Of a stretch of 64,000 nucleotides of DNA, positions 1 to 64,000 are shown piece by piece. The translations under genes and the position numbers were made by a program. The DNA is taken from NCBI GenBank assembly GCA_964414185.1, contig CAYPVK010000002.1, positions 82,296-146,295 on the forward strand, written 5' to 3'. The notes under the pieces are model-generated. The model saw only the letters and a program-made list of their open reading frames with translations. It had not been told where the DNA came from and ran no database searches. This DNA is from an uncultured Lactobacillales bacterium (GTDB taxonomy: Bacteria; Pseudomonadota; Alphaproteobacteria; CAAHEQ01; UBA3637). Each line of letters begins with the position of its first letter. The first letter of the stretch is position 1.

Positions 1-1431
1 CAATTGGTTGGCCAATGCGGGATTGACTTTGCCGCCGGACGCTTTCATAACCTGGCCGACAAACCACCCTTTTAATTTGTCTTTGCCACCCTTAATTTCG
101 GCGACTTTATCGGGGTTTGCCGCCAAAATTTCGCCGATGAGCGCTTCAATCGCGCCGGTGTCGGAATTTTGTTTTAAACCCTTTTCTTCGACAATCGCGG
201 CGGGGTCTTTTTGCGTTTCAGCCATGATTTCAAATACGTCTTTGGCGATTTTGCCCGAAATCGTACCGTCGGCAATCAATCCCACCAACGCGCCCAAATT
301 CTTGGCGGAAATCGGCGATGTCGCCACGGTCAAGTTATGTTTGTTCAAATATGCGAACAAATCGCCCATGACCCAATTCGCAACCTTTTTGGCGTCGCGC
401 CCTTGCATCGCTTCTTCAAAATAAGCCGACGTTTCGGTGTCCGCCGTCAAAATTCCCGCGTCATAGGCGGGCAAGCCCAATTCATCAATATAGCGTTTCT
501 TTTTCGCTTCGGGCAATTCGGGCAATGTCGCGCGGATATTTTCGATATATTCGTCCGTCAACACGACCGGCAGCAAATCGGGGTCGGGAAAATAACGATA
601 ATCGTTTGCATTTTCCTTTGACCGCATCGGGCGCGTTTCCAAATTAATCGAATCAAACAAACGCGTTTCCTGACGCACCGTTTCGCCGTTTTCGTACGCG
701 GCCACTTGGCGGTTGGCTTCAATTTCAATGGCTTGCATCACAAAACGCACCGAATTGACGTTTTTTACTTCCACACGGTCGCGCAATTTGGTTTCGCCCA
801 CTTTGCGCACCGAAATGTTCGCATCGCACCGCATCGACCCTTCGTCCATGTTCCCGTCGCAGGTGCCCAAAGCTCGCACAATCGCGCGCAATTGGCGCAA
901 GTATTCGCCCGCTTCTTCGGGGCTGTGCATATCGGGTTTGGACACGATTTCCATCAAGCCCACGCCGCAACGGTTTAAATCGATAAACGATTTTGACGGG
1001 CTCATGTCATGGATGGATTTGCCCGCGTCTTGTTCCAAATGCAACCGTTCGACGCCGATTTTGCGTGTACCCTCAGATGTCGTGATTTCAATAAAGCCTT
1101 CGCCGACAATCGGGTAGTATAATTGGCTGATTTGATAGCCTTGCGGCAAATCCGCGTAAAAATAGTTTTTGCGGTCAAAGCGCGAATATTTGTTGATTTT
1201 CGCGTTCAATCCGAAACCCGTTTTAACGGATGCTTCAATACATTTTTCGTTCACAACGGGCAACATGCCGGGAAAACCCGCATCAATAAACGATACGTGT
1301 GTGTTTTGTTCGGCACCGAATGTCGCTGATGCGCCCGAAAAAACTTTTGCGTTCGAAATGATTTGGCAATGGACTTCCAACCCGATAACCAATTCCCAAT
1401 CCGCCGTGTTTCCTTTGATAATATACGTCAT
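1..1431 (-). CDS. gatB: Asp/Glu-tRNA(Asn/Gln) amidotransferase subunit B (GatB). It is 5'-complete, and its C-terminus runs off the window start
   Basis: The minus-strand ATG at 1431 gives [62 protein letters not shown], a clear GatB N-terminus. It lies 3 bp downstream of the gatA stop, in the classic gatC-gatA-gatB order. The plus-strand ORFs listed here are antisense shadows. Confidence 0.9.
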
Positions 1432-1434
1432 CTT

Positions 1435-2919
1435 TTATCCTTTCACACGGTGCGGGGTTTTGTCAAATCCGGCCGCCGTTTCCAAAACGTCAGCGACGTT
1501 AAAGACCGTGTTTTCATCAAAATGTTTACCGATAATTTGAAGTCCGATGGGCAAACCTGTATCGGCCGTTTTGCCGACCGGCAACGCTAATGCGGGCAAA
1601 CCCGCGAGCGAGCTCGGCGTTGTAAATATGTCGCCCAAATATGTGGATACCGGGTCCATTTTGTCAATGTCGCCGAAATCCAAAGCCGGCGTCGGCGCGG
1701 CAGGTGCCAAAATCGCATCAACCGTTTCAAAGGCTTTTTTAAAATCGTCATAAATCAAACGGCGGACGCGTTGGGCGTGTGTGTAGTATGCATCATAAAA
1801 TCCCGCCGATAAAACGAATGTGCCGAGCATGATACGGCGTTTGACTTCGTCGCCGAAACCGTCCGTACGGGTGTTTTTGTACATCTCGTCCAACGTTTTG
1901 CCTTCAACGCGCGTTGTGTAACGTACACCGTCATAGCGCGATAAGTTTGATGAGGCTTCGGCGCACGCGATAATGTAATAAACGGGCAAGGCGTATTTCG
2001 TGTGCGGCAAAGAAATATCGACAATTTCGGCACCGGCGTCTTTTAAAAATTGTACGCCCGCATCCCACACTTTTTCAACGTCTTTGTTCATGCCGCCCAT
2101 GCGGTATTCGCGCGGCACGCCGATTTTTTTGCCGCGGATGTCGCCCGTTAAAGCCTTGGTATAATCGGGTACTTCCACATCAACCGACGTTGAATCTTTT
2201 TTATCATAGCTTGCCATCGCATTTAACAGCATCGCACAATCTTTGACCGAACGCGCCATCGGGCCCGCTTGGTCTAAGCTGGACGCAAACGCGACAATCC
2301 CATAGCGCGAACAACGCCCGTAGGTGGGTTTAATGCCCGTAATGCCGCAAAAAGAGGCCGGTTGGCGAATGGAACCGCCCGTGTCCGATCCCGTTGCACC
2401 CATGCATAAACCCGCGGCAACGGCAGCGGCCGATCCGCCCGAAGACCCGCCCGGCGTTAATGTGTATTCGCCGTCTTTAATCGTCCAAGGGTTTTTCGAC
2501 GGCCCGAAATAGCTGGTTCGTGTCGATCCGCCCATTGCGAATTGGTCCGTGTTCAATTTGCCGAGCATGACGGTACCCGCATCGCGCAGATTTTGCGAAA
2601 CGGTGGATTCATACGGCGGCACGAATTTTGATAAAATCTTGCTGGCGGCCGTTGTTTTAATGCCCGCCGTGCAATATAAATCCTTATTCGCAATCGGAAT
2701 CCCGTCCAAATCGCCGAGTGTTTCGCCTTTGGCACGGCGTTCGTCGGACGCGGTCGCATCGGCCAATGCTCTGTCGGGCGTTTCGGTAATAAAAGCGTTA
2801 AGTACGCGCCCTTTTTCCATTTGTGCCAAATGTGCCTCAGTCAATTCTTTGGCCGAAATTTCCTTTTTGTTTAACAGATCGGCAGCCTCGGCTATCGTTA
2901 AATTAATCAAATCTGTCAT
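1435..2919 (-). CDS. gatA: Glutamyl-tRNA(Gln) amidotransferase subunit A
   Basis: 494 aa with an amidase signature ([27 protein letters not shown]). It is tightly coupled to gatC upstream and gatB downstream. Confidence 0.95.
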
Positions 2920-2922
2920 GTC

Positions 2923-3210
2923 TTACTCCACCATTTTGGGAACTTCAAAAAATCCGTGAGCGCTTTCGGGGGCATTTTGCATCAATTCGGCTTGAATATC
3001 CCCTTCGGTCACGACATCCTTGCGCATCGGCTGGTTGGCCCCGTTAATGCTGATTAACGGTTCGACATTTGCCACGTCCACCTCTTGCAATTGTTCCACC
3101 CATTTTAAAATCCCGGCAATTTCTTCCGCCATTTTTTCTTTTCCCGCTTCATCTAAATTCAATCGGGCGAGATTGGCGATGTTGGCGGTTGTTTGTAAAT
3201 CGAAACTCAT
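2923..3210 (-). CDS. gatC: Glutamyl-tRNA(Gln) amidotransferase subunit C
   Basis: 95 aa, MSFDLQTTANIANLARLNLDEAGKEKMAEEIAGILKWVEQLQ. This is a typical GatC, located immediately upstream of gatA. Confidence 0.9.
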   Translation of the reverse strand: MSFDLQTTANIANLARLNLDEAGKEKMAEEIAGILKWVEQLQEVDVANVEPLISINGANQPMRKDVVTEGDIQAELMQNAPESAHGFFEVPKMVE

Positions 3211-3240
3211 TCCTTAAAATTCCTTTTAAAACGCAATTGT

Positions 3241-3566
3241 ACGGTCGCTTCCGGTGCTCATATCCTCACGTACCCGAAAGTACGCTCCGGTATTGTGCGC
3301 CGGTTCTCCCTCCACTTGCGCCCTAAAAGAAATTTATTGAGAGAGAAAAGTGTCTTTTAATGCAAAAGAGTGTGCGTTAAATTCGTCCGTTTGTCAAGAA
3401 AAATATAAATCCATTTTATAGCCCGTCTGCGCGCGTCCTTCCGGTACTCGTATTCTCACGTACGTTAAGTACGCTGCGGTACTGCGTGCCGGGTGCCGCT
3501 CCATACGAACTTTCAAATGAATTTATGTGTGTTTACAGCCAGTCTGGACGCATCCTTTCGGTATCA
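3241..3566. repeat. Array of ~100-bp imperfect direct repeats: two full copies (~3241-3340 and ~3419-3526) and one truncated copy (~3537-3566), spaced ~180 bp apart and non-coding
   Basis: Copy 1 reads cgcttccggtgctcatatcctcacgtacccgaaagtacgctccggtattgtgcgccgg. Copy 2 reads cgtccttccggtactcgtattctcacgtacgttaagtacgctgcggtactgcgtgccgg. Each has a cgtac/gtacg mini-hairpin core and the two are ~75% identical. The third copy (agccagtctggacgcatcctttcggtatc) matches only the 5' part. No ORF spans them. Confidence 0.55.
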
Positions 3567-3692
3567 TTGTTTCAAAATAATTTTTGAATAAATAAAAATA
3601 TGCTTTACCATTTATATAAAACCGTTAATTTTTGCTTGATTTATCAGACAAATTACAGTTATACTGCTTACATAACAAGAAACGAGGTTGAT

Positions 3693-3980
3693 ATGCAAGA
3701 GCCGATTTTAAAAGCAGTTGCCATGCCGCCGCGCGTCTTTTGGGCGCCGATGGTGCCGGCTATTGTCAATATCGCGGTGCAAACGCCGATTATGTTTGTG
3801 TGGATTGCGTTCGGTAACAACCCGATTTTCTTTATTGCAACCCTTTTGCTTGCCCATATCGGCATTATCATTTACGGGGTGCGCGAACCTCATTTATCGA
3901 ATATGATGAAGGCGTCGGGCCCGATGATGAGTCCGTCCAAAAACATCTATCCATCCAAGGGAAATAAATTGGCTCCATGA
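3693..3980 (+). CDS. virB3: Type IV secretion system protein VirB3/TrbD-like
   Basis: MQEPILKAVAMPPRVFWAPMVPAIVNIAVQ... matches the VirB3 signature (PLFKGLTRPAM-like) and contains a hydrophobic hairpin. A gaggt ribosome-binding site lies upstream. It sits immediately before virB4. The ORF track's earlier start at 3600 is unlikely. Confidence 0.7.
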   Translation: MQEPILKAVAMPPRVFWAPMVPAIVNIAVQTPIMFVWIAFGNNPIFFIATLLLAHIGIIIYGVREPHLSNMMKASGPMMSPSKNIYPSKGNKLAP

Positions 3981-3993
3981 CAAAGGATTTTAA

Positions 3994-6426
3994 ATGACAG
4001 ATGCAGGCGTATTTTCGATGTTGGCGCAAAGCGCCTCGTCCTTTTCCACTTTGGTAGCCGTTTTCGGCGTCGGCGCGGCTATGCTGATTATGGCCGTGTT
4101 TGTGACCAAATTGGGCGATATTATTTTGCCTAAGCCCAAAGAAACGCGTGTATCGGATTTTTTGCCGTTTTCCAAGTTGGATGAAGACGGTGCGACGATT
4201 CATATGCGCAACGGGTCTTTGGCGCGCGTATTTGAAGTCAAAGGCGCTGATACGACGTTGTTAATGCCCGAAGACCGCGCCCAATTGGCCGAGGCGCGCA
4301 AGCGGTGGGTTGATTCGATGGCCGAATTGGAAATTGTATCGCGCGTTATTACGATACGCGAACGTGTGCCGTTATTTGAAAAAGAAGCGTTTCGCGACAG
4401 CAAGCTTTTGCGCACCATTTCCGAATTATGGCTGCGCGCTTTGCACCGTATTTTCCACAACCGCCATTATATCGTGTTGTCGGTCAACGACCGCAAAACG
4501 GCCATGAAAGATTTGGTGCAAGCCAGCAATGCCTTGACGGCTATTTTGGATATGTATGAACCGGTTTTGATTTCCGAAAAAACGCCGAACCGCCACAACG
4601 ACAAATCGCCGTTTTGGCTGTTTGCAAAGCTGCTCAGCCCGCTTTCAAACCCGAAACCGATTGTGCATGGGGAACAGGGCGAATATTTAAACGCGTTGTT
4701 GACATCGGATTATATCCATTTTACCAAAGATGAAGGCATCATTAAATTCATTTCGGGCACGAAAGAAAAAATGGCGATATGCATGGGCATTCGCAAACCC
4801 GGCGATTTTATGGACGAACAAATGGTTGCCGATATTATCAGCATTGATTGCGAAGTGACCGTTTGCCATAATATTAAGGCTATTCCGAATGTCAAAGCCA
4901 ACTTTTTGCTGATGCAACAACGGCGTATGGCATATTTGACGACCTTTTCGCAAAACGTGCAACAACAATATGATACCGCGTTGGAATGGATGGACCAATC
5001 CGATGCGGACGGTCAAACGTTGAACGAATATGCGATGAGCGTGTTTATTTTCGGCGATTCGAAAGAAGAATTGAATTTCGGGCAAGAAGAAGTCGAAAAA
5101 ATCTGCCGCTTGCACAATGTGACGCCGGTGCGTGACGGATGGGCGGCGCAAGCGACGTTTTTTGCGCAATTCCCGACCTATGAAGTTTATCCGCGTACGT
5201 TTATGTATTTATCGCGTGTGGTTGCGTGCGGCGTGTGTATTGACAAAACCGCCGAAGGGCGCCAAAAATCGGATTGGGGCCCGGTGCCGTTGTCTTATTT
5301 CAGGACGATTACCGGCACGCCTTATGCGTTCCAATTCCACGTGTCCGAAGAACCGTACGGCGTGGCGCATACCGCTTTAATCGGGCCGACGGGTCAAGGT
5401 AAAACGACGTTTTTCTCATTCATGGCGGGGCAATCGATGCGTATTCCCGATTTACGCACGTATTTCTTTGACCGCAACAACGGCGCCAAAGTCTTTGCTT
5501 TGATGCAAGGCGCCCCTTACGTCAAATTTGACGGCGGTGCCGAATCGGTGTCGCTCAATCCGTTGGCCGTACCCGATACGCCGGATAATCGCGCGTTCTT
5601 GCGTACGTGGATTCGCGATATCACGGGCGGTACGGATGCCGTTTCCGAACAAGAAATCGCCCGCGCCGTCACGACTGCGTTTGATTATTTAAAACCGTCG
5701 GAAAGGCTGCTTAAAAACCTGTACAAAGCGTGTTTTGCGCCGAACGGGTATATGCGCACCGAATTGTTGCGCTGGGTTAATGACGACCAATACGGGCGCG
5801 TGTTTAATTCGCCGACCGATAATTTGGATTTGGAACACCGCTATATGGCGTTTGATTTTACGACGATTTTCCAAGACGGCGTTTTGGCGCCGGCGGTAAT
5901 CAGTTACATCATGCACCGTATTCATACGCTTGCCACCGCAACGGGCAATCCGAACTTGATTATGATGGATGAAACGGCGCCGATGTTGGAACACCCGATG
6001 TTTCGCGAACAATTTATTGTGGGTTTGCGCGAAGGGCGTAAAAAACGCCAAGCTTTCCTGTGCGCTTTCCAACAGCCGCGGTTTTTGGATGACAACGGTC
6101 TCGGCGACGTGATTCGCGGGCAATGCCAAACGGTGATATTCTTCCGCAATCCGCAAGCGAACCCGTCCGATTATGCGACATGGAATTTAACGCCCAGAGA
6201 GATGAATTTCATCATGGGCAAAGAATTCGCCGACCATAAATACGCAATTTTGGTCAGCCGCCCCGCCATTCACGAATCCGTCATTTTGGACATTGATTTA
6301 AGCGGGTTGGGCCCGTATTTGAAAATTTATTCGTCGGGTAACAAATCCGTGTTGTTGGCCGAACAGCTGTCCCGCCAAATCAGCGATACCGATGCGTTGG
6401 TACAAGCGTATTTGGAACGCGCGTAA
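3994..6426 (+). CDS. virB4: Type IV secretion system ATPase VirB4/TrbE/CagE
   Basis: 810 aa with an N-terminal TM segment, a Walker A motif (GPTGQGKTTFFSFM) and a Walker B motif (LIMMDETAP). The overall architecture is that of a VirB4. Confidence 0.9.
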   Translation: MTDAGVFSMLAQSASSFSTLVAVFGVGAAMLIMAVFVTKLGDIILPKPKETRVSDFLPFSKLDEDGATIHMRNGSLARVFEVKGADTTLLMPEDRAQLAEARKRWVDSMAELEIVSRVITIRERVPLFEKEAFRDSKLLRTISELWLRALHRIFHNRHYIVLSVNDRKTAMKDLVQASNALTAILDMYEPVLISEKTPNRHNDKSPFWLFAKLLSPLSNPKPIVHGEQGEYLNALLTSDYIHFTKDEGIIKFISGTKEKMAICMGIRKPGDFMDEQMVADIISIDCEVTVCHNIKAIPNVKANFLLMQQRRMAYLTTFSQNVQQQYDTALEWMDQSDADGQTLNEYAMSVFIFGDSKEELNFGQEEVEKICRLHNVTPVRDGWAAQATFFAQFPTYEVYPRTFMYLSRVVACGVCIDKTAEGRQKSDWGPVPLSYFRTITGTPYAFQFHVSEEPYGVAHTALIGPTGQGKTTFFSFMAGQSMRIPDLRTYFFDRNNGAKVFALMQGAPYVKFDGGAESVSLNPLAVPDTPDNRAFLRTWIRDITGGTDAVSEQEIARAVTTAFDYLKPSERLLKNLYKACFAPNGYMRTELLRWVNDDQYGRVFNSPTDNLDLEHRYMAFDFTTIFQDGVLAPAVISYIMHRIHTLATATGNPNLIMMDETAPMLEHPMFREQFIVGLREGRKKRQAFLCAFQQPRFLDDNGLGDVIRGQCQTVIFFRNPQANPSDYATWNLTPREMNFIMGKEFADHKYAILVSRPAIHESVILDIDLSGLGPYLKIYSSGNKSVLLAEQLSRQISDTDALVQAYLERA

Positions 6427-6458
6427 AAACGGGCTTATAACAAACGGGCGGGCAAATC

Positions 6459-7376
6459 ATGCGGCAAATTCCCTTTGAAAATTTAGCGTGTCCGATTGAT
6501 TTGGAACCGCTTAAAGTTTATGAAAGCTTTGCAGGGCAAACACGGCAGGAAAGTTTTTACAAATGTGTGCATAACCATTCGTTCGATACGGCGCGCGCCG
6601 GATATGTCAATTTGTTGCCGTCCCAATTCAAACATTCCAAAAACCCCGGCGACCAAAAACAAATGGTTATGGCAAGAACGGCCTTTTTAAATTCGGGCGC
6701 TTACAAGGACGTTTTGCAAGCGTTGTATGAAGCTGTTAAAGTTTATATAAGCGATATATCCCGCGATGCCCCGTCGACAGGTCAAACGGATACAACTTCC
6801 TTGAATATCGTTGATGCGGGGTGCGGGGAAGGGTATTATACCGTCGGTTTGGCTAAAAAATTAGCGCAAGAGCCGGGCGACGATTCTTTTTCGATTTTCG
6901 GATATGATATATCCAAAGAAGCCGTTACGGCCGCCGCCAAACGCGGCAAAGGCATTTCTTGGGCGGTGGCAACAACGGCGCGCATGCCCGTTTTAACCCG
7001 AACGGCTGATATGGTTTTATGCTTGTTCGGTTTTCCCGTGTGGTCGGAATTTGACCGCGTATTAAAGCCGAGCGGGCAAATTGTTTTTATCGATGCTGAC
7101 GCGGACCACCTGATTGAATTGCGTGAAAGGATGTATGACACGGTTTATCAAAAACAAGCCGTGTCCCGTACGTATCCCGGGTTTGAATGTACGGGCGCAC
7201 GGCGGTATAAAATCCCGCTTGAAAAATTATCAAGCGAACAAATTGCCGATTTAATCAAAATGACGCCGCATTATTATCGGATGAATAAGGATAAATTCAA
7301 TCTTCTTACGTCTCATCCGCCGAAATGCGTGACACTTGATTTTTGTGTATCGCGTTACAGCCGTAAAAACGGTTGA
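6459..7376 (+). CDS. rlmA: 23S rRNA (guanine745-N1)-methyltransferase RlmA
   Basis: It has an N-terminal zinc ribbon (LACPIDLEP...CVHNHSFDTARAGYVNLLP) and a SAM motif (VDAGCGEGYYT). This is closely similar to the organisation of E. coli RlmA(I). Confidence 0.8.
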   Translation: MRQIPFENLACPIDLEPLKVYESFAGQTRQESFYKCVHNHSFDTARAGYVNLLPSQFKHSKNPGDQKQMVMARTAFLNSGAYKDVLQALYEAVKVYISDISRDAPSTGQTDTTSLNIVDAGCGEGYYTVGLAKKLAQEPGDDSFSIFGYDISKEAVTAAAKRGKGISWAVATTARMPVLTRTADMVLCLFGFPVWSEFDRVLKPSGQIVFIDADADHLIELRERMYDTVYQKQAVSRTYPGFECTGARRYKIPLEKLSSEQIADLIKMTPHYYRMNKDKFNLLTSHPPKCVTLDFCVSRYSRKNG

Positions 7377-7396
7377 GTATAAAAATTTTGAACGAA

Positions 7397-7816
7397 TCAT
7401 TCGGTATGATGGTTTTCGGCGGTGTTTGTTTTTAAGGCATTTTCGCCGTTAATTTTGATATTGTCCGAAACTTTTTTTTCATCGGCATCAATGGCGGGAG
7501 TTTGCAAAACACAAACTTCATACGGTATGTTCGGTTCAATGGTTCGGTCGGTTTGGTTATCGATAATCATTAACCGCCCCGCGCAGCATTGGTGTGCCAC
7601 TTTAACGGTTGTTTTTTCGGCATCGGTTTCGGATTCGATTAAATTCCACACATGCCCGAGCGCATCGCAAAAACGGGCAAACGCGCGGTATAATTCGTTG
7701 TCGGACGATGTATGATTCCGCCCTTTAAGGTATATACTTTTCCCATCAAGTGTGATATATTTTTTTGCAATTTTGATACGCGGTTTTATAGCCCGTGTTT
7801 TTGTTGATTTCGGCAT
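7397..7816 (-). CDS. Hypothetical protein with a basic N-terminus
   Basis: 139-aa ORF convergent with rlmA. No recognisable motif, but coding-like composition. Confidence 0.45.
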   Translation of the reverse strand: MPKSTKTRAIKPRIKIAKKYITLDGKSIYLKGRNHTSSDNELYRAFARFCDALGHVWNLIESETDAEKTTVKVAHQCCAGRLMIIDNQTDRTIEPNIPYEVCVLQTPAIDADEKKVSDNIKINGENALKTNTAENHHTE

Positions 7817-7976
7817 ATGATTTTCTCCCCCCTTAAAAGAAAAAATTACCTTTTATTTTAATCATAATTTAAATATAAAACAACCCGTCATTATAAAAAA
7901 TTATTTGAAAAATCGTATGGCGCATTCCATATAAATACGGTACGGGATATATATGTTAACCTATAAGGAGAAGAAA

Positions 7977-8180
7977 ATGAAAATATTCACGGCAATTGCC
8001 TTTTATTTGACGATTATCGGCGGTTTGAACTGGCTGTTGGTCGGTTTGTTTAACTTTGATTTGGTTTTGTATTTGTTCGGTGCATTCAATTACGTACCGC
8101 AAATTATTTACACCATCGTGGGTTTAAGCGCGATTTGGCTGTTGGCTGCACCGATATACGTTAAAAAAACACGGATTTAA
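7977..8180 (+). CDS. DUF378-family small membrane protein
   Basis: MKIFTAIAFYLTIIGGLNWLLVGLFNFDLV matches the DUF378 signature (GGLNWGLVG). An aaggag ribosome-binding site lies 6 nt upstream of the ATG at 7977, and a terminator follows. Confidence 0.7.
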   Translation: MKIFTAIAFYLTIIGGLNWLLVGLFNFDLVLYLFGAFNYVPQIIYTIVGLSAIWLLAAPIYVKKTRI

Positions 8181-8194
8181 AATATTTAAAAAAA

Positions 8195-8220
8195 AGCACC
8201 GTTTAAACGGTGCTTTTTTA
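8195..8220. terminator. Rho-independent bidirectional terminator
   Basis: agcaccgttt/aaacggtgct forms a perfect 10-bp stem, flanked by an A-run and a T-run. Confidence 0.75.
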
Positions 8221-8260
8221 AATGCCGTTGCGTTGTCGGGGCTGCGGTCGGAAATTTTGT

Positions 8261-8821
8261 TTATAAACTGTGAGATGCTTCGAAATTTTGCAAATTCGCC
8301 GGCAACGGTTTGCCGATTATTTTTTTGGGCGGTTGTTCCGCCGGCGGCACGGATTCCAAAATGGCCGTGTTTTCGCCTGTGTCCATGTTATGTATGACGG
8401 CTTTGATTTTAAAATAGTGTTGTGTTTGCGGATGATAAGCCGATTTAGGTTGTTTTGGTATTTTGGTTGTTTTTTCGGGGAAAATCCAATCTTGAATTTT
8501 TCTTTCCAAAATAACGCTTGTCGTACTGCCGATGGCAAAAAATGCCAAAGCCGATACCCCATACAAAAACATATGCTTTGATTTTAAAAAACATTGCCAT
8601 GATTCGCCGTTACATCCCAAAGGCGTTATTTTTAAAATTTTATGTATCAACGCTTCGAATTTATTCGGCCGTTCGGGCTTTTTTATATCGCATGCGGTGT
8701 GATTTTTTAAACAACCCGCACAAAAATTCGTATTTTTTTCGGTGTGTGTCGGCATTTGTTTTCCTTTGCAAATATACCTTTTATTTAGGGCAAAGGCGCG
8801 CAATTCGTCAAGCAATGCCAT
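8261..8821 (-). CDS. Hypothetical single-pass membrane protein with an N-terminal Cys cluster (CxGC...C...GCNG...C), possibly a zinc-finger or anti-sigma-like protein
   Basis: 186 aa. A cytoplasmic Cys-rich N-terminus is followed by a TM helix (MFLYGVSALAFFAIGSTTSVIL) and a Pro/Lys-rich C-terminus. It is the last gene of a leftward operon. Confidence 0.5.
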   Translation of the reverse strand: MALLDELRAFALNKRYICKGKQMPTHTEKNTNFCAGCLKNHTACDIKKPERPNKFEALIHKILKITPLGCNGESWQCFLKSKHMFLYGVSALAFFAIGSTTSVILERKIQDWIFPEKTTKIPKQPKSAYHPQTQHYFKIKAVIHNMDTGENTAILESVPPAEQPPKKIIGKPLPANLQNFEASHSL

Positions 8822-8859
8822 ACTATTTGATTTTTCGGCAAGAATGTTTTTTGACGGCG

Positions 8860-9957
8860 TTAATGTTCGATAACCTTAATTTCGTCAATAAACAAAATGC
8901 CGCCTTGCGCATCCGGAACCATTTGGCGGCGAACAATCCGACCGTTGGGCAGGTATAAGAAATCTTCATGCGTTTTGGTCAGCCTTGAAAATAAATCTTT
9001 TTGTTCTTTTTTATAGTGGGAGAAATCTTTAACTTGAGGCAAACAACCCTTTTCTTGCAATTTATTTAAAAATTCTTCGTAAAACGGTTCGCGCCTGACC
9101 CAAGCGGTATCCAATTTCCACAATTCGATAAAATGTTTGTTGGCGAAAACCAAACGCGTGTTGGCATCAAACAAACATACGGGGCATGGCAATTCTTTCA
9201 GCGCGTTCAAATGTGCGATTCGTGCGTCTTCCAATAAAGCCTTTAAACCTTGTTCGGTGGTTTTGTCCTGCCCGTATTTAAGGTGGTAAAAATTGTTTAA
9301 AGATGTTTCAAATTTTAATTCCTGCCAATGTAAATCGGCGATGGCATCGGGTTCTTGCGTCAATGTTTTGTTGCCGAAAATCAAATCCCCTTTTTCGTTT
9401 TCGATCATCAACGGGAACGGTAATCGGTTCAATGCGCCCGAAATGATTTCTTTTTCATCGGATAACTGTTTGTATTTTAATGTGCTTTGTGTGAATTGCG
9501 CCGTTGTGTACGAAATGTTTTCAAACCATAAAATGTATGCTTTTTGTTCGGGATACGGTGTTTGAAGCGGCGCGCCTGAAACCTTTAAATGCATCAGGTT
9601 TAACAGGTTTTGTACCACCAATTCAAAGGAAGTGCCGTTTTGTTTCAAACGGGTAAATTTTTCCGTCAAATCCCGCTTTGACCCCGCCGACAAAGTGTTT
9701 AGAATAATTTCGAAATCCGATGATGTATCGACAATATTCAACATCAGGCATAGCCGTCTGGAACACAAGGATCGAGTTATTTTCGGTGCCTCGATTTGCA
9801 AATAAAATCCCATCGGCGCGCCGGATAGGACATCTTCCAAATGATTGGCGCGTTCAATGTGCAATGCGGCGCGGCGTTTGTATTTTTCAATAATAATGAT
9901 GAACAAAATAAAAGCGACAAGGCACAGTGTATAAAACGAAGCCAATAAAATGCTCAT
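8860..9957 (-). CDS. Membrane-anchored PAS-domain sensor protein lacking a histidine-kinase transmitter
   Basis: It has an N-terminal TM segment (LLASFYTLCLVAFILFIIII) and a PAS-like segment (LPCPVCLFDANTRLVFANKHFIELWKLD). The protein ends with no H-box, N-box or G-box. It is translationally adjacent to comM. Confidence 0.6.
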   Translation of the reverse strand: MSILLASFYTLCLVAFILFIIIIEKYKRRAALHIERANHLEDVLSGAPMGFYLQIEAPKITRSLCSRRLCLMLNIVDTSSDFEIILNTLSAGSKRDLTEKFTRLKQNGTSFELVVQNLLNLMHLKVSGAPLQTPYPEQKAYILWFENISYTTAQFTQSTLKYKQLSDEKEIISGALNRLPFPLMIENEKGDLIFGNKTLTQEPDAIADLHWQELKFETSLNNFYHLKYGQDKTTEQGLKALLEDARIAHLNALKELPCPVCLFDANTRLVFANKHFIELWKLDTAWVRREPFYEEFLNKLQEKGCLPQVKDFSHYKKEQKDLFSRLTKTHEDFLYLPNGRIVRRQMVPDAQGGILFIDEIKVIEH

Positions 9958-11469
9958 TTATACCCCCTTGCGAATCGGTTTGCGATAAGATAACGCTTCG
10001 GCGACATGATGCCGTTTCGTCGTTTCGGAAAGTTCCATATCGGCAATCGTGCGCGCAACGCGCATAATGCGGTGGTATCCGCGCCCGGACAGCATTAATT
10101 TTTCGGCCGCTTCAATCAACAAGTTGCGCGCGGCGTCTTCCATACGGGCAATTTCTTCCAAAAAGGCACCGTCGGCTTCGGCATTTTTTGAAATTTTGAC
10201 ATTTTTAAAACGGCTTTCGGAAAAAGCAAGCGCCCGTTCGACACGTGCCGAAATGTCCTTGGATGATTCGCTGCCGCCGGGTCGTCCCAATTCCCACGGC
10301 GCAACGGCCGGCACGTCGACGTGTAAATCAATGCGGTCGAACATCGGTCCCGAAATTTTGGATTGGTATTCTTCGGCGCATTTCGGCGCCCGCGAACATT
10401 CATGCCCCGGCATGCCCAAATATCCGCAGCGGCACGGGTTCATAGCCGCAATCAATTGGAATTTTGCCGGATATGTTACGTGCAAATTGGCGCGCGATAC
10501 CGTAACGGTGCCCGTTTCAAGCGGCGCGCGCAACGCTTCCAAAGTCGAACGGTTAAATTCGGGCAGTTCGTCCAAAAATAAAATGCCTTTGTGAGCTAAC
10601 GAAATTTCCCCCGGCCTGGCACGCATGCCGCCGCCGACCATTGCGGGTGTCGAAGCACTGTGGTGCGGGTCGCGAAACGGGCGATGTGTAATGAGTTTCC
10701 CGTCTTTTAACAATCCGGCGACGGAGTGGATATTGCTGACTTCCAAAATATCTTCCATGCTAAGCGGCGGCATAATCGACGGCAAACGGGCCGCCAACAT
10801 TGATTTGCCCGATCCCGGCGGTCCGATCATCAAAACGTTGTGTCCGCCGACAGCGGCAATTTCCAATGCGCGTTTGGCCGATTCTTGGCCCTTGATTTCT
10901 TTAAAATCCAAATGGTGGGTTTGCCGCGGCAAAGTGCCGCATTCGGGAGCATGCAACAATTGATGCCCCTTTAAATGGTTAATCAATGATAACAAAGACG
11001 ATGGGGCGATAATATTGTCATTCCCCGACCAGGCGGCTTCGGAACCTTGTTCGGCGGGACAAATAAACGACATGCCGAAACGGTTGGCGGCAATGGCGGC
11101 GGGTAAAACGCCCGTAACCGAACGAATTGAACCGTCCAAGCCCAATTCCCCCATCATCAACGTATTTGAAATGCTTGCGGGGTCAATGATACCCATGGCC
11201 GCCATTAAAGCCATTGTAATGGGCAAATCGTAATGCGTGCCTTCCTTAATCACGTCGGCGGGTGCTAAATTGACCGTTATCCTTTCGGCCGGCAAAGATA
11301 AACCGATGGACGTCAATGCGGCGCGGATACGTTCTTTGCTTTCGGCAACGGCTTTATCGGCCAATCCCACAATTGTAAAAGCAGGCAATCCGCTCATAAT
11401 GCGCACTTCGACATCAATTTTTAAAACGTCAATCCCCGAAAACGCAACTGTATGGGTTGAACCGAGCAT
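9958..11469 (-). CDS. comM: Mg-chelatase-like AAA+ ATPase ComM/YifB
   Basis: 503 aa with a Lon-like N-terminal domain, a Walker A motif (GPPGSGKSM) and an ILFLDELPEF motif. The C-terminal region is typical of the YifB family. Confidence 0.9.
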   Translation of the reverse strand: MLGSTHTVAFSGIDVLKIDVEVRIMSGLPAFTIVGLADKAVAESKERIRAALTSIGLSLPAERITVNLAPADVIKEGTHYDLPITMALMAAMGIIDPASISNTLMMGELGLDGSIRSVTGVLPAAIAANRFGMSFICPAEQGSEAAWSGNDNIIAPSSLLSLINHLKGHQLLHAPECGTLPRQTHHLDFKEIKGQESAKRALEIAAVGGHNVLMIGPPGSGKSMLAARLPSIMPPLSMEDILEVSNIHSVAGLLKDGKLITHRPFRDPHHSASTPAMVGGGMRARPGEISLAHKGILFLDELPEFNRSTLEALRAPLETGTVTVSRANLHVTYPAKFQLIAAMNPCRCGYLGMPGHECSRAPKCAEEYQSKISGPMFDRIDLHVDVPAVAPWELGRPGGSESSKDISARVERALAFSESRFKNVKISKNAEADGAFLEEIARMEDAARNLLIEAAEKLMLSGRGYHRIMRVARTIADMELSETTKRHHVAEALSYRKPIRKGV

Positions 11470-12255
11470 TTACCACCGTGGAATGTTGTTGTTGTCGCGA
11501 TAGCGGCGCGACGGATAATCCGTGTCGGACGGAATGTCGTTATATCCCGCAAAGTGCGGTGCTGCGCGCAATTGGACATACCCTTGGGATTCATATGATC
11601 CGATGCAATTATAGTCGGTAAAATCACACCGTACCAACTCGCGTGTCATCGGGTTTTGCAAAACAACCGCCGAACCCGTGTTTGCAGCATTTTGTGTTGT
11701 TGCATCCGGTGCAGTTGCATTTGCCGAATTCATTTCCGCCCCGCCCGTATTTTGTGCGGCCGTATTCGGTGTAACCGTATTTTGCATGATTGCGTTTTGA
11801 TCGGCTTGCGCATACGGATAATACGGCATCGCATTCGGATTTTGTATCATTTGCGGATAGCCGGTGTTTTGTCCCGCAATATTTTGTGTATTTTGCGGTG
11901 CGTACATCGGTACGGGAATTTGGTTTTGTGCCGTTTGATATTGGCCTGTCACAGTTTGCGTTTCATAAGCAACGCCGGGTTGTTGTACATATTGTAAATC
12001 GGCAACCGTGCCGTATGCCGGCCCGAAATAATCGTCTTGAATGGTATAAGCGGGCGTTATCGCATAAGTGGTTTTTTGCGTTGTTTGAGTATTTGTATTC
12101 GTATTTGTTGCAACCGATTGTACTTCTTTCGGCATTGCAACGGGGTTGTGAGATGCACTGTTGTCAATTTTGACGGTAACCGGCGGTTGCATGGGTTGTG
12201 TTTGCAAAGTACATCCGGCTGCGATAAACAACGAAAGCAAAAGAAATTTTTTCAT
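11470..12255 (-). CDS. Lipoprotein with a long Q/N/T/P-rich low-complexity region
   Basis: A signal peptide (MKKFLLLSLFIAAGC) carries a lipobox Cys, with an aagga ribosome-binding site before the ATG at 12255. About 200 aa is dominated by Q, N, T, P and Y. A Cys-containing C-terminal domain follows. The gene overlaps the comM start. Confidence 0.6.
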   Translation of the reverse strand: MKKFLLLSLFIAAGCTLQTQPMQPPVTVKIDNSASHNPVAMPKEVQSVATNTNTNTQTTQKTTYAITPAYTIQDDYFGPAYGTVADLQYVQQPGVAYETQTVTGQYQTAQNQIPVPMYAPQNTQNIAGQNTGYPQMIQNPNAMPYYPYAQADQNAIMQNTVTPNTAAQNTGGAEMNSANATAPDATTQNAANTGSAVVLQNPMTRELVRCDFTDYNCIGSYESQGYVQLRAAPHFAGYNDIPSDTDYPSRRYRDNNNIPRW

Positions 12256-12410
12256 ATGGGGTATCCTTTTTTTGTACAAGCAGTTTAATTTTTAGTCAGT
12301 ATAGCAAATGTAATTTGAAAAAAAAAGCTTTATTTACATTTTTTTAATCATTTCGGCGTTTTTTCGGGGCAGTTGTTGTGTTCTTTTGAAAATCCGATGT
12401 GTCCTATATT

Positions 12411-12440
12411 AAAAAACTCCTTGTTTTTAAGGAGTTTTTT
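12411..12440. terminator. Rho-independent terminator downstream of the flavodiiron gene (bidirectional hairpin)
   Basis: aaaaactcctt-gttttt-aaggagtttttt: an 11-bp stem with T-runs on both sides. Confidence 0.7.
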
Positions 12441-12482
12441 ATCATGTCGACTCATTGGACATATATCGGATGAACGGCGGTT

Positions 12483-13664
12483 TTAATAATTTTGCTTAAT
12501 CGTGTCGGCCAATTTGTCAAGCGCGGCGTAATCCGCCTCTTTAGGTGTCCCTTTGACCAAAACGGGATCCAAAAACGGCACCGTTTTCATATTGCCGAGC
12601 AAGCCCGTCAGCGAATTGACAATCAATGTGCCCCAGCTGTATGATCCGATAAGCCCCAAAAATTGAATGTTCGGTTTAATGGCGTTCAACAAAAATACCG
12701 GTTCGACCACCATCGGGTGCAACCCCGTCAAAACGGTCGGCGAAGCAACAATGACGCCCTTGCAATCGATTAAATCCGAAGCCAATTCGGTATTGTTTAA
12801 ATTCATCACGTCGTGATGTTTGACTTCAATGCTTTTTTCTTCCAATGCTTTTTTCAAATAATCGATCATTAACGTTGTCGACCCGTACATCGAAACGCCG
12901 ATGATGACGACTTTGTTTGCCCGCGGCTCCGCAGACCATTTGCGGTATAAATCCATGATATAACGCACGCCGTCGCCTTTATAGGCGGGACCGTGGCTCG
13001 GTGCAATGACGGAAGGGTTTAAAGCGGCGATTTTATCCAAATATTTTGCCCAAATTTTGGCAAACGGCATTTGGATTTCGGCATAGTAGGCTTTAATCAG
13101 CGGCAAAATCGTATCGGTGCCGTCCCAAAAAACATCGTAATTTGTCACGTGTGCGCCGAAAAAGTCCGTGGAAAAAAGGATTTTGTCTTCTTTTAAAAAC
13201 GCAAACATCGTGTCGGGCCAATGAACCCACGGCGCAAACATGAATTGCAACGTTTTATCGCCCAAAGAGATTTTGTCGCCGTCGGCAACGATATGGTATT
13301 GATCTTCTTTTAACGGTAAAAAGCCCATCGTGATTTCTTGGCATTTTTTGTTTGTCACGATTTTGGCTTCGGGAAACAAGCTTAATAATTCGGGCAATGT
13401 CCCGGTGTGGTCTTGTTCGCCGTGGTTGATAATGACATAATTGATTTTTTCGATGCCCATTTCTTTAAGCTTGTCAATCAATTCGTTATGGCACGGCGGG
13501 TAAACGGTATCGACCAACGCCGTTTTTTCGGACCCTTTGATTAAAAAGGCGTTGTAGCTTGTCCCTTCGGCAAGCGGCATTAAATTGTCGAAAAACGGGC
13601 GGTGGCGGTCTTTTGATCCGACGCAGTAAATATTGGGAATCAATTCTTTTGTGCTCATTTTCAA
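12483..13664 (-). CDS. fprA: Flavodiiron protein (A-type flavoprotein / NO- or O2-reductase). It has a metallo-beta-lactamase-like diiron domain and a flavodoxin domain
   Basis: 393 aa. It carries the diiron motif INHGEQDHTG and a C-terminal flavodoxin-like region (VVIIGVSMYGSTT). The length and domain order are typical of FDP class A. Confidence 0.85.
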   Translation of the reverse strand: MKMSTKELIPNIYCVGSKDRHRPFFDNLMPLAEGTSYNAFLIKGSEKTALVDTVYPPCHNELIDKLKEMGIEKINYVIINHGEQDHTGTLPELLSLFPEAKIVTNKKCQEITMGFLPLKEDQYHIVADGDKISLGDKTLQFMFAPWVHWPDTMFAFLKEDKILFSTDFFGAHVTNYDVFWDGTDTILPLIKAYYAEIQMPFAKIWAKYLDKIAALNPSVIAPSHGPAYKGDGVRYIMDLYRKWSAEPRANKVVIIGVSMYGSTTLMIDYLKKALEEKSIEVKHHDVMNLNNTELASDLIDCKGVIVASPTVLTGLHPMVVEPVFLLNAIKPNIQFLGLIGSYSWGTLIVNSLTGLLGNMKTVPFLDPVLVKGTPKEADYAALDKLADTIKQNY

Positions 13665-13680
13665 ATCCTTTTATTCAGGT

Positions 13681-14647
13681 TTATTTTTCAGATATGGTTT
13701 GTTTCTTTGCCTTTGTCAAACGTTCGATTTCTTCGGCGCTTAAAGATACAATGTCCAAGTCAACGTATGCGGCGTTTTTAAGCGTGATTTGTGCGCCCAA
13801 ACGTACGGGGTGGCAATTGGCATCCGGATCGAATTCGACACACGTTTCGGCGACAACGTAATATTGGCCGTCCGGCAGGTTTTTAAATTCAAAAGTTCCG
13901 CCCGATTTGACGTCGGCGTTTTTTCTGTAATCATTTGTGCGTTTGTCGGCTTGAGACAATGTTTGACCGTTTTTCCAATGAACGTTCCACCATTCTTTTG
14001 AATAGGACGTGACGGGATTGGCAAAAACGATAACGGTTTCGGGGCACGGGACACCTTCGGGCAAGTTTTTGCATACGCTGCCCGTTATTTCGGCATGCCC
14101 TTGTTTTCCGTAAGGCACGTATTCTTCGATAATGAATTGTGCTTGACGCTCAATGGGCGGTCGACAAGGAATGCTGGCCAAGCTGAATTTTTTTGCAGGT
14201 TTGGCAATATGGTCCGTTTTATCTGTTTTTATTTTTTTTTTTTGAAAAAGAACTTTTGATAACTCTTTTTTGGACACCGTCTTCTTGATTGACAATGATA
14301 ACTTTGTCAACTTGGGATTGTTCGGATTTGGTGTTGTAGCTTTCCAATTTTATTTGCAATGTATGCAAAACTTGTTCTTCCCAATGACGCGCTTCCAAAT
14401 AATTGCGGATAAACAAATCGCCGAAGAATAAACAAGCCATTAAAACAATGCCGCAACAAAAGCTGAAAATGCATAATTTATCTTCGTGTGTCGTGCTTTC
14501 GCAAAAAACGGGCGGCAATTTCGAGCGGAATTTACGCCATTTGGAAGTTTTTTTGTCTGCGGGTAATTTTGTTTCGGATGAATTTATTTGCACGGAAGCC
14601 GCCGATTTGGTTGTTGCGGCTTTTTTCATATTTTGTTTTTTGGCCAT
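13681..14647 (-). pseudogene. Membrane-anchored hypothetical protein split into two overlapping ORFs (14647->14219 and 14310->13681) by a frameshift in an A12 homopolymer. It is either a pseudogene, a sequencing error, or a slippage-prone/phase-variable gene
   Basis: The upstream ORF ends ...VIKSSFSKKKNKNR* and the downstream ORF begins ...QKKKIKTDKTDH, both reading through the same T12 tract at 14232-14243 (A12 on the coding strand). Removing one A joins them into a single ~320-aa ORF. That ORF would have a basic N-terminus, one TM helix and a Cys-containing periplasmic domain. Confidence 0.5.
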
Positions 14648-14832
14648 GGTTTGTTACCTCCTGTTTTGCCTGCTTTAAGCAAGGGTAAAAGATTTTTGAT
14701 ATCCTGTCAACCCCATAAAAATAAGTAGGCGGTATTTTTATGACAAAAAGTTTGTCGGATTAATTTAAGCTTGTCTTTTCGGGGGCATTGTGATATAACA
14801 CAATATATTTGTATGTATTTTAGGAGTTTTTT

Positions 14833-17800
14833 ATGATCCCACAAATGTTGAAAGACAAGCGCTTTTTGCCCTTGCTCATCCCCAATTTTTTATCCGCTTT
14901 AAACGATAATTTTATTCGGTATGTTTTTTTGTTCTTTGTAACGTATAAAATGACGCAAGGCAGTGCTTTGTTAATTATTTCCGCCGTTATTTTGTATGCT
15001 TTGTCGTTCAGTTTTGCATCCGTTTTTGCCGGCCAAATCGCCGATCGCATGTCTAAGACGAAATTTATGCAAAGCATTCGCATTTCGGAAATCGCCGTTA
15101 TGATGATGGCATTGATCAGTTTGTCATTGGATTCCAGATGGTTATTCATGTTGATTGTTGCGTCCATGGGGATTGTATCGGCATTTTTACGTGTCGGCAA
15201 TAATTCGATTTTGCCTGTGCTTGTTGCCGAAAAAAAATTGAATATGGGCAACGTTTGGTTGAAAATTTCTTCAACATTCGGCGCTTTGGCCGCAGTCGGT
15301 TTTTTGACATCCATCTTAAAATTTGATGCCGCTTATTACGTTGTTACGTTCATCGCATTTGCTTTGTCGGCGGTCAGCTTTTTAATTACCTTAAAATTGC
15401 CGATGACCGATGCGGCGGATTCGGAAGCACCGTTTTATAAAAATCCTCAGAAAGCTTTCGGTGTCGTGGCCGATTATTTGAAAAACAAGTATGATATTTG
15501 GTTGTATATTGTCGGCATTTCATGGTTTTGGATTTTGGCAACCGTCGTAGCGGTTTTTTCCGCCGAATACGGCCGAGCCGTTTTGAATGCCAGATGGTCC
15601 GTCGTGATGTATTTGTCGAGCATTTTCGGGCTCGGATATATCATCGGTGCGTTTTTATATGCCAAAGTCACGCATAAAAACAATATAGGCACTTGGACGG
15701 CGTTGGTATCGTTTTTGATTTCCTTGTTCATGTTCGATTTGATTATTGCCAGCACCGATGTGGTGCATGACCCGTCTCAAAAAGCCATTACCGTTGCCAA
15801 AATGTTCACAACCGATTTTGATTATTGGCGCATCATGGTTGACGTATTGGTATTGGGCGGCTTGTCGGCATTCTTCATTATTCCGTTTTATACGCTGTTG
15901 CAAATCAAATCCGCACATAAAATGCTCGGCCGTGTAATAGCTTTTTCGTCGATGATTAACGCCATAGCGGTTATGGGTGCGTTCTTGGTTGTGCTCAGCT
16001 TTCGGTCGCTCGGGTTTGATTTGTTGACCGTTTTGGCATTGTTTGCGGCGTTCAATTTGCTGATGGCGGTTTATATGATACGGTTGTTGCCGCTTGCGTC
16101 CCGTCGGCAATTATTCAAAAAGATTTTTCGTACATTGTTTAATGCCCGTATAGAAGGGTTGGAAAATTTGGCGATTGCCGGACCGCGCGCGTTGATTATT
16201 CCGAACCATTCGTCTTATTTGGACGTCTTGTTGATTTCGGCGTTTATTGACAAGAAAATTTTGTTGGCGATTGACGAAAAATTAATGCAACGTCCGTTTA
16301 TTAAGTTCATGACGAATTTGGTCGATGTGAAACCGATGGATGCGGTCAGCCCCTTTGCCGTTAAAGAAATGTCCGAAGAACTTAAAAAAGACCAACTGTG
16401 CATGATTTTGACGGAAGGGTTTATCGAAGGCGGCAACACGCGCATGAAAATTTACGAAGCACCCGCTTTGATGGCGGTCAAAGGGAATGCGCCGATTTTG
16501 CCGATTCGCATCGACGGCGCCAAGCACGCAATTTTTTCACGCGTGTTGAAAAACAAAGCGGATTTCCGTTGGTTCCCCGAAGTTTCAATTAATATTTTGG
16601 AACCCGTTTCTTTTGATTATAATGAAAAAGAATTGACGACTCGTGAAATCCGCGAACAATCCAGTTCCAAATTGTATAACATTATGTTTGACATGGTGTT
16701 TGACAGCTATAAAACGGATATGTCAATATTCACGGCTATCGCACGTTCCATGAAAATGGCCGGTCGTTTTAAACCCGTCATGGAAGATACGGCGCGGCAT
16801 CCCGTCAGGTTTATGGGCGTATTTTTGAAATCGTTTGTTTTGGGGACATTGATTAACCGTGCAATTCCGAATGACAAATATGTGGGCGTGATGGTACCGA
16901 CATCCAATACATGCGCTTTAACGGTATTCGGGCTGCAAGCTTATAACAAAGTACCGTGCATGATTAATTTTTCATCGGGTCCGAAACAAGTTATCGCGAC
17001 ATGTAAAACTGTTGGTTTAAAAACGGTCGTTACGGCCAAAAAAGTTGTGATGTTGGCTAAATTGGAACCGCTGGTTGAAGAAATCAAAGCTGCCGGCATC
17101 AATATTTTGTATTTGGAAGATTTAAAAGATTTGCTTAAATTTTCCGACAAATTGTTTGGAATTTGGAGTGCTTTTTGTCCCGAATCCGCTTATAAAAAAA
17201 CATCGGGCGGCAAGGTGAAAGGGTCCGATACGGCGGTTGTGTTGTTTACATCCGGTTCGGAAGGTATGCCTAAGGCCGTATTTTTGTCACATAGCAACAT
17301 TTTGTCAAATTGTTATCAAGTCCCGTCCCGTTTTGATGTGTTGCCGAACGATGTGTTTTTGAACTGTTTGCCGATGTTTCATTCGTTCGGATTGGGGGCC
17401 GGTATGATTTTGCCGTTGTTAATGGGCGTTAAAACGTTTTTATATCCGACACCGTTGCATTATCGCATTATCCCCGAAATTTGCGCATCCGTCAAAGCAA
17501 CGATTTTCTTTGGTACGGATACATTCCTGGCGGGTTATGCCAAATGTGCGAATCCGTATGATTTCAACAGTTTGCGCATTGTTGTGGTCGGTGCCGAAAA
17601 ATTAAAGGATGAAACGCGCAAAATTTGGTCGGAAAAATTCGGCGTGCGTATTTTGGAAGGGTACGGAGCAACCGAATGTTCTCCGTTTGTTTCCGTCAAC
17701 ACATTCTTACATCAAAAGCTCGGTTCCGTCGGCCGTTTGCTGCCCGGCATGAGTTACGATTTGCGTGAAGTCCCCGGTATCAAGGAAGGTAAAGAATTGT

Positions 17801-18258
17801 TGATTAAAGGTCCGAATATCATGCAAGGGTACATGCGTTATGAAAAACCGCTTGAACTCGACCCGCCGAAAGACGGTTGGTATGATACGGGCGATATCGT
17901 TGAAATTGACAAAGACGGCTTTATCTTTATCAAAGGGCGTTCGAAACGTTTTGCCAAAGTCGGCGGTGAAATGGTGTCATTGCTCAGCGTTGAAACGGTT
18001 ATTCAAAAAAAATGGCCCGGCGTCATTGCGGGGGCGGTCAACATCCCGGATAAGAAAAAAGGCGAACAAATCGTCTTGATTACGACCAGCAAAGACATTA
18101 ATAAAGAAGAGTTGATTTTGGCGTTTAAGGCAGCCGGCGTTACCGAATTGGGTATTCCGTCGAAAATTATCGTTACGGATAATCCGCCGCTTTTGGGTAC
18201 CGGAAAATTTGACTATGTTCGCGCCAAAGAATTGGCAAATGCCGAAGTAAACGGTTAA
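14833..18258 (+). CDS. aas: Tripartite fusion of lysophospholipid transporter LplT (MFS), 2-acyl-GPE acyltransferase and acyl-ACP synthetase (LplT-Aas)
   Basis: 1141 aa. The N-terminal ~400 aa is a polytopic MFS-like domain. It is followed by PlsC acyltransferase motif I (PNHSSYLDVLL, HxxxxD) and then an AMP-binding domain (TSGSEGMPKAV, GYGATECSP). Confidence 0.8.
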   Translation: MIPQMLKDKRFLPLLIPNFLSALNDNFIRYVFLFFVTYKMTQGSALLIISAVILYALSFSFASVFAGQIADRMSKTKFMQSIRISEIAVMMMALISLSLDSRWLFMLIVASMGIVSAFLRVGNNSILPVLVAEKKLNMGNVWLKISSTFGALAAVGFLTSILKFDAAYYVVTFIAFALSAVSFLITLKLPMTDAADSEAPFYKNPQKAFGVVADYLKNKYDIWLYIVGISWFWILATVVAVFSAEYGRAVLNARWSVVMYLSSIFGLGYIIGAFLYAKVTHKNNIGTWTALVSFLISLFMFDLIIASTDVVHDPSQKAITVAKMFTTDFDYWRIMVDVLVLGGLSAFFIIPFYTLLQIKSAHKMLGRVIAFSSMINAIAVMGAFLVVLSFRSLGFDLLTVLALFAAFNLLMAVYMIRLLPLASRRQLFKKIFRTLFNARIEGLENLAIAGPRALIIPNHSSYLDVLLISAFIDKKILLAIDEKLMQRPFIKFMTNLVDVKPMDAVSPFAVKEMSEELKKDQLCMILTEGFIEGGNTRMKIYEAPALMAVKGNAPILPIRIDGAKHAIFSRVLKNKADFRWFPEVSINILEPVSFDYNEKELTTREIREQSSSKLYNIMFDMVFDSYKTDMSIFTAIARSMKMAGRFKPVMEDTARHPVRFMGVFLKSFVLGTLINRAIPNDKYVGVMVPTSNTCALTVFGLQAYNKVPCMINFSSGPKQVIATCKTVGLKTVVTAKKVVMLAKLEPLVEEIKAAGINILYLEDLKDLLKFSDKLFGIWSAFCPESAYKKTSGGKVKGSDTAVVLFTSGSEGMPKAVFLSHSNILSNCYQVPSRFDVLPNDVFLNCLPMFHSFGLGAGMILPLLMGVKTFLYPTPLHYRIIPEICASVKATIFFGTDTFLAGYAKCANPYDFNSLRIVVVGAEKLKDETRKIWSEKFGVRILEGYGATECSPFVSVNTFLHQKLGSVGRLLPGMSYDLREVPGIKEGKELLIKGPNIMQGYMRYEKPLELDPPKDGWYDTGDIVEIDKDGFIFIKGRSKRFAKVGGEMVSLLSVETVIQKKWPGVIAGAVNIPDKKKGEQIVLITTSKDINKEELILAFKAAGVTELGIPSKIIVTDNPPLLGTGKFDYVRAKELANAEVNG

Positions 18259-18323
18259 ATTTTAACATTGTCGGGCGGCTTTTAAAAAAAGCCGCCTTGC
18301 ATAACGGAACGAAGGAAAAATTT

Positions 18324-19319
18324 ATGGCAAAAATCGGTGTAATCGGCGCGGGCGCATGGGGTACGGCATTGGCAATAACGGCGGCGCGCGCGAATAATGA
18401 TGTTTTGATTTGGGCGCGCGAATCGGAATTGGTCAATGAAATAAATGTCGCGCATACAAATTCGCTTTATTTGCCGTCAGCCGTGCTTCCCGATACGGTT
18501 CGCGCTACCGATGATATGAAACGACTGCTTGATTTTGCCGATGCGGTTTTATTGGTTGCCCCCGCGCAATATACTCGTGCAACTTTGTTACAAATGAAAC
18601 CCGGTTTGAAAAAAGGCGTACCGTTGGTCTTATGCGCCAAGGGGCTTGAACTATCCACCGGTTTATTATTAACCGAAGTTGCCGAAGAAGTTGTCCCCGA
18701 TGCCACATTGGCTGTTTTGTCCGGCCCCGGTTTTGCCGCCGAAGTGGCCAAGGGCAATCCGACAGCCGTTACCATCGGTTCCGAAGTGCCCGGCATTGCC
18801 GAACATTTAGTCGGATTGTTGGGGTCAAAATGCTTCCGCCCGTATTTTTGCAACGATATTATTGCGCCTGAAGTGTGCGGTGCACTTAAAAACGTCATCG
18901 CCATTGCCGCCGGTATTTCCGAAGGGTGCGGATACGGTGATAACGGCCGTGCGGCTCTGATTACCCGTGGTCTCAATGAAATGGCGCGTTTTGCCAAAGC
19001 GTTGGGTGGCCATAAAACAACCGTTTTGGGGTTGTCGGGTGTCGGAGATTTGGTCTTAACCGCCTGTTCGACCCAATCGCGCAACTACTCATTCGGTTTG
19101 GCTGTCGGCAAGTCCGGTTCAGCCGCTGAAATTTTGGCGTCGTCCAAAACGACTACCGAAGGTGTTCCGACGGCTGCCGCCGTTATGAAACGCGCCCGAA
19201 AAATGAACTTAGACATGCCCATCACTGCCGCAGTTGATGCCATCATATATCAAGGTCTTTCGGTCGGCGATATTTTGGCGAATATGTTGGCGCGTCCTTT
19301 CAAATCCGAATCATTTTAA
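18324..19319 (+). CDS. gpsA: Glycerol-3-phosphate dehydrogenase [NAD(P)+]
   Basis: MAKIGVIGAGAWGTALAI contains the NAD-binding GxGxxG motif. Length and composition match GpsA. A gaagga ribosome-binding site precedes the ATG at 18324. Confidence 0.9.
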   Translation: MAKIGVIGAGAWGTALAITAARANNDVLIWARESELVNEINVAHTNSLYLPSAVLPDTVRATDDMKRLLDFADAVLLVAPAQYTRATLLQMKPGLKKGVPLVLCAKGLELSTGLLLTEVAEEVVPDATLAVLSGPGFAAEVAKGNPTAVTIGSEVPGIAEHLVGLLGSKCFRPYFCNDIIAPEVCGALKNVIAIAAGISEGCGYGDNGRAALITRGLNEMARFAKALGGHKTTVLGLSGVGDLVLTACSTQSRNYSFGLAVGKSGSAAEILASSKTTTEGVPTAAAVMKRARKMNLDMPITAAVDAIIYQGLSVGDILANMLARPFKSESF

Positions 19320-19344
19320 ATAATTTTACCGGTTTATTATCGTC

Positions 19345-19394
19345 GTAAATCTCATTTTTATGTACTGTTTTGTACACAGCGAATGGGATTTATA
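19345..19394. repeat. Nested-hairpin intergenic element, copy 1 (core ctcattNNtgtactgNtttgtacaca)
   Basis: gtaaatctcatttttatgtactgttttgtacacagcgaatgggatttat has an outer stem taaatctcatt/aatgggattta and an inner stem tgtac/gtaca. It lies directly after the gpsA stop. The core recurs at 31653-31699. Confidence 0.55.
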
Positions 19395-19841
19395 AAATTA
19401 TTTAAATTAATTAAATATACCACATTTGTCAAAGCTTGTCCTTTCTTTTCCTAAATCAAATAAAAAAAGATACGTTTCTTTTGTTTCTTACGGTATCAAG
19501 CTGATTTGGCAAAGTGCATGGGGCAATTATTTTAAAGTATTTGGTTTCGGTTGGAATTATTTTGTGTCCTTTTAAAAAATGACCCGTGTATTTTTTACTT
19601 GATTTTTAAATAGAAAAAGTATATAAAATATAAACCGCTTTCAAAGGAAGGCGGCAATTCACATGTGAAGTTTGCGGACGGGCCGAGTTGGCTTTGTTTT
19701 TTTGAAAAGCATTTAACATGAATTTTGTTTTTCTTAAAATGTTTCGCTTCCGGTGTGGAAAATATTTTATCGGGTGTTGCCCGTAAAAAATCCATATCTA
19801 GGCTTCACAGAGGTTTAACCGGGAAAAGAAAGGATTTAAAA

Positions 19842-20579
19842 ATGGCTCTTCCTACCGTATCTATGCGTCAGTTGATTGAATCTGGCGTCCACTTTGGTCA
19901 TAACGCTCGCCGTTGGAACCCGAAAATGGGGCAATATATCTATGGAACACGTGACGGCGTTCATATTTTGGATTTAACTCAAACTGTGCCGGCTTTGTAC
20001 CGCGCGATGGAAGCGATTCGCGATGTTGCCGCCAAAGGCGGAAAAGTGTTGTTTGTCGGCACAAAAACGCAAGCGCGTGAACCGATTGCCGAAGCGGCTA
20101 AACGCTGTGGCCAATATTATGTAAATTGCAGATGGCTCGGCGGGATGTTGACCAACTGGAAAACAATTTCGGCCAGCATTAAACGCCTTAAAGAAATTGA
20201 TTCCAAAATGGAAAAAGGCGAATTTGAAGGCATGACCAAAAAAGAAAAATTGGGTTTGTCCCGCGAACGCGAAAAATTGTTTGCATCTTTGGGCGGTATC
20301 CAAGATATGAACGGTCGTCCCGACATTATCGTCGTAATTGATGCACCCCGTGAAGCTTTGGCCGTTGCCGAAGCAAAAAAATTGGGTATCCCCGTTGTGG
20401 CGATTTGCGATTCGAACGCCAATCCGGACGGTATCGAATATGTCGTGCCGGGCAACGATGATGCCATTCGTGCCATCAACTTGTATTGCGATTTGATGAG
20501 CGGTGCCGTTATCGACGGTATGAAAGCCGAACTCAAAGCCGCCGGCGTTGATTTGGGCGAAGCGGTCGAAGTCGCTTAA
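19842..20579 (+). CDS. rpsB: 30S ribosomal protein S2
   Basis: [29 protein letters not shown] is the canonical S2 N-terminus. The ORF track's upstream extension is unlikely to be translated. Confidence 0.93.
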
Positions 20580-20719
20580 AAAAAGCTTTTGAAAAGGCAA
20601 AGAGTCTCATGTTCCGAGAACCGTCCGCATAAAGAGATTGACGGACAGCGGAAAACGGGCGTTTGCCTTTTCTTCATAGATAAACAAAAACGAATTTAAA
20701 ACGTAATAAGGAGAACAAA

Positions 20720-21640
20720 ATGGCAGAAATTACAGCGGCAATGGTCAAAGAATTGCGTGAAAAAACGGGTGCCGGCATGATGGACGCGAAAAAAGCGTTG
20801 GTCGAAGTCGGCGGCAATATTGATGACGCAATTGATTATTTGCGTAAAAAAGGGATGGCCGTCGCCGAAAAGAAAGCCGGCCGTATTGCTAACCAAGGGT
20901 TGGTCGGTGTATGTGTCGACGGCAAATGCGGTGCGTTGGTCGAATTGAATTCGGAAACGGACTTTGTGGCCCGCAACGGCGAATTCCAAGAATTTTTGAA
21001 CGAAACGGTGACAATCGCCTTGAAAAACAAAGGTGATTTGGAAGCCATCAAAAAAGCCGATATGAAAGGCAAAACCGTCGAAGGCGCTTTGACGGACATG
21101 ATTGCCAAAATCGGTGAAAACATGACATTGCGCCAAAGTGCTTTTTTAAGCGTGGATGAAGGCGTTGTTGTGTCCTATATGCATTCGGCTGTTGTCCCGA
21201 ACTTGGGTAAAATCGGCGTTTTGGTCGGATTGGAAAGCAAAGCCGATACGGCCGTTTTGTCCGAATTGGGCAAAAAATTGGCGATGCATATTGCCGCCGC
21301 CGCTCCGAAATTCCAAACGATTGAATCGGTTGATGCAAAGGTGTTGGAACATGAAAAAGGCATTTATGCCGAACAAGCCAAAAATTCCGGCAAACCCGCC
21401 AATATCGTTGAAAAAATGATTGAAGGTCGTGTCCGCAAATATTATGAAGAAGTTGTTTTGATGGAACAAGCTTTCATTATGGACCCGGACAAAAAAGTCA
21501 AAGACGTGATTGCCGACGCTGCGAAAGCCGCAGGCAGTGAAATCACGCTCAAAGGCTATGTCCGCTATAACTTGGGCGAAGGTTTGGAAAAGAAAGAAGA
21601 AGATTTTGCCGCCGAAGTGGCTAAACAAATCGGTGCTTAA
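20720..21640 (+). CDS. tsf: Elongation factor Ts
   Basis: MAEITAAMVKELREKTGAGMMDAKKALVE is the canonical EF-Ts N-terminus, and the protein is 306 aa. Confidence 0.95.
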   Translation: MAEITAAMVKELREKTGAGMMDAKKALVEVGGNIDDAIDYLRKKGMAVAEKKAGRIANQGLVGVCVDGKCGALVELNSETDFVARNGEFQEFLNETVTIALKNKGDLEAIKKADMKGKTVEGALTDMIAKIGENMTLRQSAFLSVDEGVVVSYMHSAVVPNLGKIGVLVGLESKADTAVLSELGKKLAMHIAAAAPKFQTIESVDAKVLEHEKGIYAEQAKNSGKPANIVEKMIEGRVRKYYEEVVLMEQAFIMDPDKKVKDVIADAAKAAGSEITLKGYVRYNLGEGLEKKEEDFAAEVAKQIGA

Positions 21641-21871
21641 ATTTTTCGAATCGTTAAATAACGGGTCAAACCGTTTATGCCGAATTGACAACGCCCGTGT
21701 GAAAATGCGGGCGTTTTTCTTAAAACATCGGCATGTTAACAAAACTTTGGCATCGTATATCGCAACGCATATCGTATTAATAAAATCCGTCAAAAGAAAA
21801 GAGTTGATTTTTTCACCGAAAAATGTATTATGTAGTCAAACAATATTAATCAAAAATAAAAGGAAAAAAAT

Positions 21872-22432
21872 ATGGATTACAGCGCAATTAAAGCAGATTT
21901 AACCGTCCGATTCGCCAAAACGGAAGAATCTTTGAAACGTGATTTTGCGGGCTTGCGCACCGGACGTGCCAGCACCGGGTTGCTTGACCCCGTTATGGTT
22001 GACGCATACGGTGCCCGCGTGCCGCTGAACCAAGTCGGAACGGTGACCGTTGCCGAAGCGCGTATGTTGGCCGTGCAGGTGTGGGACAGAAGCTTAATCA
22101 AAGCGGTTGAAAAAGGTATCGTCGAAGCGGGTTTGGGTTTAAACCCGATGAATGACGGTCAAACGATTCGCATCCCGATTCCGCCGTTATCCGAAGAACG
22201 CCGTATTGAGCTGACAAAAATTGCCGGCCAATATACCGAAGCGGCGCGTGTGTCGGCACGCCATATCCGCCGCGACGCATTGGATGCAATTAAGGCGTTG
22301 AAGGATGCCAACGAAATTTCCGAAGACGATCAAAGCCGTTATGAAAAGGAAATCCAAACGTTGACGGATAATGCGATTAAAACGTTGGATGAACAATTAA
22401 AAGCCAAAGAAGTTGAAATTAAACAAGTATAA
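21872..22432 (+). CDS. frr: Ribosome recycling factor
   Basis: 186 aa whose RRF-family sequence features are recognisable throughout. It follows tsf after a 230-bp gap that lacks pyrH. Confidence 0.9.
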   Translation: MDYSAIKADLTVRFAKTEESLKRDFAGLRTGRASTGLLDPVMVDAYGARVPLNQVGTVTVAEARMLAVQVWDRSLIKAVEKGIVEAGLGLNPMNDGQTIRIPIPPLSEERRIELTKIAGQYTEAARVSARHIRRDALDAIKALKDANEISEDDQSRYEKEIQTLTDNAIKTLDEQLKAKEVEIKQV

Positions 22433-22442
22433 GAGTCCCTTT

Positions 22443-23141
22443 ATGAATATACCGAACCATGTTGCCATTATTATGGATGGCAACGGCCGATGGGCAACCG
22501 CGCGGCATTTACCCCGAACCGCCGGCCATAAAGCAGGTGCCGAAACATTGAAAAAAGTTTTGGCTCATTTAAAAAAACGCGGCGTCAAATATGTGACGTT
22601 GTATGCTTTTTCATCCGAAAATTGGGGACGCCCGAAGGAAGAAGTTGACACTTTAATCGGGCTGTTTCGCGATTATTTGAAAAATGATATCGAACAACTG
22701 CACAAAGAAAACACACGCGTTTCGTTTATCGGCAACCGCTATAAATTCCCCGAAGACATCGTTTTGAAAATGAATGAAATCGAAGCCAAAACGGCGTTGC
22801 ATACGGATTTTCATGTCGTGTTGGCGCTCAGCTACGGTGCGCGCGACGATATTATCGAAGCCGTCAAACGGATTGCAAGCGATGTGGTTGACCACCGTTT
22901 GACGATTTCATCCATCAACCCTGAAATTTTCGCCGACGCTTTGTCAACGCGAACATTGCCCGACCCGGATTTGGTTATCCGTACCAGCGGCGAAGAACGC
23001 TTAAGCAACTTTTTGTTATGGGAAGTCGCCTATGCCGAATTTTATTGGGCGAACGTGATGTGGCCCGATTTTGATGAAAAGCAGGTTGATAAAGCTTTGG
23101 AAGCCTATGCCGCGCGCAAACGCCGTTTCGGCAAGGTTTAG
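22443..23141 (+). CDS. uppS: Undecaprenyl diphosphate synthase (cis-prenyltransferase)
   Basis: HVAIIMDGNGRWA and RTSGEERLSNFLLWE are the hallmark motifs of UppS. Confidence 0.92.
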   Translation: MNIPNHVAIIMDGNGRWATARHLPRTAGHKAGAETLKKVLAHLKKRGVKYVTLYAFSSENWGRPKEEVDTLIGLFRDYLKNDIEQLHKENTRVSFIGNRYKFPEDIVLKMNEIEAKTALHTDFHVVLALSYGARDDIIEAVKRIASDVVDHRLTISSINPEIFADALSTRTLPDPDLVIRTSGEERLSNFLLWEVAYAEFYWANVMWPDFDEKQVDKALEAYAARKRRFGKV

Positions 23142-23326
23142 GTGGTGTGCCGTTCAAATTGGCTTAAAAGCAATAAACGCCGGCAAAATTAAAATCGCCG
23201 GCGTCGTTAAAATCACGCTTGAAAAAAAACGTCGCCTGTTTTTAACGCCGTTTTCGAAATCCCCCGAATAAATCATCACGTTTTTCTTAAAATTTAAAAG
23301 CATACGATGATATATGCATTATCTGT

Positions 23327-23356
23327 TTGACAAAGAAGGATTGAAATGTGTAAACT
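23327..23356 (+). promoter_or_regulatory. Putative sigma70-type promoter for the stomatin/NfeD pair
   Basis: ttgaca (23327-23332) is separated by a 17-18-nt spacer from taaact (23351-23356). This lies ~35 nt upstream of the SPFH gene, whose start has an aaggagg ribosome-binding site. Confidence 0.35.
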
Positions 23357-23389
23357 GTCATAAAGTTTTTTATTTATAAGGAGGATCCC

Positions 23390-24346
23390 ATGGAAATATT
23401 AATTATTGTTTTATTGTTTCTGGCGTTTTTTATTTTGAAATCGTCCGTTATCGTCGTACGCCAAGGGTACGAATATACCGTTGAATCGTTCGGGCGTTTT
23501 ACACGTTCTTTAATGCCCGGTTTGCATATTTTAATCCCCGTTATCGAACATGTCGGTGCCAAATTGAACCGTATGGAACAAGTGATTGATGTGCCGAGCC
23601 AAGAAGTTATTACCAAAGACAACGCAATGGTGCGTGTCGACGGCGTATTGTTCTTTCAAATCCAAGATGCCGTTAATGCCGCCTATCAGGTACGCGATTT
23701 GCACACGGCTATTTTAAATTTGATTATGACCAACATCCGTACCGTTATCGGTTCAATGGAAATTGACGAGTTGTTGTCCCAACGCGATGCGATTAACCAT
23801 AAATTGTTGGCCGTGGTGGACGAAGCGACGATTCCTTGGGGCGTCAAAGTCACGCGTGTCGAAATCAAAGACATTACGCCGCCCAGGGATTTAATTGATT
23901 CAATGGCGCGCCAAATGAAAGCGGAACGTGAAAAACGTGCCAATATTTTGGAAGCGGAAGGGCTCCGCCAAGCCGAAATTTTACAGGCGGAAGGCGAAAA
24001 GCAAGCCGCTATTTTGCAAGCCGAAGGCAAACGCGAAGCGGCCTTTAAAGAAGCCGAAGCGCGCGAACGTTTGGCCAAAGCGGAAGCCAATGCAACCGCT
24101 ATGGTGTCCGAAGCCATCAACCAAGGCAATGTTCAAGCAATCAATTACTTTTTGGGTCAAAAATATATTGATGCATTGCAAGGCATTATTGCATCGCCCA
24201 ACCAAAAATTGTTGATGTTGCCGCTTGAAACGACGAACGTCATGGGTTCAATCGCCGGTATTGCCGAAATTGCCAAAGATGTGCTGAAACAACCGATGGT
24301 GCATGGTGCCGGGAAACATTCCAAAATGCCGCATGAAAAGAAATAG
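23390..24346 (+). CDS. SPFH/band-7 (stomatin-like) membrane protein
   Basis: It has an N-terminal TM helix and an SPFH domain. A coiled-coil region shows AEG(E/K)xQAxILQAEG repeats typical of prokaryotic stomatins (QmcA/YbbK-like). Confidence 0.85.
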
Positions 24347-24355
24347 GAGGTACTT

Positions 24356-24796
24356 ATGAGCAATTTAGAATGGTTAATAGTCGGGTTGGCTTTGGTTTTG
24401 TTGGAACTCTTTGTGCCGGGCACTTACTTGATTTGGTTTGGTTTTGCCGGGTTGCTTGTGGCCGTTTTGACCAGTTTTTTTGTATGGCCCCTTATTACGC
24501 AAGTTGTCATTTTTACTGTTTTTTCTTTTATTTTTGCACTTATCGGGTGGCGTGTCTACGGCCGTTTTATTACCAAAGCCCCATCCAATTCCGAATACCG
24601 CCACTTAAACGATTTTGCTTCCCAATATATCGGTAAAAAATACATGTTGGAAGAAGACGTCGTTGATAATCGTTCCAAAGTCCGTGTCGGCGATACCGTT
24701 TGGATTGCTTCATGTGCCGAACCGTTAAAAAAAGGTCAGACGGTGGAAGTTGTGGGGGTTCTGCGCGGTGTCATCCTTGAGGTAAAATCCGTTTAA
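24356..24796 (+). CDS. NfeD-family membrane protein (short form), partner of the stomatin
   Basis: 146 aa with two or three TM helices and a C-terminal OB-fold-like segment (VRVGDTVW...GQTVEVVGV). It lies immediately downstream of the SPFH gene. Confidence 0.75.
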   Translation: MSNLEWLIVGLALVLLELFVPGTYLIWFGFAGLLVAVLTSFFVWPLITQVVIFTVFSFIFALIGWRVYGRFITKAPSNSEYRHLNDFASQYIGKKYMLEEDVVDNRSKVRVGDTVWIASCAEPLKKGQTVEVVGVLRGVILEVKSV

Positions 24797-25154
24797 CGGA
24801 ATTCTACCGCACTTTGTCTTCCCTCTCAAGTAGCGGATTCTACGTGAGGGGAAGCCAAAGCACATTATAATCCTCGTTAAACGAATTTTACGATTATGGA
24901 CGGCGCTTAAAAGGGCTTATTCCCGAAGACACCGTACGAATTTTACAAAGTGAAATGTTTTATTCATATTGAAAACATGAAAACCCTTGTGTAATCTGCG
25001 TAAAACGGATTAAATACTTGACAGACGGGGCTAAATCTGCGATAGTTTTAGGAAGCTTTTTCGGGGGCTTGCTTAATGTTATGCAAAGTTGCGGCATTTG
25101 TGCCGTCAAACAAAGGTTTTGCAAGCTTAACCATATGTTTTTAAGGAGAAAAAA

Positions 25155-26003
25155 ATGCGTTCCAATTTATTGCTCAGGGTGTTGTCCGCCGCCGTTCTGG
25201 CGCCGCTTGTGTTGCTTGCCATTTGGTATGGCCAGCCGGTGTACGAAATGTACGGTATTCCGCTGTATACCGTTTTATTGGCGGTATTCGGGGCCGGATT
25301 GGCTTGGGAATGGGAACATATGATGTGCCAAAAGCAAACGCCGTGTGGCATTATTATGGCAACATTGGCATGTTTGACGGCATTTTTAACGCCTGACAAT
25401 CCGATTTTCGCATTTTGGGTCATATTGTTGGGCGCTTTGGTGGTTTATTGGAAATCCGCAGGGCGATTGGTAATGGCGGGCGGCGTTTTGTATATTTGCT
25501 TGCCGGTGATGAGTTTAAGTTATTTGTATTATGTCGATGAAAAAATTTCGCGCGAATTGATTTTGTGGTTGTTTTTTGTCGTATGGGCAACCGATACGGG
25601 AGCCTATTTGGTCGGTTCGACTTTAAAAGGCCCGAAAATCGCTCCGAAAATCAGCGCGAAAAAAACATGGTCGGGGCTTATCGGCGGCGTGGCGTTTGCT
25701 TCAATGGTGGCGTATGTGTTTGCACTTTATTTGAAAGCATATGATTATATTCCGCAAGGCACCGCTTTATTTAACCGTTTGACAATCGTATTGGTTGTTT
25801 CCGCTGCCGTTTTGGCGGTATTTTCCCAAATCGGCGATTTTTTTGAATCGTATATCAAACGTCGTTTGAATTTGAAAGATTCATCCAATTTAATCCCCGG
25901 GCACGGTGGGTTATTCGACCGTGTGGACGGGTTGATTTTTGCCGCAACATTGATGGCCGTTGTTTTGTTTTGTGTTAACCAAGGGTGGATTTTCAAATGG
26001 TAG
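25155..26003 (+). CDS. cdsA: Phosphatidate cytidylyltransferase
   Basis: The C-terminal signature KRxxxxKDSSxLIPGHGGxxDRxD is present as IKRRLNLKDSSNLIPGHGGLFDRVDGLIF. Confidence 0.9.
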   Translation: MRSNLLLRVLSAAVLAPLVLLAIWYGQPVYEMYGIPLYTVLLAVFGAGLAWEWEHMMCQKQTPCGIIMATLACLTAFLTPDNPIFAFWVILLGALVVYWKSAGRLVMAGGVLYICLPVMSLSYLYYVDEKISRELILWLFFVVWATDTGAYLVGSTLKGPKIAPKISAKKTWSGLIGGVAFASMVAYVFALYLKAYDYIPQGTALFNRLTIVLVVSAAVLAVFSQIGDFFESYIKRRLNLKDSSNLIPGHGGLFDRVDGLIFAATLMAVVLFCVNQGWIFKW

Positions 26004-27091
26004 ATACGTTTATTTATTTGTTTGCTTTTATTTTTGTTTTGTCCGTTGTCGTGGTTGTACATGAATGGGGGCATTTTATCGTTGCACGTTTGTGTGGTGT
26101 GAAAGTAACGCATTTTTCAGTCGGTTTCGGCAAAGTTTTGTGGCATCGGACCGATAAAAAAGGTACGGTATGGCAAGTGTGTGTGTTGCCGTTGGGCGGT
26201 TATGTGAAAATGTTGGGCGATGAAGATGCGGCCAGTGCCACCGCTTCGAAAAAAAATGTAAAAAAAGAAGATGAAAAATATATGTTCGCGACACAATCCC
26301 TTTGGAAAAAGGCGGCTATTATCGTTGCGGGCCCGGGCATGAACTATGTGTTTGCGATTTTATTGTTGACGGGTATTTTCTTTTTTGCGGGAAAAGCCGT
26401 TTGGCCGCCCGTTATCGGCGGGTTCGGCGAAAATTCGGCGGCTGAAGAAGCGGGCATGTCGGTCGGCGATAAATTTGTGGACATTAACGGATTGCCTGTT
26501 GAAAAATATCATGATATTTTGCGCATTGTCCGTTTGACGGAATTCGGCAAAGAATTGGCAATCACGGTTGACAGAGACGGTGAGCGGCTTTTATTTAACG
26601 TTACGCCTCGGTATTTTGAAGATTCCGTTCCGAGAATCGGCATTTATGCGGCGACCGAAAAAATTGTCATAGAGGAAAATTTGGGCTTGGTTCGTTCTTT
26701 TAAGGAAGCCGTCATTGACGTATATACGATTACCGTTGACACGTTGGCATATTTGGGACAGGTATTGTTTCATAACCGTTCGGCGGATGATATGCGCGGG
26801 CCGTTGGGCATTGCCGAAGCTGCGGGAGATTCTTTAAAGGGCGGCGCAATGTCGTTGTTATTGTTTATTGTGAATATTTCGGTTGCCATCGGCTTTATGA
26901 ATTTATTGCCGGTGCCGATTTTGGACGGAGGCCATTTGGCGTTTTACGCCGTTGAAGGCATTATCCGCCGCCCGATACCCGAAAGGATTCAAAACGGCTT
27001 GCTTTGGGGGGGCATGTCGTTATTGTTGTGTTTGTTGGCATTTACAATGTATTTGGATGTTCCCCGTATCATACAAAGGATATTCGGATGA
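25997..27091 (+). CDS. rseP: RIP zinc metalloprotease RseP (site-2 protease)
   Basis: It contains an HExxH motif (VHEWGHFIVARLCGVKV), a PDZ domain and an LDGGHL motif. It overlaps the cdsA stop. Confidence 0.9.
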   Translation: MVDTFIYLFAFIFVLSVVVVVHEWGHFIVARLCGVKVTHFSVGFGKVLWHRTDKKGTVWQVCVLPLGGYVKMLGDEDAASATASKKNVKKEDEKYMFATQSLWKKAAIIVAGPGMNYVFAILLLTGIFFFAGKAVWPPVIGGFGENSAAEEAGMSVGDKFVDINGLPVEKYHDILRIVRLTEFGKELAITVDRDGERLLFNVTPRYFEDSVPRIGIYAATEKIVIEENLGLVRSFKEAVIDVYTITVDTLAYLGQVLFHNRSADDMRGPLGIAEAAGDSLKGGAMSLLLFIVNISVAIGFMNLLPVPILDGGHLAFYAVEGIIRRPIPERIQNGLLWGGMSLLLCLLAFTMYLDVPRIIQRIFG

Positions 27092-29346
27092 AAAATTGGA
27101 TTAGTATTTTATTAATGGGAACAATGCTCTCCGGCGGAGCATCGGCTGAAATTTTAAAAAAAGTAACGATTAACGGAACGGCGCGCATTGAAAATGCCAC
27201 CGTTATGAATTATTTGAATTTGAAAGACGGCGAAAACATTACTCGGGCCGATATGGACAAAGCAACGAAAACGTTGTTCAAAACGGGGTTGTTTTCCGAT
27301 GTCAATATGGTTATGAAAGACGGCAATTTAAAGATTAATGTGGTTGAAAATCCGATTGTTCACAGCGTGTATTTTGAAGGCAACAAGAAATTGGACGATA
27401 AGGCTTTGGAAAGCGAAGTATTGTTGAAACCGCGCATGGTTTATACGTTGAATAAAGTCCAAAACGATGCCGAACGGTTATTGGAAGTGTATAAGCGCAA
27501 CGGGCGTTTCGGTGCAACGGTGGAACCCAAAATCATTAAAAAAGACCAAAACCGCGTGGACATTGTTTTTGAAATCGACGAAGGCGAAAAAACAACCGTT
27601 AAAAGCATAAATATCATCGGCAACAATAAATTTGACGCTGCCGAATTGCGTGATGCGATGATAACGAAAGAAGCGGCATGGTACCGGTTCTTTTCCAGCA
27701 CGGATACTTATGACCCCGACCGTTTGAATTACGATAAAGAATTGTTGCGCCGATTTTATTTGGAACGCGGCTATGTGGATTTTAAAGTCAAAAATGCCGT
27801 TGCCGAATTAACACCGAATAAGGAAGGTTTTATCATCACGATTGAAATCGAAGAGGGCAAACGCTATAAATTCGCCGAACCTCAGGTGCGTATTAAATTG
27901 CCCGAATACAAAGGTAAATCGGTACAAAAATACATTGAATTTAAAAAGGGGCAATGGTTTAATTCCGAATTAGTCGAAAAAACGATTACGAATTTGAATG
28001 AAGAATTTTCGAACATGGGATACGCGTTTGTCGATACCATACCCGAATTTCAACGCGATGAAGCTAACCGCACCGTTAAAATTATTTTTAACGTGGAAGA
28101 AGGCGAAAAAGTTTTCGTAAACGAAATCAATATTACGGGCAATACGCGAACGCTTGACAAAGTCATTCGTCGCGAATTTCGGATTAAAGAAGGCGATGCC
28201 TTTAATGCGTCCAAATTGCGCCGTTCGAAACAACGCGTTGAAGATTTGGATTATTTCGATCGCGTGACGATGGATTCTTCCGCCGTGCCCGGACAACCCG
28301 GCAAAGCGAACGTATCGGTTGATGTTTCCGAAAAATCCACGGGGTCGTTTTCAATCGGTGTGGGTTGGTCATCTTATGACGGGTTATTGTTTGAAACCGG
28401 CATTCGTGAACGCAATATTTTGGGAACCGGCAAAATCGTCGGGTTGAATTTGATGTTGTCTGAACGTGAACAACAATACACTGTCGGCGTTACCGATCCG
28501 TATTTTATGGACAGAAATTTATTGGCCGGTTTTGATATTTTCCATACCGAACGTGATGATAAAGATTACAGTTCGTACAAATCCAGAACGACTGGCGCAA
28601 CGGCGCGTTTAGGATGGGATTATACCGATTATTTGAGTCAAACGGTTCGGTATACGATTAAAAAAGACGATATCCGCGATATTAATGATGATGCTTCCGT
28701 TTACATCAAAGAACAACAAGGCAAAACCAGCACGTCAATGGTCGGTCAAGAATTGTCGTATGATAAAAGGGACAGCCGCATTAACCCGACGCAAGGGTAT
28801 TATTTGTCATTGAGCGCGGATTTTGCGGGCTTGGGTGCCGATACGAAATTTGTGCGTGCCGGCTTGATGGGGATTCAATATTTTCCCGTTGCCGAAGATG
28901 TTGTGTTTTCCGTCCGCGGAGATACCGGGCGCGTTTGGGGTTGGGGCGGCGAAGATGTCCGCATTAACAACCGCTATTATTTAGGGGATGCATCGTTCCG
29001 CGGTTTTGAATACGGCGGTATCGGTGCGCGCGATAAATATACGGGCGACGCTTTGGGATCGAATTGGTATGCAACCGCGTCGGCCGAATTGACATTCCCG
29101 CTCGGGTTGCCTAAAGAAGTCGGCATCAAGGGTAAAGTCTTTACCGATGCGGGCTTTGTCGGCAAACCGGACGGCTATAATTCCGAAACAATGGATTATT
29201 CGGGTAAAATGCGCGCAGCCGGCGGCTTCGGCTTTTTGTGGCAATCGCCGATGGGTATGATTAACCTTGACTTTGCTTGGCCGTTAATGGATGAAGATTT
29301 TGATAAGACGAAAGTGTTCCGTTTAAATTTTGGGAAAGGATTCTGA
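27088..29346 (+). CDS. bamA: Outer membrane protein assembly factor BamA
   Basis: A signal peptide (MKNWISILLMGTMLSGGASA) is followed by POTRA repeats and a C-terminal beta-barrel that ends in an aromatic residue (...FRLNFGKGF). Confidence 0.92.
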   Translation: MKNWISILLMGTMLSGGASAEILKKVTINGTARIENATVMNYLNLKDGENITRADMDKATKTLFKTGLFSDVNMVMKDGNLKINVVENPIVHSVYFEGNKKLDDKALESEVLLKPRMVYTLNKVQNDAERLLEVYKRNGRFGATVEPKIIKKDQNRVDIVFEIDEGEKTTVKSINIIGNNKFDAAELRDAMITKEAAWYRFFSSTDTYDPDRLNYDKELLRRFYLERGYVDFKVKNAVAELTPNKEGFIITIEIEEGKRYKFAEPQVRIKLPEYKGKSVQKYIEFKKGQWFNSELVEKTITNLNEEFSNMGYAFVDTIPEFQRDEANRTVKIIFNVEEGEKVFVNEINITGNTRTLDKVIRREFRIKEGDAFNASKLRRSKQRVEDLDYFDRVTMDSSAVPGQPGKANVSVDVSEKSTGSFSIGVGWSSYDGLLFETGIRERNILGTGKIVGLNLMLSEREQQYTVGVTDPYFMDRNLLAGFDIFHTERDDKDYSSYKSRTTGATARLGWDYTDYLSQTVRYTIKKDDIRDINDDASVYIKEQQGKTSTSMVGQELSYDKRDSRINPTQGYYLSLSADFAGLGADTKFVRAGLMGIQYFPVAEDVVFSVRGDTGRVWGWGGEDVRINNRYYLGDASFRGFEYGGIGARDKYTGDALGSNWYATASAELTFPLGLPKEVGIKGKVFTDAGFVGKPDGYNSETMDYSGKMRAAGGFGFLWQSPMGMINLDFAWPLMDEDFDKTKVFRLNFGKGF

Positions 29347-29347
29347 T

Positions 29348-30022
29348 ATGAATGAAACCGCAGAAAATAAAAAACGTTCTGAAAAAATGTGCCCGTGCGT
29401 TCATATGGCGGCCCGTGCACACGGCGTTTATCAAAAAAGTGTCGAATGGGTCAAAGGCCATATGGAATTGACATTAGCCGCTTTGGCCGCCGTGTTGGTA
29501 TTGTTCGGCATGGCATTTTGTTCTCACGATTCACAGACGGTAGCCGTGTTGGATGTGGAAGAGCTTAAAACGCAATCGGATGTTTACAAAAAAATTTACG
29601 ACGAACAACAACGTTATGAAGAAATGTGGAAGATTAAGTTCAACGCCGAACGCGAAATTTTGGATCGTGAAGATAAAGATTTGGCGGCACGGCGCAAATC
29701 AATGAAGCCGGTTCAGCTTAAAAAAGAAGTTGACGCTTTGCAAAAAAAAGCAATCGCTTTGCAACAAAAATTCCAAGGCGAAGCTTCCAGAATCGTTATG
29801 GCGACTCAAACGGCGGTAAACCAAGCCAATAAATCGGTGATTGAAACCGTTCGGGAAGTTGCGAAAAAGAACGGGTACGACATCGTGATTCCGAAATCGT
29901 CGGCAATCTATACAAGCAAGGCAATCGATGTGACGGACACGTTTGTAAAAGTATTGAACAAAAAAACAATCGACGTGGATTATCCGGATCCCGCGACACT
30001 CACTTTACCTAAAGGAAATTAA
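29348..30022 (+). CDS. skp: Periplasmic chaperone Skp/OmpH
   Basis: The OmpH-like C-terminal 160 aa is coiled-coil rich. The start is uncertain: 29348 or the internal Met at 29462, which begins the signal-like segment [16 protein letters not shown]. Confidence 0.65.
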
Positions 30023-30024
30023 AT

Positions 30025-39398: not shown

Positions 39399-40910
39399 AT
39401 GCAAGTCGCAACATTCCCGAGACCGGAACTGATTCAAATGGCCGATACGTTGGCCAGAGAAAAAGGCATTACGAAAGAAGCCGTTTTGGAGGCTATGGAA
39501 CAAGGCATTTCCAAGGCCGGGCGTTCAAAATACGGCCCCGAATATGATATTCGTACGCAAATTGATTCCAAAACGGGCGCCATTACAATGGCCCGCTATA
39601 TCACGGTGGTTGAGGAAGTTGAAGACGAATTTACGCAAATGACTTTGGCAGATGCCCGTAAAAAAGACAAAACGTTAAAAGTCGGCGATGAAATCGTTGA
39701 CCCGTTGCCGCCGATGGATTTCGGACGTATTGCCGCCGGTACGGCCAAGCAAGTGATTATGCAAAAAGTGCGCGATGCCGAACGTTTGCAACAATACAAT
39801 GAAATGAAAGACAAAAAAGGCGAAATCGTCAACGGTACCGTTAAACGTGTCGAAGCGGGCAATTTGGTCGTTGAATTGGCCGGTCGCGTTGAAGCGATGT
39901 TGCGCCGCGACGAATTAATTCCGCGCGAAAATTACCGCGTCGGCGACCGTGTGCGCGCTTTGATTTTGGACGTGCGTTCGGAAATTAAAGGGCCTCAGGT
40001 GTTTTTGTCGCGTTCGCATCCCGATTTCTTGGCCAAGTTGTTTGTGGCCGAAGTGCCCGAAATTTATGACGGATTGATTGAAATCAAATCTGTGGCTCGC
40101 GACCCGGGTTCTCGTGCCAAAATCGCCGTTTGGTCGAAAGATTCTTCCGTCGATGCAAGGGGCGCTTGTATCGGTATGCGCGGTATCCGTGTCCAAGCGG
40201 TTGTGACCGAATTGCAAGGCGAAAAAATCGATGTTGTCAATTGGTCGGCCGACCCGGCGACATTTATCGTGAATGCTTTGGCACCGAATGAAGTGTTGAA
40301 AATCGTTATTGATGAAGAAGCCGGCAATGTCGAAGTCGTTTTGTCCGAAGAACAGTTGTCTTTGGCCATCGGGCGGCGCGGTCAAAATATCCGATTGGTT
40401 TCCCAATTGACGGGATGGCACATTGATATGATGAATGAAGCTCAAGAATCCGAACATCGTATCGCGGAAACAAAAGAACGCGTCGATTTGTTCATGCGCG
40501 CTTTGGACATTGACGATATGATGGCGCATATTTTGATACAGGAAGGTTTTGCCAAAGTCGAAGACATTGCCTTTATCGCGTTGGAAGAATTAACAAGCAT
40601 TGAAGGTTTTGACGAAGAATTGGCGACCGAATTGCAAAACCGCGCGAAAGCTTATTTAATTGCCGAACAAGAACGCCAAACGACAAAAGTTCAAGAATTG
40701 GCTGTTGCCGACGATTTGAAAAACTTTGACGGTTTGACGTTGGATATGGTTGTCAAATTGGGCGAAGCCGGCGTTAAAACATTGGATGATTTGGCTGATT
40801 TGGCCGGTGACGAATTGCAGGAAATCGTCGGTGACGCTTTAAGCGACACAGATGCAAACGCCATTATTATGAAAGCAAGGGAACATTGGTTTGAAAAGGA
40901 CGCACAATAA
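39399..40910 (+). CDS. nusA: Transcription termination/antitermination factor NusA
   Basis: 503 aa with S1 and KH domains and C-terminal acidic repeats, followed by infB in the conserved arrangement. Confidence 0.95.
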   Translation: MQVATFPRPELIQMADTLAREKGITKEAVLEAMEQGISKAGRSKYGPEYDIRTQIDSKTGAITMARYITVVEEVEDEFTQMTLADARKKDKTLKVGDEIVDPLPPMDFGRIAAGTAKQVIMQKVRDAERLQQYNEMKDKKGEIVNGTVKRVEAGNLVVELAGRVEAMLRRDELIPRENYRVGDRVRALILDVRSEIKGPQVFLSRSHPDFLAKLFVAEVPEIYDGLIEIKSVARDPGSRAKIAVWSKDSSVDARGACIGMRGIRVQAVVTELQGEKIDVVNWSADPATFIVNALAPNEVLKIVIDEEAGNVEVVLSEEQLSLAIGRRGQNIRLVSQLTGWHIDMMNEAQESEHRIAETKERVDLFMRALDIDDMMAHILIQEGFAKVEDIAFIALEELTSIEGFDEELATELQNRAKAYLIAEQERQTTKVQELAVADDLKNFDGLTLDMVVKLGEAGVKTLDDLADLAGDELQEIVGDALSDTDANAIIMKAREHWFEKDAQ

Positions 40911-41496
40911 ACATAAAACGCCCGACGGGCACAAAACATGCTTTGTCAGCAAGGAAACGTTTTTGCGTGAGGAGATGCTGCGCTTTGTGGTATCTGACGA
41001 TAAAACGGTTTTTTTTGATGCGGCCGAAAAATTGCCCGGGCGCGGCATGTGGCTGAAGGCCGATTATCGGACCTTAAAAAATGCTGTTGAAAAACGTATT
41101 TTTTTCAAGGCTGCCAAAGGGACGGTCAATATTCCCGCCGATTTGGTCGAACAAGTCGAAAATCAATTAAAAGGCAGAGTGTTGTCTTTGTTGGGATTGG
41201 CGCGTAAAGCGGGTGTGCTTGTTTTCGGGTATGAAGGCGTTAAAAAAGTATTGGCAGCGCATGAAGCCGTCTTGGCTTTTGAAGCGTCCGATTCGTCCGA
41301 ACGCGAACGCGATAAGTTATATCATTATGAAAAATTAAAGGTATATGATATTTTTACGCGCGAAGAATTGGGGCGTGTTGCCGGTACGGATGCCGTAGCG
41401 CATATGGTTGTGTCGGGCGGCAAGGTTGCCGACGAAATAAATCAAAATGTGCATAAATTAGTTTTATTTTTGCAAAGTAAAGGAGAAACGCTATGA
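40891..41496 (+). CDS. ylxR: YlxR (DUF448) RNA-binding protein fused to an L7Ae-like domain
   Basis: A KTCFVSKE...LRFVV motif (the YlxR RxC...LIRFV pattern) is followed by an L7Ae-like fold ([14 protein letters not shown]). It lies between nusA and infB. Confidence 0.7.
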
Positions 41497-43928
41497 CAGA
41501 TGGGAAAAAGCCGTTGACGTTGTCGGGGAAAACGTTGGAGCTTAAAAAGACTTTGACTTTGGGCGGCCAAGTGCGCCAAAATGTCGGCGCCGGCAAAAGC
41601 AACGTTGTTCAAGTGGAAGTGCGCAAAAAACGTGTCATTACGTCCGAACAAAGTACGCATAGCCTTTCAAAAGATGCTGCGGAAAAATTGAAATTGGTTC
41701 AGGAGGCCGAACGTGTTGCCGCTCATGCCCGAAAATTGGAAGAAGAACGCCAAGCCAAATTAAAAGCCGAACAAGAGGCACGTAAAAAAGCCGAAGAAGA
41801 AGCTGCCGAAATCGCCCGCAAAGAACAAGAAGCGGCCGCGGCCGTCGCCAATGTTCAAGAATTGCAAAAAACGGAAGAAGCGCCGAAAAAAGAAGCTAAA
41901 AAATTTGCCGATAAATCGTCATCCGATATGGGCGGATTCGACCGTAAAAAAGAAGAACGCGAAACGCAGGAACGCAGCTACAAAAACCGTTATGAAGAAC
42001 GCCGCAGTTCGGGCAAAATCAATGTGAACGCTTATGTCGGCGGTGATGATGACGATGATGAACAAGGCGGCCGCGGGCATCGCCGGTCATTGGCATCGAT
42101 TAAACGGGCGCGCGAAAAAGAAAGATTGAAACATTTGGAATCTTTAAAAACCGCCGAAAAAGTCGTGCGCGAAGTTGTTATCCCCGAAACGATTACCGTA
42201 CAGGAATTGGCTAACCGTATGTCCGAAAAAGGTGCAACGGTCGTTAAAGAATTGATGAAAATGGGCATGATGGTGACCATTACGCAAACCATTGATGCCG
42301 ATACCGCCGAATTGGTGGCAACGGAACTCGGCCACATTGTGAAACGTGTTGCCGAATCCGATGTCGAAGAGTTGTTGAAAACGCATGAAGACAAACCCGA
42401 AGAATTTATGCCGCGCCCGCCCGTCGTTACGGTGATGGGGCATGTTGACCACGGTAAAACGTCATTGTTGGATGCTTTGCGCCATGCAAACGTTGTCGCG
42501 GGCGAATCGGGCGGCATTACGCAACATATCGGTGCTTATCAGGTGGCTTTTAAAGACGGGCAAAAGGTCACGTTTATTGATACGCCGGGGCATGAAGCGT
42601 TTACTGCGATGCGTGCTCGTGGTGCCAAAGTGACGGATATTGTCGTGTTGGTTGTGGCAGCCAATGATTCGGTCATGCCGCAAACGGTGGAAGCCATTCA
42701 CCATGCCAAAGCGGCCGGCGTGCCGATTGTCGTGGCGATTAATAAAATCGATGTTGTCGGCGCCAATCCGAACAAAGTGCGCATGGATTTGTTAAATCAC
42801 GATGTTGTGGTTGAATCGATGGGCGGCGACGTGATGGATGTCGAAGTGTCGGCCAAACAAAAATTGAACTTGGACAAATTGATTGAAACAATTTTGTTGC
42901 AAGCGGAAGTTTTGGAACTTAAAGCTCCTGTCGAACGGTCGGCTGAAGGCGTTGTCGTGGAGGCCAAAATGGACAAAGGACGCGGGTCGGTTGCGACCGT
43001 TTTGGTGAACAAAGGCACGTTGCATGTCGGCGATATTTTCGTATCGGGGCAAGAATGGGGTCGCGTGCGTTCATTGTTCAACGATAAAGGCGAACGTGTC
43101 CAAACGGCCAAGCCCGCCGAGCCGGTTGAAGTTATCGGGTTGCAAGGGACGCCCGCCGCCGGCGACGATTTCGTCGTGGTCGATACGGAAGCTCAAGCGC
43201 GCGAAGTTTCGGGGTATCGTCAGCGCAAAGCCCGCGAAGCCATGCAGGTTAAAACTTTGGGCGGCGCCGAAGGGTTGTTTGCCAAAATTAAAGCCGGCGA
43301 AATTAAAGAATTGCCCGTTGTCATTAAGGGCGACGTGCAAGGGTCGGTTGAAGCGCTTAACGGCATCTTGTCCAAAATTGCCAATTCAGAAGTTAAGATT
43401 CGCATTTTGCACAGCGCGGTCGGTGCGATTAATGAATCCGACGTGACGTTGGCACGCGCCAGCAAGGCGATTATCATCGGCTTTAACGTGCGCGCAAATC
43501 CGACGGCACGCGAATTGGCCAAACGCGATGGTGTCGATATCCGTTATTATTCGATTATCTATGACGTTGCCGATGACATGAAGTTGGCGGTCGAAGGGTT
43601 GTTGTCGCCCGAATTGCGTGAAAAAGAATTGGGCATGGCCGAAGTGCGCCAAGTTATTTCTATTTCCAAAGTCGGCAAGGTTGCCGGTTCCATGGTTAAG
43701 GAAGGCTTGGTCAAACGCGGTGCCAAGGTACGTATTATTCGCGACGGCGTTGTCATTTATACGGGCGCGCTCAGCCAACTCAAACGCTTTAAAGATGACG
43801 TTAAAGAGGTCAAAGAAGGGTTTGATTGCGGCATGAGTTTTGAAAACTATGACGATGTCAAAGTCGGCGATATGATTGAATGTTACGAAATTGAAGAAAT
43901 CGCCGTCAAATTGAAATTGGACGCTTAA
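41493..43928 (+). CDS. infB: Translation initiation factor IF-2
   Basis: 811 aa with a charged low-complexity N-terminus, a G domain ([24 protein letters not shown]) and C-terminal beta-barrels. Confidence 0.95.
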
Positions 43929-43945
43929 AAAAAAGGGGGAAAAAT

Positions 43946-44350
43946 ATGGCAAAAGATTTTGCATCCAAAGAGCCCTCTCAACGCCAATTGCGCGTGGCGG
44001 AAGAAATCCGCCATGTGTTGGCGCGGATGATGAGCCAAAACGATTTGTTTATCGAAGGGTTAAAGCCTGCGTATATCATGATTACGCAAGTTAAAATTTC
44101 GCCCGATTTGGCATATGCAACCGTTTTTGTCCGCGGTATCGGCGATGTCGATACAAATACCCAAGTGGATTTGTTAAACGCCCATAAGGGGCCGTTTCGC
44201 AAAGCGGTGGGAAAACAAGTGCGTTTGCGTATCGTGCCGCAATTGATTTTTTTGCAAGACAACAGTTTTGACGAAGCGTCGCATATTGCCGATTTACTCA
44301 ATAACCCGGTGGTTAAAGCCGATATTGAAAAATATAAGGATGAAGAATAG
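43946..44350 (+). CDS. rbfA: Ribosome-binding factor A
   Basis: 134 aa, RQLRVAEEIRHVLARMM, a KH-like fold typical of RbfA. Confidence 0.88.
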   Translation: MAKDFASKEPSQRQLRVAEEIRHVLARMMSQNDLFIEGLKPAYIMITQVKISPDLAYATVFVRGIGDVDTNTQVDLLNAHKGPFRKAVGKQVRLRIVPQLIFLQDNSFDEASHIADLLNNPVVKADIEKYKDEE

Positions 44351-44360
44351 GGGAAAATGC

Positions 44361-44963
44361 ATGGCATTATCGGAGCAAATTAATTTGACGGTCGACCAAT
44401 TGGCGCCGTTTGCCAAGTTGCCGATGCCGTTTGATTGGCAACAAGTTAGCATGCAATTAAACCACGCCGACAAACGGCATATATCGTATTGTTTTGTTGT
44501 CCAAACCGATATGGGCGAACAAAGTGTTGGGACGGTGGCTTTTGATAAAACGGATGTGCCGCGGTTTTATGAACAAGACGGCAATGTGCAAAAAATTGAC
44601 GGCGCGCATTGGGAACAAGCGATTGTCATGCACGATGAAGAAGGGGTTCATTACGGATCGTACGGTTTGACAATGGCCGGTGTATTGGCTGTCAGCCGCC
44701 ATTTGTGCGATACGGGTTTAAGGGATGATGTTTTGGTTGTTCGTACGGACGAATCGAACATAGCGGCGCAAAAATTTTATCGTAAAGCGGGATTGGTTTG
44801 GCATCCGGAATTTCAACCCTATGCCGATAAAAAAGGAAATACCGAATTAATTCCGACGCCGGGGCGGATGTTGAAAACAACGCTCGCCGAATCGGTAAAA
44901 GGTATGGAAAAATACCGCCGGACAAATGTGGCTTTGCCCAAAATGTTGGCGCGCGGCCGCTGA
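44361..44963 (+). CDS. Divergent GNAT-fold acetyltransferase-like protein, paralogue A
   Basis: It has a CoA-binding-like segment (YGSYGLTMAG...VLVVRTDESNIAAQKFYRKAGLVW), which is the GNAT motif A/B pattern. It is a clear paralogue of the gene at 45861-46484, sharing KLPxxF and HWExxIxxxD...YGxYGLTM...NIAxxKF. Confidence 0.6.
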   Translation: MALSEQINLTVDQLAPFAKLPMPFDWQQVSMQLNHADKRHISYCFVVQTDMGEQSVGTVAFDKTDVPRFYEQDGNVQKIDGAHWEQAIVMHDEEGVHYGSYGLTMAGVLAVSRHLCDTGLRDDVLVVRTDESNIAAQKFYRKAGLVWHPEFQPYADKKGNTELIPTPGRMLKTTLAESVKGMEKYRRTNVALPKMLARGR

Positions 44964-45067
44964 CAAACGCAAAAAACAACCTTTAAAGCGTTTAAGATAT
45001 AAACATTTTGGCATTTTTATTAAAAATATGTTATTATTTTAAATATATTTTAAAGGAAAAGAGGCGC

Positions 45068-45859
45068 ATGGCTTTTAAAAAACAAATTGATTTGGATTTG
45101 ACGGATGTTCAAGCGTTTGCCGTCCAACCGTGTGAGTTGCCCGAAGCGCTTTATTTGCGGCGTTTTGAAGATTATGACGAACAAGCTTTGTTGGATTTTT
45201 ACCGTCAAAACGCAGATGTTCCGTTTTTCGGCATAACGCCGGAATTTAAAGGAAACGATTTTGCTTTGCAACGCGAACAAATGGCGAAATTTATCGATTA
45301 TTATAAGACGGCTTTTGAAAAACAAGCAGCCTTTCATTACGGATTGTTCGAAAAAACGAAAGGTGTTGAAAAGCTTGTCGGCCGTTTGGGATTGACGCCG
45401 AGGTACAAAATCATTACATCAAAAGAAAATCGGACGGGTGACGGTGTTCGGGAACTTGAAACGGTTGATATCGTTGTGTTTATCGACCAATCGGCTTCGT
45501 TTTCTTATGGCAAAAAAGGGTATACGAAAGCGGCCGTTTATGCGCTGCTTAATGAAGCATTTCGAAACGGACATCAAAAAATTGATGCCGTTATCGATAA
45601 AAAGAATGCGCGGTCGATAAAATTTTTTAAAGGTTTAGGGTTTGATTTTCCAATGCAAAAGCGCACGATTATCAATATACAGGGCCGCGGGCGTTATTTT
45701 GACGTCAATTTACAAAATTTCCATACGGCGCACGGGATTGTCCCCGAAATTTTAAGCCGCCTTGACGGTTTGAGAAAAAATCCGATGAACGAAGTGGCCG
45801 GCGATAAAAAAAGAACGGGCGCAAAAACTTTTTTGCCGCGAAATAATCAAAGGGGGTAG
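45068..45859 (+). CDS. GNAT-fold acetyltransferase-like protein, paralogue B (more divergent)
   Basis: Its C-terminal motif GKKGYTKAAVYALLNEAFRNGHQKIDAVIDKKNARSIKFFKGLGFDF is a canonical GNAT motif A/B. A ribosome-binding site (aaaggaaaagagg) lies upstream of the ATG at 45068. Confidence 0.6.
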   Translation: MAFKKQIDLDLTDVQAFAVQPCELPEALYLRRFEDYDEQALLDFYRQNADVPFFGITPEFKGNDFALQREQMAKFIDYYKTAFEKQAAFHYGLFEKTKGVEKLVGRLGLTPRYKIITSKENRTGDGVRELETVDIVVFIDQSASFSYGKKGYTKAAVYALLNEAFRNGHQKIDAVIDKKNARSIKFFKGLGFDFPMQKRTIINIQGRGRYFDVNLQNFHTAHGIVPEILSRLDGLRKNPMNEVAGDKKRTGAKTFLPRNNQRG

Positions 45860-45860
45860 A

Positions 45861-46484
45861 ATGTCATTTGCACAAATGGTTCCAATTGAAAAAGCATTGC
45901 TTGAAAAATATGCGCATATAAAATTGCCGGCCGATTTTCAAGGGGCTTATTTAAAAACCTATGATGAAGTACCGGGGCGGTTTATCGGGTATGACATTAT
46001 GTGGCGCCAAGGCGGCCGCATCTATAATGCCGGCAATATCAGCGTCACAAAAAGGTTATTGGAACCGTTTGTCAAAGATTGTAAAGGCGATGTGCATCAA
46101 CTGACAGGCCCGCATTGGGACAGGCATATTATTATATTCGATTCGAAAAGTCCGAATAAAGAACGATACGGGCGGTATGGTTTGACAATGTCGGCTCTTT
46201 ATAAATTTACCGAACAGTTGGCGCAAAACGGTATTGATAAAACTTTCAGCATTATTAAGGAAAATAACATCGCGTCGCTTAAATTTTCACAGAAATTTTT
46301 AGGGGTGGCAAATCGTCTGCGTGTTGTGGAAGAAGAAATTAATGCCTTTGGTAAAACGGTTTATAAAGAACAACCCATTTTTATTTATGATACGCCGGTA
46401 AAAGAAACGCTGGCGAAATTAGACGCATACACTACCCCCCCCAATTTGCGGTTAAAAAAGTTGTCGGAGCATCGCGGTAAATGA
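45861..46484 (+). CDS. Divergent GNAT-fold acetyltransferase-like protein, paralogue C
   Basis: It reads RYGRYGLTMSALYKFTEQLAQNGIDKTFSIIKENNIASLKFSQKFLG and is a paralogue of A. It starts 2 bp after B and overlaps truB by 4 bp. Confidence 0.6.
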   Translation: MSFAQMVPIEKALLEKYAHIKLPADFQGAYLKTYDEVPGRFIGYDIMWRQGGRIYNAGNISVTKRLLEPFVKDCKGDVHQLTGPHWDRHIIIFDSKSPNKERYGRYGLTMSALYKFTEQLAQNGIDKTFSIIKENNIASLKFSQKFLGVANRLRVVEEEINAFGKTVYKEQPIFIYDTPVKETLAKLDAYTTPPNLRLKKLSEHRGK

Positions 46485-47404
46485 ACAAAATTCAAAACGA
46501 TTTAAACGGTTGGTTGATTATTGACAAAGAATACGGTATGGGTTCCACGCAAGTGGTCGGCAAACTCAAATGGTTGTTAAAACCGAAAAAAATCGGGCAT
46601 GCCGGCACGCTTGACCCGTTGGCAACCGGCGTGTTGCCGATTGCGCTTGGCAAAGCGACCAAGACGATTCCTTATGTGACGGACGGGTCGAAAACATATG
46701 AATTCGCCGTCAAGTGGGGTGCCGAAACGTCAACGGATGATGTTCAAGGGGACGTTGTTTTGACTTCGGATAAACGCCCGACAATGGCTCAAATAGAAGA
46801 AATGTTGTCGCATTTTATCGGCGATATCACGCAAATACCGCCCAAGTATTCGGCGCTTAAAATCAACGGCAAACGCGCTTATGAATTGGCGCGTGCGGGG
46901 CAAGAAGTGGACATCAAACCGCGCCGCATTCATATTGAAAATTTAAAAATTCTGCATCATGACGATATAAAGGGGGAAACGCATTTTGAAGTAAATTGTT
47001 CGAAAGGCACATATGTGCGCACTATCGGGCACGACATGGGGCGGCATTTAGGGTGCTTCGGGCATATTGTAAAGTTGCGCCGTACCAAATGCGGGCCGTT
47101 TAAAATCACGGATGCGATTTTGCTTGCAAAATTGGAAAAAAATGATTATAATTCGAACGCTTGCGGTATTTTGCCCTTGGGAACCGCACTGGGCGACATC
47201 CCGGTGCTGGCGGTAAACAAGGAAGAAGTCGCACTTTTGATACAAGGCCGGCCGATTTTATCGAAAGGCAGGGCGCAAAACAAAAAGGTCACGGCCGAAA
47301 ATGTTTTCGCGCTTCAATATTTGAATCAAATGATGGCATTGGCAAAGCTTGAAGACGGCATGCTTAAACCGTTCAAAGTTTTGTCCGATTGTTTAAATGA
47401 ATAA
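46481..47404 (+). CDS. truB: tRNA pseudouridine(55) synthase
   Basis: It has a catalytic Asp motif (GHAGTLDPLATGVLPIALGKATK) and a C-terminal PUA domain. Confidence 0.93.
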   Translation: MNKIQNDLNGWLIIDKEYGMGSTQVVGKLKWLLKPKKIGHAGTLDPLATGVLPIALGKATKTIPYVTDGSKTYEFAVKWGAETSTDDVQGDVVLTSDKRPTMAQIEEMLSHFIGDITQIPPKYSALKINGKRAYELARAGQEVDIKPRRIHIENLKILHHDDIKGETHFEVNCSKGTYVRTIGHDMGRHLGCFGHIVKLRRTKCGPFKITDAILLAKLEKNDYNSNACGILPLGTALGDIPVLAVNKEEVALLIQGRPILSKGRAQNKKVTAENVFALQYLNQMMALAKLEDGMLKPFKVLSDCLNE

Positions 47405-47425
47405 AATTAAAGAAAGGTAAAAAAG

Positions 47426-47695
47426 ATGTCGATCAGCAAAGAAAAAAAGCAACAAATCATTAAAGAATATGCCAAAACGCCTGCGGACACGGGTTCTGCC
47501 GATGTTCAAGTCGCCATTTTGTCGGCTGAAATTGAAGAATTGTCCGAACACATGAAAGTCCACAAAAAAGACTTCCATTCCCGCCGCGGATTGTTGGCAA
47601 AAGTTGCCAATCGCCGCAGATTGTTGGCTTATATCAAAAGACAAGATCAAGCCAGATACGAAGAATTGATTTCGAAATTAAATCTGCGTAAGTAA
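47426..47695 (+). CDS. rpsO: 30S ribosomal protein S15
   Basis: 89 aa, MSISKEKKQQIIKEYAKTPADTGSADVQVAIL...; canonical S15. Confidence 0.95.
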   Translation: MSISKEKKQQIIKEYAKTPADTGSADVQVAILSAEIEELSEHMKVHKKDFHSRRGLLAKVANRRRLLAYIKRQDQARYEELISKLNLRK

Positions 47696-47705
47696 GTGTT
47701 TTTAA

Positions 47706-47745
47706 GGGAAGGCTTTAAGAATTTTTTTAAGGCCTTCTTTTAAAA
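47706..47745 (+). terminator. rpsO terminator hairpin at the start of the pnp leader region
   Basis: gaaggctttaa-gaattttt-ttaaggccttc forms an 11-bp stem with one mismatch and is followed by ttttaaaaaaaa. It is followed by a ~165-nt untranslated leader before pnp. Confidence 0.65.
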
Positions 47746-47910
47746 AAAAGGTTTCGAAATCGGAATTGTTAACCTCTGACTTTTTAGGCCGATTATTTTA
47801 AAAGTCGCACAAATCGTATCGGGGAAATCGATAAAACAGTCGCCCCAAAAAGCTGGAGAGTTAACCGAGATTGAAATGATAAAACAAAATTATTAAAAGG
47901 AAAAAATATT

Positions 47911-50085
47911 ATGAGTATGTTTACGACATTTAAAAAAGAAATCGAATGGGGTGGCAAAACGTTGTCCGTAGAGACCGGGAAAATTGCCCGCCAAGCCGAA
48001 GGTTCCGTTATCGTGCGTTACGGTGATACGGTTGTTCATGCCGCCGTTGCCGCTAAAAAAGAAACGCCCGAAACGTTTGAAGATTTTATTCCGTTGACGG
48101 TTAACTATATTGAAAAAGCGTATGCCGCCGGACGTATTCCGGGGGGCTTTTTCAAACGCGAAGCCAAACCCAGCGAATACGAAATTTTGGTTTCCCGCTT
48201 AATCGACCGTCCGATTCGCCCCTTGTTCGCCAAAGGCTATAACAATGATACGCAAATTACATGTACGCTTATCAGCTATGACGGACAAACGCAAAGCGAT
48301 ATCGTTGCGATGATTGCCGCATCGGCCGCTTTGACGATTTCGGGCTTGCCGTTTTTAGGCCCCATCGCCGGTGCCAGAATTGGTTACATTAACGGTCAAT
48401 ATGCGTTGAATCCGTCTGTTGACGCGATGAAAGATTCCGCATTGGATTTGGTTGTCGCGGGTACTGCCCAAGGCGTTTTGATGGTGGAATCCGAAGCCAA
48501 AGAATTGTCCGAAGAAGTCATGCTCGGTGCGGTGGAATTCGGTCACGAATCCATTAAGCCCGTTATCGACATGATTATCGCTTTGGCCGAAGAATGCGCC
48601 AAGGAACCTTGGGAAGTCAAAGAAGAACCCGCCGAATATGAAACGGTGCGCGCTCAAATCATGGAAAAATTGGGCGATGAAATCAAGGCCGATTACAAAA
48701 TCCACAATAAATTGGAACGTCAAGACGCCATTCACGCGACTCGTGAAAAAGCGCGCGCTTTGTTTGAAGAAAACGAAGCCGAAGCGGCTATTGTCGATAA
48801 AGTTTTCCACGCGATTGAAGCTCGCATTTTGCGCGATGCCGTTTTGGATACCGGTGTACGCATTGACGGGCGCGATACGAAAACGATTCGCCCGATTGAA
48901 TGTCAAGTCGGTTTATTGCCCAAAACGCACGGGTCGGCTTTGTTTACGCGCGGCGAAACGCAAGCTATGGTTGTCGCCACTTTGGGAACGGGCGAAGACG
49001 AACAAATTATGGATACGCTCAACGGCGAATATAAAGAAACATTCTTATTGCATTACAATTTCCCGCCGTATTCGGTCGGCGAAACGGGTCGTATCGGCGC
49101 CCCCGGCAGACGCGAAATCGGGCACGGCAAATTGGCTTGGCGCGCGATTCATCCGATGATGCCGAGCAAGGAAGAATTCCCGTACACGGTACGCGTGGTT
49201 TCCGAAATCATGGAATCGAACGGGTCTTCGTCAATGGCAACCGTTTGCGGATCGACTTTGTCGTTGATGGATGCGGGCGTGCCGATGAAAAAGCCGGTGG
49301 CCGGTATTGCGATGGGATTGATTAAAGAAGGCGACCGTTTCACGGTTTTGTCCGATATCTTGGGTGATGAAGACCACTTGGGCGATATGGACTTTAAAGT
49401 TGCCGGTACGAAAGACGGCGTGACCGCGTTGCAAATGGATATTAAAATTACGTCCATTACGTTTGAAATTATGAAAATCGCGTTGGCACAAGCGTTGGAA
49501 GGCCGCATGCATATCCTTGGCAAAATGGCCGAAGTGTTGCCCGCTCCGCGCAGTGAAATCAGTCCGAATGCCCCGCGCATTATTTCAATGAAAATCGATA
49601 AAGAAAAAATCCGTGACGTTATCGGCACGGGCGGTAAAGTCATTCGTGAAATCGTTGAAAAAACAGGTGCTAAAATTGATATTGACGATGACGGCAATGT
49701 TAATATCGCTTCCGTTTGCGGCGAATCGGGACAAGCGGCTTTGCAATGGATTAAAGGCATTGTCGAAGAACCCGAAGTCGGCAACATTTATGACGGTACG
49801 GTCGTCAAAATCATGGATTTCGGCGCATTTGTGAACTTCATGGGTTCGCGCGACGGATTGGTCCATATTTCCGAGATGGCTCCGAATCGCGTTGAAAAAG
49901 TAACCGATGTCGTTAAAGAAGGCGATAAAGTCAAGGTCAAATACTTAGGCGCCGATAACCGCGGCAAAATGAAATTGTCGATGAAACGCGTCAATCAGGA
50001 AACGGGCGAAGAAATCCCGTTCGAAGACAAGGCGCGTGACGGCGAACGCAAAAAACATCGTCATAAAGAAGGCGATGCCGAATAA
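47911..50085 (+). CDS. pnp: Polyribonucleotide nucleotidyltransferase (PNPase)
   Basis: 724 aa with two RNase PH domains, a KH domain and an S1 domain, plus a basic C-terminal tail. Confidence 0.95.
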
Positions 50086-50094
50086 GAGATGTCA

Positions 50095-50130
50095 GTAAAA
50101 AAACGAGATGAAAGTCTCGTTTTTTTATTT
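50095..50130 (+). terminator. Rho-independent terminator after pnp
   Basis: acgaga-tgaaag-tctcgt followed by a T8 run. Confidence 0.75.
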
Positions 50131-50168
50131 TAAGATAAAATCAATTTAAAAAATTTATCGGAGAGTAC

Positions 50169-51200
50169 ATGAAAATTTTAACGGCTGTATTTTTAAGCAT
50201 GTTTTTTATCAATGTTCAAGCGTCGGCGCAAACCGAATCGGTTGATGCCGAAGCCGTTATTGTTAATGAACAAACGGCATCTGATGAAACGGCCCCAAAC
50301 AATCAATCCGTTGCGAATGTTCAAGGAAATGTCAAAGGGGATGAAGATGCTTCCGCGCCTTTTTCATGTGATGACCCGAATGCTTTGGCGATAGAACCCG
50401 AAGCATGTGCCAAATGCGAAAACCGCCATATGAAATATAAAAACAGCCTGTTGTATGAAGCACAATATTGTGTTTTAAAGAAATGTCCCGCAGATAAACC
50501 TTTGGCGGATTCCAAAGGGGCTTGCCATGGTTGCAATGAAGATTTCGCCGATGTTGACAGGTATGCAACGGATTGTGCGCCTTGTGCGAATCGCGTTTTG
50601 GAAGGGGAAGACATACATAAAAAATGCGTGGTAAAAGTGCCATGTGACGATCCGTTATCGTTCAATGTGAAAAAATTACAATTACCGTGTTCGTTGTGTG
50701 AAAATCGCGAAGTTATTCAAACATCCAAAGGAAAACGGTGTGCATTGAAAGTTTGTCCCGTCGACAAACCGATCAGGGGAGGTGCTTCGGCCAGTTGTTA
50801 TGCGTGTGATATTTTGTCTGTCGTAACGGTTGGTGCACCCGAAGATTGCGCCGTTTGTGGAAATCGCAAAGTCGTTGAAGCAGAAGGAAAATATTATTGC
50901 GCTTTAAGCACATGTCCCGAAGAATACCCGAAACGTCTTGAGAACGGCAAATGCGCCGGCGAAGCCGAATATGCCTATGCAATGCGTGAAAAAGGCATAT
51001 TGGATTATGGTGACGAGATTGCCGGTAAGGTCGCTCATTTCCTTTTGGACATTTTTGAAGATTTGGGCATTAATGATTTTTGCAGAACATATATTTCGCC
51101 GATTTTGGTATCTATTTTGGCACCTGTGGGAAAAGTTTTCGAATTCATATTCGGATTGATTGTTATTATCGGCATGGCTTTTGGCCCTCTTTTTATTTAG
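50169..51200 (+). CDS. Secreted, C-terminally membrane-anchored Cys-rich repeat protein (novel family)
   Basis: It has a signal peptide ([20 protein letters not shown]). Four or more tandem modules follow, each with CxxCxNR...(K/Y)C(A/V)L(K/S)xCPxDKP spacing; examples are CAKCENR, CAPCANR, CSLCENR and CAVCGNR. The C-terminus is a hydrophobic ~35-aa segment ([32 protein letters not shown]). Confidence 0.6.
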
Positions 51201-51271
51201 CCTTGACAAATGAGTGGGTAAAATATATTATCGCAAGCAGTTTTAATTTAACTTTTTTTCAGGAGGATTTT

Positions 51272-51694
51272 ATGAGCATTCAAAGAACTTTTTCAATTAT
51301 TAAACCCGATGCCACGCGCCGCAATTTGACGGGTGCCATCAATGCCAAAATCGAAAGTGCGGGTTTGCGTATCGTTGCTCAAAAACGCGTGCGTATGACA
51401 AAGGATCAAGCCGAAACGTTTTATGCCGTTCACAAAGGCAAACCGTTTTTTGACGAATTGGTCAAATTTATGACGTCAGCCCCCGTTGTCGTGCAAGTTT
51501 TGGAGGGCGAAAACGCGATTTTAAAATACCGCGAAGTTATGGGTGCAACCAATCCCGCCAATGCCGCCGAAGGGACCATTCGTAAAGAATTTGCCTTGAG
51601 CATGGGCGAAAATTCCGCTCACGGGTCGGACAGCGAAGAAAATGCTGCCGTTGAAATTGCCCAATGGTTCAGCGGCAACGAAATCGTCGGATAA
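51272..51694 (+). CDS. ndk: Nucleoside diphosphate kinase
   Basis: [38 protein letters not shown] plus the active-site region (NSAHGSDS). An aggagg ribosome-binding site lies 6 nt upstream. Confidence 0.93.
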
Positions 51695-51817
51695 TTTTCG
51701 AACCTTTTTATTAAAACGGGGCTGTTGTCAACAAGCCTCGTTTTTTGTTGTCAAGCATACGGGACTGTGGTATACGTGTATAAGTTTTTTTTAATTTATT
51801 AAATTTTGAATTAATAT

Positions 51818-52822
51818 TTGGTTGAAGAGGATATAATGTTGCGACACAAATCGTTTTCATTAAAACAAAATTTGGTAATTTTGACGTTTTTTTCGTTATT
51901 TTTGGGGATCTTTTTTTGTTTGTTTGAATTAATGCGTAATCCATTGGTCAGCGTCATTATTCCAACTTACAATCGTGCCGAATTTTTGCCGCGCGCCATT
52001 GATTCGGTTTTGGCACAAACTTTTACGGATTTTGAATTGATTGTCATTGATGACGGTTCTACGGATGGTACAGACCGAATTTTGAAAAATTATGCGCGTC
52101 AGGATAAACGGATAAAAGTAATCACGCAAAAAAATTGCGGTGTTTCATGCGCGAGAAATAAAGGATTGTCAATGGCGCGCGGTACGTATGTTTCTATGTT
52201 GGATTCCGATGATTTTGCTTTGCCGGAGATGTTGGAACGCCAAGTTCTTTATATGCGCAAATATCCGGATTTAGCGGCATTGGCAAGTCTTGAAATACGC
52301 GTTATTGATTTTCCTTTTTCATCAAAAGACGTTGAAAATATGCCCGTTCTCCGTTCGGAATTTTTCGGTTTTAGTATGACGCCGTCTCAGGTGCGTATTG
52401 CTTATTTGTTCAGCAGTATGTTTAAACCGTCGGGTTCTTGCTATAAAAAATCTTTTTTGAATGAATATGGCATTTTATATGATGAAAATTTGCAATCGGC
52501 GGAAGATTATGATTTTTTCAGACAGATTTTAATGCATCGTGGTTTGATTGCAAGAGTAAACGAAAATTGGGCAGTTGTTCGTATTCATCGGTCGCATGGC
52601 GAAGATTTTTATAGGACTATGAATTGGAACAGCGTGATTGTCAAAAAACGGTTTTTCGCGCCTTATTGGGAATTATCCGGGAAAGAAAGCGGATATCGCG
52701 AATTTTCTTGGGAAGAAAGGTGCGTTATTTTGCAAAAAATTCTTGATAATTGGACGGATGGCGGCTGGTTGAAAAAAACAGACGTAACGGATTATATGGC
52801 GAAGTTTTGTACCGTTCATTAA
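51818..52822 (+). CDS. Glycosyltransferase family 2 with an N-terminal TM segment
   Basis: VSVIIPTYNRAEFLPRAIDSVLAQTFTDFELIVIDDGSTDGT and a DSDD motif identify a GT2. The start may be the internal Met at 51836. Confidence 0.8.
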   Translation: MVEEDIMLRHKSFSLKQNLVILTFFSLFLGIFFCLFELMRNPLVSVIIPTYNRAEFLPRAIDSVLAQTFTDFELIVIDDGSTDGTDRILKNYARQDKRIKVITQKNCGVSCARNKGLSMARGTYVSMLDSDDFALPEMLERQVLYMRKYPDLAALASLEIRVIDFPFSSKDVENMPVLRSEFFGFSMTPSQVRIAYLFSSMFKPSGSCYKKSFLNEYGILYDENLQSAEDYDFFRQILMHRGLIARVNENWAVVRIHRSHGEDFYRTMNWNSVIVKKRFFAPYWELSGKESGYREFSWEERCVILQKILDNWTDGGWLKKTDVTDYMAKFCTVH

Positions 52823-52996
52823 AAAATATCGGATTGTTTGCAAAATTCGTTCTATGCACGTGTTTTCATTTATCTTTTAACGGTGACGGTTAATAATTTG
52901 TTAACCAATCTTTAACCTTATTTTTGTATACTGGCTTTTGTTGTTTTTGCCATGTATTTTCAACAAATATTTTAGTTATAAACAAAGGTCTGTATC

Positions 52997-53923
52997 ATGC
53001 AAAAAAGCCCGCATATTCCCGTTTTGTTGGCCGAAGTCCTAAAGGCTTTGGTTCATGGTGCGGGCGGCACGTATATTGACGGGACTTTCGGCGCGGGGGG
53101 GTATACGCGCGCGATATTACAACAAGATGCAAATGCCAATGTTATCGGTTTTGACCGTGACCCCGATGCCGCCAAAACAGGATATGATTTGGAAAGGCAA
53201 ATGCAGGGGCGTTTTTCGTTCGTGCATGATTGTTTCGGAAATATGGCCGATCATATCGGCGAACAAGTTGACGGCATTGTGTTGGATTTGGGCGTTTCGT
53301 CGATGCAAATCGACCGTCCCGAACGCGGTTTTTCATTCCGCTTTGACGGGCCGTTGGATATGCGCATGGGGCAAACGGGTTTATGTGCCAAAGACATTGT
53401 CAACGGGTTTAAAGAAAAAGAAATTGCCGACATACTTTTTAAATACGGCGAAGAAAAGGCGTCTCGCCGCATTGCCGCCGCGATTGTCAAAGCGCGGGCG
53501 GATAAGCCGATAATAACGACGGGGGCTTTGGCGGAACTTGTCCATTCGGTAATGCCCAAACCCAAAGACGGGTCGGATTCGGCGATGCGCACGTTTCAAG
53601 CGTTGCGCATTTATGTCAACGACGAATTGGGCGAATTGGAACGCGCATTGGATGCGTCCGTGCATTTGTTAAAGCCGGGCGGACGGTTGGTGGTTGTGAC
53701 ATTCCATTCATTGGAAGATCGGATTGTCAAAAACTTTTTGATTAAAAATTCATCGTTGCGTCCGAATCAAAATCGCCATGCACCCGTTTTGCAACAGGCG
53801 GGCGATAAACCTCTGTTCAAAGTGTTGACCAAAAAGCCCGTTTTGCCGACCGACGCAGAAATTAAAAACAACCCGCGGTCTCATTCGGCCAAACTGCGTG
53901 CCGCCGTGCGCGAGGAGGATTAG
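52997..53923 (+). CDS. rsmH: 16S rRNA (cytosine1402-N4)-methyltransferase RsmH (MraW)
   Basis: HIPVLLAEVLKAL, GTFGAGGYT and DLGVSSMQIDRPERGFSF are canonical RsmH motifs. It is the first gene of the dcw cluster, with no mraZ upstream. Confidence 0.93.
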   Translation: MQKSPHIPVLLAEVLKALVHGAGGTYIDGTFGAGGYTRAILQQDANANVIGFDRDPDAAKTGYDLERQMQGRFSFVHDCFGNMADHIGEQVDGIVLDLGVSSMQIDRPERGFSFRFDGPLDMRMGQTGLCAKDIVNGFKEKEIADILFKYGEEKASRRIAAAIVKARADKPIITTGALAELVHSVMPKPKDGSDSAMRTFQALRIYVNDELGELERALDASVHLLKPGGRLVVVTFHSLEDRIVKNFLIKNSSLRPNQNRHAPVLQQAGDKPLFKVLTKKPVLPTDAEIKNNPRSHSAKLRAAVREED

Positions 53924-54226
53924 ATGCGTTTATGGTTGATAAATTTGTGTTGCATTTTAATTGCCGTTTCATCGGGCATCAGCATGTTCATGTTAAAGTA
54001 CCGCGTGATTGAAAAGGAAGAAGAATTGTTCCGCATCCATAAACAAATTGCCGCCGATAAACGCGAAATTCATATGTTGAAAGGCGATTGGGCGTTGCTT
54101 AACGATCCCGAACGGCTGAAGGTTTTGGTCGAAAAGCAAACGAATTTAAAGGCTATCGGCGCCGATCAGGTTATTGAAGTTTCCGCGTTGCCCGAAAAAA
54201 GCGCATCGGATGAAACGGGGGAATAA
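53924..54226 (+). CDS. ftsL: Cell division protein FtsL (alphaproteobacterial type)
   Basis: 100 aa with one TM helix and a coiled-coil. It lies between rsmH and ftsI. Confidence 0.7.
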   Translation: MRLWLINLCCILIAVSSGISMFMLKYRVIEKEEELFRIHKQIAADKREIHMLKGDWALLNDPERLKVLVEKQTNLKAIGADQVIEVSALPEKSASDETGE

Positions 54227-54228
54227 AC

Positions 54229-55965
54229 ATGGCGTTTAAAAAAAAGGAAACCTTTTATTATCCCGGCCGCGAAATCCCGCATACCGCATTGGATAAATAT
54301 CGGTGTTTGGACGGTGCGACGATGGTGGCTTTGCAAAAGGCGCGTTCGCGCATTACGTTGATTATGGTCGTATTGTCAATTTGCTTTATCGTCATTTTAT
54401 GCCGCTTGTTCCAACTGACGATTGTTAATTACCAATCGCGCCAATTTGTGCCGTCCGTGTTGAAAACGGATTTTGAATTAAAGCGCAAAAATATTGTCGA
54501 TCGCAACGGCGTTTTATTAGCAACCGGTGTCCCGACGGTTGATTTGTCGATTAATCCGAGCATGGTTAAAAATCCGTCGGAAGTGGCACGGCGTTTGTCC
54601 GAAACATTGCCCGATGTCAGTTATGAAACGATTTTAAAACGTATTGGGCAAGGCGGCAGTTTCCGCTATATAAAACGCAACTTAACGCCCGCCGAACGCA
54701 GCAAAGTGAATTGGCTCGGATATTATTTTTTAACCGAAACGCCGGGCGAAAAACGCGTTTATCCTCAGCGCAATTTGTTTTCGCATTTAATCGGCGGTGT
54801 GGATATTGATAATAACGGCGTGGCGGGATTGGAAAAATCCTATAACACTGCGCTTGGGAAAGACGATTTAAAATTATCGGTCGATATGGCGGTGCAAGAA
54901 ACGGCGCGTTCATCGTTGGACAAAGGCATTCAAAAATTTGAAGCGGACGGCGGCGCAGCCATTGTAATGGATGTGCGTACCGCGGAAATTTTGGCGATGG
55001 TGTCTTTGCCCGATTATACGCCGAATTTATCGTTAAAATTGACAAAAGAACAGCAATTTAACAAAGCGTCGTTGGGCGTATATGAATTCGGTTCGGTATT
55101 TAAATTGTTTAACACGGCAATGGCGCTTGAAAATAAAGATATTACGGTTTGGGATACGTTTGATGTCGGTAAACCTCTTAAAGTCGGACGTAAAGACATT
55201 ACGGATTACCGTGGGCAAAACAGGCCGTTAACCGTTACGGAAATTTTAATGCATTCGTCGAACATCGGCAGTGTTCTTATTTCACAAAAATCGGGGTATA
55301 AAAAGCAACGTGACTTTTTGAAAAGTTTGGGATTTTATGAAGCTTTGCCGATTGCGTTGCCCGAACGTGGCGGCGTATTGGTACCGCGCCAAAAAAAATG
55401 GGCGGATACCACATCGGCCGTTGTGGCGTTCGGATACGGGATTTCGGTGTCTCCGTTGCATTTGATATCGGGTGTGGCCGCTTTGGTCAACGGCGGATAT
55501 TATCGTGTGCCGACTTTTATTAAGGGCGGCAATAAAGGCAAGCCCGAATTCCAAGTGATTTCAAAAGACACGTCCGATAAAATGCGTCATATGATGTGGG
55601 CGGTGGTTAATTGGGATATGTCCGATAAAAATCCGGTTGCCAAATACGCCGTCGGCGGCAAAACGGGGTCGGCGAATTTGATTGAAAACGGCAAATATGT
55701 CATAGGTGCATTACGCACGACATTTGTCGGGGCGTTTCCGATGAACGATCCCAAGTATATTGTAATGGTTGTTTTGGAAAATCCGAAAGGTATCAAAGAA
55801 ACGTGGAATTTTAATACGGCCGGTTGGAATGCCAAGCCGGTCGGGCTTGAAATTATTGCTCAAATCGCACCGCATTTGGGTGTCAAACCCGTTGAAGATT
55901 ACACGCCGCCCAAGTATGTGCAGCGTGCGATTGAAATTTCCAAAGAACATAAAAAGAAACATTAA
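54229..55965 (+). CDS. ftsI: Peptidoglycan D,D-transpeptidase FtsI (PBP3)
   Basis: It has a TM anchor, a dimerisation domain and a transpeptidase domain with SxxK (FGSVFK), SxN and KTG(S) (GGKTGS). Confidence 0.92.
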   Translation: MAFKKKETFYYPGREIPHTALDKYRCLDGATMVALQKARSRITLIMVVLSICFIVILCRLFQLTIVNYQSRQFVPSVLKTDFELKRKNIVDRNGVLLATGVPTVDLSINPSMVKNPSEVARRLSETLPDVSYETILKRIGQGGSFRYIKRNLTPAERSKVNWLGYYFLTETPGEKRVYPQRNLFSHLIGGVDIDNNGVAGLEKSYNTALGKDDLKLSVDMAVQETARSSLDKGIQKFEADGGAAIVMDVRTAEILAMVSLPDYTPNLSLKLTKEQQFNKASLGVYEFGSVFKLFNTAMALENKDITVWDTFDVGKPLKVGRKDITDYRGQNRPLTVTEILMHSSNIGSVLISQKSGYKKQRDFLKSLGFYEALPIALPERGGVLVPRQKKWADTTSAVVAFGYGISVSPLHLISGVAALVNGGYYRVPTFIKGGNKGKPEFQVISKDTSDKMRHMMWAVVNWDMSDKNPVAKYAVGGKTGSANLIENGKYVIGALRTTFVGAFPMNDPKYIVMVVLENPKGIKETWNFNTAGWNAKPVGLEIIAQIAPHLGVKPVEDYTPPKYVQRAIEISKEHKKKH

Positions 55966-55979
55966 AAGAGGCGGTTACA

Positions 55980-58829
55980 ATGAAATTGAAAAATTTGATT
56001 CAAAATACGGATGAAAAATGCGGTGCCGTTGAAATTGACAATATTACATCCAATTCAAACGATGTCCGCGCGGGTACTTTGTTTGTCGCGCTGAAAGGCG
56101 TTAAAACCGACGGTGCGGCTTTTATTCCCGATGCAATCACAAAAGGGGCAGCAGCCGTGTTGGCCGACCGTGAGGTGGCTTCGGATATTCCCGTTGTCCG
56201 TGTTTTGAATGCACGGGTGGCGATGGGGCAAATTGCCGATAAATTGTATCCGTCCGACGGATTAATCAAGGCAGCCGTTACCGGTACGAACGGGAAAACG
56301 TCTTGTGTCAATTATGTTGCCGCATTGTTAAACGGTTTGGGTATTTTATCGGCCGCTTTCGGCACCATCGGCGTGCAATCGCCCGTATTGAATATCGCAG
56401 GATCAATGACAACGCCCGATGCCGTAACCGTGCATAAAATGTTACATGAATTGAATGATGCGGGCGTAAAAGTCGTCGCGATGGAAGCTTCCAGCCATGG
56501 GTTGGACCAAGACCGTTTGGTGGGGATTGATTTTGCGGTGAGCGCTTTTACAAACATAACGCAAGACCATTTGGATTATCACGGCGATATGGCGGCTTAT
56601 TTCAACGCCAAAATGAAATTGTTTTGCGAACGTACGGCCGCGAACGGCATTGTCGTTTTAAATGCCGATATCCCTGAATTTGAAACGATGCATGCACAAA
56701 TTTTGCAAAAAGGGTTGCGTGTTATTTCTTACGGCGTGAACGGTAACGAATTGAAGTTATTGTCGCGTACGGTTACGCCGACAGGGCAAACGATTGAAGT
56801 AAACGCATTCGGAAAAAAATATATGTGCGATTTGAACATCGTCGGCGATTTCCAAGTATCAAACGTGCTGTGTGCCGTCGGCATGTGTATCGGTTTAAAC
56901 GATATTTATAAACTGTTCGGCGAAACAACCGAGGCGCAATTTATTGATAAAATTTTTGCCTTACTGCCAACTTTGCAAGCGCCCGCGGGACGGTTGGAAT
57001 GTGTGGGACATTTAAAAAACGGCGCGACCGTGTATGTCGATTATGCGCATACGCCCGACGCTTTGGAACGCGTGTTAAAAACAATGCGCCCGCATACACG
57101 GCATGAATTGGTGTGCGTGTTCGGTTGCGGCGGTGACAGAGATAAAACCAAACGCCCGTTGATGGGGGCAATCGCGCAAAAATATGCCGACCGCGCCTAT
57201 TTGACCGACGATAATCCGCGCACCGAAAATGCCGCCGATATCCGCGCACAAATCAAAGCGGCGGCACCTCAGTCCATTGAAATCGGCGACCGCCACATCG
57301 CGATTGATGAAGCCGTACGTTCGTTGCAAGAGGGCGACGTGCTGGTTATTGCCGGCAAAGGGCATGAAACGGGGCAAAAAATCGGAGATACCGTTTATGC
57401 GTTTGATGATAAAATCGAAGCACAACTTGCCATAATGCGTGTCGAACAAACGCCGCTGTGGACTTATGACGAATTGCGGGCTTGTTTGGGGGACGCCGTA
57501 CCGTCGGGGGCGTGCGCTTTCGGCATTTCGATTGATACGCGTACGTTAAAAATCGGTGATATGTATGTTGCCCTTCGCGGCGAACGGTTGGACGGACATG
57601 ATTTCGTTGCCGCCGCGGTGCATAAAGGGGCAAGCGTTTGTTTGGTTGACCATCAAATTGCGAGTGTGCCCGAATGTAAACAAATCATTGTGACAGATGT
57701 TCAACCGGCGTTTGAAAAAATGGGGGCGTTTGCCCGTAACCGCAGCGACGCCGCCTTTATCGAAATTACCGGCAGTTCGGGCAAGACAACGACAAAAGAA
57801 ATGTTGAAAACCGCGTTGACAGCGCAAGGAAATACTTATGCCACGGCGGGCAATTTAAACGGCAAAATCGGCGTGCCGTTGACATTGACACGCATGGGGC
57901 GCGATATGCAATATGCAATTATCGAAACAGGCATGGACCATTTGGGGGATTTGACGAACTTGTCAAAAATGGTGCGCCCGAACGTATCGATTATCACGAT
58001 GGTGGGGCCGGCTCATTTGGCATATTTTAAAGACGTTGCCCAGATTGCCGAAGCGAAAAGCGAAATTTTTATCGGCCAGGAAAAAGACGGTACGGCTATC
58101 ATCAATGCCGACAGCCCTTATTGCGCTTTTTTGCGCGATAAAGTCGTTTCAAACGGTATTCGCAATATTATTTCTTTCGGCAAAAATGAACAAGCCGGTT
58201 TCAGATTGTTAAACGCGATGCCGAACGGTGATAAAACGATGGTCAATGCAATGGTCGGCGGTGAAAAAATATCTTATTGCATCGGATTTTTGGGCGAACA
58301 TTTTGCGATGGATTCTTTGGCGGTTTTGGCAGCGGTTGATGCCCTTGGGGCCAGCGTGAAACAAGCGGCTGCCGATTTGTCGCAAACATCGGCGGTTATC
58401 GGGCGCGGCGCGGTGCAAAAAATCACGTTGGCGGACGGGCGTTCGTACGATTTAATCGACGATTCTTATAACGCCAACCCGGCGTCGATGGCGGCATCCG
58501 TCGGTACGTTGGGCATGCATGAAAATACCGTTAAAATCGCACTGCTCGGCGATATGAAAGAATTGGGCGGCGGCGAAATCGAAATGCATACGAATTTATT
58601 ACAAAATTTATTGGACAATCATATTTCAAAGGTTTATGCTGTAGGGACTTTGATGAAGCATTTGTTTGATATATTGCCGTCCGATATGAAAGGGGCATGG
58701 CGGCAAACGCCCGAAGAAATGGCGGGTGTTGTTTTAAACGAAATGCCTGACGGTGCCGTGTTGTTGGTTAAATCTTCCCAAAGCACGGGTTTGAACAAAA
58801 TTGTTCCAACTTTAAAAGGGATGCGATAA
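55980..58829 (+). CDS. murEF: In-frame fusion of MurE (UDP-MurNAc-tripeptide synthetase) and MurF (UDP-MurNAc-pentapeptide synthetase)
   Basis: 949 aa. The MurE part has a P-loop (TGTNGKTS), and its end (...AGKGHETGQKIGDTVYAFDDKIEAQLAIM) is typical. With no stop between them, a MurF N-terminus follows (~57440; ...SIDTRTLKIGDMYVALRGERLDGHDF...ITGSSGKTTTKEML). Confidence 0.85.
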   Translation: MKLKNLIQNTDEKCGAVEIDNITSNSNDVRAGTLFVALKGVKTDGAAFIPDAITKGAAAVLADREVASDIPVVRVLNARVAMGQIADKLYPSDGLIKAAVTGTNGKTSCVNYVAALLNGLGILSAAFGTIGVQSPVLNIAGSMTTPDAVTVHKMLHELNDAGVKVVAMEASSHGLDQDRLVGIDFAVSAFTNITQDHLDYHGDMAAYFNAKMKLFCERTAANGIVVLNADIPEFETMHAQILQKGLRVISYGVNGNELKLLSRTVTPTGQTIEVNAFGKKYMCDLNIVGDFQVSNVLCAVGMCIGLNDIYKLFGETTEAQFIDKIFALLPTLQAPAGRLECVGHLKNGATVYVDYAHTPDALERVLKTMRPHTRHELVCVFGCGGDRDKTKRPLMGAIAQKYADRAYLTDDNPRTENAADIRAQIKAAAPQSIEIGDRHIAIDEAVRSLQEGDVLVIAGKGHETGQKIGDTVYAFDDKIEAQLAIMRVEQTPLWTYDELRACLGDAVPSGACAFGISIDTRTLKIGDMYVALRGERLDGHDFVAAAVHKGASVCLVDHQIASVPECKQIIVTDVQPAFEKMGAFARNRSDAAFIEITGSSGKTTTKEMLKTALTAQGNTYATAGNLNGKIGVPLTLTRMGRDMQYAIIETGMDHLGDLTNLSKMVRPNVSIITMVGPAHLAYFKDVAQIAEAKSEIFIGQEKDGTAIINADSPYCAFLRDKVVSNGIRNIISFGKNEQAGFRLLNAMPNGDKTMVNAMVGGEKISYCIGFLGEHFAMDSLAVLAAVDALGASVKQAAADLSQTSAVIGRGAVQKITLADGRSYDLIDDSYNANPASMAASVGTLGMHENTVKIALLGDMKELGGGEIEMHTNLLQNLLDNHISKVYAVGTLMKHLFDILPSDMKGAWRQTPEEMAGVVLNEMPDGAVLLVKSSQSTGLNKIVPTLKGMR

Positions 58830-59911
58830 TGCTGTATTTACTTTCGTTTTATGCCAATGAATTTAATCTTTTGAATCTGTTCCGTTATATTTCGTTCCGA
58901 ACGGGCGGTGCGATTTTTACCGCATTTTTTATCTGCTTGTTCATGGGGCCGCATTTTATTCGGTGGCTTAAGAAAAAACAAGGCGAAGGGCAACCTATCC
59001 GCACCGACGGGCCACAAACGCATTTGGCAAAAAAAGGAACACCGACCATGGGCGGATTGATGATTTTGATATCGGCCGCCGCTGCGACGTTATTGTGGGC
59101 AAATTGGTTTAATCCGTATGTTTGGATGTTGTTATTTGTCTTGCTCGGATTCGGTTTGGCGGGCATGTTGGACGATTATTTGAAATTAACCAGGCGCAAT
59201 CCGAATGGCGTGTCGTCACGGCAAAAATTATTTTTGCAATTGGTTGTTTCGATTATCGCATGCGTATGGATGATTATGCTTGAACAAGGGCCGATGGGTA
59301 CCACATTGACCGTGCCGTTTTTTAAAAACTTGTTCATCGACTTGGGATATTTTTATGTACCGTTCGTGTTGATTGTACTTGTCGGTGCTTCAAATGCCGT
59401 TAATTTGACAGACGGTTTGGACGGGTTGGTCAGCATTCCCGTTATTATGTCGGTATTGGTATTTATGGTAATAGCCTATCTTGTCGGTCGTATCGATTAC
59501 GCATCGTATTTAAAAGTTCATTATGTATTGGGAGCAGGGGAAATGTCCATTTTTTGCGGTGCCGTTATCGGAGGCGTTATGGGCTTTTTGTGGTTTAACG
59601 CGCATCCGGCGCAAGTATTTATGGGCGATACGGGTTCTTTGGCTTTAGGCGGCGTGTTGGGAGCTTTGTCCGTTGCAACGAAACACGAAATTGTTTTGGC
59701 GATTTCGGGCGGCGTTTTTGTTGTTGAAGCTTTATCGGTTATGATTCAGGTCGGTTCTTATAAATTGCGTGGCAAACGCGTATTTTTGATGGCGCCGATA
59801 CATCACCATTTTGAAAAAAAAGGATGGAGCGAAACAACCGTTGTCGTTCGTTTTTGGATTGTATCCATTTTGTTGGCTTTGTTGGCTTTGTCTACATTAA
59901 AATTGAGGTAG
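58829..59911 (+). CDS. mraY: Phospho-N-acetylmuramoyl-pentapeptide transferase
   Basis: 360 aa and polytopic, with the MraY motifs NAVNLTDGLDGL and HHHFE. Confidence 0.93.
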   Translation: MLYLLSFYANEFNLLNLFRYISFRTGGAIFTAFFICLFMGPHFIRWLKKKQGEGQPIRTDGPQTHLAKKGTPTMGGLMILISAAAATLLWANWFNPYVWMLLFVLLGFGLAGMLDDYLKLTRRNPNGVSSRQKLFLQLVVSIIACVWMIMLEQGPMGTTLTVPFFKNLFIDLGYFYVPFVLIVLVGASNAVNLTDGLDGLVSIPVIMSVLVFMVIAYLVGRIDYASYLKVHYVLGAGEMSIFCGAVIGGVMGFLWFNAHPAQVFMGDTGSLALGGVLGALSVATKHEIVLAISGGVFVVEALSVMIQVGSYKLRGKRVFLMAPIHHHFEKKGWSETTVVVRFWIVSILLALLALSTLKLR

Positions 59912-59914
59912 CGC

Positions 59915-61036
59915 ATGGGGTTTGTTTATAAACTGCAGTTGAAAATTTCAAGCGCTTACCGCAGTTTGGATAAAGGGCTTTTAAATGCTGCGTTTATATT
60001 GTTGTTATTCGGTTTGTTTTTGACGTTTGCGGCCAGTCCCGGCGTCGCCGAACGCAACCATATTCATCCGTACCATTTCATTAAACGCCAGCTTGTTTTT
60101 ATCGTGCCGGCCGTTGTCGCAATGTTTTTTACCGCCTGCTTATCTTTTCAACAAATCCGTCGGTTGTCGGGCTTAATTTTCTTGGGGGCTTTATTCGGCA
60201 TGGCCTATGTCTTGTTGTTCGGTACCGAAGTCAAAGGCGCCACGCGGTGGATTTACCTGTTCGACGTCGGTATTCAGCCGTCCGAATTTATGAAGCCCGC
60301 TTTTGCCGTTGTGTGCGCTTGGTTATTGGCTTCGGGGCGTTTGATTAAACAATTTCCGGGCTATATGGTATCGGCGCTTATTTATTTAATTGTCGCGGGT
60401 TTGTTGTTTTTGCAGCCCGATATCGGCATGTTGTTTACCGTATCGGCTATTTTCGTCGTCCAATTGTTTTTGTCCGGCATACCGATAATGTTGGTCGGCG
60501 TATTGGGCAGCTTTTTAGTGTTCGTCATGATCGGCGCCTATTTTACGTTGGAACATGTCCATTCGCGCATCGACCGCTTTTTAAATCCGGCAAAAGGCGA
60601 AGCGTACCAAGTTGAAAAATCTCTGGAAACGCTTAAAAATGCCGGCTGGTTCGGCAAAGGCCCCGGCGAAGGCGTCGTCAAATACGAATTGCCCGATGCG
60701 CATACCGATTTCATCATGGCCGTATCGGCCGAAGAATTCGGTTTTATCATCACCGCCATGTTGATTTTGGTCTTTGCGTTTATTATCTTGCGCGGATTTT
60801 GGTTAATGCGCGGGGAAAATAATCTTTTTTGTCAAATTGCCGTCGGCGGATTGTTGACACAAATCGCATTTCAAGCTATTGTAAACATTGGTTCAACGCT
60901 CAATTTGCTGCCGACCAAAGGTATGACCTTGCCGTTTATTTCCTATGGCGGTTCTTCCTTGGTATCCATCGGTTTTGCTTTCGGCGTGATATTGGGGTTG
61001 ACAAGGCGGCATACGTTAAGCAGGGGGTTGGAATAA
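59915..61036 (+). CDS. ftsW: Peptidoglycan glycosyltransferase FtsW (SEDS family)
   Basis: 373 aa and polytopic, with the SEDS motif (PDAHTDFIMAVSAEEFGF...LPFISYGGSS). It directly follows mraY, with no murD between them. Confidence 0.88.
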   Translation: MGFVYKLQLKISSAYRSLDKGLLNAAFILLLFGLFLTFAASPGVAERNHIHPYHFIKRQLVFIVPAVVAMFFTACLSFQQIRRLSGLIFLGALFGMAYVLLFGTEVKGATRWIYLFDVGIQPSEFMKPAFAVVCAWLLASGRLIKQFPGYMVSALIYLIVAGLLFLQPDIGMLFTVSAIFVVQLFLSGIPIMLVGVLGSFLVFVMIGAYFTLEHVHSRIDRFLNPAKGEAYQVEKSLETLKNAGWFGKGPGEGVVKYELPDAHTDFIMAVSAEEFGFIITAMLILVFAFIILRGFWLMRGENNLFCQIAVGGLLTQIAFQAIVNIGSTLNLLPTKGMTLPFISYGGSSLVSIGFAFGVILGLTRRHTLSRGLE

Positions 61037-61199
61037 GGAAATGGTTTTAAAACGGCAATTGGTGTATATGTCGGTTTGTAAGATTTTGTTTCTTGCCGTT
61101 TTAAAATCATTTTTTGAAGCGGCGGCGGCATGTCCGTACGGTCCGATTACGGTATTTATGCCCGTCAAAAGCATAAAGTATTTAAAAGGATAAAAAGAT

Positions 61200-62309
61200 A
61201 TGAATGATAAACGACAAAAGAAACCTTTGGCAATCGTCACAACCGGTGGCAGCGGCGGTCATATTTTCCCGGCCGAAGCCATCAGCCAAGCATTAATCGG
61301 GAAAGGGTTTGATGTTGTCTTTGTCACCGACAAGCGCGGCAAAGCTTTCCAAGGGTTAAAGGGGGTTAAAGTTTATAACCTGATGGCAGAACACGTAATG
61401 GGGCGGTCGTTTTTCGGTAAAATGGCGGGAGCCTTTAAACTTTATTGCGGTGCGATTCAAGCGTTATTTTTGCTCAAGAAATTAAAGCCGGCCGTCGTGG
61501 TCGGTGTGGGCGGCTATGCTTCATTGCCCGCCGTTTTGGCGGCACATTTATGGCACATTCCCGTGGTGCTTCACGAACAAAATGCCGTCTTGGGGCGCGC
61601 CAATCGGGTATTGGCACACAACACACGTTTGATAGCGTTATCATTCGAACCGACGTTGCGTGTGCCGGATGATGTTCGCACGGTGTTGGTCGGTATGCCG
61701 GCTCGTGCCGATGTGTTGGCACGTGCCAATGCACCGTATCCGTTGACGGATGACGGATTCCGGTTGTTGATTTTCGGCGGTTCGCAAGGGGCAAGCTTTT
61801 TTTCAAAACGGTTACCCGAAGCATTTAAATTATTACCCGCCGACATAACGGCCAAAATGCATGTAACGGCTCAGGTACGTGCCGAAGACATGGAAAAAAC
61901 GCAAGAACTTTACAAAGGGATTCCTTTTAAATCCGTCACGTTAAAATCATTTTTTGACAATATGCCCGAATTGATTGAAAAGTCGCACTTGATTATCGGC
62001 CGTGCGGGGGCGTCGACAATTACCGAAGCGGCGATTATCGGCCGTCCCGCCATTTTAATTCCGTTGCCGTCGTCGGCGGATAACCATCAAATGGAAAATG
62101 CCAAACGGTTTTCCGATGCCGGCGCCGGTTGGTTGATGAGCGAAGGGAATTATGAACCCGAAAAATTTGCCGCCCGGTTGGCTCAGATGGTGGGTGAACC
62201 CGAAATTTTATACCAGGCAGGTACTCAAGCGCGCAAAATTGCTTTGCCCGATGCGGCCGAAAAAATGGCGGATGTTGTCGCGGATATTGCGAAAGGAAGC
62301 ATGCGATGA
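61200..62309 (+). CDS. murG: UDP-GlcNAc:lipid I GlcNAc transferase
   Basis: TGGSGGHIFPA is a MurG N-terminus, and the protein has a GT28 fold. Confidence 0.92.
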   Translation: MNDKRQKKPLAIVTTGGSGGHIFPAEAISQALIGKGFDVVFVTDKRGKAFQGLKGVKVYNLMAEHVMGRSFFGKMAGAFKLYCGAIQALFLLKKLKPAVVVGVGGYASLPAVLAAHLWHIPVVLHEQNAVLGRANRVLAHNTRLIALSFEPTLRVPDDVRTVLVGMPARADVLARANAPYPLTDDGFRLLIFGGSQGASFFSKRLPEAFKLLPADITAKMHVTAQVRAEDMEKTQELYKGIPFKSVTLKSFFDNMPELIEKSHLIIGRAGASTITEAAIIGRPAILIPLPSSADNHQMENAKRFSDAGAGWLMSEGNYEPEKFAARLAQMVGEPEILYQAGTQARKIALPDAAEKMADVVADIAKGSMR

Positions 62310-63706
62310 AAATGAAAAACTTACTCCCTTTGAAAAAAGTCCATTTTATCGGTATCGGCGGTATCGGTATGAGTGCCGTCGCCGAAATGTTGGATGAACT
62401 CGGCATAGCGGTGCAAGGATCGGATGCCGCGCAAAGTGCCAATACCGACCGTTTGAAAAAAGAAGGGATTAAAGTTTTCATCGGGCATGATAAAAAGAAT
62501 TTGGACGGTGTTGACAGCGTTGTTGTTTCCACCGCGACGCCTCAAAACAATGTTGAATTGGTTGAAGCCGGCCGCCGTGGTATCCCGGTTGGGCATCGCA
62601 GCGAAATGTTGGCCGAAATTTTGCGTTTTAAACAAAGCATTTGTGTATCGGGCACGCATGGCAAAACAACAACTTCTTCATTGATTGCCAGCATTTTGAT
62701 GCAGGCGCGTTTGCGCCCCAGTTTTGTTATCGGCGGTATTTTAAATTCTCAGCGTTCCAATGCCCGTTTGGGGCGCGGCAGATGGGTTGTGGCTGAAGCT
62801 GACGAATCGGACGGGTCGTTTTTAAAATTGCCGACGACAATTTCGGTTGTGACCAACATTGATGCCGAGCATATGAATTTTTACAAAACTTTCGATAACA
62901 TGAAAAATGCCTATCGCGTTTTTATGAACAACACGGCTTTTTACGGAGCTTGCGTGGCGTGTATCGACCACCCTGTCGTGGCCGAATTGGCGGGGGAAAT
63001 CCAAGGGCGCAAAATCATTACGTACGGGTTGAACAAGAGTGCCGACGTGCATGCCGACCATATTCGGGCCGAAAAAGGGCGTTTGATTTTTGACGTGTTT
63101 GTCCGCAGCGGCGCAAAGTTTAAAAAGATGAAGGATGTCGAACTCAAGATGTTCGGCAAACACAATGTCCAAAATGCTTTGGCGGCCATTGCGGCGGCTT
63201 TGCGCGTCGGCGTGAAAGAAGAACATATCAAAAAAGCATTGAAAAATTTTGAAGGCATTCAACGGCGTTTGACCAAACGCGGCACGGTCGGCGGTGTTGA
63301 CATATATGACGATTACGCTCATCATCCGGCGGAAATAGCGGCAACGTTGGCGGCAGTCAAAGAATCTTTGAACCATGGCGAAAAAGTAATTGCCGTTTTT
63401 CAACCGCACAGGTATTCACGTTTTACCGATTTGTGGAATGAATTTTTGAGTGCGTTTAAAGATGCCGACGCCGTTATCGTAACGGATGTTTACGCTTGCG
63501 GGGAACCTGTCGCGGAAGGGGCAACGAAAGAAGCGTTTGCAAAAGCGTTAAGTGCCGTTCATCCGCAAGTCGCCGTTATGGATGATTTTAACGAGTTGGA
63601 CGGTTTGTTAAAACGGTTTGCCAAAAAACATGATGCCGTTGTAGCGTTGGGTGCAGGCGACATTTCCAAAAAAGTAACACAATTTGTCGAAAGGCGGACA
63701 AGGTAA
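62306..63706 (+). CDS. murC: UDP-N-acetylmuramate--L-alanine ligase
   Basis: It starts HFIGIGGIGMSAVAE and has a P-loop (GTHGKTTTSS). It overlaps the murG stop. Confidence 0.93.
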   Translation: MKMKNLLPLKKVHFIGIGGIGMSAVAEMLDELGIAVQGSDAAQSANTDRLKKEGIKVFIGHDKKNLDGVDSVVVSTATPQNNVELVEAGRRGIPVGHRSEMLAEILRFKQSICVSGTHGKTTTSSLIASILMQARLRPSFVIGGILNSQRSNARLGRGRWVVAEADESDGSFLKLPTTISVVTNIDAEHMNFYKTFDNMKNAYRVFMNNTAFYGACVACIDHPVVAELAGEIQGRKIITYGLNKSADVHADHIRAEKGRLIFDVFVRSGAKFKKMKDVELKMFGKHNVQNALAAIAAALRVGVKEEHIKKALKNFEGIQRRLTKRGTVGGVDIYDDYAHHPAEIAATLAAVKESLNHGEKVIAVFQPHRYSRFTDLWNEFLSAFKDADAVIVTDVYACGEPVAEGATKEAFAKALSAVHPQVAVMDDFNELDGLLKRFAKKHDAVVALGAGDISKKVTQFVERRTR

Positions 63707-63710
63707 CAAA

Positions 63711-64000
63711 ATGAAAAATATTTTTAAAAAAATGTTTAAAAGAAATGTATCGATTATCGATGCAATGCCGCCGTTGAAGGGAAAAGTATATGAAAATCAA
63801 CCGCTGAACAAAAAAAATTGGTTCGGCGTGGGCGGCCCGGCGCAAGTATACGTGGAACCGGCCGATTTAAATGATTTAATCCGTTTGATGCAATTCAAAC
63901 CGCAAGTGCCCGTGACGGTTTTGGGGGCAGGCAGCAATTTGCTCATCCGTGACGGCGGTATTGTCGGCATTACGGTTCATTTAGGTAAAGAATTTTCGAA
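63711..64000 (+). CDS. murB: UDP-N-acetylenolpyruvoylglucosamine reductase MurB. It is 5'-complete and its 3' end runs off the window
   Basis: An ATG at 63711 follows the murC stop. The protein reads ...NWFGVGGPAQVYVEPADLNDL...VTVLGAGSNLLIRDGG, the FAD-binding N-terminus of MurB. Confidence 0.85.
   Translation, partial: MKNIFKKMFKRNVSIIDAMPPLKGKVYENQPLNKKNWFGVGGPAQVYVEPADLNDLIRLMQFKPQVPVTVLGAGSNLLIRDGGIVGITVHLGKEFS

What the first reader, a model, noticed from the sequence alone, without database searches (positions are those of the whole stretch)
3693..6426. Orphan VirB3-VirB4 type IV secretion pair without the other vir genes
virB3 and virB4 are present and coupled. The flanking genes are gatCAB and rlmA, with no virB2, B6, B8-B11 or virD4 nearby. 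Scattered vir loci are characteristic of Rickettsiales-type (rvh) T4SS in obligate intracellular alphaproteobacteria. Together with the missing pyrH, dxr and murD at their canonical sites, this hints at a host-associated lineage.
Basis: partly seen in the sequence, partly recalled or inferred. Interest (0 to 1): 0.55.

Follow-up and report, generated by a model that had tools for sequence, protein, structure and literature searches.

The report
Detached VirB3-VirB4 module of dispersed T4SS
The two genes are a real, intact and strongly conserved VirB3/VirB4 energising unit of a type IV secretion system in an uncultured gut alphaproteobacterium; they most likely work with partner genes kept elsewhere on the chromosome, so this is an interesting but not unprecedented gene layout.

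Summary
Observation confirmed. Window 3693-3980 encodes a 95-aa two-helix VirB3 and 3994-6426 an 810-aa VirB4 ATPase, lying between gatCAB and rlmA. The 64-kb window holds no other T4SS gene apart from an unrelated lone PilT-like ATPase.

The pair is not a remnant. 57 species-level gut or rumen alphaproteobacterial MAGs carry a VirB4 of this family, one per genome. About 50 of them form the window's own sub-clade, where virB3 sits directly upstream wherever the contig reaches it and the neighbours are changing housekeeping genes. dN/dS is 0.02-0.05, the same as for gatA and gatB, and the Walker A and B motifs are invariant.

The sister sub-lineage keeps one contiguous operon: virB2 x2, B3, B4, four unknown genes, virB8 x2, B9, a giant B10 and B11. 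In the window's sub-clade the pair has been split off. VirD4 sits in its own module, 8 kb away in one genome and about 91 kb away on the same contig in another.

I could not show VirB2/6/8-11 in any genome of the window's own sub-clade.

The nearest complete relatives are plasmid VirB/D4 operons of Alphaproteobacteria (33-39% identity), not rvh. "Scattered like rvh" describes the layout; clade membership is not supported.

Verdict: a new member of a known kind, of moderate interest.

The parts
3636..3665 (+). Candidate sigma-70-type promoter (TTGATT-18-TATACT), 28 nt upstream of the virB3 start. A GAGG ribosome-binding site lies at 3684-3687.
   Evidence: Consensus scan. The number of such sites in the region is no greater than in shuffled sequence, so this is only a candidate. 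Sequence read.
3693..3980 (+). virB3: a 95-aa inner-membrane protein with two adjacent hydrophobic helices (about residues 20-42 and 44-64), then a conserved EPH(L/M)S motif and a KN(I/V)Y...G.K(L/F)AP tail.
   Evidence: Translation. An intact ORF of this family lies directly upstream of virB4 in 53 related sequences. 19 of 35 orthologues match PF05101 VirB3. phmmer against the virB3-position ORFs of the plasmid operons gives E=1e-7 (Erythrobacter) for the window copy and about 1e-10 at best for the family (Microvirga, annotated VirB3). dN/dS is 0.015-0.065 in unsaturated pairs.
3994..6426 (+). virB4: an 810-aa T4SS ATPase with an N-terminal hydrophobic segment (about residues 17-40), a CagE/TrbE/VirB N-domain and a C-terminal P-loop ATPase. 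Walker A is GPTGQGKTT (464-472) and Walker B is MDETAPML (658-665).
   Evidence: TIGR00929 E=1.8e-103, PF03135, and PDB TrwK E=6e-34. Walker motifs and the EGRK.RQ and FFRN motifs are invariant across 12 sequences down to 38% identity. dN/dS is 0.019-0.052, equal to gatA and gatB.

Best explanation
The two genes encode the inner-membrane energising module of a chromosomally encoded, vertically inherited VirB/D4-type (MPF-T class) type IV secretion system. Its genes are dispersed over the chromosome in this sub-clade of uncultured gut and rumen Alphaproteobacteria.

Proposed mechanism, from established T4SS biology (for example the R388 structure whose TrwK chains matched):
- VirB3, a two-helix hairpin, anchors VirB4 hexamers at the cytoplasmic face of the inner membrane.
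- VirB4 hydrolyses ATP to extract VirB2 pilin from the membrane for pilus or channel assembly.
- Together with VirD4 and VirB11, VirB4 drives substrate through a VirB6/8/9/10 channel.

Shown here:
- The identity of both proteins.
- Intact catalytic motifs.
- Single-copy conservation of virB4 in 57 species, with the intact pair seen wherever the contig covers the upstream side, under purifying selection as strong as on gatA and gatB.
- A contiguous full operon in the sister lineage.
- A separate, conserved VirD4 module in genomes of the window's own sub-clade.

Inferred:
- The window's genome keeps VirB2/6/8/9/10/11 at other loci.
- The substrate. I favour proteins or surface structures over conjugative DNA, because no relaxase is linked.
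For: Identity of the proteins.

Conservation: a GTDB species-representative scan found 57 loci in 57 different MAGs at 51-99% VirB4 identity, so one copy per genome. virB3 lies immediately upstream in all loci where the contig covers that side.

Variable flanks: gatCAB is upstream in about 27 loci. The other neighbours differ and include rlmA, PAS-yifB, mutS, lgt, ppa, uvrA and the mraZ-ftsI cluster. The pair therefore stays together while its surroundings are rearranged.

Selection: virB4 dN/dS is 0.019-0.052, against 0.006-0.051 for gatA and gatB in the same unsaturated genome pairs. In the window versus L037 comparison, virB4 dN equals gatB dN at 0.102. Walker A and B are invariant.

Phylogeny: the NJ tree gives ((L051,P0001),((L044,L048),(window sub-clade))), nested among plasmid-type alphaproteobacterial VirB4s. 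There is no long branch leading to the window sub-clade.

Sister lineage: L042/43/44/48/67/68 carry virB2 x2, a VirB2-like 847-aa protein, virB3, virB4, four unknown proteins, virB8, a 62-aa protein, virB8, virB9, an 1146-aa repeat protein, a 1570-aa VirB10 and VirB11, all on one strand.

VirD4 in the window's sub-clade:
- L029 (VirB4 74% identical to the window) has VirD4 8 kb downstream.
- On contig JAZQUH010000039.1, VirB4 lies at about 142 kb and VirD4 at about 50 kb.
- The same VirD4 module sits next to dnaJ on one side and udg on the other in a second genome.
- All 120 listed VirD4 protein clusters are 61-99% identical to L029's. Given the calibration, this places them inside the window's sub-clade.

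No mobile-element marks: no relaxase hit in the window or in any of the loci held when one search was run (the 57 VirB4 loci and the first context loci), no tRNA in the window, and no phage-family hits among the neighbouring unknown ORFs apart from one PHROG of unknown function on the 209-aa ORF at 13681-14310.
Against: No VirB2, B6, B8, B9, B10 or B11 gene was shown in any genome of the window's own sub-clade. None lies within +/-10 kb of the pair in about 50 loci, within +/-10 kb of VirD4 in the genomes examined, or in the 64-kb window. The claim that the rest of the machine exists elsewhere is therefore inference from selection and from the sister lineage.

The VirB4 score is below NCBI's curated family cut-off (347 against 643 bits), so this is a divergent member.

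The window's VirB3 gives no Pfam hit by itself.

The NJ tree is a quick distance tree without support values.

No expression or functional data exist.
Confidence: 0.7

Rival explanations
1. Repurposed minimal module. The sub-clade has lost the periplasmic and outer-membrane T4SS core. It keeps only VirB3-VirB4, with VirD4 and its three conserved unknown neighbours, as a stand-alone inner-membrane translocase, or couples them to a different outer-membrane conduit.
For: No core-channel gene was found near the pair, near VirD4 or in the window in any sub-clade genome. The VirD4 module has conserved partners of unknown function: p373/381, p221/225 and a weakly SUKH-like p148/150. A secretin gene lies next to the T4SS operon in the sister lineage.
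Against: Only about 20 kb around each gene could be inspected, so absence is not shown. As far as I know there is no precedent for VirB4 working without VirB6/8/10. The sister lineage has the full set. The rate of VirB4 evolution does not change on the branch to the sub-clade.
Confidence: 0.1
2. The dispersed system is a ComB-like DNA-uptake (competence) T4SS rather than an exporter.
For: The lineage's VirB10 C-terminal domain scores best against the ComB10 model (112.6 bits, against 96.2 for VirB10). ComEC and an Endonuclease_1 gene lie 3-5 kb from VirD4 in one genome. From background knowledge, H. pylori comB is also split into two operons.
Against: From background knowledge, ComB systems lack VirD4 and VirB11. 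Both are present and conserved here. The ComB10 score is far below the model's cut-off of 300. The ComEC proximity was seen in L065 and its near-identical twin contig L066, but not in the second VirD4 context, L077.
Confidence: 0.08
3. The pair is a decaying remnant of a lost conjugative element or T4SS, with no present function.
For: The pair is isolated from all other vir genes in the window. The VirB4 score is below the curated cut-off.
Against: virB4 is intact wherever the contig covers the whole gene, with no stops or frameshifts, and virB3 is intact in 53 sequences. dN/dS is 0.02-0.05, like essential genes. The catalytic motifs are invariant. virB3 and virB4 always stay adjacent.
Confidence: 0.04
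4. The pair is part of an integrated conjugative or mobilisable element whose other genes lie beyond the window.
For: The closest complete relatives are on plasmids with MobA/MobL relaxases.
Against: The same gatCAB-virB3-virB4 junction occurs in about 27 species. No relaxase was found in the window or in any of the loci held when one search was run. There is no tRNA in the window and no recognised mobile-element gene next to the pair; one 209-aa ORF about 7 kb downstream matches a PHROG of unknown function. G+C of 4001-6000 (0.50) is like that of other conserved genes in the window, for example 1-2000 at 0.50 and 10001-12000 at 0.51. VirB4 divergence tracks that of gatA and gatB, as expected for vertical descent.
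Confidence: 0.04

Closest known systems
Plasmid-borne VirB/D4 (MPF-T) operons of Alphaproteobacteria: Microvirga sp. VF16 pMVF16-3, an Erythrobacter aureus YH-07 plasmid and a Sphingosinicella plasmid
   Same: These hold the closest VirB4 proteins found outside the gut clade, at 38.9%, 33.5% and 34.2% identity over 95% or more of the length. The virB3-position ORF, VirB8, VirB9, VirB10, VirB11 and VirD4 of the two operons read in full (Microvirga, Erythrobacter) are recognisably homologous to those of the gut lineage.
   Different: In the two operons read in full, all genes sit in one contiguous operon beside a MobA/MobL relaxase on a plasmid. Here the B3-B4 pair is chromosomal, has no relaxase and is detached from the other genes.
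Rickettsiales vir homologue (rvh) T4SS
   Same: Both are chromosomal and vertically inherited, with genes spread over separate islets among housekeeping genes, and virB3 and virB4 kept together. The sister lineage has a duplicated VirB8 with a small ORF between the copies, and several large unknown proteins after VirB4 where rvh has its VirB6 paralogues (PMC2653234).
   Different: No specific sequence affinity was found. In rvh, virB4 is followed by the virB6 paralogues and virD4 follows virB11. Here virB4 is followed by housekeeping genes and virD4 has its own module. No TrbL/VirB6 domain could be detected in the large proteins. The organisms are gut-lumen MAGs with genomes of about 2 Mb in the sister lineage (contig lengths). 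They are not known to be intracellular.
R388 Trw / Agrobacterium VirB archetype
   Same: The VirB4 architecture is shared, and the closest solved structure is TrwK (E=6e-34). The presumed role of VirB3-VirB4 in the inner-membrane complex is the same.
   Different: Identity is only about 24%. The archetypes are single operons on plasmids.
Helicobacter pylori ComB DNA-uptake T4SS
   Same: From background knowledge, it is split into a comB2-B3-B4 unit and a comB6-B10 unit. Here the lineage's VirB10 scores best against ComB10.
   Different: From background knowledge, ComB lacks VirD4 and VirB11, whereas both are present in this lineage. The score is far below the model cut-off.

Membership tests
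VirB4/TrbE/CagE T4SS ATPase (TIGR00929, PF03135) | Significant full-length match to the family profile and to a solved VirB4 | tested here: met
   TIGR00929 E=1.8e-103 over residues 170-798, at 347 bits, which is below NCBI's curated cut-off of 643. PF03135 scores 38.8 bits, above its cut-off of 21. TrwK 7o41 E=6e-34.
VirB4/TrbE/CagE T4SS ATPase (TIGR00929, PF03135) | Intact Walker A and Walker B nucleotide-binding motifs | tested here: met
   GPTGQGKTT and DETAPML are invariant in 12 sequences spanning 38-79% identity.
VirB4/TrbE/CagE T4SS ATPase (TIGR00929, PF03135) | Encoded with other mating-pair-formation genes | tested here: inconclusive
   Only virB3 is present in the window. A full operon exists in the sister lineage, and VirD4 lies elsewhere in sub-clade genomes. 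The rest was not located in the window's sub-clade.
VirB3 (PF05101) | Profile or sequence match to VirB3 | tested here: met
   The window copy alone has no Pfam hit. 19 of 35 orthologues hit PF05101, best E=4e-5. phmmer against the small ORFs at the virB3 position of the plasmid operons: E=1e-7 for the window copy with the Erythrobacter ORF (recorded as hypothetical); the Microvirga ORF (annotated VirB3 family) hits 59 family members, best about 1e-10. A profile search of the PDB found nothing.
VirB3 (PF05101) | Protein of about 100 aa with two adjacent transmembrane helices, encoded immediately upstream of virB4 | tested here: met
   The gene is adjacent to virB4, with a 13-nt gap or an overlap, in all loci where the upstream side is covered.
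Rickettsiales rvh T4SS | Genes dispersed in several chromosomal islets and vertically inherited (PMC2653234) | tested here: met
   The pair and the VirD4 module are 8 kb and about 91 kb apart in two sub-clade genomes, among housekeeping genes. VirB4 divergence parallels that of gatA and gatB.
Rickettsiales rvh T4SS | Duplicated virB4, virB8 and virB9 and proliferated virB6; no virB5 (PMC2653234) | tested here: inconclusive
   VirB8 is duplicated in the sister lineage. A truncated VirB3-VirB4N paralogue occurs in only two species. No VirB9 duplicate was seen. No VirB6/TrbL domain was detectable in the four proteins after VirB4. None of this could be examined in the window's genome.
Rickettsiales rvh T4SS | virD4 arrayed after virB8-virB11 (PMC2653234) | tested here: not met
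   The operon ends at virB11 in L072-L074. VirD4 sits in its own module next to dnaJ and udg.
Rickettsiales rvh T4SS | Proteins group phylogenetically with Rickettsiales Rvh proteins | tested here: inconclusive
   No rvh sequences were available to place in a tree. Indirect tests show no clear affinity. All NCBIfam VirB4, B11 and D4 equivalog models score at about 9-55% of their cut-offs. VirB8 hits solved chains deposited as VirB8 or TrwG; I did not check whether a Rickettsia RvhB8 sequence is in the PDB copy searched. The nearest complete systems are alphaproteobacterial plasmids.
Conjugative element (plasmid or ICE) MPF-T module | Linked relaxase, coupling protein, and an integrase or replication functions | tested here: not met
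   No MobA/MobL hit in the window or in any of the loci held when one search was run. No tRNA in the window. Among the neighbouring unknown ORFs the only PHROGs hit is one family of unknown function. The gatCAB junction is conserved in about 27 species.
ComB-type DNA-uptake T4SS | No VirD4 and no VirB11 (background knowledge) | tested here: not met
   VirD4 and VirB11 homologues are conserved in the lineage.

The most novel reading that the evidence does not exclude
In this sub-clade of about 50 species, the periplasmic and outer-membrane T4SS core may have been lost. VirB3-VirB4, together with the separately encoded VirD4 module and its three conserved unknown partner proteins, would then survive under strong selection. 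It would act as a stand-alone inner-membrane ATPase machine, or as one coupled to a non-T4SS outer-membrane conduit. That would be a new use of the most conserved T4SS component.
Probability: 0.08. Interest if true: 0.8.

Novelty: new member of a known kind. Interest (0 to 1): 0.4.

Why it matters
The carriers are widespread but uncultured Alphaproteobacteria of human, ruminant, rabbit and other animal guts. I found no paper on their secretion systems in the library searched.

A chromosomal, vertically inherited T4SS under selection as strong as on translation genes implies that contact-dependent transfer to host cells, gut eukaryotes or other bacteria is central to their biology.

The clade also shows, step by step, how a contiguous VirB operon becomes dispersed: intact in one sub-lineage, and B3-B4 and D4 detached in the next. 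This is an independent parallel to the Rickettsiales rvh archipelago.

For annotation, it is a warning that an "orphan" VirB4 need not be a relic.

Tried and rejected
1. Look-ups of the window's BamA-like and DnaE-like ORFs by exact sequence failed, probably because the start codons were called differently.

2. A profile of 35 VirB3 orthologues against PDB sequences gave no hit.

3. I tried three ways to locate VirB8-11 in the window's own sub-clade.
- A VirB8 search from the sister lineage returned 120 rows, all at least 74% identical, that is, sister-lineage variants only.
- A VirB11 search from an outgroup lineage gave several groups that I could not assign. The three contexts I looked up were lone VirB11 genes of more distant lineages (rpsB only 57% identical to the window's for L070; L075 could not be placed), or a virB9-virB11 operon end that is probably of the sister-lineage type.
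- Matching contig lengths between hit lists linked only VirD4 to the L054 contig.

6. Rfam found no family in the repeat-bearing intergenic region upstream of virB3. The repeat core occurs only in the same species.

It was replaced by a fast NJ tree without bootstrap support.

8. I considered and rejected the 230-aa signal-peptide protein often seen near the pair (cluster 15) as a T4SS part. It travels with xth and corA-like housekeeping genes and has no T4SS similarity.

9. The lgt, yfiH, ppa and uvrA genes next to the pair in deep-branching members are ordinary housekeeping genes.
Full report
**1. What is in the window**

On the + strand, an ATG at 3693 opens a 95-codon ORF ending at 3980. 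Thirteen bases later, after an AAGGA ribosome-binding site, an ATG at 3994 opens an 810-codon ORF ending at 6426.

The large protein is a VirB4-family ATPase. It scores E=1.8e-103 on NCBIfam TIGR00929 (347 bits, below the curated cut-off of 643), E=1.2e-9 on Pfam PF03135, and E=6e-34 against the solved R388 VirB4 (TrwK, 7o41) over residues 170-744. It has a Walker A motif GPTGQGKTT and a Walker B motif MDETAPML.

The small protein gives no Pfam hit on its own. Its shape fits VirB3: two adjacent hydrophobic helices followed by a conserved EPHLS motif. 19 of 35 orthologues match PF05101 VirB3. It also matches the small ORF at the virB3 position of related plasmid operons by phmmer: E=1e-7 for the window copy against the Erythrobacter ORF (recorded as hypothetical), and about 1e-10 at best for family members against the Microvirga ORF (annotated VirB3 family).

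Upstream on the other strand are gatC, gatA and gatB. Downstream are rlmA, three unknown small ORFs, a PAS protein and yifB.

**2. Is anything else of a T4SS in the window?**

I took every protein of three related plasmid operons and of the sister-lineage operon described below. I searched them with phmmer against all six-frame ORFs of the window. There was no hit to VirB2, B6, B8, B9, B10, VirD4 or a MobA/MobL relaxase.

The only related hit is a lone ATPase at 37482-38624(-), between a DUF5665 gene and rimP-nusA-infB. It scores as PilT-like (TIGR01420 E=6.5e-37, below cut-off) and only weakly as VirB11. It is not the orthologue of the lineage's VirB11 (E=3.5e-5).

The window has no tRNA gene. 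Among the unknown neighbours of the pair, the only PHROGs match is one family of unknown function on the 209-aa ORF at 13681-14310.

**3. Whose genome is it, and is the pair conserved?**

A scan of one genome per GTDB species found 57 loci in 57 different MAGs, at 51-99% VirB4 identity. Almost all are labelled "uncultured Alphaproteobacteria". They come from human, roe deer, sheep, goat, yak, buffalo, rabbit and other gut or rumen samples. One of them, UBA7488, is 99% identical to the window.

No MAG yielded two loci. The search peptides include stretches conserved across the whole family (FQFHVSEE, DFMDEQMV). The gene therefore looks single-copy, within the limits of MAG completeness.

Wherever the contig reaches the upstream side, virB3 lies immediately before virB4. 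About 27 loci share the gatCAB junction. The other neighbours vary and include rlmA (only in the window's species), PAS-yifB-dnaE, mutS, lgt, inorganic pyrophosphatase, uvrA and the mraZ-ftsI-murEF cluster. The chromosome has been rearranged around the pair many times, but never through it.

**4. Is it under selection?**

I computed Nei-Gojobori dN/dS on genome pairs whose synonymous sites are not saturated.
- virB4: 0.019-0.052.
- virB3: 0.015-0.065.
- gatA and gatB: 0.006-0.051 in the same pairs.

Between the window and L037, dN is 0.102 for both virB4 and gatB. Walker A, Walker B and the EGRK.RQ and FFRN motifs are invariant down to 38% identity. A decaying remnant is excluded.

**5. Where is the rest of the machine?**

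The closest VirB4 proteins outside the gut clade are on plasmids of Microvirga (38.9%), Sphingosinicella (34.2%) and Erythrobacter (33.5%), and of the amoeba symbiont Ca. Paracaedimonas (30.7%). The Microvirga and Erythrobacter operons, which I read in full, are complete and contiguous (virB2-B3-B4-...-B8-B9-B10-B11-D4) with a MobA/MobL relaxase; the Paracaedimonas locus is similar but unannotated. Classical Ti- or Sinorhizobium-type VirB4 is only about 24% identical.

In a distance tree the gut sequences are monophyletic: ((L051,P0001),((L044,L048),(window sub-clade))). They are nested among these plasmid-type proteins.

The L042/43/44/48 sub-lineage is 55-58% identical to the window. It includes a very abundant human-gut species whose proteins NCBI labels "Azospirillum sp." or "Ca. 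Scatocola". It keeps one contiguous, same-strand operon:
- two VirB2 genes and an 847-aa protein with a VirB2-like part;
- virB3 and virB4;
- four proteins of 618, 222, 482 and 1417 aa with no recognisable domain;
- VirB8, a 62-aa protein, and a second VirB8;
- VirB9;
- an 1146-aa beta-flower/RHS-repeat protein;
- a 1570-aa VirB10 carrying the same repeats;
- VirB11.

In a related contig the operon stops at virB11 and is followed by unrelated genes, so VirD4 is separate there too.

In the window's own sub-clade (about 50 species; VirB4 69-100% identical to the window) the pair is detached.
- L029 has VirD4 8 kb downstream, after PAS-yifB-dnaE.
- MAG GCA_045631185.1 has VirB4 at about 142 kb and VirD4 at about 50 kb of the same 207-kb contig.
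- VirD4 sits in a four-gene module (p373/381, VirD4, p221/225, p148/150) next to dnaJ on one side and udg on the other. The module is the same in a second genome.
- All 120 listed VirD4 protein clusters are 61-99% identical to L029's. L029 and L054 are 81% identical in VirB4 and 72% in VirD4. These clusters must therefore belong to the window's sub-clade.

Lone VirB11 genes beside lptF/G occur in three other gut alphaproteobacterial lineages. One of these also has an isolated virB3-virB4 pair 3 kb away.

**6. What I could not show**

I found no VirB2/6/8/9/10/11 gene in a genome of the window's own sub-clade. Only about 20 kb around each located gene can be read. The protein-search listings were saturated by the abundant sister species or could not be assigned to a lineage. 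The metagenome scan failed with an error that consumed its cap.

That the window's genome keeps the remaining components elsewhere is therefore an inference. It rests on three points: the strength of selection on VirB3, VirB4 and VirD4; the complete operon in the sister lineage; and the unchanged evolutionary rate of VirB4 on the branch to the sub-clade.

**7. Mechanism**

The best-supported reading is that VirB3-VirB4 is the inner-membrane energising module of a dispersed, chromosomal VirB/D4-type T4SS. In solved and studied systems, VirB3 anchors VirB4 hexamers under the channel. VirB4 powers pilin extraction and assembly and, with VirD4 and VirB11, substrate passage.

No relaxase is linked anywhere in the clade. 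The giant repeat-bearing VirB10 and its paralogue suggest an exposed surface structure. I therefore favour protein delivery or adhesion over conjugation, with low confidence.

A ComB-like DNA-uptake role is hinted at by the best NCBIfam match of VirB10, which is ComB10 at a score far below cut-off, and by comEC lying near virD4 in one genome. The presence of VirD4 and VirB11 argues against it.

**8. Comparison with rvh**

The layout resembles the Rickettsiales "archipelago" in several ways: chromosomal, vertically inherited, with islets among housekeeping genes, B3-B4 kept together and VirB8 duplicated (PMC2653234). Membership is not supported.
- There is no clear sequence affinity.
- VirD4 is not arrayed with virB8-11.
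- No VirB6 domain is detectable in the proteins after VirB4.
- The nearest complete systems are alphaproteobacterial plasmids.
- The sister lineage is not dispersed at all.

I had no rvh sequences to put in a tree, so the phylogenetic test is still to be done. "Host-associated" is right in the sense of gut-associated. An intracellular lifestyle is not indicated by anything examined here.

**9. Verdict**

The pair is a real, functional, conserved VirB3-VirB4 unit. Its isolation is best explained by dispersal of a T4SS operon in one sub-clade of gut Alphaproteobacteria. It is a new member of a known kind, of moderate interest. One low-probability but interesting alternative remains open: a module that works without the canonical channel.

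Noticed in passing
window 3217-3337 and 3407-3526: Two direct copies (about 70% identical, 189-190 nt apart) of an element of about 120 nt lie in the 482-nt gatC/virB3 intergenic region. Each core folds into a long imperfect hairpin, with a G:C to A:U compensatory change between the copies. There is no Rfam match. The core motif occurs only twice in the window and otherwise only in the same-species contig L058. It may be a REP- or MITE-like element or a regulatory RNA upstream of virB3.
   Followed up: partly
window 37482-38624 (-): A lone 380-aa secretion-type ATPase (PF00437 T2SSE) lies between a DUF5665 gene and rimP-nusA-infB. Its best match is PilT/PilU (TIGR01420 E=6.5e-37, below cut-off), then ComGA, GspE, TraJ and DotB, and only weakly VirB11. 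No pilus or secretion partner genes are nearby.
   Followed up: partly
window 20720-22432, 25155-27091 and 55980-61036: pyrH is absent between tsf and frr. dxr is absent between cdsA and rseP. murD is absent between mraY and ftsW. murE and murF are fused into one 949-aa gene (PRK11929 E=5e-246). A related genome carries dxs, so dxr is probably elsewhere.
   Followed up: partly
L024 9395-10564 and L025 9458-10621: In two sub-clade species an extra 387-389-aa ORF lies directly upstream of virB3-virB4. It is a fusion of a VirB3-like N-terminus with a VirB4 N-domain (33% identical to VirB4 residues about 219-412) and lacks the ATPase domain, so it is a truncated tandem paralogue.
   Followed up: partly
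L067 1-20729; L042 6069-22421; L073: The sister-lineage T4SS operon has several unusual parts: two VirB2 genes plus an 847-aa protein with a VirB2-like region, four domain-less proteins (up to 1417 aa) after VirB4, duplicated VirB8 flanking a 62-aa ORF, an 1146-aa beta-flower/DUF3659/RHS-repeat protein, and a 1421-1570-aa VirB10 carrying the same repeats. A secretin gene lies just upstream on the other strand in L042.
   Followed up: partly
L065 8842-13414; L077 1105-5573; L029 19605-22422: A conserved VirD4 module lies next to dnaJ and udg: an unknown 373-381-aa protein, VirD4, an unknown 221-225-aa protein and a 148-150-aa protein with weak SUKH (immunity-protein-like) matches. The last two might be an effector-immunity pair.
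   Followed up: no
L063 6129-7094; L070 10001-10966; L075 8204-9169: Three other gut alphaproteobacterial lineages have a lone VirB11 gene in conserved synteny beside an lptF/lptG gene. In L063 it lies 3 kb from an isolated virB3-virB4 pair, and an ankyrin-repeat protein lies about 8.7 kb upstream of virB4. A close homologue of the L063 VirB11 is labelled "Rickettsiales bacterium" by NCBI.
   Followed up: partly

What the first reader, a model, noticed from the sequence alone, without database searches (positions are those of the whole stretch)
8261..12255. Leftward four-gene operon: Q/N-rich lipoprotein - ComM - PAS sensor without a kinase - Cys-cluster membrane protein
Four minus-strand genes are packed with 0-38-bp gaps or overlaps. 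The lipoprotein overlaps the comM start, and the PAS gene abuts the comM stop. This couples an AAA+ ComM/YifB ATPase to a membrane-anchored PAS sensor that has no transmitter domain, and to a small zinc-finger-like membrane protein. ComM is usually a stand-alone gene, so this arrangement is unusual. It may be a signalling module that controls ComM activity, or a decayed two-component system.
Basis: partly seen in the sequence, partly recalled or inferred. Interest (0 to 1): 0.5.

Follow-up and report, generated by a model that had tools for sequence, protein, structure and literature searches.

The report
Kinase-less DivL in a comM operon
The "PAS sensor without a kinase" is a shortened DivL, the alphaproteobacterial cell-cycle pseudokinase; its gene sits in a conserved three-gene operon with a lipoprotein gene and the DNA-recombination helicase gene comM, so this is a new lineage variant of a known kind, not a broken two-component system.

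Summary
The four minus-strand genes exist as described. The lipoprotein/comM and comM/PAS junctions are exact TAA|ATG abutments. A promoter-like box lies upstream of the unit and strong terminator hairpins flank it.

The 365-aa PAS protein is not a decayed sensor. Its family aligns end to end with the N-terminal half of ~750-870-aa proteins (hhalign 100 %, E 7e-66). That half comprises the membrane anchor, PAS-A, PAS-B with a ~60-column gap, and PAS-C. Those long proteins carry the DivL hallmark: 16 of 31 have Tyr in the H-box, and DivL (4Q20) is their top PDB hit.

The short form is a single deep clade under purifying selection (dN/dS 0.06-0.08). Kinase-less "short DivL" is already known in Rhodobacterales.

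What is new is a more extreme truncation in uncultured, apparently gut-associated Alphaproteobacteria. Also new is a lipoprotein-comM-divL operon, seen in 10 of 11 loci, including a 538-aa four-PAS sister clade. Long DivLs lie elsewhere, in a tsaE-addB context.

In Rhodobacter capsulatus, comM and short divL belong to one CtrA-dependent co-expression module. The fourth, Cys-rich gene is a fast-evolving, lineage-specific add-on. Whether comM and divL are functionally coupled remains inferred.

The parts
12297..12308 (-). Promoter-like extended -10 box (TTTGCTATACTG) about 40 nt upstream of the lipoprotein start codon
   Evidence: Eight loci carry the related TTTG(C/T)TATA(C/G)T-type element in the same position, preceded by an A-tract/T-tract. 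It occurs once in the window, against 0.07 expected. Function as a promoter is inferred.
11470..12255 (-). Lipoprotein gene (261 aa): signal peptide and lipobox Cys15, disordered Q/N/T/P-rich linker, small C-terminal domain with 2 invariant Cys, invariant C-terminal IPRW
   Evidence: ORF. ATG at 12255 has an AAGGA Shine-Dalgarno. The family has 40 proteins with no Pfam match. Alignment A5 gives the invariant residues C15, C210, C217 and I258-W261. AF2 model: residues 27-192 below pLDDT 50, residues 195-232 at about 90.
9958..11469 (-). comM/yifB (503 aa), intact AAA+ Mg-chelatase-like helicase
   Evidence: TIGR00368 547.5 bits (cut-off 362.4). Pfam ChlI, Mg_chelatase and Mg_chelatase_C. Walker A GPPGSGKS, Walker B LFLDEL and a Cys4 cluster CRCG...C...C are visible. 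dN/dS is 0.085 against L004.
8860..9957 (-). Short, kinase-less DivL homologue (365 aa): N-terminal TM anchor, PAS-A, truncated PAS-B, PAS-C; the protein ends at the last strand of PAS-C
   Evidence: hhalign of A1 against the long family A3: 100 %, E 6.8e-66, colinear over 26-365 versus 31-412 of 815. AF2 pLDDT 84.5 with three PAS-like modules. Foldseek hits to multi-PAS proteins. In the long family, 16 of 31 have H-box Tyr and the top PDB hit is DivL 4Q20. dN/dS is 0.06-0.08.
8261..8755 (-). Lineage-specific small membrane protein (164 aa from the ATG at 8755; the ORF is open to 8821): cytoplasmic Cys-rich N-terminus, one TM segment, about 80-aa C-terminal tail
   Evidence: The only homologue seen is in L002, at 52 % identity. 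It is absent from L003-L011 and L013. No hits in Pfam, NCBIfam, PADLOC, PHROGs or viral contigs.
8188..8219 (-). Intrinsic-terminator-like hairpin ending the unit. Flanking A and T runs make it bidirectional; it is shared with the convergent DUF378 gene.
   Evidence: Stem GCACCG/CGGTGC followed by T8. dG -16.8 kcal/mol, z -5.66.
12411..12434 (-). Terminator-like hairpin of the upstream flavoprotein-like gene; it marks the upstream boundary of the unit
   Evidence: Stem CTCCTT/AAGGAG followed by T6. dG -14.0 kcal/mol, z -7.24.

Best explanation
The region is a conserved three-gene operon, lipoprotein - comM - short divL, plus a lineage-specific fourth gene.

The 365-aa PAS protein derives from DivL, the membrane-tethered multi-PAS pseudokinase that sets the kinase/phosphatase balance of CckA in Alphaproteobacteria. 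It keeps the membrane anchor, PAS-A, a strongly conserved remnant of PAS-B, and PAS-C. It has lost PAS-D and the whole DHp/CA module, which is the part that reads DivK~P in Caulobacter.

Inferred mechanism. It works like the short DivL of Rhodobacterales: a cytoplasmic, membrane-tethered PAS scaffold that contacts CckA through PAS-PAS interactions and so tunes CtrA phosphorylation, without DivK input.

Co-transcription from one conserved promoter, with abutting stop and start codons, ties its dosage to that of ComM. ComM is a recombination and branch-migration helicase. In Rhodobacterales, comM is CtrA-regulated and falls in the same co-expression module as short divL.

Shown: gene order, boundaries, homology to DivL, absence of the kinase, purifying selection and conserved synteny. 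Inferred: the CckA interaction and any physiological link to ComM or the lipoprotein.
For: Homology.
- A profile search of the family against 1.84 billion representatives first returns about 14 short relatives, then hundreds of 750-870-aa proteins, each matched in three stretches.
- hhalign gives 100 %, E 6.8e-66, colinear from the TM anchor to the end of PAS-C, with a ~60-column gap in PAS-B.
- The long family has NVSYELRxPL (Tyr in place of the phospho-acceptor His) in 16 of 31 members and His in only 3.
- Its best PDB match is Caulobacter DivL 4Q20, at 147.6 bits against 118 for the next hit.

The short form is functional.
- All 50 close homologues are 280-382 aa long and none has a kinase domain.
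- dN/dS is 0.082 (window vs L002) and 0.060 (L003 vs L004).
- The short forms make a single clade in a neighbour-joining tree.

Operon.
- The triad is present in the window, L002-L006, L009-L011 and L013, usually with gaps of -4 to +3 nt.
- A conserved promoter-like box lies upstream of the lipoprotein gene and terminator hairpins flank the unit.

Literature.
- Short DivL lacking the pseudo-HK is common in Rhodobacterales, where DivK is absent (PMC9430884).
- DivL PAS domains B-D signal to CckA PAS-B (bioRxiv 10.1101/323444).
- comM is CtrA-regulated in D. shibae (PMC6473078).
- comM and rcc00042 (the short DivL) share one CtrA-dependent RcGTA co-expression module in R. capsulatus (PMC4158056).
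Against: - No cckA, chpT, ctrA or divK gene, and no HisKA, HATPase_c or receiver domain, was found among the 54 window ORFs scanned against Pfam. Whether the pathway exists in this organism is therefore unknown.
- No TTAA-N7-TTAA CtrA box lies upstream of the operon.
- In Caulobacter, DivL lacking PAS-A and PAS-B no longer affects CckA. Here PAS-B is half deleted, so the interaction surface may have changed.
- Tight gene packing is general in this genome, so co-transcription alone is weak evidence of a shared function.
- In L007 the short divL is not next to comM.
- I could not determine whether these genomes also keep a full-length DivL at the ancestral tsaE-addB locus. If they do, this gene is a paralogue with possibly different function.
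- The long family's identity as DivL rests on the H-box signature and the PDB ranking. I did not compare its PAS region directly with Caulobacter DivL.
Confidence: 0.6

Rival explanations
1. Neutral synteny. The protein is a short DivL, but its position behind comM and the lipoprotein gene is a historical accident of a rearrangement in a compact genome. The three products have unrelated functions and merely share a promoter.
For: About half of the same-strand gene pairs in the window are 20 nt apart or less. Long DivLs lie in a quite different context, tsaE-addB. L007 has the short divL without comM. No regulatory motif links the genes to CtrA or LexA.
Against: The triad and its promoter-like box survive across DivL identities from 98 % to below 40 %, and across two DivL length classes, while the flanking genes change on both sides. 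Stop and start codons abut or overlap in most loci. comM and short divL are co-expressed in R. capsulatus (PMC4158056).
Confidence: 0.3
2. One reading: the membrane-anchored PAS protein is a dedicated sensor that directly controls ComM ATPase/helicase activity, possibly with the lipoprotein as a periplasmic input. This would be independent of the CckA-CtrA pathway.
For: The comM-PAS gene junction is conserved and translationally coupled in 10 of 11 loci. The PAS protein has no output domain of its own.
Against: No precedent is known to me. The protein's nearest relatives are DivL pseudokinases that are not linked to comM. L007 separates the two genes. The lipoprotein faces the periplasm, whereas the PAS protein has essentially no periplasmic part: 2-3 residues precede its TM helix.
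Confidence: 0.07
3. A decaying gene: the PAS ORF is a truncation pseudogene of a histidine kinase on its way to being lost.
For: It is homologous to the N-terminal half of a longer kinase-like protein. PAS-B carries a ~60-column gap in that alignment.
Against: dN/dS is 0.06-0.08. Length is constant at 344-382 aa across at least 24 clusters at 50 % identity. There are 36 invariant and 44 nearly invariant columns, including the PAS-B remnant YGQDKTTE. The model is confident, with pLDDT 84.5.
Confidence: 0.03

Closest known systems
Short DivL of Rhodobacterales (e.g. R. capsulatus rcc00042, D. shibae Dshi_3433; Westbye et al. 2018; PMC9430884, PMC4046655, PMC6473078)
   Same: It is a DivL homologue made only of the membrane-proximal PAS region, with the pseudo-histidine-kinase module gone. 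It is typically annotated as hypothetical or as a PAS protein. In Rhodobacter it regulates CtrA, and its gene is co-expressed with comM.
   Different: This one comes from an uncultured, apparently gut-associated alphaproteobacterial clade. It has three PAS modules, with PAS-B cut to a four-strand remnant, in 365 aa. It is embedded in a lipoprotein-comM-divL operon, whereas in R. capsulatus comM (rcc00460) and divL (rcc00042) are at separate loci. I could not test whether the truncation is shared with, or independent of, the Rhodobacterales event, because I identified no Rhodobacterales sequence in my set.
Canonical DivL (Caulobacter crescentus CCNA_03598, 769 aa; PDB 4Q20 for the HK module)
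   Same: N-terminal membrane tether followed by tandem PAS domains. The alignment is colinear from the anchor to the end of PAS-C.
   Different: It lacks PAS-D, the DHp with its Tyr-for-His H-box, and the CA domain, so it cannot bind DivK~P the way Caulobacter DivL does. PAS-B is partly deleted.
ComM/YifB (TIGR00368; hexameric branch-migration helicase of natural transformation)
   Same: Full-length, with all three Pfam modules, Walker motifs and the Cys4 cluster intact.
   Different: Nothing unusual in the protein itself. Only its conserved operon partners are unusual.
HK-less four-PAS DivL forms (538-562 aa) found here (P0101/P0253, P0107, P0134, P0120 clusters)
   Same: They also lack the kinase. 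The P0101/P0253 clade has the same lipoprotein-comM-divL operon (L013).
   Different: They keep PAS-D and a full PAS-B. The P0107 form lies at the ancestral tsaE-addB locus, so kinase loss has occurred more than once.

Membership tests
DivL (canonical pseudokinase) | N-terminal membrane anchor followed by tandem PAS domains homologous and colinear with DivL's sensor region | tested here: met
   hhalign of A1 against A3: 100 %, E 6.8e-66, residues 26-365 versus columns 31-412. TM helix and three PAS modules in the AF2 model.
DivL (canonical pseudokinase) | C-terminal DHp/CA module with Tyr replacing the phospho-acceptor His | tested here: not met
   The protein ends at the last strand of PAS-C. 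No HisKA or HATPase_c hit. The long relatives do have the module, with Tyr in 16 of 31.
DivL (canonical pseudokinase) | Modulates CckA and responds to DivK~P | not testable with these tools
   Needs biochemistry or genetics. No cckA or divK in the 64-kb window.
Short DivL (Rhodobacterales type) | DivL-homologous PAS region with the pseudo-HK module absent, maintained as a functional gene | tested here: met
   dN/dS 0.06-0.08.
Short DivL (Rhodobacterales type) | Genome lacks DivK but has CckA-ChpT-CtrA | not tested
Short DivL (Rhodobacterales type) | Common descent with the Rhodobacterales truncation | not tested
   No identified Rhodobacterales DivL sequence was available. At least two independent kinase losses are seen among the uncultured lineages.
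Two-component sensor histidine kinase | HisKA/DHp plus HATPase_c transmitter | tested here: not met
   None is encoded elsewhere in the window either.
ComM/YifB | Score above the TIGR00368 cut-off; ChlI, Mg_chelatase and Mg_chelatase_C architecture | tested here: met
   547.5 bits against a cut-off of 362.4. Pfam E-values 5e-39, 3e-95 and 2e-26.
Bacterial lipoprotein | Signal peptide ending in a lipobox with an invariant Cys | tested here: met
   FIAAGC in the window and LAGC, LSGC or LTGC in relatives. Cys15 is invariant in 36 sequences. No dedicated predictor was run.
Zinc-binding anti-sigma factor (ZAS), considered for gene 4 | HxxxCxxC motif and an adjacent ECF sigma-factor gene | tested here: not met
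   The motif is CxxC-x6-C with no His. There is no zf-HC2 hit and no sigma-factor gene nearby.

The most novel reading that the evidence does not exclude
In this clade the CckA modulator DivL has been cut down to a minimal three-PAS membrane scaffold and hard-wired into one transcript with ComM and a periplasmic lipoprotein. The operon would then be a dedicated module that links cell-cycle (CtrA) signalling directly to uptake or recombination of incoming DNA (GTA-like or T4SS-delivered). The short DivL might even have been re-targeted from CckA to ComM.
Probability: 0.12. Interest if true: 0.7.

Novelty: new variant of a known kind. Interest (0 to 1): 0.4.

Why it matters
DivL is a central node of the alphaproteobacterial cell-cycle circuit. 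How it talks to CckA, and which of its domains are sufficient, is still open.

This region offers a naturally minimised DivL: anchor, PAS-A, half of PAS-B, and PAS-C. It is kept under strong selection across a deep clade, which points to the minimal conserved interaction core. It also shows that loss of the DivK-reading pseudokinase is recurrent outside Rhodobacterales.

The operon with comM parallels the CtrA-dependent co-expression of comM and short divL in Rhodobacter. That gives a testable hint that DivL/CtrA signalling and DNA recombination are linked more widely.

For annotation, several hundred proteins now labelled "hypothetical" or "PAS domain" in gut alphaproteobacterial MAGs can be named DivL-like.

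Tried and rejected
- Pfam and NCBIfam on the lipoprotein and gene 4 gave nothing above cut-off. The weak T5orf172 and DUF5651 hits are below threshold.
- PADLOC, PHROGs and a viral-contig scan gave no defence or phage connection.
- Rfam and tRNA scans of the window found nothing.
- CtrA (TTAA-N7-TTAA) and alphaproteobacterial LexA (GTTC-N7-GTTC) boxes: no exact site upstream of the operon. One-mismatch CtrA-like sites occur in several loci but are expected in AT-rich spacers.
- The short-family profile has no PDB sequence match.
- The afdb50 fold library was unavailable.
- Cluster look-ups gave no organism or gene names for the DivL-like proteins, so "DivL" could not be confirmed by annotation.
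- Two key papers, Westbye 2018 and Brimacombe 2015, are not in the held library.
- The small 62-69-aa ORFs downstream of divL in L005, L006, L009 and L010 are too poorly conserved to call a family, and they are unrelated to gene 4.
- The lipoprotein model is mostly disordered (pLDDT 50), so I did not attempt a fold search.
- The pseudogene reading was rejected on dN/dS and conservation.


Full report
**Observation**

The interval 8261-12255 holds four minus-strand ORFs:
- a 261-aa lipoprotein, 11470-12255;
- ComM/YifB, 9958-11469;
- a 365-aa PAS protein, 8860-9957;
- a Cys-rich membrane protein, ORF 8261-8821.

ComM is unambiguous. It scores 547.5 bits on TIGR00368 against a cut-off of 362.4, and it has the ChlI, Mg_chelatase and Mg_chelatase_C domains. 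The PAS protein has one N-terminal hydrophobic helix and a C-terminal PAS_7 hit at 29 bits. It has no HisKA or HATPase_c domain.

The sequence shows TAA|ATG abutments with a 0-nt gap at both internal junctions, so nothing overlaps. The fourth gene probably starts at the ATG at 8755, giving 164 aa. That start has an AAGGAA Shine-Dalgarno and the same length as its only homologue. This leaves a 104-nt spacer.

The unit is bracketed by strong hairpin-plus-T-run structures. One is at 12408-12442 (dG -14.0, z -7.2). The other is at 8186-8222 (dG -16.8, z -5.7).

Tight spacing is common throughout the window. It is therefore weak evidence of coupling.

**What the PAS protein is**

A word-indexed search found 50 homologues. 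All are 280-382 aa long, none has a kinase domain, and identity runs down to 33-41 %. Thirty-seven of them align with 36 invariant columns.

I searched a profile of that alignment against 1.84 billion cluster representatives. It returned about 14 further short proteins, then hundreds of 750-870-aa proteins, each matched in three stretches at E 1e-60 to 1e-35.

Those long proteins consist of a TM anchor, four PAS domains and a weak or degenerate HisKA/HATPase_c module.

Profile-profile alignment of the short family against 31 long ones gives 100 % probability and E 6.8e-66. It is colinear from residue 26 to 365 versus columns 31-412 of 815, with one ~60-column gap inside the second PAS domain. 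The short protein stops exactly where the third PAS domain ends.

The AlphaFold model has pLDDT 84.5. Its parts are:
- a TM/stalk helix, residues 2-46;
- PAS-A, 50-147;
- a linker helix;
- a four-strand PAS-B remnant, 183-230;
- a second linker helix;
- PAS-C, 260-361.

Foldseek matches multi-PAS proteins such as PpsR, FixL PAS-PAS and LOV-PAS.

**Why the long family is DivL**

At the H-box, 16 of 31 long members read NVSYELRxPL. That is Tyr in place of the phospho-acceptor His, the defining DivL feature, and it is identical to the Caulobacter DivL sequence seen in the PDB alignment. Only 3 keep His. The rest have A, S, R, Q, G, C or K.

The best PDB hit for two long members is "Sensor protein DivL" (4Q20). 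For the Magnetospirillum protein it scores 147.6 bits against 118 for the next kinase.

I could not compare the PAS region directly with Caulobacter DivL, because no structure or sequence of that part was available to the tools. Source annotations give only generic names.

**Known biology, from papers**

- DivL's PAS domains B-D communicate with CckA PAS-B. A DivL lacking PAS-A still works, but one lacking PAS-A and PAS-B does not (bioRxiv 10.1101/323444).
- A short DivL lacking the pseudo-HK module is a common trait of Rhodobacterales, where DivK is absent (PMC9430884). D. shibae Dshi_3433 is such a protein and is annotated as hypothetical (PMC4046655).
- The protein here therefore belongs to a known class. 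The specific form, three PAS modules with half of PAS-B deleted, and the lineage are new.

**It is not a pseudogene**

dN/dS is 0.082 (window vs L002, dS 1.0) and 0.060 (L003 vs L004). In a neighbour-joining tree of the shared region, all 344-372-aa proteins form one deep clade. Its neighbours are a 772-aa protein (P0128) and a 513-538-aa clade with four PAS domains and no kinase. This is a rough tree without support values.

Several other 540-562-aa clusters have constant length on long contigs. One of these HK-less forms lies at the ancestral locus (L014). The kinase module has therefore been lost more than once.

**Synteny**

Lipoprotein - comM - short divL occurs in the window, L002 and L003 (partial contigs), L004, L005, L006, L009, L010 and L011. 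It also occurs in L013, the 538-aa clade. There the upstream 324-aa protein is clearly the same lipoprotein family: it has a lipobox, a Q/N/P-rich linker and a C-terminal ...CPVTDDVC...VPRW.

Gaps are mostly -4 to +3 nt. Downstream neighbours differ from locus to locus:
- gene 4;
- a convergent 373-aa gene;
- small ORFs followed by glycosyltransferases;
- groES/EL;
- acpS-relA.

Upstream neighbours differ too:
- the large Aas-like gene, divergent;
- a flavoprotein-like gene;
- an autotransporter;
- an MFS transporter gene followed by a 187-aa ORF.

Only L007 has the short divL without comM. Paralogous glycosyltransferase-like genes take that place.

Long DivLs (L008, L012) and the in-situ HK-less one (L014) instead lie in a context of HTH_3 (or tsaD in L012) | divL - x - SNase - tsaE - (APH - NTP_transferase) - addB. 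The comM-linked copy was therefore relocated or duplicated. I could not tell which.

**Promoter**

When the spacers upstream of the lipoprotein gene are anchored on TATA(C/G)T, they align across seven loci. They share TTTG(C/T)TATA(C/G)T, preceded by an A-tract/T-tract element. L013 has the same layout. In the window the box TTTGCTATACTG occurs only at 12297-12308, against 0.07 expected.

This supports a single conserved promoter for the triad. A TTGACG-N18-TAAATA sequence in the 104-nt spacer could give gene 4 its own start. I read that by eye only.

**The other proteins**

Lipoprotein. The family has 40 members and no Pfam match. It keeps the lipobox Cys, a low-complexity linker and a ~70-aa C-terminal region. 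That region holds invariant C210, D214 and C217, the near-invariant Y221 with G225 (Y226 near-invariant), and a terminal IPRW. The model shows only a small beta-beta-alpha unit, residues 195-232, at pLDDT about 90. The rest is disordered. Its function is unknown. Its topology is periplasmic, whereas the short DivL has no periplasmic part.

Gene 4. It is 52 % identical to its L002 counterpart, against 86 % for the PAS protein. It is absent from all other loci and has no hits in any library. It is a lineage-specific add-on and not part of the conserved unit.

**Mechanism**

Shown:
- a compact operon bounded by terminators;
- an intact ComM;
- a selected, kinase-less DivL homologue anchored in the inner membrane with cytoplasmic PAS domains.

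Inferred:
- it acts on CckA by PAS-PAS contact without DivK input, as the Rhodobacterales short DivL does;
- co-transcription with comM reflects a shared regulatory programme.

Support for the second inference is indirect. In R. capsulatus, comM and rcc00042 (the short DivL) fall in the same 43-gene, CtrA-dependent RcGTA co-expression module (PMC4158056). In D. shibae, comEC, comM and comF are CtrA-regulated (PMC6473078).

Against the inference:
- none of the 54 window ORFs I scanned against Pfam has a kinase or receiver domain;
- there is no CtrA or LexA box upstream;
- gene packing is tight genome-wide;
- L007 is an exception to the synteny.

**Verdict**

The finding is a new variant of a known kind, short DivL, in a conserved and previously undescribed operon with comM. 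Interest is moderate at 0.4.

Noticed in passing
window 55980-58829 (+): A 949-aa ORF in the dcw cluster has two full sets of Mur-ligase domains (two matched stretches each of Mur_ligase, Mur_ligase_M and Mur_ligase_C). It is apparently a MurE-MurF fusion.
   Followed up: no
window 58829-63706 (+): The dcw order here is mraY - ftsW - murG - murC. There is no murD between mraY and ftsW, the gap being only 3 nt. murD must lie elsewhere or be missing.
   Followed up: no
window 7397-7816 (-), compared with L002 2577-3305: The 139-aa ORF is a shortened version of a 242-aa protein in the 86 %-related MAG. The MAG protein carries two CDGSH-type motifs (CxCGxxxxxPFC[DN]GAH). The window copy lacks both motifs and looks like a decaying gene (read by eye).
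   Followed up: partly
window 3994-6426 (+) and 37482-38624 (-): There is a divergent VirB4/TrbE-like ATPase (810 aa; CagE_TrbE_VirB at only 38.8 bits). A T2SSE/VirB11-like ATPase lies 31 kb away among housekeeping genes. Type IV secretion genes are scattered rather than forming one cluster.
   Followed up: no
L008, L012, L014 (long or in-situ DivL loci): DivL in related uncultured Alphaproteobacteria lies in a conserved divL - small ORF - SNase - tsaE - (APH - NTP_transferase) - addB neighbourhood. In L008 and L014 the other side has HTH_3 - metK - trmB - rimP - nusA. The H-box residue is highly variable among these proteins: Y 16, H 3, and A/S/R/Q/G/C/K 12, out of 31.
   Followed up: partly
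window 11470-11484 (-) and homologues in L004-L006, L013: The lipoprotein family ends in an invariant I/V-P-R-W-COOH preceded by N-rich residues. This looks like a C-terminal docking motif, and I know of no described counterpart.
   Followed up: partly
window 14833-18258 (+) and L004-L007, L009, L011: An ~1140-aa MFS - acyltransferase - AMP-binding (Aas-like) gene is the conserved, divergently oriented upstream neighbour of the operon in most loci. In the window and in L009 a flavoprotein-like ODP/metallo-beta-lactamase gene has been inserted between them.
   Followed up: no
L007 2075-5941: Where comM and the lipoprotein gene are missing, the space upstream of short divL holds paralogous genes with no Pfam match. 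Two are full-length (433 and 437 aa). Two adjacent ORFs (214 and 211 aa) together look like a third copy that has been split. The copies share motifs such as LSSYKRPIYL and CKIDDDD.
   Followed up: no

What the first reader, a model, noticed from the sequence alone, without database searches (positions are those of the whole stretch)
13681..14647. Membrane-protein gene split by a frameshift inside an A12 homopolymer
Two overlapping minus-strand ORFs both read through a T12 run at 14232-14243. Deleting a single A restores one ~320-aa ORF with a basic N-terminus, one TM helix and a Cys-bearing periplasmic domain. An A12 tract is a classic site for slipped-strand mispairing, so this may be a phase-variable contingency gene or a programmed transcriptional slippage site. 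It could equally be a homopolymer sequencing error or a fresh pseudogene.
Basis: seen in the sequence. Interest (0 to 1): 0.5.

Follow-up and report, generated by a model that had tools for sequence, protein, structure and literature searches.

The report
Conserved poly-A frameshift in membrane-protein gene
One gene for a membrane-anchored periplasmic protein is interrupted by a run of 10-12 A's that has kept it out of frame across a whole clade of uncultured Alphaproteobacteria while both halves stay under selection, so the full protein is most likely made by slippage on the A-run, as shown earlier for a few genes such as tssM.

Summary
Two minus-strand ORFs (14647..14219 and 14310..13681) overlap at an A12 run (T12 on the + strand, 14232-14243), and removing one A gives a 321-aa protein. 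It is not a sequencing artefact and not a pseudogene. Intact single-ORF relatives show that the two ORFs are halves of one gene: a basic cytoplasmic tail, one TM helix, a disordered linker and a PA1324-like beta-sandwich. Every lineage of the clade carries an A9-A12 run at the same linker position. The deepest branches all sit in the same out-of-frame register and need -1A or +2A; about 107 contigs were inferred from ORF length and none was in frame. Both halves show dN/dS of about 0.1-0.3 between lineages. The 39 codons just after the run evolve as coding sequence only in the downstream frame, and two lineages have no start codon through which that frame could be entered. The window's genes otherwise avoid coding A-runs of 9 or more (1 seen, 5.8 expected). 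The best reading is a conserved recoding site, most likely RNA-polymerase slippage, that yields a short anchor-only product and a full-length product. In the window's own species the run length also varies (A9, A10, A11, A12), including A11 against A12 in otherwise identical DNA, so slippage at the DNA level resets the ratio. This is a new member of a known kind.

The parts
13681..14647 (-). The whole gene. It is one coding unit of 321 codons once one A is removed from the run.
   Evidence: A11 gives 321 aa. That protein is identical to P0010, which is encoded in frame on contig L003. Intact single-ORF relatives P0011, P0014 and P0015 match both halves.
14219..14647 (-). The zero-frame product as encoded in the DNA: 142 aa with a basic tail, a TM helix and a juxtamembrane helix, ending at TAA 14219-14221.
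   Evidence: Homologous 136-146-aa ORFs occur in all related lineages.
14657..14662 (-). Shine-Dalgarno sequence AGGAGG of the upstream ORF. It is the only ribosome-binding site serving the gene.
   Evidence: The candidate TTG starts of the downstream ORF (14310, 14181) have no SD.
14408..14476 (-). Codes for the single transmembrane helix (residues 58-80, LCIFSFCCGIVLMACLFFGDLFI).
   Evidence: Kyte-Doolittle maximum of 2.5. The AF2 model has a helix at 54-112 with pLDDT above 90.
14232..14243 (-). The A12 slippery run (T12 on the + strand). It lies in the disordered linker and encodes the Lys run at about residues 136-138.
   Evidence: The homologous run is A9-A12 in every lineage.
14229..14231 (-). 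A TAA directly after the run. It becomes in-frame if one A is added, giving a 139-aa product.
   Evidence: The A(n)TAA arrangement is conserved in most alleles; the L005-type allele instead reads A10-TTAA.
13681..14232 (-). The downstream frame: 183 codons plus the stop, comprising the linker remainder and the C-terminal domain. It is reachable only by -1A or +2A at the run.
   Evidence: (dN/dS 0.10-0.23).
13717..14169 (-). PA1324-like prealbumin/transthyretin-type beta-sandwich domain (residues about 160-310), with nearly invariant Cys residues at 192, 201, 269 and 278.
   Evidence: AF2 pLDDT is above 90. Foldseek hit to 3qec has E 3.5e-8 and TM 0.76. A profile against PDB sequences gives E 1.4e-4. 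The Cys columns are nearly invariant in alignment A3.
12483..13658 (-). Flavodiiron/ODP-type protein gene starting 22 nt after the stop. It is the conserved downstream partner and is probably co-transcribed.
   Evidence: Pfam ODP and Lactamase_B hits. The same neighbour is present in all loci, including the intact relative P0011.

Best explanation
This is one gene, not two. It encodes a bitopic inner-membrane protein: a Lys-rich cytoplasmic tail, one TM helix, a disordered basic linker and a periplasmic PA1324-like beta-sandwich. In this clade of uncultured Alphaproteobacteria the linker carries an A10-A12 run that leaves the downstream part out of frame. Standard decoding gives a 136-146-aa anchor-only protein. 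A fraction of expression events lose one A or gain two at the run and give the full-length protein of 321-347 aa; a gain of one A stops at the TAA directly after the run. The likeliest step is realignment of the nascent RNA on the template inside RNA polymerase, which a run of this length causes without any extra signal. So two length variants come from one gene, as shown experimentally for Citrobacter tssM1. In the window's own species the run also changes length in the DNA (A9, A10, A11, A12), which switches the major product between the short and long forms. Shown here: the single-gene ancestry, the conserved run and register, purifying selection on both halves and on the linker in the downstream frame, the lack of any independent start, and the DNA-level length polymorphism. 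Inferred: that slippage occurs, that it is transcriptional, and that both products are used.
For: (1) Intact relatives of 240-340 aa carry both halves in a single ORF. (2) An A9-A12 run lies at the homologous linker site in every lineage. The window, L001, L010-12, L015/L040 and L002 all need -1A or +2A. (3) ORF lengths on about 107 contigs of three lineages (145, 146 and 140/141 aa, ending ...QKKN...) imply the same out-of-frame state. Two contigs imply A11, and none is fused. (4) dN/dS is 0.10-0.23 in the C-part and 0.14-0.32 in the N-part between lineages, at dS up to 2.4. (5) The 39 codons directly after the run have pN/pS 0.17-0.23 in the downstream frame against 1.0-4.8 in the other two frames. 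L040 and L011 have no ATG, GTG or TTG in that frame from its upstream stop through to the domain. (6) The downstream part has no SD and no signal peptide, although the domain family is exported. (7) The genome avoids coding A-runs of 9 or more everywhere else. (8) The case meets the comparative criterion of Baranov 2005 for functional slippage (PMC1088944). It also mirrors tssM1, which has an A11 run, a C-terminal periplasmic beta-domain in the +1 frame, transcripts with 10-15 A's and about 20-25% full-length protein (PMC4256274).
Against: There is no RNA or protein data, so slippage itself is inferred. The needed change is -1A or +2A, whereas the tssM1 study reported mainly added A's, so the yield of full-length product may be low. 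In the window's species two alleles are in frame (A11, A9) and two need the opposite shift (+1A), so the register is not strictly fixed and DNA-level switching clearly happens. AAA makes up 84% of Lys codons, so a Lys run would often be an A-run by codon bias alone. For most of the roughly 107 contigs the run length was inferred from protein ends, not read from DNA.
Confidence: 0.62

Rival explanations
1. A classical phase-variable contingency locus. Slipped-strand mispairing during replication changes the run length, only cells with an in-frame run make the full protein, and selection acts through those subpopulations. RNA-level slippage is then irrelevant noise.
For: L003 differs from the window by 0 mismatches and one gap in 6,967 bp, and that gap is A11 against A12. 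Within the species there are A9, A10, A11 and A12 alleles, both in frame and out of frame in both directions. In the UBA7488 lineage, two contigs have a 138-aa product that implies A11.
Against: No in-frame allele appears among about 107 contigs of three other lineages. The same out-of-frame register is retained across branches with dS of 0.8-2.4. The run sits mid-gene in a linker, so 'off' still yields a conserved 136-146-aa membrane protein, unlike the usual early truncation at a contingency locus. Metagenome assemblies report only the majority allele, so minority in-frame cells cannot be excluded.
Confidence: 0.2
2. Ribosomal frameshifting (+1 or -2), or ribosome sliding on the lysine-encoding A-run, supplies the full-length protein rather than RNA-polymerase slippage.
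For: Ribosomes are reported to slide on iterated AAA codons (PMC4363877, listed). The run contains A AAA AAA slippery patterns.
Against: Most alleles need +1 or -2, not the common -1. No conserved downstream structure or upstream SD-like stimulator was found: the consensus folds are -9 to -14 kcal/mol with about zero covariation, and the upstream hairpin is no better than shuffled sequence. Runs of 10 or more A's are themselves known transcriptional slippage sites.
Confidence: 0.08
3. The count of 12 in this particular assembly is a homopolymer miscall, and the true strain has A11 as in L003. The split in the window would then be an artefact, even though relatives are genuinely frameshifted.
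For: L003, an independent assembly of the same strain, has A11 with no other difference in about 7 kb.
Against: The split products P0001 and P0007 are listed from both NCBI and Logan sources. Other ORF pairs that overlap at homopolymers in the window are complete genes. A12 with the extra T preserves the ancestral register exactly.
Confidence: 0.07
4. There are two independent genes, or a decaying pseudogene: the downstream ORF is translated from its own start, or is not translated at all.
For: Gene callers annotate a separate downstream ORF of 166-205 aa in some loci. L001 has an ATG just after the run.
Against: That ATG is lineage-specific. L040 and L011 have no start codon in the frame, and callers found no gene there. 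There is no SD and no signal peptide for an exported, Cys-bearing domain. Intact relatives are single ORFs. dN/dS of 0.1-0.2 excludes decay.
Confidence: 0.03

Closest known systems
Citrobacter rodentium tssM1 (and Yersinia pseudotuberculosis T6SS-3 tssM) transcriptional frameshifting (Gueguen et al. 2014, PMC4256274)
   Same: Both are inner-membrane proteins whose C-terminal periplasmic beta-domain lies in another frame after a poly-A run (A11 there, A10-A12 here). A premature stop follows shortly after the run, there is no extra stimulatory signal, and two length variants are expected. In both cases the arrangement is conserved in a second species.
   Different: The protein family is unrelated, and no T6SS genes were identified among the genes examined at this locus. 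The change needed here is -1A or +2A, not added A's alone. Nothing has been shown experimentally here. The conservation here is much deeper (saturated dS, several lineages), and in-frame alleles exist in one species.
Poly-A frameshifts rescued by transcriptional slippage in Buchnera and Blochmannia (as summarised in PMC3017870)
   Same: The frameshifts lie inside poly-A runs, are conserved between species without gene decay, and the full-length product is restored in a fraction of transcripts (about 30% reported).
   Different: Those genomes are extremely AT-rich and hold more than 100 coding runs of 9 or more A's, and the frameshifts are seen as tolerated damage under drift. This genome is 45.6% G+C and avoids such runs except at this one site, which argues for retention rather than drift.
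Thermus thermophilus dnaX, and Shigella mxiE/spa13 transcriptional slippage (reviewed in PMC5009743)
   Same: An A or T run of about 9 yields two products from one gene, and stops lie close by in the non-productive frames. The in-frame A9 and A11 alleles here would behave like T. thermophilus dnaX, with a long form templated and short forms made by slippage.
   Different: The proteins and cellular roles differ, and the run here is longer. mxiE slippage also affects the adjacent downstream gene. A similar effect on the flavodiiron gene here is only a conjecture.
Phase-variable contingency loci with homopolymeric tracts (knowledge of the field: Neisseria, Haemophilus, Campylobacter, Helicobacter)
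   Same: A hypermutable homopolymer lies inside an ORF for an envelope protein. Run-length differences between otherwise identical genomes switch the reading frame.
   Different: The run is mid-gene, not near the 5' end. One out-of-frame register dominates across lineages, and no in-frame alleles occur in the best-sampled lineages. The truncated product is itself conserved.
PA1324 of Pseudomonas aeruginosa (PDB 3qec, 1xpn)
   Same: The C-terminal domain has the same prealbumin-like beta-sandwich (TM 0.76, rmsd 3.0 A, E 3.5e-8; profile E 1.4e-4) and the same extracytoplasmic location. PA1324 belongs to the envelope-stress regulon (PMC3372973).
   Different: PA1324 is a small exported protein with a predicted lipoprotein signal (PMC3372973). 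Here the domain is tethered by an N-terminal TM anchor, has extra conserved Cys pairs, is only 21% identical, and is always paired with a flavodiiron gene.

Membership tests
Genes expressed through programmed transcriptional slippage | A homopolymeric A or T run of about 9 or more at the junction of two overlapping frames | tested here: met
   A12 in the window and A9-A11 in relatives, all at the same linker site.
Genes expressed through programmed transcriptional slippage | The ORF organisation and the run are conserved in non-identical homologues (criterion of Baranov et al. 2005) | tested here: met
   Five lineages with 53-92% aa identity share the run and the register that needs -1A or +2A. 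The criterion is quoted.
Genes expressed through programmed transcriptional slippage | The trans-frame part is under purifying selection and has no initiation site of its own | tested here: met
   dN/dS is 0.10-0.23. The post-run linker has pN/pS of about 0.2 only in the downstream frame, and L040 and L011 have no start codons there. There is no SD.
Genes expressed through programmed transcriptional slippage | An mRNA population that is heterogeneous in run length, and two protein products | not testable with these tools
   This needs RNA-seq, RT-PCR mass spectrometry, and a Western blot or proteomics.
Phase-variable contingency locus (slipped-strand mispairing) | Repeat-length polymorphism between closely related genomes that switches the frame | tested here: met
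   The window (A12) and L003 (A11) differ by 0 mismatches in 6,967 bp. A9, A10, A11 and A12 alleles occur within the species.
Phase-variable contingency locus (slipped-strand mispairing) | Both ON and OFF states are commonly found across populations | tested here: inconclusive
   ON alleles appear in 2 of 5 alleles of the window's species, but in none of about 107 contigs of three other lineages. Assemblies show only the majority allele.
Phase-variable contingency locus (slipped-strand mispairing) | Length heterogeneity within a population, seen in reads or single colonies | not testable with these tools
   Raw reads are not available here.
-1 programmed ribosomal frameshifting (dnaX or IS type) | An X XXY YYZ slippery heptamer with the product in the -1 frame | tested here: not met
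   An A AAA AAA pattern exists, but the ancestral and most common alleles need +1 or -2. Only the L005 and L009 alleles need -1.
-1 programmed ribosomal frameshifting (dnaX or IS type) | A stimulatory downstream structure or an upstream SD-like element | tested here: not met
   No conserved stable structure was found and covariation is about zero. The upstream hairpin is -2 to -4 kcal/mol with z-scores of +0.1 to -2.2.
PA1324-like prealbumin-fold envelope proteins | Fold and sequence similarity to PA1324 | tested here: met
   Foldseek hit to 3qec with E 3.5e-8 and TMt 0.76. hmmsearch against PDB sequences gives E 1.4e-4. Sub-threshold Pfam hits to CarboxypepD_reg, SpaA and SdrD_B appear in the protein and its relatives.
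PA1324-like prealbumin-fold envelope proteins | An export signal that places the domain outside the cytoplasm | tested here: met
   This holds only in the fused protein, through the TM anchor with a positive-inside tail. Distant relatives carry signal or lipoprotein sequences.
PA1324-like prealbumin-fold envelope proteins | Polysaccharide binding or an envelope-homeostasis role | not testable with these tools
   This is only postulated for PA1324 itself (PMC3372973).

The most novel reading that the evidence does not exclude
The A-run is a selected, clade-wide recoding device. It sets the ratio of an anchor-only isoform to a full-length periplasmic-domain isoform. Because out-of-frame translation stops about 540 nt before the co-transcribed flavodiiron gene, the run may also tune that gene's expression through transcription-translation coupling. 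DNA-level changes in run length would then act as a heritable dial on the same ratio. That would be a two-layer (RNA and DNA) stochastic switch on an oxygen/NO-stress module in a free-living or gut bacterium that otherwise purges slippery runs.
Probability: 0.15. Interest if true: 0.7.

Novelty: new member of a known kind. Interest (0 to 1): 0.55.

Why it matters
Only a handful of non-mobile bacterial genes are known to depend on slippage at a homopolymer for their full product (dnaX in Thermus, mxiE/spa13, tssM, and some endosymbiont genes). This case adds one with unusually strong comparative support. The out-of-frame register is retained across saturated synonymous divergence. The post-run linker is constrained only in the new frame and has no start codon. 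The host genome avoids such runs elsewhere. The case also has practical weight: annotation pipelines call this gene as two hypothetical ORFs, as one ORF plus nothing, or as a pseudogene, and so hide a conserved partner of a flavodiiron protein. It also gives a natural series of A9, A10, A11 and A12 alleles in one species for measuring how run length sets isoform ratios.

Tried and rejected
Sequencing or assembly error as the general cause was rejected. The split recurs in many independent assemblies, and other ORF pairs overlapping at homopolymers in the window (G7 at 27006, A8 at 33393, C8 at 46435) are complete RseP/BamA, LpxI/LpxB and TruB genes.

The pseudogene reading was rejected on dN/dS.

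An independent start for the downstream ORF was rejected. TTG 14310 and TTG 14181 have no SD, TTG is simply the main Leu codon at 63%, and L040 and L011 have no start codon at all in that frame.

A ribosomal-frameshift stimulator was sought with two consensus folds and six single folds around the run. Nothing beyond weak A-U pairing was found.

Rfam found nothing in the window, and Pfam has no family for the protein.

The genome-contig scan with the fused alignment found no locus. A second scan with the neighbouring flavodiiron protein gave the organism label and one chimeric contig.

The metagenome scan returned only distant soil relatives of the C-domain, with no A-run.

Searches with fused queries did not return the N-ORF clusters. 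The absence of fused proteins in the database is therefore suggestive rather than conclusive.

Exact look-ups for P0001 and P0007 found no contig on record. I could not establish whether the A12 and A11 assemblies come from the same sample.

Full report
OBSERVATION. On the minus strand, an ATG at 14647 preceded by AGGAGG opens a 142-codon ORF. It runs through 12 consecutive A's (T12 on the + strand, 14232-14243) and stops at 14219-14221. A second frame, open from 14310 to 13681, also reads through the run. Removing one A gives a 321-aa ORF and adding two gives 322 aa. A10, A12 and A13 all terminate within a few codons of the run. The run is the only homopolymer longer than 9 in the 64 kb window.

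IS THE RUN UNUSUAL? I took the window's 48 non-overlapping long ORFs (18,700 codons), kept each protein sequence, and redrew synonymous codons from the window's own usage. The shuffles expect 5.8 +/- 1.5 coding A-runs of 9 or more, but the real genes have one, which is this run. Of nine KKK windows only this one is AAA-AAA-AAA, against 5.3 expected from the 84% share of AAA among Lys codons. So this genome interrupts potentially slippery Lys runs everywhere except here. Other ORF pairs that overlap at shorter homopolymers are complete, separate genes with full-length Pfam coverage (RseP, BamA, LpxI, LpxB, TruB, Ndk). The assembly is therefore not generally damaged at homopolymers.

ONE GENE, NOT TWO. 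A profile of the downstream part was searched against 1.84 billion representative proteins and found 540 relatives. The closest ones outside the clade (P0011-P0035) are single ORFs of 240-340 aa with the domain at the C-terminus. P0011, P0014 and P0015 have N-terminal regions plainly homologous to the window's upstream ORF (…TREDK.(S/C)LLSFCLGMI…R.(W/F)E…). An AlphaFold2 model of the fused protein was built with these relatives as the alignment. It is confident for a long helix at 54-112 that contains the TM segment, and for a beta-sandwich at about 160-310 (pLDDT above 90). The model is disordered at 1-38 and 110-141, and the run encodes residues within that second disordered linker. The N-tail has net charge +9, there is one hydrophobic segment (58-80), and the downstream part has no hydrophobic leader.

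THE DOMAIN. The sandwich matches P. aeruginosa PA1324 both by fold (3qec, E 3.5e-8, TM 0.76) and by profile (E 1.4e-4). PA1324 is an envelope-stress-regulon protein with a predicted lipoprotein signal and a prealbumin-like fold (PMC3372973). More distant soil relatives carry signal or lipoprotein leaders. The domain therefore belongs outside the cytoplasm, and in this gene only the upstream TM anchor can take it there.

COMPARATIVE ANATOMY OF THE RUN. Protein searches and exact contig look-ups recovered the locus from many public assemblies. It always lies between a divergent MFS-acyltransferase-acyl-ACP-synthetase gene (Aas-like, 1141 aa) and a flavodiiron/ODP gene that follows directly. The nearest named genome is the MAG 'Alphaproteobacteria bacterium UBA7488'. 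Junctions read from DNA are as follows.
- Window: TTTTTC-A12-TAAAAAC, which needs -1A or +2A.
- L003: the same strain, with 0 mismatches in 6,967 bp, but A11 and in frame.
- L004: TTTCC-A9, in frame; this contig was seen in 3 samples.
- L005 type (5 samples): TTTTC-A10-TTAAAAAC, which needs +1A.
- L009: TTTCTC-A10, which needs +1A.
- L010-12: A10, which needs -1A.
- L001: A10, which needs -1A.
- L015 and L040 (UBA7488 lineage): TTATC-A10-TAACGCC, which needs -1A.
- L002 (the most distant, about 60% aa identity): A10, which needs -1A.

The window's T5-C-A12 is the ancestral T4-C-A10 plus three bases, so it preserves the register. The N-ORF clusters extend the picture. In the UBA7488 lineage, 13 listed sequence variants on about 90 contigs are 145 aa and end …QKKNNAPRGAF, which is the A10 state. 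Two contigs give 138 aa ending …QKKK, which implies A11. None is fused. Two further lineages give 146 aa (12 contigs) and 140/141 aa (5 contigs). For most of these contigs the run length is inferred from the protein end, not read from DNA. A search with the UBA7488-lineage fused sequence found no in-frame protein, although that tool's recall is imperfect.

SELECTION. Nei-Gojobori estimates give dN/dS of 0.10-0.23 for the downstream part in every pair. That includes pairs of out-of-frame alleles at dS 0.8-2.4. The upstream part gives 0.14-0.32 between lineages. This excludes a pseudogene.

The sharper test concerns the roughly 39 codons between the run and the first conceivable downstream start. 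Among L001, L040 and L011 these have pN/pS of 0.17-0.23 in the downstream frame, against 1.0-4.8 in the other two frames. In L040 and L011 that frame contains no ATG, GTG or TTG anywhere from its upstream stop, through the run, to the domain. Gene callers found no gene there at all. The candidate TTG starts in the window have no SD, whereas the upstream ORF has AGGAGG and the flavodiiron gene has AAGGA. Translation must therefore enter the downstream frame from the upstream ORF, within the short stretch where both frames are open. The run is the only slippery element in that stretch.

MECHANISM. No conserved RNA structure flanks the run. The consensus folds are -9 to -14 kcal/mol with about zero covariation. 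A small A-U hairpin abutting the run is no better than shuffled sequence. Most alleles need +1 or -2, not -1. These points argue against a classical ribosomal frameshift cassette.

Runs of 9-11 A's are established transcriptional slippage sites that need no further signal. In C. rodentium tssM1, an A11 run ahead of a premature stop gives transcripts with 10-15 A's and about 20-25% full-length protein. The C-terminal periplasmic beta-domain there lies in the +1 frame, both length variants are required, and the arrangement recurs in Yersinia (PMC4256274). Baranov et al. treat conserved ORF organisation plus a conserved A-run in non-identical homologues as the sign of functional use (PMC1088944), and that criterion is met here. 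Endosymbiont genes with conserved poly-A frameshifts are likewise rescued at the RNA level (PMC3017870).

I therefore infer that RNA-polymerase slippage yields three products: an anchor-only protein from the templated length, a slightly shorter one from +1A, and the full-length protein from -1A or +2A. This step is inferred, not shown.

THE DNA LAYER. In the window's species the run and its edges have changed repeatedly, giving A9, A10, A11 and A12 plus 1-nt changes in the flanking T's. These produce in-frame alleles and alleles in the other out-of-frame register. One pair of otherwise identical sequences differs only by A11 against A12. It does not explain the other lineages, where one out-of-frame state dominates. 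I cannot exclude that the window's own count of 12 is a miscall of 11. Against that, the split products are listed from both NCBI and Logan sources.

VERDICT. The finding is real, and it is neither an error nor a pseudogene. It is a conserved recoding site in a single gene for a TM-anchored PA1324-like periplasmic protein that partners a flavodiiron gene. The mechanism is most likely transcriptional slippage, with run-length mutation superimposed in the window's species. It is a new member of a known kind. Its interest is moderate to fairly high, because non-mobile examples are few and the comparative evidence here is unusually clean, but no experiment supports it yet.

Noticed in passing
L015 1-236 (contig DLOI01000019.1 of MAG UBA7488): The first 236 bases are the reverse complement of the junction and linker region (including T10), joined head-to-head to the C-domain coding sequence. 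This is a fold-back chimera and probably a misassembly at the contig end. There is also an NN inside the domain at about 620.
   Followed up: partly
window 12483-13658 (-), and L001-L014, L036-L040: The gene is always followed within 20-70 nt by a flavodiiron/ODP-type gene of about 390 aa. This holds even for the intact 42%-identical relative P0011, where the upstream neighbour is ftsZ. It is a conserved gene pair of unknown functional link.
   Followed up: partly
window about 14170-14232 (-) compared with L001, L040, L011 and L002: The window's species lacks about 24 linker codons (…ALFEAAPFFIKSAAAAETQG…) that are present and constrained in the other lineages. The linker right after the run is therefore length-variable.
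   Followed up: no
window 11470-12279 (-): A 269-aa ORF with a lipoprotein-like leader (LLSLFIAAGC) and a long Q/N/T/P-rich low-complexity body. It has no Pfam match. Related loci hold an ORF of 225-261 aa, with no recorded Pfam hit, at the same position.
   Followed up: no
window 1-6500: GC skew changes sign near 4 kb, and from there to 64 kb it is steadily positive with most genes on the + strand. The ORF at 3994-6426 gives only a weak VirB4/TrbE-type hit.
   Followed up: no
window 12318-12326 and 36995-37003: These are the only other runs of 9 A's. Neither falls within the 48 long ORFs analysed, and the first lies between the flavodiiron gene's stop (12483) and the end of the ORF at 11470-12279. 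Coding DNA otherwise has no A-run of 9 or more, which suggests selection against slippery runs in this organism.
   Followed up: partly
window 14244-14275 (-) and the homologous positions in L001, L040 and L011: A short A-U-rich hairpin (AAAGA…TCTTT) ends 1-2 nt before the run in several lineages. It is -2 to -4 kcal/mol and not significant against shuffles. It recalls the hairpin-assisted slippage described for IS630 elements, but there is no support for that here.
   Followed up: yes
window 14833-18258 (+): A 1141-aa fusion of an MFS transporter, an acyltransferase and an AMP-binding (acyl-ACP synthetase-like) domain, followed by gpsA. It is divergently transcribed from the studied gene in the frameshifted-clade loci where the upstream region was recovered.
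   Followed up: no
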